DNA of 64,000 nucleotides from Macrostomum lignano (GCA_002269645.1 NIVC01001615.1:124001-188000), one strand, 5' to 3'. Shown: positions 1 through 64,000, counted from the stretch's first letter. The notes: generated by a model not told the origin, from the letters alone. Translations and numbers: made by a program.

Positions 1-478
1 CGAACTGAAATCCGTTTGGGAAGAAAATCCCCAACAGTATCGAACTGAAATCCGTTTGGGAAGAAAATCCCCAACAGTATCGAACTGAAATCCGTTTGGG
101 AAGAAAATCCCCAACAGTATCGAACTGAAATCCGTTTGGGAAGAAAATCCCCCAATAATATCGGACTGAAATCCCTTGGGAAGAAAATCCCCATTAGTAT
201 CGGACTGAAATCCATTGGGAAGAAAATCCCCCAATAATATCGGACTGAAATCCATTTGGGAAGAAAATCCCCCAATAATATCGGACTGAAATCCATTTGG
301 GAAGAAAATCCCCCAATAATATCGAACTGAAATCCATTGGGAAGAAAATCCCCAGTAATGTCGAACTGAAATCCATTGGGAAGAAAATCCCCAGTAATGT
401 CGAACTGAAATCCATTGGGAAGAAATCCCCAATAATATCGAACTGAAATCCATTGGGAAGAAAATCCCACTAGTATCG
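1..478. repeat. Minisatellite, ~40-bp unit (CGAACTGAAATCCGTTTGGGAAGAAAATCCCCAACAGTAT), cut by window start
   Basis: Unit recurs at 1, 41, 81; ~12 copies with increasing divergence. Confidence 0.95.
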
Positions 479-898
479 GACTTGTCAGTGTCAGTTTTCT
501 CAAGAAAGGCATTCATAACTGCTACTCACTGCTAACAGCACTCGAGCAACTGCCGCGCACATGCAACTCATATTCAGCTCTGTATGCTTTGCAACCTTAG
601 CAAGCCTGTAGTCTGTAGTGCAGGTTCGATACTTATAATAAACTAGGTCACCTCACTTATTCACAATGCGCAGCCGTCAAAGGCGTAGTTAGATTTCCTG
701 CATGCGAATTTTCAATTTTTTTTTCATTAAGCTTTTTTTGTTTGTTTTCTTGTTGTAGCGTCTATTTTATACAACAAACCGTGCAATACTACTTACAGCA
801 GCTGAACGAGATATTTTTGCATTACTGAGTCCCTGTTTATTATTAAGTTTAACTGTTCCTCTGTGGATGAGAGTTTTATAGATATTTTTGGCAATTAG

Positions 899-2311
899 TC
901 ATATATTGAATTTTTGTAGTTTTGTATTTCTAGTCGCTGGTACAGCTGAGAGTTGAAGCTTTGGTGTGTTTGTCTGTGTGGGCTTACATGAAATTTTCCA
1001 TTTTTGGCTCTCTGAAATACACTGCCGGCTTTTCTTAGCTTTGCTAAAGCCATAACTGTTATGCATAATCTCTCTGATTCCTGAGTCTGAAGGTTTTCCA
1101 TTAGTCCTTTTTATAGTTTTGGGGCTCTGAAATTCTATTATTGGCAGTTTTTTCTGATCCTGCAGGTGCAAGTTTAAGTTGGACTACCGCTTGAACTCTC
1201 TCCCAGATCCTCAGCTTGAGCAGCCGGCCTCCCAGATCCTCAGCTTGAGCAGCCAGCCTCCCAGATGCTCAGCTTGAGCAGCCGGCCTCCCAGATGCTCA
1301 GCTTGAGCAGCCAGCCTCCCAGATGCTCAGCTTGAGCAGCCGGCCTCCCAGATCCTCAGCTTGAGCAGCCAGCCTCCCAGATGCTCAGCTTGAGCAGCCG
1401 GCCTCCCAGATCCTCAGCTTGAGCAGCCGGCCTCCAGATGCTCAGCTTGAGCAGCCGGCCTCCCAGATCCTCAGCTTGAGCAGCCGGCCTCCCAGATCCT
1501 CAGCTTGAGCAGCCAGCCTCCTAGATGCTCAGCTTGAGCAGCCGGCCTCCCAGATCCTCAGCTTGAGCAGCCAGCCTCCCAGATGCTCAGCTTGAGCAGC
1601 CGGCCTCCCAGATGCTCAGCTTGAGCAGCCAGCCTCCCAGATGCTCAGCTTGAGCAGCCGGCCTCCCAGATGCTCAGCTTGAGCAGCCAGCCTCCCAGAT
1701 GCTCAGCTTGAGCAGCCGGCCTCCCAGATCCTCAGCTTGAGCAGCCGGCCTCCCAGATGCTCAGCTTGAGCAGCCGGCCTCCCAGATCCTCAGCTTGAGC
1801 AGCCGGCCTCCCAGATCCTCAGCTTGAGCAGCCAGCCTCCTAGATGCTCAGCTTGAGCAGCCGGCCTCCCAGATCCTCAGCTTGAGCAGCCAGCCTCCCA
1901 GATGCTCAGCTTGAGCAGCCGGCCTCCCAGATGCTCAGCTTGAGCAGCCAGCCTCCCAGATGCTCAGCTTGAGCAGCCAGCCTCCAAGATGCTCAGCTTG
2001 AGCAGCCGGCCTCCCAGATGCTCAGCTTGAGCAGCCGGCCTCCCAGATCCTCAGCTTGAGCAGCCGGCCTCCCAGATGCTCAGCTTGAGCAGCCAGCCTC
2101 CCAGATCCTCAGCTTGAGCAGCCAGCCTCCCAGATGCTCAGCTTGAGCAGCCAGCCTCCCAGATGCTCAGCTTGAGCAGCCGGCCCCCCCAGATGCTCAG
2201 CTTGAGCAGCCGGCCTCCCAGATCCTCAGCTTGAGCAGCCAGCCTCCCACCCACATGCAGACACGGTAATAAAGAAGATCGGCGCAGTTCACCGACTTCA
2301 TCAGCACCCAT
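899..2311 (-). CDS. Putative 2-exon orphan gene, ~105 aa, basic (MGADEVGELRRSSLLPCLH-DQKKLPIIEFQSPK...)
   Basis: Exon 2311-2255 (ATG; donor GTGGGT at 2254) joins exon 1159-899 (acceptor TTGCACCTGCAG) in phase 0 with an open frame to a stop. The intron is filled by the 29-bp array. No recognisable domain. Confidence 0.45.
1197..2248. repeat. Minisatellite, 29-bp unit (CAGATSCTCAGCTTGAGCAGCCRGCCTCC) with internal GCTCA-GCT-TGAGC hairpin
   Basis: ~36 tandem copies; fills the predicted intron of the minus-strand gene. Confidence 0.97.
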
Positions 2312-2821
2312 GCCGCTCAGCAACCGTGAAAATGAACTATTACTGTATTTTGCAATGTAGAAACTTTGAGCAGACCAACGCAGTTAAAAGTGGACAATAA
2401 CAATTACTGCCTGCTATTCTAGTTGCTGCACACATATATACGCAGTGCTCTGCGCCATCAATCTAAGCTGCTGAGTAGATATTCACAGCCACAACGTCAA
2501 CAATAAAATCTCTTACACCAACAACCCCTTCCCCCTAAAATTTTCGAGTCGGAGGTGCAGCCTCAGTTCTCAAAGTAAGCGGCACAATGGACCGCCCTTA
2601 GGTGCGCGGCCCCACCCCCTGTTGCCAGTCGCAACGGGTAGGGGGTGAGCGAGAGAGCCCCCAGTCAAGATCGTCTCTGTTTTGTTATTGCATTGAGAGA
2701 ATGCTCACCCGCCGCCTCTGTCTGTTTATATTTCAATCTGTTTATGCGCTCCGTTTCTGTGTCAGATTTGCGCCCGACTGCGAGACTTTACTGAGCATTC
2801 ATATTTCTATACAGAAACCAA

Positions 2822-3780
2822 ATGGATTTGGCCAGCAGGCGTAAGAGTCAGGCAGTTGCGCCCATGATGGGCCTCATTGCTGCCAAGCGGATGTCACGCC
2901 ACTGGGCGTCCCGGATAGGAGCCGGCCGGAACAGCTCCGTGATAGCGGCGCCCATAGTCAAGCTGGAGAACAGCTACCGGTGAGACTGGGGGCTCTGAGT
3001 CTCACCTGAGTCTCTCACCTGAGTCTCTCACACTTGAGTCTCTCACCTGAGTCTCTCGCACTTGTATCTCTCACCTGAGTCTCTCACACTTGAGTCTCTC
3101 ACCTGAGTCTCTCACACTTGAGTCTCTCACCTGAGTCTCTCGCACTTGTATCTCTCACCTGAGTCTCTCACCTGAGTCTCTCACACTTGTGTCTCACCTA
3201 TTTCTTTCACCTGAATCTCCCACACTTGTGTCTCTCACCTGTATCTCTCATCTGAGTCGCTTATCTGAGTCTCTCACACTTGTGTCTCTCACCTGAGTCT
3301 CTCACCTGTGTCACTCTTTTGCACCCTACGTCTCTTCCATGCATCTCACCCACAACTTATCTGTATCTCTTATCGATTATCTCACTTTCGCCTTTTCTAT
3401 CAATGCACTCCCAATGCAAACATTAAAACACCCCTCTCAGCTTGGAGCCAAAGGCAAAGTTTGACGTTAAAGCTGCCAGGGACATCGTCCAAGAGCTACT
3501 AGCGGAGCAACTGGACGACGCGGCGCCGTACAACCCGAGGACGGCCGTGATGCTGACCAAAACCCTGACCGACTCCATCAAGAACAGGCTAAAGGGCGAC
3601 ATGTACTTTGACCGCTATCGACTCATTGTCTACGTGACGATCAGCGAGAAACGCGACCAGTCCATGGTGGTCTCCAGCAGGTGCATCTGGAATGACAGGT
3701 TCGACACCTCCGTGACAGCCTCGCACTGCGGCAAGACGATGGCCTGCGTTGCCACGGTGTTCGCGGTGTCTCTGGAGTAG
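2822..3780 (+). CDS. Tctex1-domain dynein light chain (TCTEX1D/DYNLT family), 2 exons: 2822-2979, 3441-3780
   Basis: Splice CG|GTGAGA ... CTCTCAG|C gives KLENSYRLEP, typical of TCTEX1D proteins. Exon 2 has FDRYRLIVYVTISE and VVSSRCIWNDRFDT...CVATVFAVSLE Tctex-1 motifs. Confidence 0.9.
2993..3312. repeat. Degenerate CTGAGTCTCTCAC(ACTT) tandem repeat in the Tctex intron
   Basis: Repeated 13-20-bp units directly after the donor. Confidence 0.85.
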
Positions 3781-4093
3781 CCCCGCTGTGCTGGGCCAAG
3801 GCGCTGTACATATCCTACGTATAGTCTTTGTTACGACGACGTATTTTTAACCCATTGATATTGACTGCTCGACAGAGTCGAAAGTTGTTATTAAATTTAT
3901 AATACATTTTCTTCGTAAGATAAGGCATATTCTTGGAAGCTCTCTGCTTTTGGGAATTTATTCGAAGTTACATGTATACCTTTCGGCCTTCAATAATTTT
4001 GGATAGCCAATGAGGCCAGAAAAAATTGACTTACCTTATCTTCTTTCAGCAGCAACTGCAGTAACCGACAAACACTTTATCGGTAAGAGTACT

Positions 4094-5778
4094 TTCCTAG
4101 CTCTCTCCTCTCTGCCCCTCTTCTCTTTTCCCCTCTCCTCTCTTCCCCTCTCCTCCCTTCCCCTCTCCTCTCCTCCCCTCTCCTCCACCTCTCCTCCCTT
4201 CCCCTCTCCTCTCCTCCCCTCTCCTCCCCCTCTCCTCCCTTCCCCTCTCCTCTCTTCCCCTCTCCTCTGTTCCCCTCTCCTCTCTTCCCCTCTCCTCCCT
4301 TCCCCTCTCCTCTCTTCCCCTCTCCTCCCTTCCCCTCTCCTCTCCTCCCCTCTCCTCCCCCTCTCCTCCCTTCCCCTCTCCTCTCTTCCCCTCTCCTCTG
4401 TTCCCCTCTCCTCTCTTCCCCTCTCCTCCCTTCCCCTCTCCTCCCTTCCCCTCTCCTCCCTTCCCCTCTCCTCTCTTCCCCTCTCCTCTGTTCCCCTCTC
4501 CTCTCTTCCCCTCTCCTCCCTTCCCCTCTCCTCCCTTCCCCTCTCTTCTGTTCCCCTCTCCTCTCTTCCCCTCTCCTCCCTTCCCCTCTCCTCTCCTCCC
4601 CTCTCCTCCCCCTCTCCTCCCCCTCTCCTCTGTTCCCCTCTCCTCTGTTCCCCTCTCCTCTCTTCCCCTCTCCTCCCTTCCCCTCTCCTCTCCTTCCCTC
4701 TCCTCCCCCTCTCCTCCCTTCCCCTCTCCTCCCTTCCCCTTTCCTCTTTTCCCCTCTCCTCTCTTCCCCTCTCCTCCCTTCCCCTCTCCTCTCCTTCCCT
4801 CTCCTCCCCCTCTCCTCCCTTCCCCTCTCCTCTCTTCCCCTCTCCTCTCTTCCCCTCTCCTCTCTTCCCCTCTCCTCCCTTCCCCTCTCCTCCCTTCCCC
4901 TCTCCTCCCTTCCCCTCTCCTCTTTTCCCCTCTCCTCTCTTCCCCTCTCCTCCCTTCCCCTCTCCTCCCTTCCCCTTTCCTCTTTTCCCCTCTCCTCTCT
5001 TCCCCTCTCCTCCCTTCCCCTCTCCTCTCCTTCCCTCTCCTCCCCCTCTCCTCCCTTCCCCTCTCCTCTCTTCCCCTCTCCTCTCTTCCCTTCTCCTCTC
5101 TTCCCCTCTCCTCCCTTCCCCTCTCCTCCCTTCCCCTCTCCTCCCTTCCCCTCTCCTCTTTTCCCCTCTCCTCTCTTCCCCTCTCCTCCCTTCCCCTCTC
5201 CTCTCCTCCCCTCTCCTCCCCCTCTCCTCCCTTCCCCTCTCCTCTCTTCCCCTCTCCTCCCTTCCCCTCTCCTCCCTTCCCCTCTCCTCTCTTCCCCTCT
5301 CCTCTGTTCCCCTCTCCTCTCTTCCCCTCTCCTCTCTTCCCCTCTCCTCCCTTCCCCTCTCCTCCCTTCCCCTCTCCTCTTTCCCCTCTCCTCTCTTCCC
5401 CTCTCCTCCCTTCCCCTCTCCTCTTTTCCCCTCTCCTCTCTTCCCCTCTCCTCCCTTCCCCTCTCCTCTCTTCCCCTCTCCTCCCTTCCCCTCTCCTCTC
5501 CTTCCCTCTCCTCCCCCTCTCCTCCCTTCCCCTCTCCTCTCTTCCCCTCTCCTCCCTTCCCCTTTCCTCCCTTCCCCTCTCCTCTCATCCCCTCTCCTCT
5601 GTTCCCCTCTCCTCCCTTCCCCTCTCCTCCCTTCCCCTCTCCTCCCTTCCCCTCTCCTCCCTTCCCCTCTCCTCCCTTCCCCTCTCCTCTCATCCCCTCT
5701 CCTCTGTTCCCCTCTCCTCTTTTCCCCTCTCCTCCCTTCCCCTCTCCTCCCTTCCCCTCTCTTTCTTCTCTTTCTCTC
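4094..5778. repeat. Polypyrimidine satellite (CCTCT/CCCTT/TCCCC pentamers, ~15-bp superunit)
   Basis: Almost pure C/T for ~1.7 kb. ORFs 4010-5782 and 4077-5693 are its translations. Confidence 0.97.
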
Positions 5779-6426
5779 TTAATCTCCTTCCGATCTCACC
5801 GTCTCCTTTTTCCCACCTCCCTCTCATACACCTCAGCTACCTTCCAGCCTTAGAGACACGCACATCTATAGTGCGTATTGAACTCTCTCTCTGGCTTTGG
5901 CCCGACTGACTCTTTTAGTCCGTTTGGCCACTCGCGAGCCATCCAGCCTGCAAGCCATGCCTCATAGCTGCCCTGCCCTCCTTGTTTCCGTTCCGTCATG
6001 CGGCCATTCGCCCTCAGCCTTGGGCGCACCTGCTCCCCCTTCATCCATCTCTATTTTCCCCAGAACCTTTCATTCCATAAAGTGTTTACTCTGAAGCCCC
6101 CAGACTGCCGTCCCCCTGCATGTGGCTGCCCTGCAATCTGCTGTCCTGCGCTTGTCATTATCAGTGCCACTGGACCTAATCAGGGCTCTTAGCGACAATT
6201 CACCTCTTAAGCTCCTCGGGAGCCATCTCAAGCAGCTCTGTGGCAAATTAATGATTTCCCCAATTTGAAGAGATTCAAAAAAGTTCCTATTTAGCTGCGA
6301 TTGAATTTCACAGTCAACAGAGAGAAGATACTGAGCGCCATTGCGCTTCATCCGATCGCCAGCTTCCTTGGCGGATGGCTCCTCGGTGTCATTTTTGTCA
6401 ACTCAATTTGCCACCAGGACACGGAA

Positions 6427-6462
<36 letters not shown>

Positions 6463-6667
6463 GAATGGGCGCGGACCTGATCAAAGAGGCTGCCGCCGGA
6501 AGGGAGTCGAACAGACTTTAATTATTCTAATTGGCCGCTGCCGCTATCTCAGGTGCACACAGGAGTCAGATATACAGCACCGAGGCTTCGGATTTGTTTA
6601 GGATTGCTTCTCGGGAATAAAAGTGCATCTGAGGGAGACACAAGACAGGAAAAGCGAAGGCAGAGGG

Positions 6668-7788
6668 TTCTGTCCGAGGATCTTTCTGATATGTCCGAGG
6701 ATCTTTCTGATATGTCCGAGGATCTCTCTGATATGACCGGGATCTCCGTTCCGTTTGTGTCCGAGGACCTCTCTGATTGTGTCCGAGGACCTCTCTGATT
6801 GTGTCAGAGGATCTCTCTGATATGTCCGAAATATCTGTTTGTGTCCGAGGACCTCTGTTTGTGTCCGAGGACCTCTGATTATGTTTGAGGATCTCGCTGA
6901 TAGTGTCTGAGGATCTCTCTGATTGTATCCGAGTTCTCTGATTGTGTCCGAGTTCTCTGATTGTGTCCGAGTTCTCTGATTGTGTCCGAGTTCTCTGATT
7001 GTGTCCGAGTTCTCTGATTGTGTCCGAGTTCTCTGATTGTGTCCGAGTTCTCTGATTGTGTCCGAGTTCTCTGATTGTGTCCGAGTTCTCTGATTGTGTC
7101 CGAGTTCTCTGATTGTGTCCGAGTTCTCTGATTGTGTCCGAGTTCTCTGATTGTGTCCGAGTTCTCTGATTGTGTCCGAGTTCTCTGATTGTGTCCGAGT
7201 TCTCTGATTGTGTCCGAGGATCTCTCTGATTGTGTCCGAGGATCTCTCTGATATGACCGGGATCTCCGTTCCGTTTGTGTCCGAGGACCTCTCTGTTTGT
7301 GTCCCAGGACCTCTCTGATTGTGTCCAAGGATCTCTCTGATATGTCCGAGATCTCTGTTTGTGTCCGAAGACCTCTCTGATTGTGTCCAAGGATCTCTCT
7401 GATATGTCCGAGATCTCTGTTTGTGTCCGAAAACCTCTCTGTTTGTGTCCGAAAACCTCTCTGATTGTGTCCGAGGATCTCTCTGATATGTCCGAGATCT
7501 CTGTTTGTGTCCGAGGACCTCTCTGATTGTGTCAGAGGATCTCTCTGATATGTCCGAGATCTCTGTTTGTGTCCGAGGACCTCTCTGATTGTGTCAGAGG
7601 ATCTCTCTGATATGTCCGAGATCTCTGTTTTTCCGAGGACCTCTGATTATGTCCGAGGATCTCGCTGATAGTGTCTGATGATCTCTCTGATTGTGTCCGA
7701 GAACCTCTCTGATTGTGTCCGAGGATCTTTGTTTGTTTGATGATTTCTCTCTGATTTCTTCCGATAATCTTTTTGATTTTGTCCGAGG
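6668..7788. repeat. Minisatellite, 19-22-bp unit (TGTGTCCGAG(GA)TCTCTCTGAT)
   Basis: Homogeneous 19-bp core ~6925-7210 flanked by longer variants. Confidence 0.95.
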
Positions 7789-8146
7789 AAAGCAAATCAA
7801 CACGCAGTGCAAATACACAAGAAATGCCGTTTTCCTTGACCCCTAGTAACTTCCCACCTTGTGCAAATACTTTTTCAACAAAAAACTGACGGCAAGAGGC
7901 ACAATTAACGGGAATTCCGTCAGCCGAAAAAAAACATATTGCTCAACCCTTGGCTGATTCCTGCCCAGTGCCACCTGCATTGGGATTGCCTATTCTGATG
8001 GAAGAAGCTGAGATTGGCGATGTGTGAATGAAAAATTGAGCGCCAACTCTTGGATAGCGGCGTCATGGATTTGGGACAGCAAGACGACAGACGGGTAAAC
8101 ACCAGGACAGAGAGAAAGTCACGAAGATAGGCAGACAGGCACTAAA

Positions 8147-8437
<291 letters not shown>

Positions 8438-8939
8438 CAGGTAGGCTGTTTCCCATCTCCAGCCCAAGTCAGTGTCAGAGATCAAAGCCAGTCTGAGTTC
8501 CCCAGAGCATGTCCTGTTGACTTTGTCCTCAGTAAACCCGCGTTCAAATAATCCGGTTGGTCTCCCGCCTCAAAGCCGGTTGCTGTCGGCTTTTTAAAAC
8601 AAATCTCTTTTTAGAAGGTGGGGCAAACTGGACACGGCATGGTGGCGTCGGGTTTCGGCGCTGACTTCCTCATGATGACGGGCTGGCCAGTACAAGATGC
8701 ACAGCTGGAGAGGGAAGCTGGAAACTAATTAGCAAAGTCAAGATGATGGCGATTTAATCATTTTTTCACAATCCTCTCTCTCTCCCTCACGAATAAAATA
8801 TACTTGGTTCGCCTAGGTAACAAAACTCGGGGATTAGAGAGGCAGGACTTTCGATTTCATCTCCATCATAACGTCGCTCAAGTACTTTTATTTGTTTATA
8901 AACTTTTGAGAAGCTTTTGAGTTTATATACTGTCAGTCT

Positions 8940-9630
8940 CGCCTCAGTGGCAGCATAAACTTCATAAACACTCAGCTCTCACCTCAGTGGCAGAATAAAC
9001 TTCATAAACACTCAGCTCTCACCTCAGTGGCAGAATAAACTTCATAAACACTCAGCTCTCACCTCAGTGGCAGAATGAACTTCATAAACACTCAGCTCTC
9101 ACCTCAGTGGCAGCATAAACTTTATAAACACTCAGCTCTCACCTCAGTGGCAGCATAAACTTCATAAACACTCAGCTCTCACCTCAGCGACAGCATAAAC
9201 TTCATAAACACTCAGCTCTCACCTCAGCGACAGCATAAACTTCATAAGCACTCAGCTCTCACCTCAGCGACAGCATAAACTTCATAAACACTCAGCTCTC
9301 ACCTCAGCGACAGCATAAACTTCATAAACACTCAGCTCTCACTTCAGCGACAGCATAAACTTCATAAACACTCAGCTCTCACCTCAGCGACAGCATAAAC
9401 TTCATAAGCACTCAGCTCTCACCTCAGCGACAGCATAAACTTCATAAGCACTCAGCTCTCACCTCAGCGACAGCATAAACTTCATAAACACTCAGCTCTC
9501 ACCTCAGCGACAGCATAAACTTCATAAACACTCAGCTCTCACCTCAGCGACAGCATAAACTTCATAAACACTCAGCTCTCACCTCAGCGACAGCATAAAC
9601 TTCATAAACACTCAGCTATCACCTCAGTGG
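8940..9630. repeat. Minisatellite, 40-bp unit (CAGCATAAACTTCATAAACACTCAGCTCTCACCTCAGCGA)
   Basis: ~17 tandem copies. Confidence 0.97.
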
Positions 9631-10574
9631 CCCAGATTCAACAAAACAGCTCACTAGCTCATGGCACAGCTGTCAGCCAGAGCTTATCTGTCAATCATTC
9701 ACTTGGCTTACCCAGCAAGCCATTCGGTCACCCAGCCGAGCACAACAAACAAAGCCATCGCTCATTCTGAGGTAATTACCGCGGTGCCGACAGGGCCGCC
9801 GACTGACTGACTGATGACAGAGCTTGCGAGATTATAATAAGGCAAAGACGGCCTGGCCTGCACAGATAAAAGTTATGGCCTATTTTTGCTACAAACCCCC
9901 TGGGCACGGGGGGCACTGGGAACAAAATAAGAAGGGCCGAGGCACACAAAAAGAACAAAAAAGGCGCAATCCCGACCTGGAACAGAATCCCGATACAGTT
10001 CACTGTCTGTAGACGCGGAAACTGCCTGAGCTCTGAGCTCTCGAGTATCTGAGGGGACTCTGGCCTACTCGCACTCTGCGATGCAGTCTGCTGCCTCTGG
10101 GCCGCTCAGATTTCGCTGCTGGCTTGGCATAATTGAACTCAATGACCAGATGGGAATTCTAATAAATCAATGCTGACCAGGGGCGCCGCCTTTCACTTGG
10201 GCGCTGGTCGATACAAGCGCTGCACCGACTTGGCTCGGAATGCCCGTCAAATGTCCCGAACTGTCCCGAATCGCCTCCGTGCAGGTTATCGCTGTTGGTC
10301 TCGGCTTTCGCTTCTTCTAGTAAGCCAGCAGATTTGTGTCCGTTTTCTGGGAGAAACACTGCACACTCTGCTGAGGGTCCTATTGATCTGTTTCTGGTGT
10401 GTGAAACTGGAGACAGGAACGAACAGGGATAGGGCTAAGATGCTGATAAAAAATCAAATTGGTTTTGTCAATCTGGAGTTCCTTGTTGACGGATGCAAAG
10501 AAAATCTGCTTCGCCACCTTCTGCTTTTGTGTGGCAGATATTAATTAACTGAAACTGCAACTGCAACTGCAGAC

Positions 10575-10900
10575 AGAGAGGAGAGGAGAGGAGAGGAGAG
10601 GAGAGGAGAGGAGAGGAGAGGAGAGGAGAGGAGAGGAGAGGAGAGGAGAGGAGAGGAGAGGAGAGGAGAGGAGAGGAGAGGAGAGGAGAGGAGAGGAGAG
10701 GAGAGGAGAGAATAGGAGAGAGAGGAGAGGAGAGGAGAGGAGAGGAGAGGAGAGGAGAGGAGAGGAGAGGAGAGGAGAGGAGAGGAGAGGAGAGGAGAGA
10801 GTAGAGAAAAAAGGAGAGAGTAGAGAAAAAAGGAGAGAGGAGAGGAGAGGAGAGGAGAGAGGAGAGGAGAGGAGAGGAGAGAGTAGAGAAAAAAGGAGAG
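10575..10900. repeat. (GAGAG)n pentamer microsatellite
   Basis: Seen directly. Confidence 0.97.
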
Positions 10901-11500
10901 AAGAAGAGGGTGAGACGATAGTTGAGGGATGGAGCCGTAGCCAGTGGCGATTTCGATGCAGCTGGAAGGACTGCAATGAAGGTGATTTTGAAATGCAATG
11001 CGGCAGCTGAAAAAGCAGGGAAATAAGGAGGGTAATACGCTCGTAGATATAGGGATTTCTGATTCCGGCAATCAAGTGCCGCAGGTGCTTGTGGTGCCAA
11101 CATGTTGCTCAAAGCTCAAAGCTAACGATGCAGCCACTCCAGCTGCTGCTGAATAATTGAAACAGAAAATGGCGGTATTTTTGGGGAAAAATTCCGAAAA
11201 AGTGGAATACGAGCTACAATTTTGATGACGAGAGAGCGATCGCTACAACAAAACTGCCTTCGATGCTGACTCTGGGGAGTTGGAGGCTGCATTGGGAGCG
11301 AGGAAAACTCGAAATGCATCGCGTAGAAAATGTGAAATTTGAGCAGAAGATTATATAAGGACAGTCGTAACTGGCTTGACTTGGGACTGCGCTAATGTGC
11401 TCTGATTCTCCCAGGCTGAGCAATGAGCTTGAGCAAACATGCCGGGATCTGATGCTGGTTAATAAGAGTTCACCATGGCTCAGCAGCTCCGCTAAGATAA

Positions 11501-11717
<217 letters not shown>

Positions 11718-12706
11718 AGTGTTTGTGCACTGCAGCACACTGAAGTACACAAAGGCCAGATTTAATTCAGTAAAAGGATGGAGTAGCCTCTGCTACACTG
11801 ACTGACTTGTCCCGACAAGACGTTAATGGCCCGCCCCGCTAGCAGAGAATGCTGTTAAAACTGGCCACTCCAGTGCAGTTTGACTCAATTCATTCGCAGC
11901 TCGCGGCGACCCCTCGAGCGCTTTCCGGAGCGCCTTCGGCAGCGGAGCAGGCAAGTGTCAAAAGCCGGATGGAATTCAGAGAAAGAGGAGAGAGTTTTGT
12001 GGGGGGGGGACAGAGAGACTGGGTGATGAGTGTGACAACTGAAGGCCGCGGAGGGCCCGACTCACTGACTGGCAGGTCACCCCCCGCTAAGAAGAGGTGA
12101 GGAGAGAGGGGAGCGGGCGGGACAGACGGACAGGTAGCTGACTGATGAAAATAAAAGAGTTTTGCAAGCCACTGCAGCGACAGCGGCACAACACGGGAGA
12201 AAGCTGAAGGAGGGAGGTGAGGCGGTCCTGAGATTTAGAGAGGGGAATATTAGGAGCAGGGAATTAGTGGGATAAAGATGCTGAAGTACGGGATAAGCCG
12301 GGCCAAATGCTGCCTATAGCAGAAGTGATATGCATTGAGGCTGTGCTCAGCCCGTGAAGCACGCGCCGACTCAAACGCAGAGCTGGCAGCATGAATGAAT
12401 GAGCGAAATTTGCTCACCGAACTGGGACGGGCTGAGCTCAGGGCTGCGATGCCGGGGCAGAAACTTGAGGACGGGTCCTTGTTGCAGTCTGCACCTCCCC
12501 CTTCTCCTAGTCATCTCCAACTCTGCAACTGCAGTTTTTTGCTTTTCCTCCCGTCTTCTCAACAGCGCTGCTCCGGCGTCGCCATTGGCTGGCACTGGCC
12601 GGAGGGTGGCGCGGCAGAGCGGCCTCATCCCGCCGTTCGACTACAAGCGGGAGGCTCGACCTTGAGAAGCTGCGCGCAGATACTCAACAACCGATTCACC
12701 TCGAAG

Positions 12707-15986
<3,280 letters not shown>

Positions 15987-16222
15987 AGTATTGTCGACTG
16001 GCGCCGTTTCTCTGCCTCCTCGCCTCTGTTTGACCTCTCTTTGCTTTTTGCTGTGTCCCGGCCTCCCCAATTGCGGGGGCGGTGGGCAGCGGACTCAAAG
16101 TCCCTGGGTTCGAGTCCGATTCTGATGCCACATCTATAAGGTCTAAGCCTTGTCGTACGATTCTTGACGGGTGAAACAATGTTACTGGGTTACTTGCAGT
16201 GTGTGGATATTTGTGCTCTTTT

Positions 16223-16570
16223 AACCCAGGAATCGAACCCAGGAATCGAACCCAGGAATCGAACCCAGGAATCGAACCCAGGAATCGAACCCAGGAATTG
16301 AACCCAGCAATCGAACCCAGGAATCGAACCCAGGAATCGAACCCAGGAATTGAACCCAGGAATCGAACCCAGGAATCGAACCCAGGAATCGAACCCAGGA
16401 ATCGAACCCAGGAATCGAACCCAGGAATCGAACCCAGGATTTGAACCCAGGATCGAACCCAGGAATCGAACCCAGGAATCGAACCCAGGAATCGAACCCA
16501 GGAATCGAACGCAGGAATCAACCCCAGGAATCGAACCTAGGACCCGGACGCATAACCACTCCGCTTACTA
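16223..16570 (-). repeat. tRNA-derived (SINE-like) head followed by a 13-bp tandem array of B-boxes (CCTGGGTTCGATT)n
   Basis: The minus strand reads AAGCGGAGTGGTTATGCG (A-box/D-arm-like, 16566-16549), then CCTAGGTTCGATTCC, then ~24 copies containing GGTTCGATTCC. Confidence 0.75.
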
Positions 16571-17565
16571 GCAGATTAAAGTAACCATAAGTCCCGGATG
16601 TCATAGGAATGCACAAATCTGTCCCCATAAACCTCTGTGTATTGATTTTCCAACACTACCTTTTTCTGCGCCTCGTTCATCATTTTTCTGCTTCTCCTGC
16701 TGTCTGCTTTGCCTCGAATTGTTCAAGCTTTGCTTTGCCGCAGAATCGAAAGCTTCTGCTAATCTCGCTAGCACCGCTGCGCTAACCAATTAGCAAATTC
16801 AGTTTCAGAATTTTATAATACAGACAGATATACTACTGCAAGTATGCGGCTGGTTTAAGCAGCTTTTCTCGTACGGTTTCGAATAGAATGCGAAATATGG
16901 AAATCATTTTTTTAAATCCGAAAATATAATTAATTAAATCGCTCTTGCAGTCGAGCCGATTCAAACAAATTCATCAACTCATCTCCGCAGACTGAGAGGC
17001 TTTTCATCTTTTGGCTGCACTTTTGATGGCATCAGTTTTGCGCGGCGCGTACAAAAGTACGAGTTTAAACAATATTTTGCTGACTCCTTTGCTAAAGGAT
17101 CATCTGCGCCACCTGGGCATCGCGCCTCTCCAAGTCCTTGCTGTATAGGCTAAAGAGAACCCGGATATGTAGGAAAAAATTAAGTGGAATTTGAGAGACA
17201 AAAGGGAAAGAAAAGTAGCGCCGAGTTGTAGCCAGAGTACACCATCTCTATTAGGCTGCTCTAACTGCTTGGCTGTGCAGTTGTTTTTCTTTCAAAAAGC
17301 AGAGTTTTTGCCTGAGATTATGGGGGGGGCTGAATTTCGTCTTCTCTCTTTTAACAATGCCGCAATTTTGAGTACGCGCGGCAGATTCTGCGTCTCTTCT
17401 GCAAACTGAGTTGGAGGCGGGAGGGAGGGGCCTGAGGGAAGGTCGAGAGACAATGTGAGGGCGGACGCGGGCGAAACTTCGGCTTAAATTGCGGGCAGCT
17501 CAGAAGCAGCTGCTCAAGAGAGACCAGCTTGACGCAATTGTCAACCCGAGGCGGCACAGGAGACG

Positions 17566-19335
17566 ATGGCGAGCTCAAGGATTGACCAGCAGGTGAGCAC
17601 TGAGCAGGCCACCCGCAGCTGCGTGAACTGGATCGCCCTACTGCTGGACTCCGAGGTCCGCCCGGACTCGACAGACTCCGCCTTCGCCGAGGTCATGGCG
17701 CTGCTCCGCTCGCCGGCGCCAACCGAACGGTCGCTGAAGATGGCGCTGGCCGACGGCCGCCTGCTGGATCGGCTGGTCCAGCGAGTTGGCGTGGCGCCAA
17801 TCGACGCTCCGAAATGCGCCGGCGCCGACGAACCGTTGAAGAAATTTGTGCTCTGGTTCGGCAGAAACTTCAACCTGGGCCGCGAAATTGACGCCACCAG
17901 GATCGACGCCAACCTCATCGCCAGCTGCCTGAGCGAACTGGTCTGCCGGGCGGCCAGTCGAGACTACAGCCTGCCGCTGTTCAACCTGAGCAGTTCCGGC
18001 CGCTTCGCCGACATGCTGCTGCTGCCGGAGCCCGAGGCGGTCAGCCCGGTCGAGCTGGAGCTCGTGAAGATCATCAACTACTACCGGCTGGCCCTGGCCG
18101 TCGGGCAGCTGCTGGCCAAGTCGCCGCTGTCCTACTGGCCCAAACAGCAGGTTGAGGACGCCTTCGCCTGTCACGGGCCGCTGCTCGACAAGTACTGCCA
18201 GATCCGGGCTGAGCTGGGCTCCGCGAAGGAGGACAGGGACCTGGACAGTCGGCTGGAGGCCGCCCTGCACCGACACTTGCCGGAGCTGGGCCAACTGCAC
18301 GCCAAGCAGGTGAGCAGCTGGCAGCTGGTCAACGCGTTCAATGTGTACCAGTTGATCCAGAAGGAGCCCAGGCGGCAGAGGCAGGTGCGTCTGGCTCTGA
18401 AGCGGCTGACCTCGGGCGACCTCAACTGGTCCAACCGAGACATGGAGCAGCTGCAGCTGATGCCCGCATTCCATATCAAAAGTCTGCTGAATAAAGTCAA
18501 CCAGATGGCAAATCGCGGCAACAGCGAGCCGCTGAACCGCGCCAAGAAGCTGATTTCTAACGTGGACACCCGGCTCGATTTGCTGGTGGAAAGCCTGGAA
18601 GACCAGGTGAAGCCAAGCCTGTCTGCAATCCAAGGCCTGGGCAGTTTCCATCGGACGTTTAAAAATCTCGGGATTCTGAGGCTGCAAAACCTTACTGTGA
18701 ACCTGGTTACTATGCAGGCCGACCAGCAGCGCCGAATGAGGCTTCGCTGTCACCTGTGGGACGCGGCGCTCGTGCTGTCATGCCCGGAAACCGGCACCAT
18801 TGAGAGGACTGTAGAGGTGACGCCCGACACAGAGTTCCAGCTGGCGAGCGGCGTCAATACGCTGCAAGTGCGGCAGCAATGGGGCCACCTGCTGCTGGCC
18901 TGCGACTCGAAGCCGGACTGCGAGGCGTTGCTGAACGCCGGCAATGCCGCCAAGCTCAGTCGCTACCCGAGGTGCGAGGCCAAAGGCCACAGCTTCCAGC
19001 AGAAGTTCTTCGACCACGAAACCCTGTTCGAGAACAGCGAGTCCTGCTCTCGCTGCAGACAGGCGCTGGTGGGCTTCTGCTACGAGTGCAAAGGGGCCTG
19101 TGGCATGAAGCTGGACAAAGCCTGCATCGGCACCCTGTCAACCGACTGCAGGCGGGACGCCATCAGCCGCAGCCAGTCACTATCGAGCGGGGCTGGCGCC
19201 GCGGTCGCCGCTGATCTTGCTGCGGCTGACCACAGCTCTGCGGCGAGTCGTCGGCGAGTGCTGCATTCGGTCGGCGGCGGCTCGACCAGGAGCAGGACCC
19301 TCGATGAGAGTGCGGGGGTTTACGATCGGATGTAG
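17566..19335 (+). CDS. Intronless divergent Vav-like protein, 589 aa (CH - degenerate DH - PH - C1), lacking SH3-SH2-SH3
   Basis: N-terminal CVNWI...ALADGRLLDRL...LKKFV..F...F resembles the Vav CH domain (C..WL...ALRDGVLLCQL...LKNIRTF). LMPAFHIKSLL matches the DH LMVPMQRVLKY position; RCHLWDAALVLS is PH-like; GHSFQ...CSRC..L.GF...C..C....DKAC is a C1 domain. Confidence 0.75.
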   Translation: MASSRIDQQVSTEQATRSCVNWIALLLDSEVRPDSTDSAFAEVMALLRSPAPTERSLKMALADGRLLDRLVQRVGVAPIDAPKCAGADEPLKKFVLWFGRNFNLGREIDATRIDANLIASCLSELVCRAASRDYSLPLFNLSSSGRFADMLLLPEPEAVSPVELELVKIINYYRLALAVGQLLAKSPLSYWPKQQVEDAFACHGPLLDKYCQIRAELGSAKEDRDLDSRLEAALHRHLPELGQLHAKQVSSWQLVNAFNVYQLIQKEPRRQRQVRLALKRLTSGDLNWSNRDMEQLQLMPAFHIKSLLNKVNQMANRGNSEPLNRAKKLISNVDTRLDLLVESLEDQVKPSLSAIQGLGSFHRTFKNLGILRLQNLTVNLVTMQADQQRRMRLRCHLWDAALVLSCPETGTIERTVEVTPDTEFQLASGVNTLQVRQQWGHLLLACDSKPDCEALLNAGNAAKLSRYPRCEAKGHSFQQKFFDHETLFENSESCSRCRQALVGFCYECKGACGMKLDKACIGTLSTDCRRDAISRSQSLSSGAGAAVAADLAAADHSSAASRRRVLHSVGGGSTRSRTLDESAGVYDRM

Positions 19336-20871
19336 TGAGCTGGCGGAGAGGCGACTCAGCACTATATAAACAGTTGCCAAGCACGGTACTCTCGAGGCTG
19401 TAGGACATGCAGGAACAATATATTCGCTTTCAAACATCTATTTCAAACTTGTTGTTTCAACTCCAGCTTCTATTTCGTCAAATAATATCATCAAATTCGT
19501 GTCATCATAGCAGATAGCTTCCATTTCGTTATTGACAGTAAAATAATCAGAAATTTAGCGCAACTCAATACTCGAAAGTTAGCCAGGAATGCACTGAACA
19601 ATCTGTAGTTTTTTTAGCACCTATGCTGTTTGTTTGCTCGTTACCCGTTAGAACGCGTTCAATAATACCATAAAAATGGAGAAGTTTAAGTTTAAAGAGA
19701 GTTTATCGCGATGAGAAGCTCGAAAATACTGTACATGTAAGCATCGGAGAAGTCGATGAGAAATAGTCCCATTGTAAAACGCTGCATATACACAATACAC
19801 TTTTCCCTGTATAACTACGAGCTTATATTGACTTTTATTATTTTGGTTATTAATTTCCATAACTCATTTTAGCGCCGCAAGCACTCATTTTATCGCCCTG
19901 CAGCAAAATTATTAATTTCTATTAGGGGCCACAAGGTCAGATGGGGGGGGGGGAACAGAGCATTGGCATGTCCCCCAGCTCTTTTACTGGGGGGCACATG
20001 TCCCCCTGCCCCCCCCCATTGGCGACGCCCCTGAGAGCGTAGTAATGGCAAGATTAAATTGAACACAAGTCAGTTAACTGTTTTTATCTTTATGATTATG
20101 AAAACGTTGAGTTGTTGTCTTTTCCGGAATCTTTATTTTTCTTTGGCTTTTGTATCCTGCGATCTTATATATATATTTTTCATCTTTAGTTTGAGCCAGA
20201 TGCAATCCGAGTCAAGTTCAGACCTTAGTATTAATTATAATCGCACTTTGATTTTGAACAGATGAAAAGGTGAACATTATAACAAGAAAAAAACTTATAA
20301 AAAAAACCAGATTGAAGACAGTCCCATGATGATGGCGAAAGAAAAAAACTGAGTTACCCAAGCGGCTAACATGCCAACTACCTCATTCCGAGACAGTAAA
20401 TGCCCTACCCTAATGACCACTACCTGATGATGATGAGTTTAACAGGATGACAACGCAGGTTGGAAGAAAAGCTCTGTTACAACTTGACAGTAGTGAGTAG
20501 GTAAACTTCAGTCGAGAACTCGTTATAATTAATAATAATAGCATAAGCTTCCAGTCCAAGTAAAAATGGTGGCAAGGACTATTAACAAGTGGGTAGTTTA
20601 GCTATTGAGTAAGTCGGTAGCAAACAGGCGGTGCTTATTTGCAATGCAATGCCAAGTTGCAAGCAGTTGTTGCTAAATTTAGCTCCTGAAAATAGCCAAT
20701 ATTAGCCGCAGTTTCAGTGGCAGAACTTTTGCGCTCATTCTGCTTTGAAAGCTGAACAACTGCTTGGGGCACGGATTCACACAGCACATAATATACACCA
20801 TAATTAAATGTAAAACGAATAGACATGTAACATTGTCTTCATTTTACTGAAGCAGTTCATCTCTTGACTGA

Positions 20872-21087
20872 TTAAGCAACTCCAAACAGGTGCGACATGA
20901 TGCTGGCTCGATTGTGCAGCACCTCGGCGCAGAAGTTGTACATGCTGAAGAACACCCTCTTCTTGCGCTTGTCGTAATGAATGATGACATAATCGTCCTC
21001 CTCCGGCGTGGACGTCTCCAGTTCCGGGTCCAATTCGTCGACAAATTTCCAGACGGTCACTTCATCGTTGAATCGGACACTTTTCAT
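20872..21087 (-). CDS. Small protein (71 aa) with an N-terminal PP1-docking RVxF motif (MKSVRFNDEVTVW...)
   Basis: ATG at 21087, open to a stop at 20872. KSVRF followed by VTVW matches RVxF plus the downstream hydrophobic pair. Protein-like composition. Confidence 0.55.
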   Translation of the reverse strand: MKSVRFNDEVTVWKFVDELDPELETSTPEEDDYVIIHYDKRKKRVFFSMYNFCAEVLHNRASIMSHLFGVA

Positions 21088-21301
21088 CGGGGGTTGGGCG
21101 CCGCCGGGCTGCCGCTGGATGAAATTAACGGCTTTGATTATAAGGACGGTGGATAAACCTCTGGCCGGTTTCTGGCGGCGTTGGCCTTTTGCGTTGTCGG
21201 AACAGCAGCACTCCAAGGGCTGGCTGGTGCCTCACGCTTTCGCGTTCGCGCCTGTCCGTGCGTCCGTGTGTTGTTTGTCTGCGCCTGTGACTTCTGGCTT
21301 A

Positions 21302-21337
21302 GACTGTGGCCCGGGCCCGTGCTTCGGCCTTTAAATA
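21302..21337 (-). promoter_or_regulatory. TATA box (TATTTAAA, 21337-21330) with an Inr-like CAGT 32 nt downstream (A at 21305)
   Basis: Canonical TATA-Inr spacing upstream of the 71-aa ORF. Confidence 0.45.
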
Positions 21338-22489
21338 ATGCAACTTGGGGCCAGGCGCCCTCGGAGTGCGAGGGGGAGAGGGGGAAGGAAGGGCGGCGTG
21401 TGTACAACCCGAACAGACGGGTTTCCAGTTGTGACCGGATTCAAAGGTCGGTCGAAAGGGTGAGGTGGGGGCTGTCACGGGGTCCAGGCGATCGATATCA
21501 GTTCTCTGGTCGTGCAAGACTGTCTCTTGTTTATCAGTCTAACCAACCTCTCCCTCGGCCGACGCACGCTTTCAGCGCGTGAAACTCCTGACCAAACTTT
21601 GTGCGGGCAGGGCCGCCGCTCTATCCCTGCATGGCCTTGCATGAACAGTCTTCACTAGTGGGCGTCACTTGTGGTCCGGGCCTGCCCAGGTGCGAGGTAA
21701 AGAGGATGACGTAATAGCTATCTTATCAAAACAGGCCAAGTCAGCAAAATAACTGGCACCATTATATGCAATTCTTGCCCAGGCAACAAACCTGTGTACG
21801 GGTGTGATAAATACTGCAAAATTAACCAATAAAGTGCAACCATTCTAAAATAAGCAATGAGCTTCTTAATCTGCGATAACAAAAATGACGGCGCTGTATC
21901 TGTCAAAAAACACATAAAATGCATTCGAAGCGTGCTTTATTTGGTCGCCAATAGTTACAAGAGATAATTAAGGTCATTGTGTGGCCTCTCTCTTGCTTTC
22001 TTAATGTTGACTGATATACAAAACGTTACAGAAAAAGGCGTGTGCCTCGTGTTTTTTATCAATCGAGTCTTTTACATGTTTTTTGCGCCTCAAGCATTGC
22101 CATGCAGTTACACAGCTGAGTTCACAGTTCAAATCAAATAAAATCAAAGGTGTGTAGTGGAAAGTGTACAGTACTTTGTCGTTTCGGCTAAAAGATATTA
22201 TGAAAATTGGGCATTCGAGTTTTAGTGTCGTTTGAGTAACCGTATTTTACTAAAACTTTCCACAGACTGTAGTTAAAAATTAAAATTCAACTTCATTCTG
22301 TCGAAAAGTTACGACTTATTTTTCCGACACTATTGATACTATCAATAGGAAGTGTTCTTTATGGGTTATTATTGTGTAAAACATGACAGAAGCGCGCATC
22401 GGCTCAAAAATAAGCTCAAAGCTGCCTGATACGCCGAACAATGCACTGGAAATTTACACAAACATATTAATCAGGTCGAGTGCCCAGGT

Positions 22490-23395
22490 GTTGTCTCGAC
22501 GTTAGGGTGTCATGAGCAGCCACGCCTCCTGCGCAGTCAAGGCAGCACGATTCGGCGCGGATGATGTGTGCCTGCTACATGTAGTGTGTAGGTTGAGTTA
22601 CCATGTTGCAACCACGGCTTGATTGGACAGGCCAGGCCTTCGTGGCGATAGAGGGAAGGCGGCCAAGGTCGCGAAGGAAGACCCGCTCTAACAGCTACTT
22701 GTTGACATTAGTCTAACAGCCTCAACCTTTCATTAGCAGAAATACTGCAAGAAACACACAAGTCAGAAGTTCTCACCGCAGTCGTGGCAAATTGCCGAAT
22801 GATTATTAAACAACAACTGAATACGCAGTTAGCGTCACAGGGCGCGCCTCAAGGCCAGGTCACGAATGCCGAATCCGGGGCGCCGACGTCAGCCAGCAGG
22901 CAGTCGACGAAACGCCGAGTGCGCGCCTGCTCCCGCCGGTAGGGTGCCTGCAGCGGTTAGCAGCAGCACTTCTTGCACCGGCTCTGGGCAGTACGATTCG
23001 GCGCGGATGATATGGCCTGCCAGCTGGAGTCGCAGACGGCGCAACAGGTCGCTTGGACGGACCAGGCCGGCGGGTGATACAAAGCCGCGTTGGTCACTCA
23101 CTCGTAGCCGATCTTGAAGGCGGCGCGCAGCAGGCCAGCGTGCGCCGCGTCAACTTGTTGTTCGAGCGACTCCGTCAGCGTCCAGGTCTCGGCGTTGTAC
23201 AGCAGCAGGACGGTCTCGATCACCGCCTGGAACAACGCCGCCCTCTGGTGGTCAGGTAAGGCCTTGGACTCACTCCAGAGTGCCCTCACAGAACAAAAGG
23301 CAGCCCAGGCAAGCCCGCGGCGACGCCGCAAATCCTCGCGGACACCGGGAACCAGACGAATTGACGGCCATGTTCGCGCCTGGGTCGCGGCCGCC
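22490..23395 (-). mobile_element. Non-LTR retrotransposon (RTE/L2-like) ORF2 C-terminal fragments; main piece 22840-23395, second short copy ~22490-22580
   Basis: LFQAVIETVLLLYNAETWTLT...LLRAAF and RRLRLQLAGHIIRAESYCP, with frameshifts. The HIIRAES motif is repeated near 22550. Confidence 0.8.
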
Positions 23396-24415
23396 TCCAC
23401 GAGTCGAGCGAATGGCGCTGAGGATCCAGCACCTAGTGTTCAAGGTCGAGTACCAGCCGGGAGCCTCTAATGCTGCAGACGAACTCAGCAGGCAACCCCT
23501 AAGCGCGCATGGCGGAAGTTTTGGCGAACAGCGGAGGGAGGCCTACATCAACGAGGTGGCGCAGGCGGCTGTGCCGATGGCGCTGACGCTCGAGGACTTC
23601 CGCAAGAGCTCTGTCAGCGACCCAGTCTTCCGGGCGGCGATAGCGGCGACGCAAGGCGGCCGGTGGGATTGCTCCAACGCCGAGATACGTTCGCTCCTCG
23701 CGCTGCGAGAGGAGCTGTCTGCTGTGGACGGGGTCCTTCTTCGGCACCAGCGAATCGTCGTGCCAGCTGAACTGCGGCAGCAGATGCTCGAACTGGCGCA
23801 TCAAGGGCACCAGTGCTCGCAGAAGACGATCGCCAGACTCCGCACGAAGGTCTAGTGGCCGAGGATGGCAACTCAAGCGGAGGAGTTCGTCAGTCGATGC
23901 CGCAGCTGCGCCGTCGCGTCGCACACACCAGCCGTCCGGGCCACGCCTCTGCAGCCGACGCCTATCCCCGCGGACGCCTGGCTGTCGATCGGCGCCGATT
24001 TCGTGGGACCCATCAACAACAACATGCTGCTGGTGTGTGTGGACCGCTAATCGAGGTTCCCGGAGGTGCAACTCATGCAGACGACGATGGCTGAGGCACT
24101 GATTCCCCGCATACGGGAGATGTTCGCTCGCTTCGGGAGCTCGTAACAGACAATGGACCGCCCTTCTCGTCCAAGGAGTTCGGCCGGTTCCTGGCAAGCT
24201 ACGGGATCAAGCACCGCATCATCACGCCCTACTACCCAGCGGCCAACGGCTGAACCGCTCCATCAACAAAGTCGAGGAGCGGCGGGACTGGAGGGCTGCT
24301 CTGGACGAGTGGCTGCTGGCCTACAGGAACACGCCGCACACGGCTACCGGGCGCGCACCAGCCGAGCTGCTGATGGGCCGCCGGCCAAACGACGTCATTC
24401 CCGCGCCGCTTCTGT
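23395..24415 (+). mobile_element. Gypsy/Ty3 pol remnant (RNase H end + integrase)
   Basis: FKVEYQPGASNAADELSR; RIVVPAELRQQMLELAHQGHQ; HHCC C..C; AWLSIGADFVGP; in-frame stops. Confidence 0.9.
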
Positions 24416-24654
24416 TCTGATGTACACTTTTCTGCAGTGCACTCAGCTGATGATGCACACCTCGTACCTCGTACTGAAGTTGAAGTCATGCGTTGTACTA
24501 TTAACGAAGGGGGTGGGGGTTGGTCCGTCAGCAGACGGCTTATATCTGAAGCTTTGGTTGTGATCGATAAATCAGACTTAAAAAAGACTTGTCGCCGAAT
24601 TTGCTTTCGCCGAATTTGTCGGTGTTAAATTATTGTCGCCGAATTTGTGTGCAT

Positions 24655-26795
24655 CCACGGGCAGCCGGTGTCGCGCAGGGAGTTTCGGTGGTGTCGGTGT
24701 CCGCAGCGCGGTCCCCCTCCGGAGAGTCCAAGAAGAAGATTGTCGCTCGCCTGGTAGCCCTTAGGTAGCGGACGAGCTGGCAGAGATTCTCGAGCCTGAA
24801 AACGTCGGAGAGATCCGGGTTTGGGCCGAGGTAGGTGAGCCTGTCCTAAGTAAGGCGGGGCATTCACAGATAAAGTGCTCCATTCCGCATTCTCGACACC
24901 CGAGAGGCAGAAGGGGCATTCCTCAATGCGGATTTTTGCCTGGAGGTGAGGATGCCTGGCAAAACAGCTATGATCCGAGAGAGCCATGGTCACCGCTTTG
25001 ATGTCCCTGCGGTTGAGTTCAAGCAGGGCCCTGCGCAGCTTGGAGGAAGGACAGGGGACAGCCGCGCGGGATTGCCAGCAGTCAGGGGCGTTAGCTCACC
25101 TCTCCGTGTGCTTAGAAGCCACCCACTGGTTGATCCGAGTGGTGACAACGGCGATGGTGGTGGGGGCCACGGGCAGGGGACCAGTAAAATAACCGGTCGA
25201 GCCAGCCTTGTCAGCCGATCGGCCAGCTTGTTGCCGGGGTGGCCCAAGTGCCCTGGGATCCACCTTAGGGACACTTTGTTAGAGGCCCCTAAGCGGTTGA
25301 GCTGCCCGATGCAGTCGAGGACTGTACGCAAGCAGGTGGTGGTGCGCTCAAGGACGTGAATCGCCGCTTGACTGTCCGAGTGGAGGGTAATCTCCTTCCT
25401 CTAGACGAGCTGATTGTACAACTCCATGGCGCAGGAGCTGATGACGAGAACTTTGTTCTGGAAGACGGTGGAACGGTGCCGGTGTGTTGGGAGAAGTTCG
25501 CCACAGTTCTCCCTCCAGACACGATGCAGTAGCCGTAGCCAGAGGCTGAGTTGATTTGGGACCCGTCAGTGAAGCAGTGGATGTCACGGGGTTTCCAGTT
25601 GTCCCTAGCTTCTTGACGTGATGGAATGCTGGTTTTGAATTTGACCAGGGCAGAGCGTGGACGGGATTCCGTCCGAGAGGGTCAGCAGGGATCCCGCTGC
25701 TTCCAGGTCTCGCAGGCTGAGGTCGCCATGCGGCCGGAGGTTCCGCTTTCTGAAAGCGAACTGCTTCTGGATTGGGACACCCGCGTCAAGCAGACGGCGG
25801 GTGGTTTTCATTGCCTCCCCTCTAACAAAGAGGTCAAGGGGTAATGCCCAAGAAGGAGCTTCATGCCAGCGGAAGGGTGCGTGGAGGGAGTCGCGCTCAT
25901 GATAGCTCGACAAGCGCGGCCTTGCACCCTATTTAGAACCAAGAACCCCTTTCACCTCTAGGGCACTGTTCCAAATGAAGCTGGCTGGCGAAGGAGATGG
26001 CCGGTCTAACAATGGCAGTGTAAATCCACCAGAGAGGCGGGGTGAGGCCCAGGTAGCACCGAAAGCTCTGCGGATCTGAGCGAGTCGCGAGAGCTTTGCG
26101 GGCTTTGGTTTGGACGTGCCGGATCGAGCTCAACCTGTGGACGAGGTTGACGCCCAGACATCTGGTTTGTTTCTCCATGGCAACGGGTGTGCCATAGAGG
26201 GAGAGCGGTTCAATCCTCCAGTTTCGGCGGCTGGTGAACATGATTGCCACGGTTTTAGACTCAGAGAACCTGAGACCACAGCTATGTGCCCAGCGCTCGG
26301 CACGCGCGGTGGATGAAGGCTTGAAGGAGATCCCTGAGAACCGCGGGTGATGGTCCAGCCACAGTGCCGGTAACATCGTCCGCACATAACCGACCTTTCT
26401 GAACTGGGTCCGGATGGATGCGGGCTGCAGAGCGCAGCTCGTCCATGACTAAATTCCAGAGAATCGCGCCGGGCTGAGGACTCCACCCTGCCGTCCACCT
26501 TTCTGGACCTCCACGGAGCGGGAGTATCCCAGGAGGTGCGAGGTGGCAGTACGATAGGAGACCATGTACATGATGATCCAGCGGTTAAAGGTGCTCGTGC
26601 GTGCCCCGAAATTCCAGGGCCCGCTTAAAGGCTTCAAAAAGCACATTACTAAAAGCACCATCAATTTCGAGGAAAAGCGACAGCGCGTATCCACTGCCAA
26701 GCACGGCGCGCTCCAGCTTGTCGACAATGGCGTGCAGCGCACATTCGATGGAGCGTCCATGGACGAAGGCGTGCTGATTGGGGGAGAGCGGAGAG
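24655..26795 (-). mobile_element. 5'-truncated, decayed RNase H-bearing LINE (I/R1-type): RT - RNase H - CCHC
   Basis: RT motifs NQHAFVHGRSIECALH..LFLEIDGAFSNV (~26780-26650), QGGVLSP..LWNLVMDEL (~26500-26430) and frameshifted YADD (~26380). RNase H IHCFTDGS and LRWIPGHLGHPGNKLADRL. C-terminal CPFC. Confidence 0.88.
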
Positions 26796-27343
26796 TTCCC
26801 AGCTGTATTCTAGTATATCAAAATAACCTTTTTATTTAAGTAAGTTTTTGTAAATTTTACATCGATTGACGAATGGTTTCTATAATTTACTATTAAATAA
26901 ATGCTGGATATGCCATTCACTAAATGACACCACAAATGGGCATAAAAAATTGGACGGACGTATTTAACTTTGTAAAAACGTATAATTTTTCAGTTGACGC
27001 TGCTAACTGATCAGACAACTGTTCACACTGCTTTCGACTTTTTTAAATCTAACAGCTCGGTGGCTTTGGCATCATAAGAAGGAGTTTTTGGTGTACATGT
27101 GTCATGTATTGTCCTAGTACTGTGCTGCTATAGTTTAATTTTTTTGGCAAATAATTATATATATTTATTATGTAAACATATTTTTATACAACTATGACAT
27201 AAGTATGACCCATGGTTTGAGTGAGAATGACATTGGCTAGAACTCCAATATTAGAACCCTGTTTTGATTGTTTAGGCCCTAGAGGCTAGAGTTAGGCCCT
27301 ATTATGGATAGGGAATTCAATTCATGGCAGACTAAGGTCAAGG

Positions 27344-28238
27344 GGGTCTATGTGAATTTAGTAACCGAAATTTAGTAACCGTGAATTTAGTACTGCCTGA
27401 ATTTAGTACCGCTCGAATTTAGTACTGCCTGAATTTAGTACCGCCTGAATTTAGTAACGCCTGAATTTAGTAACGCCTGAATTTAGTACCGCCTGAATTT
27501 AGTACCGCTCGAATTTAGTACTGCCTGAATTTAGTAACGCCTGAATTTAGTAACGCCTGAATTTAGTACCGCCTGAATTTAGTACCGCTCGAATTTAGTA
27601 CTGCCTGAATTTAGTACCGCTCGAATTTAGTACTGCCTGAATTTAGTACCGCCTGAATTTAGTAACGCCTGAATTTAGTAACGCCTGAATTTAGTACCGC
27701 CTGAATTTAGTACCGCCTGAATTTAGTACTGCCTGAATTTAGTAACGCCTGAATTTAGTAACGCCTGAGTTTAGTAACACACATATATGTAGGCACAAAA
27801 TATATTATGTATAAAACTAATGTAATATATATATAGTGAAGTTGCAGAACAATAGAACTTTCCTTCACTTCATATTCACTTCCTTTCCTTCAGGAAGTAC
27901 TATACTAATGTATTATACTATGTATTATACTATGCATGTATACTATGTATAATACACTAGTATAGTACTAATGTATTAGTATTGTACTAATACATAAGGA
28001 ATATCTCTCAGCTGCACCATTTGTTGCGTTACTAAATTCAAGCATTACTAAATTCAGGCGGTACTAAATTCAGGCGGTACTAAATTCAGGCGGTACTAAA
28101 TTCAGGCGGTACTAAATTCAGGTGGTACTAAATTCAGGCAGTACTAAATTCAGGCGGTACTAAATTCAGGCAGTACTAAATTCAGGCAGTACTAAATTCA
28201 CGGTTACTAAATTTTGGTTACTAAATTCAAGGGCACCC
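27344..28238. mobile_element. Foldback-type non-autonomous DNA transposon; arms are inverted arrays of a 16-bp unit (GAATTTAGTACCGCCT); 8-bp TSD GGTCAAGG
   Basis: Left array 27354-27778; reverse-complement array ~28028-28229. Termini GGGT-N5-TGAATTTAGTAACC on both ends. GGTCAAGG at 27336-27343 and 28239-28246. Confidence 0.88.
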
Positions 28239-28320
28239 GGTCAAGGATAGCTAACAAACTAAAGAAATTCAATTTAAAATTAAGTGTCTTGCTCTACAGC
28301 ACAAATTGTTCCAAGTGGAT

Positions 28321-28384
28321 TGAAAATCATACCTCCCAACCTTCAATTCAAGTTATGAGTCTGATGCTCTAACCACTAACTAGG
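28321..28384 (-). other. Degenerate tRNA-Met-like fragment (SINE head or pseudo-tRNA)
   Basis: Minus strand TAGTTAGTGGTTAGAGCATCAGACTCATAAC resembles a D-arm plus CAT anticodon arm; the T-arm and acceptor stem are decayed. Confidence 0.35.
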
Positions 28385-29215
28385 TTATAATTACCTCTTT
28401 GGTCTCTTAATAAAGATAGTGTCTTATTGTGAAGACTTATTTTAATTTTATAGGTGTAATAATAATAGTTTATGACTATTTTTTATAGGTGACTTGTACT
28501 TATAGGCCTAGGCTACTTAAGATATTTATAGGCCCCTAGGCCTACAACCTGGGTCTTTTAGCATAGAAATAACTAATAAGGAATGATTAGCATTCTAGCT
28601 TTTGGATTAAGTATAGCTTTCCTATTTTCTATTATATCTTTGATTTTTACTAGGATCAAACTAGGAACCAATATTCCTTGCTATCATATCATTTAGTCAA
28701 GTTTAGGCCTATTACTTAGTCTTTGGTTATTACTTGTGCTACAAGCTATTAGATAATATTTAATTGGCTTTGCTTTTGTGCTTTTTTAAATTTTATTTTG
28801 AACTAGCAATATTTGCTCCCTGATGGGGGACATTTAGATAGAATCTCAGTTCTCTACAAGTAGCAAAAAGATAGCAAAATAAAGCCTTCACAAAGACAAT
28901 ACTAGTAGACATTCTTTCTAAAAAGTTTCTTGCCTCCCCAATATCAAGCATCCCTTGATAGCAAGTATCCCTAGACAGCATGCAAGCATCCCTTAGATAG
29001 CACAAATACTCCAGATAGGAAGCATCCTCCCAGATAGCAAGCATCTCCCCAATACTAAGTATTAATCAGATAGCAAGCATGTTTCAATCCTCAGATAGCA
29101 AGCATCTCCTTGATAACAATTATTTATCCTCAAATAGCAAGTATCCACCAGACAACAAGTAGCTAATGCAAAAATTTCCTTAGCTTTATAGTGGCTTCTT
29201 TATGTTTGGCATGAC

Positions 29216-30131
29216 TAGAGATGTCAATTCCCCAGAATTTCTACTCCTCGAGGTCCCCAGGGAATTTGAACCCTTTCCTCGGGGAATCCCCAAGGTTTCC
29301 CAAGGGAAGGAGTTAAATGGTAATTTGTTAATATCTACTAAGAAAATGATATTTTATACCTTCAATGTGCTTTTATAATACTTTACTTTGTTTTCATGCT
29401 CATTCACATAATCATACTGTTACAGGAGTCAGGGCCAGGGATGAACCAACTTCACCCAAGCCTCTGGCCAAAAGATTTCAAGGTTTCGCATCTCCCTCTA
29501 GCAGATACTTCAAAATAATAAAAACTTATTAAGAATAAGAACTAAAATCTCATTTTTTAAACTAAAGTCTTATTTCTTAGAAACAAAATCTACCTAAACA
29601 AAATATTAAAACATATTATTAGAACCCTAGAATAAATTGATGTACACAACTATAACAGCATAAAGAATAGCATTTGATTCTACTAAAGTTCAAAGAAATA
29701 CAATTGCTTCAAATTCAGAACTATCAAACTGTTATAGCTCAATTTAAGCTGAGCCGTACCCAGGGCCTAGGGGCCAGGTCAAGACTCGAGACTTGAGTCA
29801 GTTGAGTCGAGTGCAGCGCATGCGTGAGCCACTTTTAAATTGGTGCCAGCGTTGCCGCTGAGAAACACCAAAAAATATCATGATTGTCATTACAGTTTCA
29901 AACCATCACAACTCATAAGACTCTACTAAGTCTTTTGATACTGAGTCTGACTCTACTTACTATAAATAGTATAATACTATACAATACTACAGTATATAAA
30001 TACTATAAATAGTACTTTTTAAAATTGTTTTTTGTCTGGGGATGGGGATCCCCAGTGGACCTCCCCAGGGTGCCTCCCCGGTGGTACACCCTGGGGAGGC
30101 CAGGGAGCACTCCCTGGGGATGACATCCCTA
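29216..30131. mobile_element. hAT-family MITE, 916 bp, 8-bp TSD GGCATGAC
   Basis: TIRs TAGAGATGTC.. / ..GACATCCCTA; identical GGCATGAC at 29208-29215 and 30132-30139. Confidence 0.88.
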
Positions 30132-30409
30132 GGCATGACGTTTCTTTTTACACTTGAAATGGTATCTCCTTTATATTTGACAAAGTAGCTCTTTTTATGT
30201 TTGGCATGGTGGCTCAATAATGTTTGACATGGAGGCTCTTTTACATTTGACATGGTGGCTCTTTAATGTTTGACATGGTAGCTCTTTTATGTTTGACATG
30301 GTTGCTCTTTTATGTTTGACATGGTAGCTATTAACTTAGCTTATTTTATTTAACTAAATTTGTTTAAAAATAATGCCTTTTTTCAAGGTCTAACTCAAAG
30401 ACAACTTAA

Positions 30410-31077
30410 GTAGAAGGACGGGAAACCTTGTTTCTTAGAATTTTTTAAGGCACTTTTTCCCGAAAAAATACACTACGGAGATAGGAAATTTTCATTTTTT
30501 CAGCACAAAAATTGCTATTACTTTTGATAGGAGGCAGATCCAGTGTTCATCTTTTGTTATGTTGTGCCTTTTTTATTGCTCTATCGATATTCATAAAGCT
30601 TTTCGTTCAGAAAATTAGGATTCTATGTTAATTTTTTATTCTATGTATATTTTCACGTGTCTTGTGCCTGAAATACATTAGAATGCTACGGCTTGGCTCT
30701 TTGGTTTTATGAGTCTATTTTGTCATTCTTAACTGACTGTGTAGCAAATATTCGTAACAGAGATGATAAAATAGATTCATAAAACCAAATATTGGAGCTG
30801 TGTCATGCATTTTTGTGATTTTTAGGTACAGGAAATATACATAGAATAAAAAATTAACATAGAAATCTAATTTTCTGAATGAAAAGCTTTATAAATATCG
30901 ATAGAGCAATAAAAAAGGCACAACAAATCAAAAGATGAACACTGGATCTGCCTCCTATCAAAAGTAATAGCAATTTTTGTGCTGAAAAAATGAAAATTTC
31001 CTATCCCCGTAGTGTATTTTTTCGGGAAAAAGTGCCTTCAAAAATTTTCTAAGAAACAATGTTTCCCGTCCTTCTAC
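30410..31077. mobile_element. MITE with ~250-bp TIRs (GTAGAAGGACGGG...) flanked by TTAA
   Basis: 30410-~30655 is the reverse complement of ~30828-31077; TTAA at 30406-30409 and 31078-31081. Confidence 0.88.
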
Positions 31078-32006
31078 TTAAGTCATCATTTGTCTAACTA
31101 TGCACTAATACTTTTTTGTACTTTTTTTAAATAACTTAAAAAATGATTAAGTCTATACATTTGTAAAGGCATTGTCTTAATTCTTATTTTTTACATTAAA
31201 TCATTTTTGTTTTTCTTTAACCACTGTCTAAATATTTATTTGATTTAATTGACCCTGTTATGTATATAAGCATGATAAAAAGCATCTGGCCATGAATTAA
31301 GCATATATAAAAGCAAAGTTCCATAGCTAGGGCCTAGCTTCAAACCAGTAAGTAACCTTTTGGCTTTTCAACTTCCTAATCCTATTCAAGCAAGTTGCTC
31401 TGGTACCTATTTTATCCAGAGTTGTATTTTAGCAATTTCTTTTGTTGACTACTAGGTAGGCCTAACCTATTATCATATTATAAAACACTGTTTGAAGACT
31501 TATCATTTTAGGCCTACAAAGTAATAATGAATGATTTGTTCTTTTTCATGCATGCTGCATTGACTGAAATACTGCTGTTACCAGCTTCTAATTGATAGAT
31601 TTGCATAAAACACATCTGGACTGACTATCATACTATTAAGTCAAAGGTTTCCTACACAAAACAAGGTTTTGCATATACCTTTTGCATCTTTTTAAAAACT
31701 TTGCAAGTTATCAATTTTCTATTGATTTACTTCATTTTGCAATGAATATAATAATTTTATAAAGATATATTCTATTTATTAATAGCACAATGCTTGCGTA
31801 CAACAGACCCACTGAAAATAACTCAAAGTACGAACTGCATAGACACTGCTCCTGGAGACATATCGATTGCTATATTGCTGTCGCCTTTGCATCAAACTTT
31901 TTGGTTTTTAAATTGACAAATCAAGTACCAGCAAGCAGTCCACCCTGTGGAACTTTGTAATTACCTGTATCTTGCTGCATAAAGAAAGAAGGCGTCAATT
32001 TCAACA

Positions 32007-32741
32007 ATGTCAGGCAGACCAATTTCTGAATATTTGTCTGAGCGCAGTTACTCGGCTGTCTGTCAGGTCTTGCACATTTTTCTGACTGCCCGCCATCCTG
32101 GAATGCTGCTGCAGCAAGATCGCGTGACTGAGTTTGCTAGGCATGGCCTGAATGGGCCCGAGCATATTCAGTGCGCTAAGCTGGGCTTCTTTCCGCTTCC
32201 TTCACCTCATGGTGGTGCAATCGACGACAGCACCGTGATGGTTGTCTGCTTCAGCTGCGGCTTCGAGTGCAAGCTGTCCAGCGTCCAGCATCGAATCCTT
32301 GGCAGCTTCAACAGGCTGCACTGCCCGCTGCAGGCTGCCCGTTGTCCCAAGCAGCAACCAATGCAACAGGAGCTTTTGGGTGACGGGCCTTCGGATTTCC
32401 CGAGCCCTACGCAGCTTGCACAGCTTCTGACTTTCATTCAGAGCAATTGTGGCACAGTACTGACCGAGATGTTTCCGCCGGATGCAGTTCTGTTGTGTGC
32501 CGCCACCATGCTCGTGACTGAGCGCCGATCTCTGTTAAATCTGCAGCCCGGGTATCTGGTTGAGCGCCTGCAAGCTAGCAATTGGAACCGGCAATCGCTG
32601 TGGCAATTCCCCGTGCTTGACGAGGCGTCAACTTTTACTGGCGACTTCATCAACCTGGTCAGCGCTGGTCCCGGAGCTGTCGACCTGAGAGATGTTCAGG
32701 GTATCGGCTATTTAGTTAGCCAGGCTGTGATGGCTGAATGA
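32007..32741 (+). CDS. Intronless BIR-like (IAP-repeat-related) protein A, 244 aa
   Basis: DRVTEF...AKLGFF...VVCFSCG...CP matches the BIR R..(S/T)F...LA..GFF...V.CF.C pattern; paralogous to 36534-43207. Confidence 0.75.
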   Translation: MSGRPISEYLSERSYSAVCQVLHIFLTARHPGMLLQQDRVTEFARHGLNGPEHIQCAKLGFFPLPSPHGGAIDDSTVMVVCFSCGFECKLSSVQHRILGSFNRLHCPLQAARCPKQQPMQQELLGDGPSDFPSPTQLAQLLTFIQSNCGTVLTEMFPPDAVLLCAATMLVTERRSLLNLQPGYLVERLQASNWNRQSLWQFPVLDEASTFTGDFINLVSAGPGAVDLRDVQGIGYLVSQAVMAE

Positions 32742-32981
32742 ATGCTTTTTGAACTAACTAACTAAATTATCAAAAAACCTGTTTTAATTAACTCGAATAA
32801 ACTTTACCCAAAAGACTGCTATGATTATATATACTAGAAAAATTAGCTGGATGTCACTCGTAATTTAATTTGTGAAAAAGTAGAGCGTATACTTCTTTTT
32901 TAGTAGTTTGCCAGAGCAGCGTCACTTAAATCGATCGGGGTTTGCGACCTCGGGAGCTTATGTGATGAAGAATTAACGACT

Positions 32982-33989
32982 CAGGGGTCGGCAAACTTTT
33001 CAGTGCGGGCCGGATCGGAAGACTGGCTGAAGGGGGGCGGGCCAGAAAAAATGCACAACAAATTGAGACTCAATGACCATTTGGTATCCTATAGAATCGT
33101 TCGTTAAATTATTTTCTCGCTTGAGTTTGATTCCTTTCTATTTTTAGAGTCCAAATATATGAAAAAAAGTGAACGAATTAACAGGTTAACATGTACTGAC
33201 AGCTAAATTGTTTGTTATAGTCAACCGCCACATCACGACACGAGGGTACTACGTAATAGTTAAACAGTGGCACAATCCAACCTGAGGCCGCTGGTCGTCC
33301 AGCCATCCAGGGAGTAGTAGTCCAAAATCAGAAAATTAAGCAATGGCTTGAATTGAATCCCAGTATTGGCAGCTCGGCAGCTAATTTTTCAATCTCAAAC
33401 GCATCTTCCTTTAATTAAGGTCCCCCCGCGCACTGTCACAGTTTTTTACCATAGACATATTTTCATGCTTTGCGTGCACAAAACTGATACTTTAGAACTG
33501 ATTTTTTAGAATTCCTGAAATCAGCGCACAAACTCAAATGTGGAGAGATGTGTGGATAAAATTACCCAGTCACACTATTACCCAACATTAAAGTAGTACC
33601 CTCGTGTCGTGATGTGACAGGAAACGAAGGAAACGAATTCAAGCGAAAAAATAATTCAAGGAACGATTCTATAGGATAGCCGACAATTTTAGATGATAGA
33701 CCAAATAGACCAATAGACCAATTGATAGACCAATTTTAGATCTAGACAGACAGCACATCAGTTCAAACTTTCGAATATGGTATGGGGGGTAAAGGCCCAG
33801 GGGGGTAGATTTTGGAGGGTAAAGACCCAGAGGGCGGATTCTGGAGGGTAAAGACCCTGGGGGCAGATTCTGGATGGTAAAGAAAGACCCAGGGGGGGGG
33901 GCGAAGTAATCGGGGGACGACCTGTGGCCCGTGGTCTTGAACTGAAAACCTGATCGGGCCCTCAAGTGGAAAAAGGTTGCCGACCCCTG
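32982..33989. mobile_element. hAT (Charlie-like) MITE with TIR CAGGGGTCGGCAA; contains a nested 388-bp element (33229-33616) with 24-bp perfect TIR CACATCACGACACGAGGGTACTAC
   Basis: Both TIR pairs seen directly; no matching TSD found for either. Confidence 0.7.
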
Positions 33990-34334
33990 GCCTAACTGTT
34001 ATCAGTCTGGCGGGGGGCTGCGACACCATCCCTTTTATCACTTGCAATCTTTGTATAGCCTTATCTACTCAAGTCCTTTTTATTGCGTATTGATAATTTT
34101 TCCTACATTATTTTACTCGTATCTATTTATTCAAGCTTTGCCTCTGTTATTGGAATATTTGTTATTTAATGCTTGTGGATTGGGTTCTTAATTGTTTAAT
34201 GCTCGTTTTGAATTATTTTTCACCCTATGTAGTGTATTCTTTTTCGATAACTATTTATTGTTTATTATATTCAAAAACCATCAAGTTCACGTACCGAACG
34301 TTACGAAATAATCCAAAACTGTGGGAGGGGGCGA

Positions 34335-34408
34335 AGGAGCTTAGCGGTAAGCGGATCTGACTCTCGCGTCACGACACCTGGTTCGATTCCGTCCGCAGCT
34401 ACATTAGT
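34335..34408 (+). other. tRNA-derived SINE head or pseudo-tRNA
   Basis: D-arm-like GCTT-AGCGGT-AAGC and B-box GGTTCGATTCC; the anticodon and acceptor stems do not pair properly. Confidence 0.45.
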
Positions 34409-35242
34409 TTAGGGCTTGTGTGTTCACGAAAGTTGGCTGTTGGCGTTAGACTTACCTATGAAAAAAACCTATGTAAAAATTAACGTAATTGTGGGTAAAC
34501 GGCAGGAGTAACTTTAACTGTATTCTAAAGGCTAAGGCCTCGTCATCTAGTTAGTACTACGTCTTTTTTTGGGTGGGCATTTTTACAACTTACCTTGGCT
34601 GGGCCCCTCACCTAAAAGTGAGATTCTGAGTCGCGATATGTCAGAACTGGTGTAGTGGTGTCTGAGTGGTGGCTTAGCAAGCACTTCACCTGTAGACACC
34701 TGCGTTTGAAGTTCTGTCCAAGTCTCAGTGAGCAACCTTATGCACACACTGTAACAGAATTACTTTAAATCCTTTCCTTGCTACTATTCAGTAGGCAATT
34801 TTCTATGTGGGTGATGATTCGAGAATTGAATTTGGCCATGCACCAAACCTTCCTTGATAATTGAATTTTATTTTCAAATAATAAAAGTTGGGACTGGAGA
34901 CGCAGACTTGCAAGTTAGAAATTCGCCTAATCGAGTATGGTATCGTGACAATTGACAGCTGCGAACTCCGTTACCCTTAAATTTAGCTGAAACGTGTTTT
35001 GTTATTTTTCTTTAATCAAATTTTCTGTTTTCTTTATTTTTTACGCGTCAATAAGCTATATTTATTTCACTTCTACTCACTTAATAAAAATATTTACCTT
35101 GTTTACGTATGGCGGGTATAAAAAACTGCCTTAATATCTTTGCTTTTATCAATAGTAATTCATTAGTGTTTTTAATAGGCAATATTTGTAGCCTCATCCC
35201 AGATCCCCTATATGCCCATGCAGTCATTCCCAGACCTCATAG

Positions 35243-36150
35243 AGCCATGAAGTTCCTGTCTAAGACTCCACAGAGCCATGAAGTTCCTGTCCTAGACTCC
35301 AGAGCCATGCAGTTGCAGTTCCTGTCTGAGACTCCACAGAGCCATGAAGTTCCTGTCTGAGACTCCACAGAGCCATGCAGTTCCTGTCCTAGACTCCAGA
35401 GCCATGCAGTTCCTGTCCTAGACTCCAGAGCCATGCAGTTCCTGTCCTAGACTCCACAGAGCCATGCAGTTCCTGTCCTAGACTCCAGAGCCATGAAGTT
35501 CCTGTCCTAGACTCCAGAGCCATGCAGTTCCTGTCCTAGACTCCAGAGCCATGCAGTTCCTTTCCTAGACTCCACAGAGCCATGCAGTTCCTGTCTGAGA
35601 CTCCACAGAGCCACGAAGTTCCTGTCTGAGACTCCACAGAGCCATGAAGTTCCTGTCTGAGACTCCACAGAGCCACGAAGTTCCTGTCTGAGACTCCACA
35701 GAGCCATGAAGTTCCTGTCTGAGACTCCACAGAGCCACGAAGTTCCTGTCTGAGACTCCACAGAGCCATGAAGTTCCTGTCTGAGACTCCACAGAGCCAC
35801 GAAGTTCCTGTCTGAGACTCCACAGAGCCATGAAGTTCCTGTCTGAGACTCCACAGAGCCACGAAGTTCCTGTCTGAGACTCCACAGAGCCACGAAGTTC
35901 CTGTCTGAGACTCCACAGAGCCACGAAGTTCCTGTCTGAGACTCCACAGAGCCACGAAGTTCCTGTCTGAGACTCCACAGAGCCACGAAGTTCCTGTCTG
36001 AGACTCCACAGAGCCACGAAGTTCCTGTCTGAGACTCCACAGAGCCACGAAGTTCCTGTCTGAGACTCCACAGAGCCACGAAGTTCCTGTCTGAGACTCC
36101 ACAGAGCCACGAAGTTCCTGTCTGAGACTCCACAGAGCCACGAAGTTCCT
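35243..36150. repeat. Minisatellite, 31-bp unit (GAGACTCCACAGAGCCAYGAAGTTCCTGTCT)
   Basis: ~29 copies; just upstream of BIR-like gene B. Confidence 0.96.
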
Positions 36151-36533
36151 GTTTTTAACTCCAGAACCATTCACATGCATTCGGAACATATTTTGAATTT
36201 TCGTCAAACGTGACTACTTCATTTATTTTCACGGTTTTTATTCATGCTTATGAATTTTATCATTATTCCACTCGAAGGTCGGAAGCATCTCTGAATCGGC
36301 CGTGTCTATTAAATTAATGGGAGTTCTTACAAACAGTATCAGTGTAAAACCCGTGGTCTTTCATCGAATATCAGTGTTCATTGAGCTTCACAGATACTGC
36401 AGCTCTCGTCATATTGACACGTACTTGCTGGACTGCACTCTGCTTAATCTGCTGTCACAGCTGTTTAAAGGCAGCGCTGTGTGTGGCGACTAAACTTCAT
36501 AGAGCCAGCTGACTTACAAAAATTACTGCCAAT

Positions 36534-39500
36534 ATGAATGTTGAACTGCCTGAAACTAAGAAAATTTCTCGCTATCTGTCAAGCTCTGTGAATTTGAACT
36601 CCATTACTTCAATTCTTCTGCTATGGCTCAATGCTGTTTACCAAACTTCGTTCCTGGAAAAGGACCGTTTGGCAAGCTTTCTGGTGTATTTTCCTGCTCT
36701 GAACCAGGAGTTTGAAAACCTCGCCGCACTTGGCTTCTTTGCCATTTCTCAGCATGAAATTGTTTGCTTCGCCTGTGGCCTGCGCTGCCAGATAAGAAGG
36801 TGAGCAGGCTTGATAGGGCTGCATCTGAAAGGCCAGTCAAGGGGGTAGCCAGCCACTGACGGGACAGTGAGGCGGGGGGGGTTAACCAGCCACTGGCGGG
36901 ACAGTGAGGCGGAGGGGGGGTACCCAGCCAGGGTCAGAGAAGGGGGTAGCCAGCCACTGAAGGGTCAGAGAAGGGGGTAGCCAGCCAGGGTCAGAGAAGG
37001 GGGTAGCCAGCTACTGAAGGGTCAGAGAAGGAGGTTAGCCAGTCACTGAGGGGTCGGAGAAGGGGGTAGCCAGCCACTGAGGGGTCAGAGAAGGGGGTAG
37101 CCAGCCACTGAGGGGTCAGAGAAGGGGGTAGCCAGCCACTGAGGGGTCAGAGAAGGGGGTAGCCAGCCACTGAGGGGTCAGAGAAGGGGGTAGCCAGCCA
37201 CTGAGGGGTCAGAGGGGTGTAGCCAGCCACTGAGGGGTCAGAGAAGGGGGTAGCCAGCCACTGAGGGGTCAGAGAAGGGGGTAGCCAGCCACCGAGGGGT
37301 CAGTAAAAAGGGGTAGCCAGCTACTGACGGATTAGAGACAATATATAGTTTTATAGTGTTTGAATCTGGTCTATGAAAGTTTTTTAAAACAGATAGCCCA
37401 GTGCTGCTCTCCAACAGACAAATCATGACCGTAACGTTCAATGTCTGCACAATTGCTATATAATTCAAAACGCTTTCATTTGCAGACAGCTGCAGCCCCG
37501 ACCCGGCATCTTGAACAATCCCACCTGTCCGCTTCAAGCTGCTCGGCTGTACTGCGGCGGTGGCAGCGGCGACCGTGAGCTGGGCTTGCCGATACCTGAG
37601 CTGCGCTGCCTGAGGCCCACGATCTGGCTTCGATTTGTTGATCTTAAAGCTATCAGCGATGTGAGCAATAGGCCTTAACCTCTTCAAGACTGGGCCCAAA
37701 ATTTTTCATCTCCGTTCCAGTCGGATGGTAAGCAGTGCTTACCATAGACTATTTGGCTTCTGACTGAGCCATAGATATTTTTTCTCTCCGTTCCGGTCGG
37801 CATGGTAAGCAATGCTTATCAATAGACATTCAGTCGGCTGGGGTAGAAAAATAAGCAAAAATGTACATTTAAGTAGCCTGTTTCTAGACTGAAAGCACAC
37901 TGGTCCCTGTACAAGAGGAATGGGCAACACGAACAGTATAAGAAACGTTCTTTTCCTAGCCCCAGTCAGTTCAAACAGAGAAGCTGATCCATCTCCTTAC
38001 TCGTCTAGCTTTTTGACAGCTTATTCAGTCGTGCTTTATACTACAGTGGTTCTTTGACTCCTTAAGTTTTCGTTTCCTATACTTTATCTGTCTCAGTATG
38101 GTTTGAGCCGAATACTATAAAATCAGTTCTCAAAGAGCTTTGAAATGGCCCAAGTGGACGAAATGTCTGAACTCATGACATCGGACGACGAGGACTACCT
38201 CTTATCAGATGATTCTTCTGGTGAGTCAGATGTTCTGGACAGTGTTGATGAGGACGTACAGGTTGCTGATGAGTTGTCGTGGCGGCCTGCTATCGTTGGG
38301 AACGACGCATCGACGAGAGATATCGAGTTTTTCGGAACACCTGGCCTGAATCCTGGAATAATAGTGCCTGCCGATGTTGAGAACTCAACTTCCTTCTTCT
38401 TAGGTTTATTCCTGTCTGATTCGTTGTTTGAAGATCTAGCTATGTGGACTAACCGTAGAGCTTGGGCAGCAATTCATTCATTGGATGCTGATGACCTGCC
38501 TGTGAGTTTGTTACAGTGGAACGAATGTAGCGCAAACGAAGTCAAGAAGTTGATTGGCATGTACCTGTACATGGGAAGCAACAAGAAGACTGAGATGAAT
38601 GACTACTGGAGTACTGGCAGCTACCACTCGACACCATACTTTCAAGCACCTGAGGCGCTCTCTAGAGACCGCTTCAAGCAATTGCTCGGCTTTCTTCGCT
38701 TTTATGATTGCCTTGAGGATCCCACACCTGGTGATCCGTTGTACAAGATTCGTCCATTTTTGAACAATTTGCGTGACACCTGCGTGAACATCTACAGACC
38801 TGACGAAGAAATAAGTGTTGACGAATCGTTGGTTCTTTACAAAGGACGATTAGGCTTCAAGCAATACATTCCAACTAAGCGCGCCAGGTATGGCATCAAG
38901 GTGTACTGTGCTTGTGAGTCTGAAACAGGCTACTTGTTCAACTTTCGAGTTCATGCTACTCCGGAGGAGAATCGTAGATTTGCTTTAGATCCACAAAGCG
39001 GAAACCTGTCATTCAGCGAAAAAATTGTTGTCGAGCTTTGCCAAGATCTGTTGGACCAAGGCTACCGCATTTTTGCCGACAAGTGGTTTGGTTCTTATCG
39101 GTTGGCTATGTACCTCCTGGATCGAGATACTCATCTGACTTGCACCATACGAGCTGACCGAGGCGTGCCGATTGAGCTCAGGCAGTTAAATGTGCCGCCC
39201 AATGATGTCGGCTTCATGCGCAAGGGTGCCGTACTGGCCGCAAAGATTGTTGAAAGAAAGGAAAGCGGTCTAAAAACGTTGTATTTGCTGGACACAAAGG
39301 AGGCAGCATCAAAAGTTCCAGTCCGACGAATCGCCCGAGGTGGAGCAGCGGCTGCAGTGCAGAAGTGCCGCTCAGCTTTGAGTTACAACCGCTGCATGGG
39401 CGGCGTCGATCGAATGGACGGCCACATGCAGCCCTACCAGCCTGCTCGGAAAACCAGAAAATGGTTTTTGAAACTTGGTTTGCACCTGTGCTTGCAGATG

Positions 39501-42500
39501 GTCCGAAATGCTTGGATTGTATACTGTAAGTGCGGCGGCCGAAAGGTGTTCGTTAAGTTTCTGGAAGCCAGCATTCGTGAATTCGTGCAGAGCACTGGGA
39601 TGAGCAGAAGGCGAGCAGCCGCTGCAGCTCAAGCCTTCGGCCAAGTCAGCCCGCATTTCCCAATGCGAATTGCGGCCCGAGAAAGTCAGCCAAGGCCAAA
39701 TAAGCGGTGTCGCGTCTGCTACTGAGCTGAAAGAATCAAACGATCAATTTACTGCTGCCCTGCGTGTCCAGGTGAACCAGGACTGTCTGGAGACCTGCTT
39801 TCAGCAATGGCATTCTTGAATTCTTGACAGTTTTTGTTCCCAGTGCACGCATGCTGGAAGAATATTTCCTGCTATATTCCCTTCTATACGTGTGCCTGAA
39901 AGAAAATTGAGGAAATGGGTTTCTCCCAGTTAGCTTCTTCTTTCTGAGACTATAATTAAAAATTAATTCAGAATACTAGTGGCGCTAACATCTCGAGTTG
40001 CTGAGAATGCGCCATAAGAATTGTTTGAATGAATGCCAAAAACGAATCGTTTGTATACTTCGTGATAAAACATCTTTAAAGATCTAAGAAACAAGTGATA
40101 GTAATTAAATAACATTTACTTTTTCTGTTATCAATTCTGTCCTGCTCCAAATACGGGTTTATGCGGGGCAAAGAGGGCAACTGCCCCCCAAACAACTTAC
40201 ATCTGTGGCGCCCCCAGCTGCGCAGCTCGCCTTTGTTGTGTCTTTTCCCTTTGCTGCCGCCTCCTAGGTACAAAAATTCTGCACTACTTAATAATTTCCT
40301 GGGTCAAAAAATCTGCATCCGCCTCTGTTCTGCTGACATTTTTCATGTCCCAGTTTTCATGTTTGCATCATACGCTGGTACGAGTAGATTGTTTCTCTTC
40401 AGAAAATTTTAATTAACTTACGCGTACGGTGTTACTCAATTTATTCTTACTCAATTGTTTTCTCACTCAGCAAAAATATACATCAAATTTATATAAACGA
40501 AAACTGATCTTACTGTATACAGTTGTATTTCAAGGAAGCTGAAATTTTTGTACCGTCTGTTGGTTATTTTGATTGAGAAAGAGATCTAAACTACGAGTAA
40601 AAAAATCAGGGAAGCTATCGTTCTAAAAGTTCTGCTTACCATAGCCGACCGGAACGGAGTGTGAATTTTACCATAGATTATATTTGATCTGAATCATCTG
40701 ACTTCTGCCTAGACTGAAACTAGGGTGTGCGCATGGTAAGCAGTGCTTACCATCAGACTTTTGGAGGTTAAATGTCCTAATTAATTTTACTATTTCTACT
40801 TGTAACTACAGTCACATCCTGTTAATCCAGATCTCTCCCAGTCACATCCTGTTAATCCAGATCTCTCCCAGTCACATTCTGCTAATTCAGATCTCTCCCA
40901 GTCACATTCTGTTAATCCAGATCTCTCCCAGTCACATTCTGCTAATCCAGATCTCTCCCAGTCACATCCTGCTAATCCAGATCTCTCCCAGTCACATCCT
41001 GCTAATCCAGATCTCTCCCAGTCACATCCTGTTAATCCAGATCTCTCCCAGTCACATCCTGCTAATCCAGATCTCTCCCAGTCACATCCTGTTAATCCAG
41101 ATCTCTCCCAGTCACATCCTGCTAATCCAGATCTCTCCCAGTCACATCCTGTTAATCCAGATCTCTCCCAGTCACGTCCTGCTAATTCAGATCTCTCCCA
41201 GTCACATTCTGTTAATCCAGATCTCTCCCAGTCACATTCTGCTAATCCAGATCTCTCCCAGTCACATCCTGCTAATCCAGATCTCTCCCAGTCACATCCT
41301 GCTAATCCAGATCTCTCCCAGTCACATCCTGTTAATCCAGATCTCTCCCAGTCACATCCTGCTAATCCAGATCTCTCCCAGTCACATCCTGTTAATCCAG
41401 ATCTCTCCCAGTCACATCCTGCTAATCCAGATCTCTCCCAGTCACATCCTGTTAATCCAGATCTCTCCCAGTCACATCCTGCTAATTCAGATCTCTCCCA
41501 GTCACATCCTGCTAATCCAGATCTCTCCCAGTCACATCCTGTTAATCCAGATCTCTCCCAGTCACATTCTGCTAATTCAGATCTCTCCCAGTCACATTCT
41601 GTTAATCCAGATCTCTCCCAGTCACATTCTGCTAATCCAGATCTCTCCCAGTCACATCCTGCTAATCCAGATCTCTCCCAGTCACATCCTGTTAATCCAG
41701 ATCTCTCCCAGTCACATCCTGCTAATTCAGATCTCTCCCAGTCACATCCTGTTAATCCAGATCTCTCCCAGTCACATCCTGCTAATCCAGATCTCTCCCA
41801 GTCACATCCTGCTAATCCAGATCTCTCCCAGTCACATCCTGTTAATCCAGATCTCTCCCAGTCACATTCTGCTAATCCAGATCTCTCCCAGTCACATTCT
41901 GTTAATCCAGATCTCTCCCAGTCACATCCTGCTAATCCAGATCTCTCCCAGTCACATCCTGTTAATCCAGATCTCTCCCAGTCACATCCTGCTAATCCAG
42001 ATCTCTCCCAGTCACATCCTGTTAATCCAGATCTCTCCCAGTCACATCCTGTTAATCCAGATCTCTCCCAGTCACATCCTGCTAATTCAGATCTCTCCCA
42101 GTCACATCCTGCTAATCCAGATCTCTCCCAGTCACATTCTGTTAATCCAGATCTCTCCCAGTCACATTCTGCTAATTCAGATCTCTCCCAGTCACATTCT
42201 GTTAATCCAGATCTCTCCCAGTCACATTCTGCTAATCCAGATCTCTCCCAGTCACATCCTGCTAATCCAGATCTCTCCCAGTCACATCCTGTTAATCCAG
42301 ATCTCTCCCAGTCACATCCTGCTAATTCAGATCTCTCCCAGTCACATCCTGCTAATTCAGATCTCTCCCAGTCACATCCTGCTAATCCAGATCTCTCCCA
42401 GTCACATCCTGTTAATCCAGATCTCTCCCAGTCACATCCTGCTAATTCAGATCTCTCCCAGTCACATCCTGTTAATCCAGATCTCTCCCAGTCACATCCT

Positions 42501-43207
42501 GCTAATCCAGATCTCTCCCAGTCACATCCTGTTAATCCAGATCTCTCCCAGTCACATCCTGCTAATCCAGATCTCTCCCAGTCACATCCTGCTAATCCAG
42601 ATCTCTCCCAGTCACATCCTGTTAATCCAGATCTCTCCCAGTCACATCCTGCTAATCCAGATCTCTCCCAGTCACATTCTGCTAATCCAGATCTCTCCCA
42701 GTCACATCCTGCTAATCCAGATCTCTCCCAGTCACATCCTGCTAATCCAGATCTCTCCCCAGTCACATCCTGCTAATCCAGATCTCTCCCAGTCACATCC
42801 TGCTAATCTCTGTCAGCTTTTCTTCATCAACGCAGGCCTTGCGCGCAGCTCCCAGCCGCACCGCCAGCTCGTTTTACTCCAAAGACGCGGTGCTGTTCCT
42901 GCTGACGGAGCTGACGGTGCAGGACGGCGCGGACGTGCGCAATGTGCCGGTGTCTGCCTTGGTGAGGCGCCTCTTCTCGGCCCGTGACGGCTCCTACCCG
43001 TTCTCAAACGACGCCGCTAACGAGGGCAAATTTGCCGGCGCTTTCCAGCAGCTGGTGGCGGCCGCTGGCAATGGCGAAGGATTCTCGCCTCCCGGCCAGG
43101 AGCCGGTTGACGAGATCGGCAATCTGCTGCCGCCGCCGCCGCCGCAGCAGCAGCATGAGAACTTCGGCCCGTTGGTGACCTCGTCGCCCGTGTATTCGCT
43201 GATCTGA
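36534..43207 (+). CDS. BIR-like protein B, ~270 aa, 3 exons: 36534-36799, 37486-37660, 42836-43207
   Basis: DRLASF...LAALGFF...IVCFACG in exon 1. Splice AG|GTGAGC..TTTGCAG|A yields CPLQAAR, identical to paralog A. GAT|GTGAGC..AACGCAG|GCC joins exon 3, whose DAVL...LV.RL...F.G.F..LV.A aligns with A. The total of 813 nt is in frame. Confidence 0.75.
36835..37325. repeat. Minisatellite, 31-bp unit (GCCAGCCACTGAGGGGTCAGAGAAGGGGGTA) in BIR-like B intron 1
   Basis: ~15 copies. Confidence 0.93.
37679..40767 (+). mobile_element. piggyBac DNA transposon, ~3.1 kb, TTAA TSDs
   Basis: TTAA at 37675-37678 and 40768-40771; imperfect ends CCTCTTCAAGACT / (rc) CCTCCAAAAGTCT; shared subterminal palindrome ATGGTAAGCAGTGCTTACCAT at 37725-37745 and 40733-40753. 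Confidence 0.9.
38145..39820 (+). pseudogene. piggyBac (PGBD4-like) transposase; DDD core open to 39725, cysteine-rich domain broken
   Basis: SVDESLVLYKGR, FADKWFGS and MGGVDRMD catalytic motifs. After KRCRVCY there is a TGA (39723-25), then SIYCCPACPGEPGL and a frameshifted LETCFQQWH. Confidence 0.88.
40808..42807. repeat. Minisatellite, 30-bp unit (CAGTCACATCCTGYTAATCCAGATCTCTCC), ~66 copies, in BIR-like B intron 2
   Basis: Exact 30-bp period visible line to line. Confidence 0.98.
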
Positions 43208-43715
43208 ATAGACGAACAAGCTGACAGAGAAACTGAATTTTATAACAACTTTGAAAGAAGACTTTAATAGTTTGTGAATGCTTCTATATATATTTGCGTG
43301 CTAGTATGCCCAAACTGCTAATGAATTCGTCCAGGGAAAGCATCATTGATCATGCAGTTTGAGTCTTCTGTATGTTGTCAGAAAACATACGAATTCTGTA
43401 CTCTGAGTAGTTTCATAAGGCGTAGCGCCTCCTGCTCCGAATCTCTCAACTTGTCTGTCAACTTGCTGTTCGAGCGAGTCCGTTAACGCCCGCCCAGGTC
43501 TCAGAATTGTACCACTGGACGGTTTGTCAACAGCGCCGCCCTCTGGCGGTCAAGTAGGGCCTCGGACTGTAGCAATCCAAGCAAGCCCGTTGTGACAGCA
43601 AAGATCTTGTCACCAGACACCAAAGGGAACCAGACCGCTGTTGGTAGACAAACTGCTGACATCGCTTAAGTTGCAGTCTAACACGGTTGTCTAGACCGCA
43701 GATACCAGATATTAA

Positions 43716-44387
43716 CAGTAGAACTACCAAGAGGGGGGGGGATTTTTTTTCTGCGCCGGAACGCAGCAACGCAGGCACACGAAATTCAAGAACGCGGACC
43801 AACTTTCTGTTGCGCACTTTCTCAAACAGGAATCCAGTCGCCGGCCCTCCAGACCGTCGAGATGTTCGACGATTCTGCCAGAGGGTCGGATTTTTCCCGT
43901 GAGCGCTAGTGTGTTCAGTACACCCCGTGAGCCAGTCAGCACTGCGCCTCGGAGTGGCCTTGCCAGGCCTCCATATTTCATCAGCACGTCGACCACATGT
44001 GTCTGCATCAGCTCTGACTTCGATGGTCACTGGCCTTCATCCAAGCGGAGCTTCTGGACCTTCAACAGGTGGCACCAGGTGACTATGGACACCCGGATGC
44101 AAATTTCTCTAGTTTCGCTGATCAAGCCTCGACAGTGGGCGAGCCTCAACTGATAAAATTTGGAGCCTTGGCGGGGCTGCTCTGAGGCGCGGTGCTGATT
44201 GGCTCACAGGGGTGTACTGAACACACTAGCGCTTGCGGGAGGAATCCGACCTTCTGGCAGAATCGTCGAGTGTCTCGCCGGTCTGGAGGGCTGGCGACTG
44301 GATTCTTGTTTGAGAGGGTGCGGAAAAAAAGTTAGCCGTCCTTCTTGGTAGTTCGACGGGCAGAAAAATGGCTTGTTATTCCTACTG
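43716..44387. mobile_element. TTAA-flanked MITE with long diverged inverted arms (ends CAGTAG...CTACTG)
   Basis: TTAA at 43712-43715 and 44388-44391; ~43800-43973 is a diverged reverse complement of ~44160-44335. Confidence 0.8.
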
Positions 44388-45287
44388 TTAAGTACTACGC
44401 GTCCTTATAGGTCTAATCTGTGCTGTGGCAAATTCTTTGCAAGTTTTGGCAAAATGGAACGCCTTGTTACATGATTATTATTCATATTTATTCATATTTA
44501 TTTATGATTATAAAAGTTTAAGCCTAGTGCCCTAACCCAAAAAACTGCTTTAATGACACAGTCCCTACTAAAGTATGAAACTAATTATTGAATTCAAATT
44601 ATCGAACTTTTCAGAGAAGAAACTAGACTAAATCGATCTTTATGATGTCTTGCTAAATGATAAATTTAATTTAATTAATTTAATTTAATTTAAATACTCG
44701 TAGTTTGCTAATTGTTAAGAATATTGTATTTTTCTGTTTTTTTAAAAGCTTTTTACTCAAATTTTACTCAAGTCTGGGCCGCTAGCAGATTTGGCCAGAC
44801 ACTCAGCCTTCGTATTGGCTGCCCTAACCTTGCCACCTTGCTGCTTTGGCCTGGTCTGCTTATAGCGCTCAAATAAACATTTATTCAAGCAGATTCCGAG
44901 TCTACAGGCATTGATTTTCTAAGGATCGTTTATTTAACCAATCGTTTATGTAGCTAGATGCACTACTGTTAGTAAGCTAATCCTCGTCACGACCCCCGAG
45001 TCGATTCCGTGTGCGGCTTGTACGCAGGAGAATAAGTGTTGTGCGATTCTCACAGCCATGAGGGCCGACCTCCAAGGCACAGAGAGTGTACATGCCTGGC
45101 GATTGGAAAGTCGGGGCCGCTGTGCACTCTCTGTGTGAGCGTGTGTACGAGTGCCTGCCTGCGTACAGTATTGGCGCGCTTGTATGTACTCAGCAGTCAG
45201 CGGAATGGGCAGAATTGCCGTCAGCGCTGGCTGTGAGATGATGTCGCCGAAGGCCTCCTGCTATTACTATTGTTTTTTTGATTCCAG

Positions 45288-46250
45288 GCCAATTCCACAG
45301 CAGCTACAGCCGTGCTGGTCTCCACGCGTCGCCTTGGCGACAGCTCCGACACCATCTTCCAGGTGGCGCATCCGGAGTGCCGTCTGCACCTTCTCGATGC
45401 CGATGCCGAATCGTCGTCAGCCAAGGAGGCCGCCGCCGAGCCGGCGCTGGTGTACCTGTGCCAGGTGGGCAGCCCGCCGCGCTACTGGCTGAGCCGCTGC
45501 ACCGCCGATCAGCTTGCGGCCGAGTTCGCCCGGCTGAATCCCCGCCTGGAGGCCCCGCTCGGCCGCGTGCGGGCCGCCATCCTGGCCGGCCTGGCCAGCC
45601 CCGCCGCCGACCTCCGCCTGCTGTCGCCGTCGCTGCTGCAGCTCAGCGGCCGGCTGTCCGAGCACGCGGCCGGCACGGAGTTCCGCTGGCAGTTCCGACT
45701 TCGACCGGCGGGGCCCGACGCTGTCGACGCTCTGCTGGTGCGGCCGCTGGCAGCTGCTGCCGCCGCCGCCGAGGCCGAAGCTGCGGACCTTCGCGATCGG
45801 CTGGGCCGTCTGGGCCGGGCGGCCGCCCAGCTCGCCAGCGACAATGGGCTGCGGTGCCCGCGCCACCTGGCGGACCTCGTTGCCGATGCGGACAAGCTGG
45901 CCGCTGCCGCCGGTGCTGGAGGTCAGGGCGGCGGCGTTGGCAGCATCGCCGCGGTGGCGGAGGCCGCTGGCGAGCGCTGGCAGGAGCGGCTGGCCCGCGC
46001 CGTGGCTGCTGCCGAGTTGGCGGCCGCGGCAGCTGCTGACGGCGCCGCCAGCGCAGCCACGTCGCCGGCTAAAGAGTCTGGAGATGCCGCGCCTGCCGCC
46101 GCCAAGCCGACCAGAGACGAGCGGCTGCTGCTCCGAGTCGAGGACCCCGCCGAGCGGCAGCGCCGAGAGGAGGCCAAACGGAAGCTGGAGGCCGAGCGAG
46201 AGGCTGGAACAAAAAATGTCGTGAAGAAAAAGAAGAAAGGCCTGTTCTGA
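45288..46250 (+). CDS. NHEJ1: XLF/Cernunnos (NHEJ1) homologue, main exon; a 5' exon may be 45058-45132
   Basis: ARLNPRLEAP ~ human KELNKRLTAP; FRWQFRLRPAGPDAVDALLVRPL ~ [23 protein letters not shown]; then a coiled coil and C-terminal KKKKKGLF ~ the XLF Ku-binding motif KKPRGLFS. Acceptor TTGATTCCAG at 45287. Confidence 0.75.
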   Translation, partial: ANSTAATAVLVSTRRLGDSSDTIFQVAHPECRLHLLDADAESSSAKEAAAEPALVYLCQVGSPPRYWLSRCTADQLAAEFARLNPRLEAPLGRVRAAILAGLASPAADLRLLSPSLLQLSGRLSEHAAGTEFRWQFRLRPAGPDAVDALLVRPLAAAAAAAEAEAADLRDRLGRLGRAAAQLASDNGLRCPRHLADLVADADKLAAAAGAGGQGGGVGSIAAVAEAAGERWQERLARAVAAAELAAAAAADGAASAATSPAKESGDAAPAAAKPTRDERLLLRVEDPAERQRREEAKRKLEAEREAGTKNVVKKKKKGLF

Positions 46251-46812
46251 ATGATCTGGCTGGTTGTGACTGCATTCCCGCATTTCTGATTGACTATACA
46301 CTGTATGCGCATCGGTTCTGTGTGTGTACAGCTGTGTAGCGTTTTTCTATTAGTTATAATAGAGTAAATATACAGGCAAAATGCATAGCGAACTTACATT
46401 TATATACGCATATTAAATTTCAGAGACTTCTCAGTGTACTTTTATTTGATTTGCGCGCTGGAATTTTTTCAAAAGATGGAATGATGGCTCTTACTGTAAC
46501 CAGTATCTTCCCTGACTGAGGCCTCAAGTTTGTTGGGACCTCTTGCGCAGTGCCTTAGTCAGAATTGGTTTGGTTAGAGATTCAGTGATGGGGCCACTTC
46601 AAACTCAAGCAGTGTTTTTTGTTTTGCTATTGTCCGGACTGGCTATCTTCTTCCAGGCTCGAGCGCAAGCACTGGCCTATCTTTGAAATGTGCATGTACT
46701 TTTACTTTGTTATTTAATAGGTCGCCAGTGCCTGCATGGGGACAAAGTCAAGAATTCTACATGTATATGTATATGACAATTCCTATACATGTACATTATC
46801 GGTATTTCAGCG

Positions 46813-47575
46813 CTCATTTTAGCGCCGCAGGCAGTCATTTCGGTGCCGCAGGAAGGCAGTCATTCGGTGCCGCAGGAAGGCAGTCATTTCGGTGCCGCAG
46901 GAAGGCAGTCATTTCGGTGCCGCAGGAAGGCAGTCATTTCGGTGCCGCAGGAAGGCAGTCATTTCGGTGCCGCAGGAAGGCAGTCATTTGGTGCCGCAGG
47001 AAGGCAGTCATTTGGTGCCGCAGGAAGGCAGTCATTTGGTGCCGCAGGAAGGCAGTCATTTGGTGCCGCAGGAAGGCAGTCATTTGGTGCCGCAGGAAGG
47101 CAGTCATTTGGTGCCGCAGGAAGGCAGTCATTTGGTGCCGCAGGAAGGCAGTCATTTCGGTGCCGCAGGAAGGCAGTCATTTGGTGCCGCAGGAAGGCAG
47201 TCATTTCGGTGCCGCAGGAAGGCAGTCATTTGGTGCCGCAGGAAGGCAGTCATTTGGTGCCGCAGGAAGGCAGTCATTTCGGTGCCGCAGGAAGGCAGTC
47301 ATTTGGTGCCGCAGGAAGGCAGTCATTATGGTGCCGCAGGAAGGCAGTCATTATGGTGCCGCAGGAAGGCAGTCATTTCGGTGCCGCAGGAAGCAGTCAT
47401 TAGGAAGGCAGTCATTTGGTGCCGCAGGAAGGCAGTCATTTGGTGCCGCAGGAAGGCAGTCATTTTGCCGCAGGAAGGCAGTCATTTCGGTGCCGCAGGA
47501 AGGCAGTCATTTGTCCGCAGGAAGGCAGTCATTAGGAAGGCAGTCATTCGGTGCCGCAGGAAGGCAGTCATTTTG
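46813..47575. repeat. Minisatellite, 24-25-bp unit (GGTGCCGCAGGAAGGCAGTCATTT)
   Basis: ~30 copies. Confidence 0.96.
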
Positions 47576-48235
47576 AATCGGGTCACAAGGTGGGGTGGGG
47601 GCAAAGCATTGGCATGCGGGGGACATGCCCCCCCTGTCCTCCCTGATTTCACAGTCAAGTCGCCAAAAATTCGCCCAGCAATCACTTTGAAATTGGAGTC
47701 ACATTTCTGACGTTTCTGACCTCTGAGACGCTCTGGACAGTTTTTACGGGTAAACAATGGATTATTCCCGTCCAATAGTTTGAGAAAAAAGTTACAAAGT
47801 GAAGTGGAATACGATTCGAACCACATCTGTAATGGTGCGCACGCTCGTTACTCTACATGCTGCGACAGGTGTATTTTCGCGTTTATATTGAAATTTTACG
47901 AAGAAAACCTGGCACGTACTATACAGCACAGGCTTGCAAACGTCGAACTTGAAAATTACGATAGCAACAAACAATTCAAATTTGAAAAACACACCGTACA
48001 ACGGCTAACCAAGTACCAGAGAGGAAACCAATTAGCCAAGCTTATAGGAAACGTATAACGCATTTATCAACAAATACAAACTAACTGACTACTTAAAGTA
48101 CTAATAAAGCAAACAATTTTCATACTACAATAACTACTGAAATTTTCGACTTTACCATAAAAAATTTCTAATGATTATGACTATGGTGCCTCTGATGTAA
48201 AGCTGTCAGTCTTATAGCATCTGTCTGTCTGCCTG

Positions 48236-51200
48236 TCAGTCTATCAGCGCCTCGGCCAGCACCCAGACCTCCTCCTTGGGCTTAGTCAGCAGGCCGAAGC
48301 TGGACACAGCCGTGTAGGTCTCGTCAACCAGCCGGAAGCGGAAGGCGGCCAGCAGGCGCGACAGCCACAGGGCCGTCTCGGCGTAGGCCAGCCGGTAGCC
48401 CGGGCACTTGCGGCGGCCAAAGCCGAAGGGTTCAAACAGCTGCTGGCCGGTCCACCTGTCCGGGTTGAAGTCGTCCGGCTCAGGGTAGGCCTCTGAGCAC
48501 ATGCCGGCCGCGCCGAGCGCTTGGATCACCGGGGTGCCGGCTGGCAGCTGCGAAGGGGGCAGGCGAGAGTGCTCGGAGATGAGGGATCAGGGTTACTCTG
48601 TCATTCCTGCTAGATTGCTGCTTTAGGAACTTTAGGTTAGATAGACTCACATTTCAGGTCTATGAATCGAGAAAATTATTTCTTTTCGGGTTTACTACGA
48701 GCTTTTTCCAACTATTTCTATTCTCAACTTTGCCAGAGATTTTTCCTCCTGGGATTTCCCTGCAAAATAGATTCCCTCCTGCTGGGATTTCCCTGCAAAA
48801 TAGATTCCCTCCTGGGATTTCCCTGCAAAATAGATTCCTTCCTGGGATTTCCCTGCAAAATAGATTCTCTCCTGGGATTTCCCTGCAAAATAGATTCTCT
48901 CCTGGGATTTCCCTGCAAAATAGATTCTCTCCTGGGATTTTCCTGCATAATAGATTCTCTTTCCCGGGATTTCCCTGCAAAATAGATTCTCCCTCCTGGG
49001 ATTTCCCTGCGAAATAGATTCTCCCCCTGGGATTTCCCTGCGAAATAGATTCTCCCTCCTGGGATTTGCCAGCAAAATAGATTCTCCCGGCTGGGATTTC
49101 CCTGCCAAATAGATTTTCCCTCCTTGGATTTCCCTGCAAAATAGATTCTCCCGCCTGGGATTTGCCAGCGAAAAAGATTCCCTCCTGGGTTTTCCCTGCA
49201 AAATAGATTCTCTCCTGGGATTCCTCTGCGAAAGAGATTCTCCCTCTTGGGAATTCCCAGCTAAAAATACTTCTGGAATTTCCCTGCCTAATAGATTCTC
49301 CCTCCTGGGATTCCCCTGCAAGAGATTCTCCCTCTTGGGAATTCACAGCTAAAAATACTCCTTCTGGGATTTCCCTGAATAGATTTTCCCTCCTTGGATT
49401 TCCCTGCAAAATAGATTCTCCCGCCTGGGATTTGCCAGCGAAAAAGATTCTCCCCCTGGGTTTTCCCTGCAAAATAGATTCTCTCCTGGGATTCCTCTGC
49501 GAAAGAGATTCTCCCTCTTGGGAATTCCCAGCTAAAATACTTCTGGAATTTCCCTGCCTAATAGATTCTCCCTTCTGGGATATCCCTGCGAAATAGATTC
49601 TCCCTTCTGGGATTTCCCAGCGAAATAGATTCTTCCTCCTGGGATTTCCCTGCAAAATAGATTTTCCCTTCTTGGATTTCCCTGCAAAATAGATTCTCTC
49701 CTGGGATTCCTCTGCAAAAGAGATTCTCCCTCCTGGGATTCCCCTGCAAGAGATTCTTCCTCTTGGGAATTCCCAGCTAAAAATACTCCTTCTGGGATTT
49801 CCCTGCAAAAAATTCTCTTTTCTGGGAATCTGGGATTTCCCTGCGAAATGGATTTTTCCTGACGGGATTTCCCTGCAAAAGAGATTCTCGCTCTTGGGGT
49901 TTCCCTGTAAAAAATACTCGTGGGGTTTTCCTGCTTACGGTGTGGCCGCCGACCTCGACCTCGGTGTCGGACACCCGGGCAGCGAACGGGGCCAGACAGG
50001 ACAGCCGCATAGTTTCGTCAAGGAAGGCCCGATGGAAGGTCATCTGCCCGATGGCTGCCATGTTGGCCTCTCCGGCGGCGCCGAGGACCTCAGCGGACTC
50101 GGCCCGGAGCCGGTCGGCCAGGTTCGGGTGTTGGATAGCATAGTAGAGGGCCCAGAGCAGCAGGTAGCCGGAGGTGTGGAACCCGCCAACCATGTAGGTG
50201 ATCACATCGGATCGGAGAGCCTCCGCGTCCTTGGCGTGCAGCTCGATGGCCAGATCGGCGAAGGTCTTGTCAACGTCCGAGTCGAACTTCATGGCCGAGC
50301 GTCGGCGTACGGTTGAGTCCACGAATTCGTGCAGGTGCGAAAGGGCGTCGTTGAATGCCTGGATAGCATCGGGTAGGGCGTTGTGAGTTCAATTACAATG
50401 GCTAAATGTAACACCTGCTTTTAGTCTTAAGCTCAGGATTTGGATCTCTCTATCTGGGTTCTTCATAGCTGGATTCGGGATCTTCATGTTTGGAATTGGG
50501 ATCTTCATGTTTGGATTCGAGATCTTCATATTTGGAATCGGGATCTTCATGTTTGGAATTGGGATCTTCATGTTTGGAATTGGGATCTTCATATTTGGAA
50601 TTGGGATCTTCATGTTTGGAATTGGGATCTTCATGTTTGGAATTGGGATCTTCATGTTTGGATTCGAGATCTTCATATTTGGAATTGGGATCTTCATATT
50701 TGGAATCGGGATCTTCATGTTTGGAATTGGGATCTTCATATTTGGAATCGGGATCTTCATATTTGGAATCGGGATCTTCATGTTTGGAATTGGGATCTTC
50801 ATATTTGGAATCGGGATCTTCATGTTTGGAATTGGGATCTTCATATTTGGAATCGGGATCTTCATATTTGGAATCGGGATCTTCATGTTTGGAATTGGGA
50901 TCTTCATATTTGGAATCGAATCCTATTTGAGTTGGGTATTCGGGATCAGAATCCCAACAGTCGCGCACCTGGACGCGATGATCGCCAGCCTCGGGCTCTC
51001 CCTGAGTCAGACGCGCCTCCATCTCGTTCCAAGCGAGATCGTAGCAGGATTTTAATTGAGCCACCTGAGTATGGGATTTGGGATGAAGAATAAGCAATTA
51101 GGAAATTAGAAAGCGTTTTATTACAGAAACATATTTGCTGTACAAGCAGCAAAAACAGCCACCTGCTCATCGGGCAGGCTGGCGCTGTCGGGCTCGACTG

Positions 51201-54200
51201 TCACTCGAAGAATCGCTTTGATGGCCAGGCCAATGCAGAAGCGGGACAGCGGTATTCGCTCGCCCTTGGCGGCCATGGCCCGCAGCTTCTCAATCAGCTC
51301 GTCTGCGCACTCGTCCAGCACGGGGAAGGTCCGGCCGACGGCCTCGTGCGAGAAGGCCCGGTCGAAAGTGTTCCGCCGGGTGCGGCCGTCCAGCCCGTTG
51401 GCGTATTGGATGGACTTCGGGCCTGAGAATTAGGGGCATTTATTTGGGGATCTGGGAGGTATGTGGCCCAGCAACTGAGAATTTGGGATGCTGTGGCCTA
51501 GCAGCTGAGGATCTGGAAGGCTGGCCCAGAAACTGAGGATCTGGGAGGTTGGCCCAGCAACTGACACTCTGGGAGGCTGGCCCAGCAACTGACACTCTGG
51601 GAGGCTGGCCCAGAAACTGAGGATCTGGGAGGCTGGCCCAGCAAATGAGGATCTGGGAGGGTGGCGGTGGCCCAGCAGCTGAGGATCTGGGAGACTGTGG
51701 CCTAGCAACTGAGGATCTGGGAGGTTGTGGCCTAGCAACTGAGGATCTGGAGGGTGGCGGTGGCCCAGCAGCTGAGGATCTGGGAAACTGTGGCCTAGCA
51801 ACTGAGGATCTGGGAGGTTGTGGCCTAGCAACTGAGGATCTGGGAGGCTGTGGCCTAGCAACTGAGGATCTGGGAGGTTGTGGCCTAACAACTGAGGATC
51901 TGGTAGAGTGGCGGTGGCCCAGAAGCTGAGGATCTGGGAGGTTGTGGCCTAGCAGCTGAGGATCTGGAAGGCTGGCCCAGAAACTGAGGATCTGGGAGGT
52001 TGGCCCAGCAACTGACACTCTGAGAGGCTGGCCCAGCAACTGACACTCTGAGAGGCTGGCCCAGCAACTGACACTCTGGGAGGCTGGCCCAGAAACTGAG
52101 GATCTAGGAGGCTGGCCCAGCAAATGAGGATCTGGGAGGCTGGCCCAGCAACTGAGGATCTGGGAGGTTGTGGCCTAACAACTGAGGATCTGGTAGAGTG
52201 GCGGTGGCCCAGAAGCTGAGGATCTGGGAGGTTGTGGCCTAGCAGCTGAGGATCTGGAAGGCTGGCCCAGAAACTGAGGATCTGGGAGGTTGGCCCAGCA
52301 ACTGACACTCTGAGAGGCTGGCCCAGCAACTGACACTCTGAGAGGCTGGCCCAGCAACTGACACTCTGGGAGGCTGGCCCAGAAACTGAGGATCTAGGAG
52401 GCTGGCCCAGCAAATGAGGATCTGGGAGGCTGGCCCAGCAACTGAGGATCTGGAAGGCTGGCCCAGAAACTGAGGATCTGGGAGGTTGGCCCAGCAACTG
52501 ACACTCTGGGAGGCTGGCCCAGCAACTGACACTTTGGGAGGCTGGCCCAGAAACTGAGGATCTGGGAGGCTGGCCCAGCAAATGAGGATCTGGGAGGGTG
52601 GCGGTGGCCCAGCAGCTGAGGATCTGGGAGACTGTGGCCTAGCAACTGAGGATCTGGGAGGTTGTGGCCTAGCAACTGAGGATCTGGGAGGCTGTGGCCT
52701 AGCAACTGAGGATCTGGGAGGTTGTGGCCTAGCAACTGAGGATCTGGGAGGCTGGCGGTGGAGAAGCGGATAAATTCTCACGCCTACATATGTCCGGTTC
52801 TCAATGCTGCATTCAAAACAATAATCATGTGATTTTACCATTACTTTCTTAGCAGTTTTTTATATCAGTAAAAGAAAAATGAGTCCAAAGTGTCGAGGCC
52901 AGGCTCCCTTATCCTCAGCAAGCTACCTAAGCCAAGGCCAAAACTCGAATAATCAGCCACACTCACCAATGAGCGGCTCGAACAGTTTAAACAGCTCAGG
53001 CGGCCTGTCAAACAAGCGCACGGTCTGTCGCATGAGCTCACTGCTGGCCAGGCTCACCACAAACTGCTGGCCGAAGTAGAATCCGGCCAGGGGGCCATGC
53101 TCAGCGTGCAGATCGCATAGGAACTCGTGTAGGCTGCCCGCTTTGCCAATGTCTGGCAAATTGCCAAGGCTGATACAATGGAAGAATGTGTTTAATCCAA
53201 TATTAGATGGCCTATTAAACTAATAAAGCACATTTATTATTGAGATATTTTAGGAGGACTTACAGCTTGTCGCTAGGAGGTGGGCCTGGAATGTCTGTCT
53301 TCTTCTTGGCACCCTAGAATTGGTTAAATGAATGAAAAAAACTTCTATTAGCAAAGAAACTACTAAAGAAAATTATACTGATTTCTAGGTTTTTAATTCA
53401 AATCTTTTATTTTTTAATGTTCATATTTCTCCCATTTTAGGCAATTCTGAGTTTATCTAGGTTTTTTTAAGTAATAGGCACCCTGATTAAAAGCCCTTGT
53501 TTATTGCATTATTTCAAAAAAGGGCAAACTTAAAGAATACAATACTTTGTAAAGTGTTTAATCAATGTTACCATTTATGACCCACTCATTTAAACTATCA
53601 ATATATTATTCAGCTATATACTTAGTTAAAACACTAAATTTTATTATAAACATCTTCTCTATAAAAGTAAATGTTGTTATATTATATATTGCATAAGCCC
53701 CCTAGAAGCCATTTTGCAGATGGTGGGTGTTTGCCGGAAAATTCCAGCATACACTTGATTTCTGTGGCAAGTGGCGTATACCAGTGTACATTTCTTGGCT
53801 GTGTACAGTGTGGCATACAGTGTGGTGTATGGCGACTAGCATAGAAATTAATATAAAGAATTTTTTGTGCTTTTTCTGTGTTAAGTTATTTCAAAAACCA
53901 TTTTTCTGCTACTATTTTCTCATTTACCAATCATTTTAATTACTGGAATTGTCACAACTATTGTCATGTCAAGTTATCAATTTTTTGTAGTTTAAGTTTA
54001 AATTTAAATTTAAATATTTGTTGATTTTTTTACCATTTTTTAAGTTGGCGTACATTTAAAATCTGTTGGCGTACAATTGAAAATTCAATAAAAATGTGTC
54101 CAGCGTACACAGAAAACCTTCCACAATATGGCCTAGAAGTTTTCAATGTGGCTAGCATAAATTGTGGCAACTCATGGGCAAGGGTCAATTGCAAAACTGA

Positions 54201-54557
54201 CTATTGTATCAAAAAAAAGAATAGCCTAGAAGGAAAAGAACAATAAAGAAGAGGGAAAAAATAAAGTGGCACTGGAAAGCAAATAAGGCAAACAATAAGC
54301 AAAGTCCAAAGAGTAAAAAACTAAGCAAGTTGCAACAGAAGCAAACTAAGTCGCATTATGGTAAAAACCAAGTCATACAGCCAATTTAATTTCAGAGGTC
54401 GAGCATGTATGCATTTTTCCCTTTATTAAAATACATAATTAAAAAATAGTTTTTAGATTCATGAGTTTAGTTCACTTACAGGGGAAGCATACAGAAGAAA
54501 CCCGACAAGTGCCAAAATGAACAGTGCGGCAAATCCAACTACAAAAAAACTAATCAT
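48236..54557 (-). CDS. CYP20A1: Cytochrome P450 20A1 orthologue, 472 aa, 7 exons: 54557-54480, 53313-53264, 53169-52967, 51422-51163, 51064-50969, 50358-49939, 48547-48236
   Basis: N-terminal TM anchor; GNLPDIGKAGSLHEFLCDLHAEHGP ~ CYP20A1 GNLPDIVNSGSLHEFLVNLHERYGP; I-helix GGFHTS; ETMR; PDRW; heme FGFGRRKCPG; C-terminal TKPKEEVWV. All junctions are GT-AG and sum to 1419 nt in frame. Confidence 0.9.
48735..49925. repeat. Minisatellite, 30-33-bp unit (CTGGGATTTCCCTGCAAAATAGATTCTCCCTC) in CYP20A1 intron 6
   Basis: Dozens of diverged copies. Confidence 0.94.
50470..50935. repeat. Minisatellite, 21-bp unit (GGGATCTTCATRTTTGGAATY) in CYP20A1 intron 5
   Basis: ~22 copies. Confidence 0.96.
51455..52755. 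repeat. Composite minisatellite, 28-33-bp units (GGCCYAGCAACTGAGGATCTGGGAGGYT) in CYP20A1 intron 3
   Basis: Variant units with a higher-order duplication (the TGGTAGAGTGGCGG block at ~51901 and ~52191). Confidence 0.94.
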
Positions 54558-56639
54558 GTTGCAACATAAAGCGGAGTGCTTTACTCTAGCTGGATATGTG
54601 TCTTTTCTTTGACAAAACCTTTCAAAGTCTACAAAAAAATTGCCACGCCACGTTAAATAGTAGATTTCCAAGAAAACATTGCATTTAAAATTTCGCTTAA
54701 CGCGTAATAGTTTACATGTACTTTTATTTCTGGAAAAGTATTACGGATCTGAAAAGCAGTTTTACTTACAATTTTTCGGAGTCTCATGTAGTTGATTTTT
54801 TATCGTGTCTACTGATATATCAGTTAAAATCCGTGTCTTGCAGAACACAGAACACTAAATAGACATAAAGTGTATTCGCCCAATGTACACAATCACCCGA
54901 CGGTAACCGACTAGCTAAACCGGAACTTTCGAAATCGGGCTTCCGACTAGAAGGGGCTTAGCACTTACCTGCCAACTAGTGTCTCGAAGTCTCGAAGTCA
55001 TAGCCGATGATAAGGGACCCTGCTGGGACTTGATCGCATTGGCCATGCAGGTTACAGAGGGGACTTGTGTTGGAGATACTTGCAGTGGCGAGACTATGGG
55101 GTAGCTACATGTTCCATTACATTGCAAAATACAAGGTATTGCACTTTTGGCCTTCAACGCGCCAACCAGCCTCTCGTAGTGCTGATGATAGACTCACTCG
55201 AGCTTTAGAGACCGCATGATTCACCACCCGAGCTGCTTGGCGAATCTAGAGTGCACGGAAGTACACCTCTAGCGCCGATTTTGCAGTATTGGCGATTTTG
55301 CTAACCGATTTGATAGATTGGTCGACTGAGAACTGCCTTGCCATTGTTCCACTGTGACCGGCGCCTACTAGCTTAGCTCCTTATCTGGGCCATCGGGGAA
55401 CAAAGAAATAAAACCATGGCAATGGCAAAACCTGTCAGATTTAATCTTCTCACTGAATCACTTCACACCTCAGATTGAGTTAGAGAAATTAGGCTATTAA
55501 CAGTATTATTGAATGATTTCTGCTTCAATAACAGCACTACTGGACAAATTAGCAAAAGCGTGCGCCCAATCCAGCTACTTAAATAGGGGACAGATAAGGA
55601 ATCACTTAATCAAGCAAATCTAGGTAGCCTCTCACTCAACCAATCAGAAACTCAACAGCCGGAGACCAGGTAATCCACAGTGACCGAATCGGCTTAGTGC
55701 TTCGCAGCTGTAGGCCCGGGATGATGCTGTCACAATCGCTGCAGATAGCTAGAAGAAGGTGATGCTCTTAACCTCGATGCTTGATGCAATCGACCGGGGG
55801 AGACGTCCTTGCGATGATGAGGGGGGTTGTCGCAATCCGGGGATCAAGAGACAACGGTCGTGACTCCAGAATGGGAGCCGTCAACGTAAAGTGGGTCGAG
55901 TCCAGGGAGCCCGAAGGTTGAGTCATAAATCACTTTTGAGGTGTTGTCAAAAATCACTCGAAATCGCTAAATTATGATTTATGACTTTTCGCGTAGGAAT
56001 TACAAAAATCAATGAAAAAATATGCATTAGAAAGATCTTATTAAGTAGAAGGTGAATATGATGAAGAGAAATCGCTAATCGCTAATCCCAAAGTACTTTT
56101 AGGGCTAAAACGCATAGCTGTCAGAGCTGTCAAACGCTTGAGTGAACACGAACAATAGGCTCTGACCTCATAAATCTGATGGCCTGTCAAAAATGATGAG
56201 AAAAAAGCTATCCTCACAGACCATTTGGCGCCAGCCCCAACACGGAGTGAGGCGCAGGTGGCTGTCAGACGTGCTCACAAGCAATGATTTATGACCCCAA
56301 AAATAGCGAAAAACCGCGCCCATGTTATAATGACTACAAATATGGCAAAACCATATAGCTACACAAATCCTACTAGTATGAATTCTAGGAAAATTACATA
56401 AAAAGAAGAAAAATGCCCGTAGCCTGCTGTTAGTAGGCTAACAAGTTTGGAACCCATGTGCGAGCGTGAGATTTGGAAAAGAAGTGCGTCCTCATCACTT
56501 CAGTAATTTTGTTCTATAGTTAAAAGCCTTGTGTCAGTTAATTATTAATAGTATTAATAGTATTACTACACTTTTTCTCCCTATACTTTGCTCCCCTTCC
56601 TAATCCCATGCTTTCCACCTATTTGACCCTTGGTTTCCT

Positions 56640-57460
56640 TGTTTCCTAACCCCTGGTTTCACTCTCTCTTGACCCCTAACTGCCCTTGCTTTCAACTACT
56701 AGCTGTGCTCCTTCTTGACCCCTAACTGCCCTTGCTTTCAACTACTAGCTTTGCTCCTTCTTGACCCTTGGCTTCCCTCCCTCCTGACTCATGGCTTCCC
56801 TCTCCCTTACATACAGCTTCTCTCCCCCTGACCCACAGCTTCTCTCCCCCTGACCCACAGCTTCCCTCCCTCCTGAACCATGGCTTCCCTCCCTCCTGAC
56901 CCATGGCTTCCCCCCTCCTGACCCATGGCTTCTCCCCCTCCTGACCCACAGCTTCTCTCTCCCTGACATACAGCTTCTTTCCCCCTGACCCACAGCTTCT
57001 CTCTCCCTAACCCACAGCTTCCATCCTGACCCGCAGCTTTCCAATTCCCCTAACCCACAGCTTCTCTCTCCCTAACCCACAGCTTCCATCCTGACCCACA
57101 GCTTTCCTTCCCCTGACCCACAGCTTCTCTCCGCCTGACCCACAGCTTCTCTCCCCCTGACCCACAGCTTCTCTCCCCCTGACCCACAGCTTCTCTCCCC
57201 CTGACCCACAGCTTCTCTCTCCCTGACCCACAGCTTCTCTCCCCTGACCCACAGCTTCTCTCTCCCTGACCCACAGCTTCTCTCTCCCTGACCCGCAGCT
57301 TTCCAATTCCCCTGACCCACAGCTTCCCTCCTTCCTGACTCGCAGCTTCCCTTCCTCCTGACCCACAGCTTTCCCCTGACCCGCAGCTTCTCTCCCTCCT
57401 GACTCGTAGCTTCCCTTCCTCCTGACCCACAGCTTTCCCCTGACCCGCAGCTTCTCTCCC
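56640..57460. repeat. Minisatellite, ~21-23-bp unit (CTGACCCACAGCTTCTCTCCCC)
   Basis: Seen directly. Confidence 0.92.
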
Positions 57461-58369
57461 TCCTGGCTTGCTATTTTGCCCCCTGCTCTGTCTTTTTGCT
57501 CTGACTCCTACTGTCTGCTCTACCTTGCTCCTTCCCTTGCTGTGCTCCCTGCTCTTCTGCCCCTGCTCTGCCCCTGCTTTGCTCTCTGCTCTGCCCCTCT
57601 GCTGTCTGCTCTACCCTGCTGCTCTGCCCCCTGCTAAAGTATTTTCGTATTGGTACCGAGCAGCGCAGCTTATTGAAAGCACATTCGTCCTTCAGAGAAA
57701 GCTACCGGTAGAGCCCAGCTGCTGAACCATTGGCATCTTTGCTATGGTCTCTGGCGCGATTGGTCTAGCACCATGCAAGCAGGAGTTCACCTACAAAAAC
57801 TATCCAAGCTTTCTACTATATGTGCACACTGAGCTGGAATAAGTTTGCGACCGTGTGCGCTGATGCGCTGACATCAGGTGCAAACGCTGCGACCGGCGAA
57901 AGACTGCAGCTGGCTCCGCTTAAGCAGCCGCCTCGAGCAACGCTGCAGCGGCCGGGTCTGCCGCTGGTTCCGCTTAAGCAGCCGCCTCGAGCGAACGCTT
58001 CATTCAGTCGGTGCAAAGCGTACCATACCCTTCAGCAATGCGGTTGTCGTAGCTCGTACTTCAGTATAAAAGTTAGCTCAGGATGAAACAGTCATTGTAA
58101 GGATTAAGCTGTCTTAAGCTGTCAGCAAAGGAAAACTCGTATAATTGACGGTTCAGTTTAGCTCTATTTTCAGTCAACTTTTTAACTTTGGTTACCTGTA
58201 ACCCTTGTTCTACTTTTAGCCATGGCTTGTAAGTTTGTCGCTCCTGTACTGTATGCATGCAGTAGTACCGCCGGCCACCGTTAGTTTCCCTAGTCACCAA
58301 TAGCCATAACACAAAAGCCATGCACTCACAAAGCCATAACAGATTTTCGCAAAAGGCGGGGAGAGCGGG

Positions 58370-60897
58370 AGAAGGTGGCGGCAGCTGAGAGTGAGAAGGT
58401 GGCGGCAGCTGAGAGTGAGAAGGTGGCGGTAGCTGAGAGTGAGAAGGTGGCGGCAGCTGAGAGTGAGAAGGTGGCGGCAGCTGAGAGTGAGAAGGTGGCG
58501 GCAGCTGAGAGTGAGAAGGTGGCGGCAGCTGAGAGTGAAAAGGTGGCGGTAGCTGAGAGTGAGAAGGTGGCGGTAGCTGAGAGTGAGGTGGCGGCAGCTG
58601 AGAGTGAGGTGGCGGCAGCTGAGAGTGAGAAGGTGGCGGCAGCTGAGAGTGAGAAGGTGGCGGCAGCTGAGAGTGAGAAGGTGGCGGCAGCTGAGAGTGA
58701 GAAGTTGGCGGCAGCTGAGAGTGAGAAGGTGGCGGCAGCTGAGAGTGAGAAGGTGGCGGCAGCTGAGAGTGAGAAGGTGGCGGCAGCTGAGAGTGAGAAG
58801 GTGGCGGTAGCTGAGAGTGAGAAGGTGGCGGCAGCTGAGAGTGAGAAGGTGGCGGCAGCTGAGAGTGAGAAGGTGGCGGCAGCTGAGAGTGAGAAGGTGG
58901 CGGCAGCTGAGAGTGAGAAGGTGGCGGCAGCTGAGAGTGAGAAGGTGGCGGCAGCTGAGAGTGAGAAGGTGGCGGTAGCTGAGAGTGAGAAGGTGGCGGC
59001 AGCTGAGAGTGAGAAGGTGGCGGTAGCTGAGAGTGAGAAGGTGGCGGCAGCTGAGAGTGAGAAGGTGGCGGCAGCTGAGAGTGAGAAGGTGGCGGTAGCT
59101 GAGAGTGAGAAGGTGGCGGCAGCTGAGAGTGAGAAGGTGGCGGTAGCTGAGAGTGAGAAGGTGGCGGCAGCTGAGAGTGAGAAGGTGGCGGCAGCTGAGA
59201 GTGAGAAGGTGGCGGTAGCTGAGAGTGAGAAGGTGGCGGTAGCTGAGAGTGAGAAGGTGGCGGCAGCTGAGAATGAGAAGGTGGCGGTAGCTGAGAGTGA
59301 GAAGGTGGCGGCAGCTGAGAGTGAGAAGGTGGCGGCAGCTGAGAGTGAGAAGGTGGCGGTAGCTGAGAGTGAGAAGGTGGCGGCAGCTGAGAGTGAGAAG
59401 GTGGCGGTAGCTGAGAGTGAGAAGGTGGCGGTAGCTGAGAGTGAGAAGGTGGCGGCAGCTGAGAGTGAGAAGGTGGCGGTAGCTGAGAGTGAGAAGGTGG
59501 CGGTAGCTGAGAGTGAGAAGGTGGCGGTAGCTGAGAGTGAGAAGGTGGCGGTAGCTGAGAGTGAGAAGGTGGCGGCAGCTGAGAGTGAGAAGGTGGCGGC
59601 AGCTGAGAGTGAGAAGGTGGCGGTAGCTGAGAGTGAGAAGGTGGCGGCAGCTGAGAGTGAGAAGGTGGCGGCAGCTGAGAGTGAGAAGGTGGCGGCAGCT
59701 GAGAGTGAGAAGGTGGCGGCAGCTGAGAGTGAAAAGGTGGCGGTAGCTGAGAGTGAGAAGGTGGCGGTAGCTGAGAGTGAGGTGGCGGCAGCTGAGAGTG
59801 AGAAGGTGGCGGTAGCTGAGAGTGAGAAGGTGGCGGCAGCTGAGAGTGAGAAGGTGGCGGCAGCTGAGAGTGAGAAGGTGGCGGCAGCTGAGAGTGAGAA
59901 GGTGGCGGTAGCTGAGAGTGAGAAGGTGGCGGTAGCTGAGAGTGAGAAGGTGGCGGTAGCTGAGAGTGAGAAGGTGGCGGCAGCTGAGAGTGAGAAGGTG
60001 GCGGTAGCTGAGAGTGAGAAGGTGGCGGTAGCTGAGAGTGAGAAGGTGGCGGCAGCTGAGAGTGAGAAGGTGGCGGCAGCTGAGAGTGAGAAGTTGGCGG
60101 CAGCTGAGAGTGAGAAGGTGGCGGCAGCTGAGAGTGAGAAGGTGGCGGCAGCTGAGAGTGAGAAGGTGGCGGCAGCTGAGAGTGAGAAGGTGGCGGTAGC
60201 TGAGAGTGAGAAGGTGGCGGTAGCTGAGAGTGAGAAGGTGGCGGTAGCTGAGAGTGAGAAGGTGGCGGCAGCTGAGAGTGAGAAGGTGGCGGCAGCTGAG
60301 AGTGAGAAGGTGGCGGTAGCTGAGAGTGAGAAGGTGGCGGTAGCTGAGAGTGAGAAGGTGGCGGCAGCTGAGAATGAGAAGGTGGCGGTAGCTGAGAGTG
60401 AGAAGGTGGCGGCAGCTGAGAGTGAGAAGGTGGCGGCAGCTGAGAGTGAGAAGGTGGCGGTAGCTGAGAGTGAGAAGGTGGCGGCAGCTGAGAGTGAGAA
60501 GGTGGCGGTAGCTGAGAGTGAGAAGGTGGCGGTAGCTGAGAGTGAGAAGGTGGCGGCAGCTGAGAGTGAGAAGGTGGCGGTAGCTGAGAGTGAGAAGGTG
60601 GCGGTAGCTGAGAGTGAGAAGGTGGCGGTAGCTGAGAGTGAGAAGGTGGCGGTAGCTGAGAGTGAGAAGGTGGCGGCAGCTGAGAGTGAGAAGGTGGCGG
60701 CAGCTGAGAGTGAGAAGGTGGCGGCAGCTGAGAGTGAGAAGGTGGCGGCAGCTGAGAGTGAGAAGGTGGCGGTAGCTGAGAGTGAGAAGGTGGCGGCAGC
60801 TGAGAGTGAGAAGGTGGCGGCAGCTGAGAGTGAGAAGGTGGCGGCAGCTGAGTGAGAAGGTGGCGGTAGCTGAGAGTGAGAAGGTGGCGGTAGCTGA
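58370..60897. repeat. Minisatellite, 21-bp unit (GYAGCTGAGAGTGAGAAGGTGGCG-type), ~120 copies
   Basis: Exact 21-bp period; source of the four 800-970-aa ORFs in the track. Confidence 0.98.
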
Positions 60898-60944
60898 GTG
60901 TGGAATGTCTGACCAAAAGACTGTCGTACCGCAGAGCACGAGTA

Positions 60945-61614
60945 TGTAATACCTTCTGCATACTTAATATTTTCGTCACAATAAAGCATAAATTAGCTTG
61001 TAGGTGTTCAATTGTTAGGTTAGTTTTTGCGACTGTTGCTAAATCTTGTGGAAATGTTATTAAATCAGATTATCTGTGTTCTTTTCTCTTTTTTATCATA
61101 GTGTTGATTTGTGCCATTTTTATCATAGCACGACAAAGAGAAGCTAGGTGACAATTGGGATGTGCTTGTGCGAAAACTGAGAAATATAGTTTTGTTTTGC
61201 AATGAAAAGGTCTTATTGATGAAAGCGCCACATACATTTACATAATGTACGCTTGTACACATGTACACAAGCTCATGCGCATAATTGTACATGTTTAACT
61301 TCAGGTAGTTACTGTCTATTTTTAACAATTGAAATATTTCTTGCAGCGCTTGTGTGACTTCTGCAATATCGTGTACATGTACCCACAGTAGGATAAGCAG
61401 AGTAGAAAGGTGTATAAAATCGCTATATGCACTGTAGTGTAGTCTGGCACTTGGATGTGCACGTCTGGCTTGTTTTGGGGTTGGGTTTTGCGCTGCAGCG
61501 TGTGTGCTTAGGGTGGTTGCACCCACCCCAACTTTGGCAATAAATATATTGGCGTGAGCCAGTGAGGTCTCCTCACGTTTTGTTATTCACTGCAACTTAA
61601 CCCACGGTCTTACA
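60945..61614 (+). mobile_element. Putative 5' LTR of a Gypsy element (TGTAATACC...GGTCTTACA)
   Basis: TG..CA ends with an 8/9 inverted match; AATAAA near 61540; followed 1 nt later by the PBS. The 5' boundary is inferred without a second LTR. Confidence 0.55.
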
Positions 61615-61615
61615 C

Positions 61616-61628
61616 TGGTGGCAGCGGT
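61616..61628 (+). promoter_or_regulatory. Primer-binding site TGGTGGCAGCGGT, complementary to a tRNA-Leu 3' end (ACCGCTGCCA-CCA)
   Basis: Lies between the LTR-end CA and the gag ATG at 61635. Confidence 0.75.
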
Positions 61629-61634
61629 CTCAGT

Positions 61635-62501
61635 ATGGCCAAATCAGAGCAAGCCAGTTTATTGCCTCCAAAGTTCAGCGGCGACTCCAACGTGAGAATG
61701 TGGCTCAGCACGTTTGAAGACTTCGCCGACGACTGCGAATGGGACGACAAGAAGAAGGCAAAGAAGCTGAGACTGCTGGTGACAGGAGAAGAGCAAATCT
61801 TCGTCTGGGAGCAGCCGGCAGACGTGTCAGTCAGCTATGAAAAGCTGAAGGAGAAGCTGATCGAGTGTTTTGGCAACGGTCTGAGCTGCTACAGAGCAAT
61901 GGAGGAGTTTGAAGAGCGAAAGCGACAGCCCAACGAGTCGCTGAGGGAGCTCGCCTACAGCCTGAAGCTTCTCCACCTTCGGGCCCGCCTGGACGACTCC
62001 GTGGCGGCTCGGGAAAAGGACGTGAAGTTTCGCCTGATGCGCCTCCTGCCATCTGCCGTGAGAGATGCACTGTTGAAGGACCAGGACGCGGACTCGTGTT
62101 CGCTGACCGCTATCGTCGACAGAGCTGCGCAGCTTGAGCTGGTGAGCCACGCAACTACAGCCCCATCAGCCGCAGTGTCGGTAGAAGACAGACGGCTGAG
62201 CCAGCTGGAGCAGCAGATGCAGCAGCTGACAGCCAGCGTGCGAACGGGACAACCCGGAAGAGACAGGCGTCAGAAGGGACCCATTAAGTGCTTCAGCTGC
62301 GGCGAGCCGGGTCACATCGCTAGGCGGTGCCCAAAGACGATCGACAGCCGCTGCAGCCGGTGCTCAGGCAAGGGTCACTCCGCCGCGGTGTGCCCGACAC
62401 CAACTAGACAGCCGCAGGGAAACTTCCGAGGGTCGGCAGCCTGGGGCCAGCACCGAACCGCTCAAAAGAAGCCCTCAGATCAGCGCCTTCAGTCTTCGTG
62501 A
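61635..62501 (+). CDS. Gypsy gag, 288 aa, two CCHC zinc knuckles
   Basis: PPKFSGD..WL..FE; RKRQPNESLRE; CFSCGEPGHIARRC and CSRCSGKGHSAAVC. Confidence 0.92.
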   Translation: MAKSEQASLLPPKFSGDSNVRMWLSTFEDFADDCEWDDKKKAKKLRLLVTGEEQIFVWEQPADVSVSYEKLKEKLIECFGNGLSCYRAMEEFEERKRQPNESLRELAYSLKLLHLRARLDDSVAAREKDVKFRLMRLLPSAVRDALLKDQDADSCSLTAIVDRAAQLELVSHATTAPSAAVSVEDRRLSQLEQQMQQLTASVRTGQPGRDRRQKGPIKCFSCGEPGHIARRCPKTIDSRCSRCSGKGHSAAVCPTPTRQPQGNFRGSAAWGQHRTAQKKPSDQRLQSS

Positions 62502-63748
62502 AGGTGCACTTTGGCAGCGTGTCAGCGCCTGCTCTGCTCGACACCGGCGCGCAAGTTTCGTTGATGGACAAGTTGCTGTTCGACAGATTGCCGTGCAAGA
62601 TAGACTCCACCGACATCGGTGCGCTGCCGATGGATGTCGACGGATCCCGGCTGCGCTGCCTTGGCCTGTCAGCAGCGGATGTTTCGATCGGCCAGACTAT
62701 CCGCGTGCGCCATCGCTTCACAGTCGTGGATGGCATCCAGCCAGGCTGATCATCGGCATGAAATTCATCGGCGAGGTGTCGCAGGCGATGACCATCGACA
62801 TTAAAGAAGGCGTCGTAAAGTTTGACAGCACAGCTGTGCCTTTCAGCAGCGAGCCGGCTCGAGCAGACTGTCGCCTGGTGCCGAGTGTCCTGGTGGCGCG
62901 TGTGGCGGCAACTACGGAGCTGCCCGCCCGCAGCGAGGTGGCTCAAGGTGGATTCCAGCGACGAGCAGGGAGTCTTTGAGCCGTCTGAGGACTTCGTGAA
63001 GTCCACCGCCGTCCTGCCGGCCCGCGTGCTGGCGGTCTCGGACGGCTGCCGCATCCCGGTGAAAATGTGCAACCTGGCAGAGGAGCCCGTGCTGCTGTAC
63101 GCCAACAAGGCGGTCGGCACGTTCGAAGGCGCGATGACAGACGGGGACGGTCGCCAGGAGGCGGCCCAGGAGACCCCCATCGGTTGGAACATCAACGCGG
63201 AGCTGCCGGAATCGGATGCTGCGAGGCTGCGACAGCTGCTGGAGCGCAACGAGGGCCTGTTGTTCGCCAGGCACGAGTACGACCTGGGCACGACGGCGTT
63301 GCTGCAGCACCAGATCGAGCTGGAGCCGGGAGCGCGGCCACACCGGCAGGTTCCGCGCCGGCTGCCGCTGTCTGTGCGAGACCAAGTGGACAGGAAGATC
63401 AGCCAGATGCTTGACAGCGGCATCATCGAGCCGTCGACAGCGCCATGGGCCAGCAACCTGCTGGTGGTACGCAAGAAGAACGGCGACATCAGACTGTGCA
63501 CGGACTGGCGGAAGCTCAACGCCTGCACCGTCACGGACGCGTACCCGCTACCGCACCTGCAGCGCTTGTCGGATGCTCCTGGTTCTCCACCATCGACTGC
63601 CGGCAGGGCTACCACCAGGTGTAGGTGGCGGAGGAGGACCGGTACAAGACGGCCTTCTATTCGACGTGCGGCCTGATGCAATTCTGCAAGATGGGCTTCG
63701 GAATGTGCAACGCCCCAGCGACTTTCCAGCGGCTCATGGCCTTCTGAA
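62498..63748 (+). pseudogene. Gypsy pol remnant (protease - dUTPase-like linker - RT N-half), frameshifted and truncated
   Basis: LLDTGAQVSL protease; LDSGIIEPSTAPWASNLLVVRKKNGDIRLCTDWRKLN...DAYPLP RT; stop at 62747-49 and frame shifts; RT ends abruptly at a LINE fragment. Confidence 0.88.
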
Positions 63749-64000
63749 CCGGGTCCGAATCCGGGCTACAAAGCAGCTCGTCCATGACTAAATTCCAGAG
63801 AATCATGCTGAGGACTCCACCTTGCGGTCTGCCTTTCTAGACCTCCTGGGAGTGACCCTCCCGGTCGATTTATATCCCTGGCGATGGTCCCGCGGTTCCA
63901 CCCGACCTCACCTCCCTCGTGGACTACTGCTCTGACCGCAGGTTCGAGCTGCTGGTGGCGGGCGACGCCAACGCCCACCACACCCACTGGGGGCAGTAAT
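63749..64000. mobile_element. LINE fragments of the same family as 24655-26795: RT motif on the minus strand (63749-63846) joined to an APE endonuclease on the plus strand (63865-64000)
   Basis: GCAGCTCGTCCATGACTAAATTCCAGAGAATC is shared with ~26429-26460. The plus strand reads SIYIPG...LLVAGDANAHHTHWGSN. Confidence 0.85.

What the first reader, a model, noticed from the sequence alone, without database searches (positions are those of the whole stretch)
32007..43207. Paralogous BIR-like proteins with a His-less C-x2-C-x3-C-x17-C zinc-site variant
Seen: after the BIR-type R..(S/T)F...(L)A.LGFF...V.CF.C core, both proteins have an extra Cys at +4 and a Cys at +22 after the CxxC (A: CFSC-GFEC...HCPLQAAR; B: CFAC-GLRC...TCPLQAAR). 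G at +15, N at +18 and CPLQAAR are also conserved, with no indel across the intron in B. Established: canonical BIRs bind Zn via CxxC-x16-H-x6-C. Neither paralog has the His at that position, and the loop that forms the caspase/IBM-binding groove is replaced. Inference: a lineage-specific IAP-derived family with a possible C4 zinc site and a non-canonical function. This is the best candidate for an undescribed system here.
Basis: partly seen in the sequence, partly recalled or inferred. Interest (0 to 1): 0.8.

Follow-up and report, generated by a model that had tools for sequence, protein, structure and literature searches.

The report
Degenerate His-less BIR-like gene pair
Two neighbouring, transcript-annotated genes of the flatworm Macrostomum lignano encode proteins that keep the first half of an apoptosis-inhibitor (BIR) zinc module, but the second half has no zinc-binding histidine and has extra conserved cysteines instead; it is a modest evolutionary curiosity whose fold and metal site remain unproven.

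Summary
Gene A (32007-32741) and three-exon gene B (36534-36799, 37486-37660, 42836-43207) are tandem paralogues (~30% identity). Both share R..(S/T)F, LGFF, VCFxCG, then Cys +4, Gly +15, Asn +18 and CPLQAAR at +22, with no indel. B has no His after the CxxC. My B model is identical to GenBank PAA65812.1, which comes from a transcript-derived annotation, so the splice model holds.

BIR ancestry is supported only for the N-terminal half. Pfam is below threshold (18.9 vs 22.9 bits; A gives nothing). hhalign gives P 5e-6, above all 150 shuffles. All 13 weak PDB sequence hits are IAP BIR domains. Foldseek on a low-confidence model hits mostly BIR or BIR-like chains, but only at E 0.5 or worse. Both AlphaFold runs were poor (pLDDT 42-45), so the fold is unconfirmed.

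The proposed C4 site is untested. A fifth invariant Cys (+29 in A, +31 in B) gives a rival ligand set. No homologue outside M. lignano appeared among 1.84 billion representatives.

New findings: a conserved upstream ORF precedes both genes, and an intact piggyBac element sits in B's intron 2.

Verdict: a probable new variant of a known domain, of moderate interest.

The parts
32007..32741 (+). Gene A, single exon, 244 aa. It is 92% identical to GenBank PAA88106.1 (BOX15_Mlig015637g1), which lies at the homeologous locus.
32118..32345 (+). BIR-like module of A (aa 38-113): DRVTEF, AKLGFF, a 10-aa insertion, then VCFSCG. Conserved Cys codons: C81 at 32247-32249, C84 at 32256-32258, C88 at 32268-32270, C106 at 32322-32324, C113 at 32343-32345.
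   Evidence: hhalign of the A pair alone against BIR gives P 1e-4
36534..36799 (+). Gene B exon 1 (aa 1-89, split codon). It holds DRLASF, LAALGFF and VCFACGLRC, with C78 at 36765-36767, C81 at 36774-36776 and C85 at 36786-36788. The donor at 36800 is GTGAGC.
37486..37660 (+). Gene B exon 2. It holds G96, N99, C103-PLQAAR (TGT at 37526-37528) and C112 (37553-37555). The acceptor is ttgcag and the donor at 37661 is GTGAGC.
42836..43207 (+). Gene B exon 3. It encodes the helical C-terminal domain, which is colinear with A's C-terminus (DAVL, LV.RL, F.G.F..L..A). The stop codon is at 43205-43207.
31790..31960 (+). Conserved upstream ORF of A (56 codons). Its stop lies 46 nt before A's ATG.
36317..36493 (+). 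Conserved upstream ORF of B (58 codons from the first ATG). Its stop lies 40 nt before B's ATG, and it has the same frame offset to the main ORF as in A.
37679..40767 (+). piggyBac-type transposon inserted in intron 2 of B. It is not part of the protein family and is absent from the homeologous locus.

Best explanation
A and B are old tandem duplicates in Macrostomum lignano. Both are annotated from transcripts. Each encodes an intracellular protein of about 250 aa with three regions: an N-terminal helix, a BIR-derived module, and a lineage-specific helical C-terminal domain.

The module keeps the first half of the BIR architecture: helix with R-x2-[ST]-F, helix with LA-x-LGFF, beta1, beta2, and the V-C-F-x-C-G zinc knuckle. 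The second half has been rebuilt. Two residues after the knuckle appear to be missing. The Trp that walls the IBM groove is gone. If C106/C103 is taken as the last canonical Cys (reading i), the position of the canonical His is an invariant Gly.

Inference: the module still holds one structural Zn2+ using cysteines only. Two come from the knuckle and two from the three further invariant Cys (+4, +22, +29/31). It would then act as a protein-protein interaction module without an IBM/caspase groove, like a type I BIR. With no RING, UBC or CARD domain, the proteins would be adaptors rather than ligases. A conserved upstream ORF suggests translational control of both genes.

Shown here: the paralogy, the gene models, the N-terminal BIR similarity, the loss of His and Trp, the Cys conservation, purifying selection on B, and restriction to M. 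lignano in the databases searched.

Inferred: the fold of the second half, zinc binding and the ligand set, and the function.
For: Gene models match the transcript-derived GenBank proteins exactly.

Paralogy: E 1.5e-6 and E 8e-11.

BIR similarity of the first half:
- Pfam BIR scores E 0.002 over profile positions 1-45 of 70.
- A BIR HMM scan of all 1093 window ORFs finds only B exon 1 (E 1.4e-4; next best E 0.9).
- hhalign gives 86% probability and P 5e-6, with none of 150 column shuffles reaching the score, and the reversed alignment scoring 11.4.
- phmmer against PDB returns 13 hits, all IAP BIR domains.
- An AlphaFold2 model built from B, A and A' alone has the helix-helix-strand-strand-strand-helix order.
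- That model's Foldseek hits in PDB and BFVD are dominated by cIAP1, XIAP, ILP2, DIAP1, survivin, NAIP, Pml39 and viral IAPs.

Constraint:
- Five invariant Cys and the invariant CPLQAAR motif, with synonymous codon differences.
- B has dN/dS 0.27 between homeologs (10 nonsynonymous of 21 changes, P 0.007).
- In B, P-T-C-P-L fits the canonical P-x-C-x-[FL] context of the last BIR Cys.
Against: Pfam's gathering threshold is not reached, and A alone has no BIR hit.

No alignment extends past the CxxC. MAFFT places the second half differently depending on how the sequences are trimmed.

Both AlphaFold2 models are low confidence, with mean pLDDT 44.6 and 42.3.

All Foldseek matches have E of 0.1 or worse. 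Foldseek also uses sequence, so these matches are not independent of the sequence similarity. The full-length model matched nothing.

A's N-terminal domain has dN/dS 0.97 between homeologs, and A overall cannot be told apart from neutral evolution (P 0.19).

Only four sequences from one species exist, so Cys conservation rests on a single deep comparison (Fisher P 0.045).

There are no metal, expression-pattern or interaction data.
Confidence: 0.5

Rival explanations
1. Decaying relic. The module is a BIR that has lost its metal site and is drifting. The genes persist for their C-terminal domain, or are on the way to becoming pseudogenes. The extra cysteines would then be incidental.
For: The His and Trp are lost. 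A's N-terminal domain has dN/dS 0.97, and A overall is not distinguishable from neutral. In B, constraint between homeologs is strongest in the C-terminal domain, with 0 nonsynonymous and 4 synonymous changes. AlphaFold2 finds no confident fold.
Against: After divergence to about 30% identity, the 32 residues from CxxC to CPLQAAR have no indel. They keep 5 Cys, G, N and a 7-residue identical motif encoded by different codons. This is the best conserved part of the protein, not the worst. All four copies have intact ORFs and splice sites.
Confidence: 0.2
2. Not BIR-derived. This would be an orphan Cys-rich zinc-knuckle (treble-clef) protein whose R..F / LGFF / CFxCG resemblance to BIR is convergent or due to chance.
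For: The Pfam score is below threshold, and all database E-values against single BIRs are 0.03 or worse. Only about 43-46 columns align. There is no structural confirmation.
Against: The profile-profile score lies far outside the shuffle distribution (34.4 vs a maximum of 25.1, n=150). Every weak hit in PDB sequence searches is an IAP BIR domain, and nearly all of the better-ranked PDB Foldseek hits are BIR or BIR-like. In BFVD only about a dozen of the top 50 are named IAPs, although they make up most of the named hits near the top. Three separate motifs occur in the right order and spacing.
Confidence: 0.15
3. Iron-sulfur rather than zinc. C-x2-C-x3-C ... C-P with a fifth Cys could bind an Fe-S cluster, which would make this a redox or sensor module built on a BIR scaffold.
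For: This rests only on the pattern. There are three closely spaced Cys plus a distal Cys-Pro, all-Cys ligation, and one spare Cys. From general knowledge, ferredoxin-type motifs end in C-P.
Against: There is no similarity to any Fe-S family in Pfam at E up to 10. The spacing is neither CxxCxxCxxxCP nor Cx3Cx2C. The parent fold binds zinc.
Confidence: 0.05

Closest known systems
BIR domain of IAPs (Pfam PF00653; closest weak hits are cIAP1 BIR3 and ILP2/ML-IAP-type BIRs)
   Same: The R-x2-[ST]-F helix, the LA-x-(A/L)GF(F/Y) helix leading into beta1, V-x-C-F-x-C-G, the same order of secondary structure elements, and in B a P-x-C-x-L context for the last Cys.
   Different: There is no Trp at +7 and no His at +17; if C106/C103 is aligned with the last canonical Cys, an invariant Gly takes the His position. 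Two residues after the knuckle appear to be deleted. Extra invariant Cys sit at +4 and +29/31, and there is an invariant CPLQAAR motif. A carries a 10-residue insertion before beta2. The score is below Pfam's threshold. There is no RING, UBC, CARD or second BIR.
BIR-like domains (BLD1/BLD2) of ZC3HC1/NIPA, Pml39 and Rsm1 (zf-C3HC PF07967, Rsm1 PF08600)
   Same: These are divergent BIR-related zinc modules with G-[WYF]...C-x2-C. Pml39 is the top, though non-significant, Foldseek hit.
   Different: Those proteins are bimodular and keep a CCHC site with H-x3-C-x-[WYF] (PMC10162418). Here there is one module and no conserved His. Pfam gives no hit to PF07967 or PF08600 at E up to 10.
Type I BIRs (XIAP BIR1, cIAP BIR1), from established knowledge of IAPs
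   Same: They lack a functional IBM groove and are used for other protein-protein contacts. This is the working analogy for function.
   Different: Type I BIRs keep the full CCHC zinc site and the Trp. This is a functional analogy only and was not tested here.

Membership tests
BIR (PF00653) | Score at or above Pfam's gathering threshold (22.9 bits) | tested here: not met
   The B domain scores 18.9 bits (E 0.0023) over profile positions 1-45 of 70. A and A' give no hit at E up to 10.
BIR (PF00653) | N-terminal motifs R-x2-[ST]-F and LA-x-AGF[YF], followed by V-x-C-F-x-C | tested here: met
   A has DRVTEF, AKLGFF and VVCFSC. B has DRLASF, LAALGFF and IVCFAC. hhalign gives P 5e-6, above all 150 shuffles.
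BIR (PF00653) | C-x2-C-x6-W-x9-H-x6-C zinc signature (as given in PMC13159474) | tested here: not met
   There is no Trp or conserved His after the CxxC. B has no His at all between residues 81 and 254. The last Cys lies at +22, not +24.
BIR (PF00653) | BIR three-dimensional fold | tested here: inconclusive
   AlphaFold2 gave mean pLDDT 44.6 (A, full length) and 42.3 (B domain). The order of secondary structure elements fits BIR. Foldseek top hits are BIRs, but at E 0.5-8 in PDB and E 0.1 or worse in BFVD. The full-length model matched nothing.
BIR (PF00653) | Binds one Zn2+ | not testable with these tools
   This needs metal analysis of purified protein.
IAP family | At least one bona fide BIR, usually with a RING, UBC or CARD domain | tested here: not met
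   The BIR is sub-threshold. There are no RING, UBC or CARD hits in Pfam. The UniRef name 'E3 ubiquitin-protein ligase' belongs to a chimeric 1218-aa model that fuses A', B' and the next gene.
ZC3HC1/Pml39 NuBaID (BIR-like domains) | Two modules, each G-[WYF]-x(n)-C-x2,3-C-x(n)-H-x3-C-x-[WYF...] | tested here: not met
   There is a single module with no H-x3-C. Pfam gives no zf-C3HC or Rsm1 hit.
piggyBac transposon (side finding) | DDE_Tnp_1_7 transposase, TTAA target duplication, terminal inverted repeats | tested here: met
   PF13843 E 2e-66. TTAA is present at 37675-37678 and 40768-40771, with a single TTAA at the empty homeologous site. The ends are imperfect (10 of 14), with sub-terminal inverted repeats.

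The most novel reading that the evidence does not exclude
The module would be the first Cys-only (C4) derivative of the BIR zinc fold. It would be a functional, lineage-specific remnant of the BIR3-type IAP lineage; a 2026 survey reports that platyhelminths have lost RING-containing and XIAP/DIAP2-like IAPs (PMC13159474). Both paralogues would also be translationally gated by a conserved-peptide upstream ORF.
Probability: 0.2. Interest if true: 0.55.

Novelty: new variant of a known kind. Interest (0 to 1): 0.4.

Why it matters
BIR domains are defined by an invariant CCHC zinc site. In the literature I could search, the divergent BIR-like domains of ZC3HC1/Pml39 also keep CCHC. A folded, zinc-binding, His-less derivative would show that the second half of the fold can be rebuilt around different ligands. 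It would also add a member that HMM-based IAP censuses miss. The 2026 survey of 312 species does not mention Macrostomum, and any HMM-based census would fail to detect these proteins.

The practical impact is limited. There is one species and four sequences, with no phenotype, no structure and no link to apoptosis.

The conserved upstream ORF is an independent, testable lead on translational control in a flatworm that can be made transgenic.

Tried and rejected
1. Homologue searches.
- A found only its 92% homeolog, and B found nothing.
- An exhaustive profile search of 1.84 billion representatives returned only that same homeologous A' plus three translated tandem repeats, which I judge spurious.
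- The last word-indexed search, with the domain alignment, returned nothing and did not even recover the family's own members. I treat it as uninformative.

2. A profile search of PDB sequences with the full-length alignment found nothing at E up to 10.

3. AlphaFold2 on full-length A and on the B domain gave low confidence both times. Foldseek on the full-length model gave noise.

I did not pursue it further, because such an alignment would impose the BIR fold and make the result circular.

6. Aligning the second half of the module to canonical BIRs gives different answers depending on trimming. No ligand assignment can therefore be read from alignment.

7. ZC3HC1-type membership is rejected, because the signature is not met.

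8. The upstream ORF is not an N-terminal extension by frameshift. The main frame is closed by a stop at 31980-31982, which lies after the uORF stop. Fusion by splicing is not excluded, but the transcript-derived CDS starts at the annotated ATG.

9. Gene conversion is rejected as the cause of CPLQAAR identity, because there are 5 synonymous codon differences.

10. Literature searches for Macrostomum plus BIR, and for the gene identifier, found nothing.

It was not verified residue by residue. Pfam's own HMM gave a concordant result.
Full report
**Origin and gene models**

The window is Macrostomum lignano. ORF A is 92% identical to GenBank PAA88106.1 (BOX15_Mlig015637g1). The window itself is contig NIVC01001615.1 of assembly GCA_002269645.1.

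A is a single-exon ORF at 32007-32741 (244 aa).

B is assembled from three exons: 36534-36799, 37486-37660 and 42836-43207. Both introns have GTGAGC donors and GCAG acceptors. The frame is kept, giving 813 nt and 270 aa.

This 270-aa sequence is exactly GenBank PAA65812.1 (BOX15_Mlig022905g2). The record for the contig lists a 270-residue gene starting at window position 36534. The GenBank annotation of this assembly was made from assembled transcripts that were cut at trans-splice and poly(A) sites (PMC5730564).

**A second, homeologous locus**

Locus L001 (contig NIVC01000201.1) carries A' and B' in the same order. It is colinear with window 31532-48616. B' has the same three exons and encodes 274 aa, identical to PAA88105.1.

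A', B' and the next gene downstream are named Mlig015637 g1, g3 and g4. Under the naming scheme of that annotation, this suggests they were cut from one transcriptional unit. This is an inference.

**The observation**

Both proteins share:
- D-R-x-[TA]-[ES]-F
- [AL]-x-LGFF
- V-C-F-x-C-G
- Cys at +4, Gly at +15 and Asn at +18 after the CxxC
- C-P-L-Q-A-A-R starting at +22

There is no indel across these 32 residues, although B's intron 1 interrupts them.

B has no His from residue 81 to residue 254. A's His residues at +11 and +21 are not shared with B.

Evidence that the paralogy is real:
- A against B exon 1: E 1.5e-6.
- Full-length B against A': E 8e-11 over residues 9-224.
- CPLQAAR is encoded with 5 synonymous differences between A and B, so its identity reflects selection on the protein and not gene conversion.
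- Cys columns are conserved more than other columns (5 of 7 against 25 of 80; P 0.045).

**Is it BIR?**

For the first half of the module, probably yes.

- Pfam's BIR model matches B at E 0.002 (18.9 bits). This is below the 22.9-bit threshold and covers only profile positions 1-45 of 70. A gives no hit.
Only B exon 1 was picked out (E 1.4e-4; next best E 0.9).
- Profile-profile comparison of the four family sequences against the BIR alignment gives 86% probability, P 5e-6 and a score of 34.4. In 150 column shuffles the mean was 11.2, the SD 2.7 and the maximum 25.1. The reversed alignment scored 11.4. The A pair alone still gives P 1e-4.
- phmmer of the B domain against all PDB sequences returns 13 weak hits (E 0.03-3.6). 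Every one is an IAP BIR domain.

All of these alignments end at the CxxC-G.

The second half cannot be aligned reliably. Depending on how sequences are trimmed, MAFFT puts CPLQAAR opposite the canonical 'DPW..H' helix or elsewhere.

By eye, B's P-T-C-P-L fits the canonical P-x-C-x-[FL] context of the last Cys. That alignment implies a two-residue deletion after the knuckle. It also places the invariant Gly where the His should be. The phmmer alignment to cIAP1 BIR3 likewise pairs 'CFAC--GLRC' with 'CFCCdgGLRC'. This puts the +4 Cys opposite a cIAP1 Cys on strand beta3 that is not a zinc ligand (from my own knowledge of IAP structures).

**Structure**

AlphaFold2 on full-length A, with a three-sequence alignment, gave mean pLDDT 44.6. 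The B domain gave 42.3.

The predicted order of elements in the B domain is helix, helix, three strands, then a helix on PLQAAR. This is the BIR order, but confidence is too low to call the fold.

Foldseek with the full-length model gave noise.

Foldseek with the B-domain model behaved differently. That model was built without any BIR in its alignment and without templates. Nearly all of its better hits were BIR or BIR-like chains:
- In PDB: Pml39, cIAP1 BIR3, ILP2, XIAP BIR1/2/3, BIRC6, DIAP1, survivin and NAIP.
- In BFVD: many viral IAPs.

These hits had E of 0.1 or worse and TM-scores of 0.26-0.46. Because Foldseek also scores sequence, this is corroboration rather than independent proof.

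**Zinc site**

B cannot have a CCHC site. If metal is bound, the ligands are Cys only. Two ligand sets fit the conservation.

- Set (ii) is the knuckle plus C+22 and C+29/31. This mimics the canonical arrangement of a knuckle plus two downstream ligands spaced 6 residues apart. However, the spacing is 6 in A and 8 in B, and the intervening PLQAAR is predicted to be helical.

I cannot decide between them with these tools. An Fe-S cluster is a remote third possibility.

**Selection**

Between homeologs:
- B has dN/dS 0.27 (10 nonsynonymous of 21 changes, P 0.007). Its C-terminal domain has 0 nonsynonymous and 4 synonymous changes.
- A has dN/dS 0.67 overall and 0.97 in the N-terminal domain. Neither differs significantly from neutral.

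Long-term constraint on the module is nonetheless evident from the A-B comparison.

**Distribution**

No relative outside M. lignano was found:
- The word-indexed search of 5.8 billion proteins found none.
- The exhaustive HMMER search of 1.84 billion representatives returned only translated tandem repeats besides A'.
- The final search was uninformative.

These collections appear to hold no other Macrostomum proteomes. 'Lineage-specific' therefore means only that the family is absent from other sequenced flatworms and animals at detectable similarity.

**Comparison with known families**

The closest known kind is the BIR domain. Membership fails on the Pfam threshold and on the W/H part of the signature given in PMC13159474.

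The ZC3HC1/Pml39 BIR-like domains are the only other divergent BIR relatives in the searchable literature. They are bimodular and keep H-x3-C, so these proteins are not members of that family either.

The 2026 IAP survey reports that platyhelminths lack RING-containing and XIAP/DIAP2-like IAPs, and it does not mention Macrostomum. The weak best matches of B are to BIR3-type domains. A relic of that lost lineage is therefore conceivable, but this is speculation.

The UniRef name 'E3 ubiquitin-protein ligase' on A0A1I8J0U2 belongs to a chimeric 1218-aa gene prediction that fuses A', B' and the next gene. It carries no RING.

**New finding: a conserved upstream ORF**

Upstream of both genes lies a small ORF:
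- A: 31790-31960, with its stop 46 nt before the ATG.
- B: 36317-36493, with its stop 40 nt before the ATG.
- Both have the same frame offset to the main ORF.

The cores are YELHRHCSWRHIDCYI in A and IELHRYCSSRHIDTYL in B. They share 11 of 16 residues, yet differ at 9 synonymous positions, including TCC/AGC for Ser and AGA/CGT for Arg. The other two frames are not conserved.

tblastn of the A peptide against the window finds only the B copy (E 4e-5).

Between A and A', the ORF has 11.5 synonymous and 8.5 nonsynonymous differences. The test on the rounded counts (8 nonsynonymous of 20) gives P 0.0002 against neutrality.

This is coding-type conservation. I read it as a conserved-peptide uORF or a small upstream cistron. 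It is not in the GenBank annotation.

**Verdict**

Descent of the first half from BIR is probable. The His-less state is certain. The C4 zinc site and any function remain hypotheses.

I rate it a new variant of a known kind, of moderate interest.

Noticed in passing
window 31790-31960 and 36317-36493 (also L001 9784-9954 and about 14512-14688): A conserved upstream ORF lies 40-46 nt before the start codon of both paralogues. The cores share 11 of 16 residues with 9 synonymous differences. Between A and A' the pN/pS ratio is about 0.2 (P 0.0002). It is not annotated. It may be a conserved-peptide uORF or a small cistron.
   Followed up: partly
window 37679-40767: A 3089-bp piggyBac-type element sits in intron 2 of B. 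It has an intact 526-aa transposase ORF (38145-39725, PF13843 E 2e-66), TTAA on both sides and imperfect terminal repeats. The homeologous locus has the empty site AGGCC-TTAA-ATGT. It looks recent and possibly active.
   Followed up: yes
window 40809-42808, 35241-36152, 36931-37338: Three satellite arrays: a 30-nt unit x 66.6 copies in intron 2 of B (about 2.0 kb here, about 0.62 kb at the homeologous locus); a 31-nt unit x 29.6 copies between A and B; and a 31-nt unit x 13.3 copies in intron 1 of B. Their long ORFs on the minus strand are artefacts of the repeats.
   Followed up: partly
window 45312-46250 (P0009); L001 18249-19208 (P0008): The next gene downstream encodes a 318/319-aa Ala-rich protein annotated as 5'-partial (Mlig015637g4), with no Pfam hit. 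It shares the transcriptional-unit name with A' and B'. It is fused to them in the old chimeric UniProt model A0A1I8J0U2, which is named 'E3 ubiquitin-protein ligase'.
   Followed up: partly
window 31790-32741 vs L001 9784-10735: Between homeologs, synonymous divergence is about five times higher in the upstream ORF (pS 0.33) than in the main ORF of A (dS 0.066). Flanking non-coding DNA is about 87% identical. This could mean homogenisation of, or constraint on, the main CDS. The counts are small.
   Followed up: no
window 4001-6000: A block with extreme strand composition (GC 0.61, GC skew -0.90, AT skew -0.82). It carries long ORFs on both strands (4010-5782 +, 4077-5693 -) and is presumably a C/T-rich simple repeat.
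   Followed up: no
window 12395-13804; 61635-62501; 23280-23855; 46683-47576: Other ORFs with Pfam hits: a C2 domain (E 2.7e-13); a gag-type CCHC zinc knuckle (E 5.8e-9) and an integrase H2C2 fragment (E 2e-4), which suggest retroelement remains; and an odd repeated TtuA_LIM_N-like match (E 4.8e-12 with no single stretch passing), probably a Cys-rich repeat.
   Followed up: no
tool behaviour: The word-indexed homologue search with the four-sequence domain alignment found only 32 candidates. It did not recover the family's own database members, so that negative result carries no weight.
   Followed up: no
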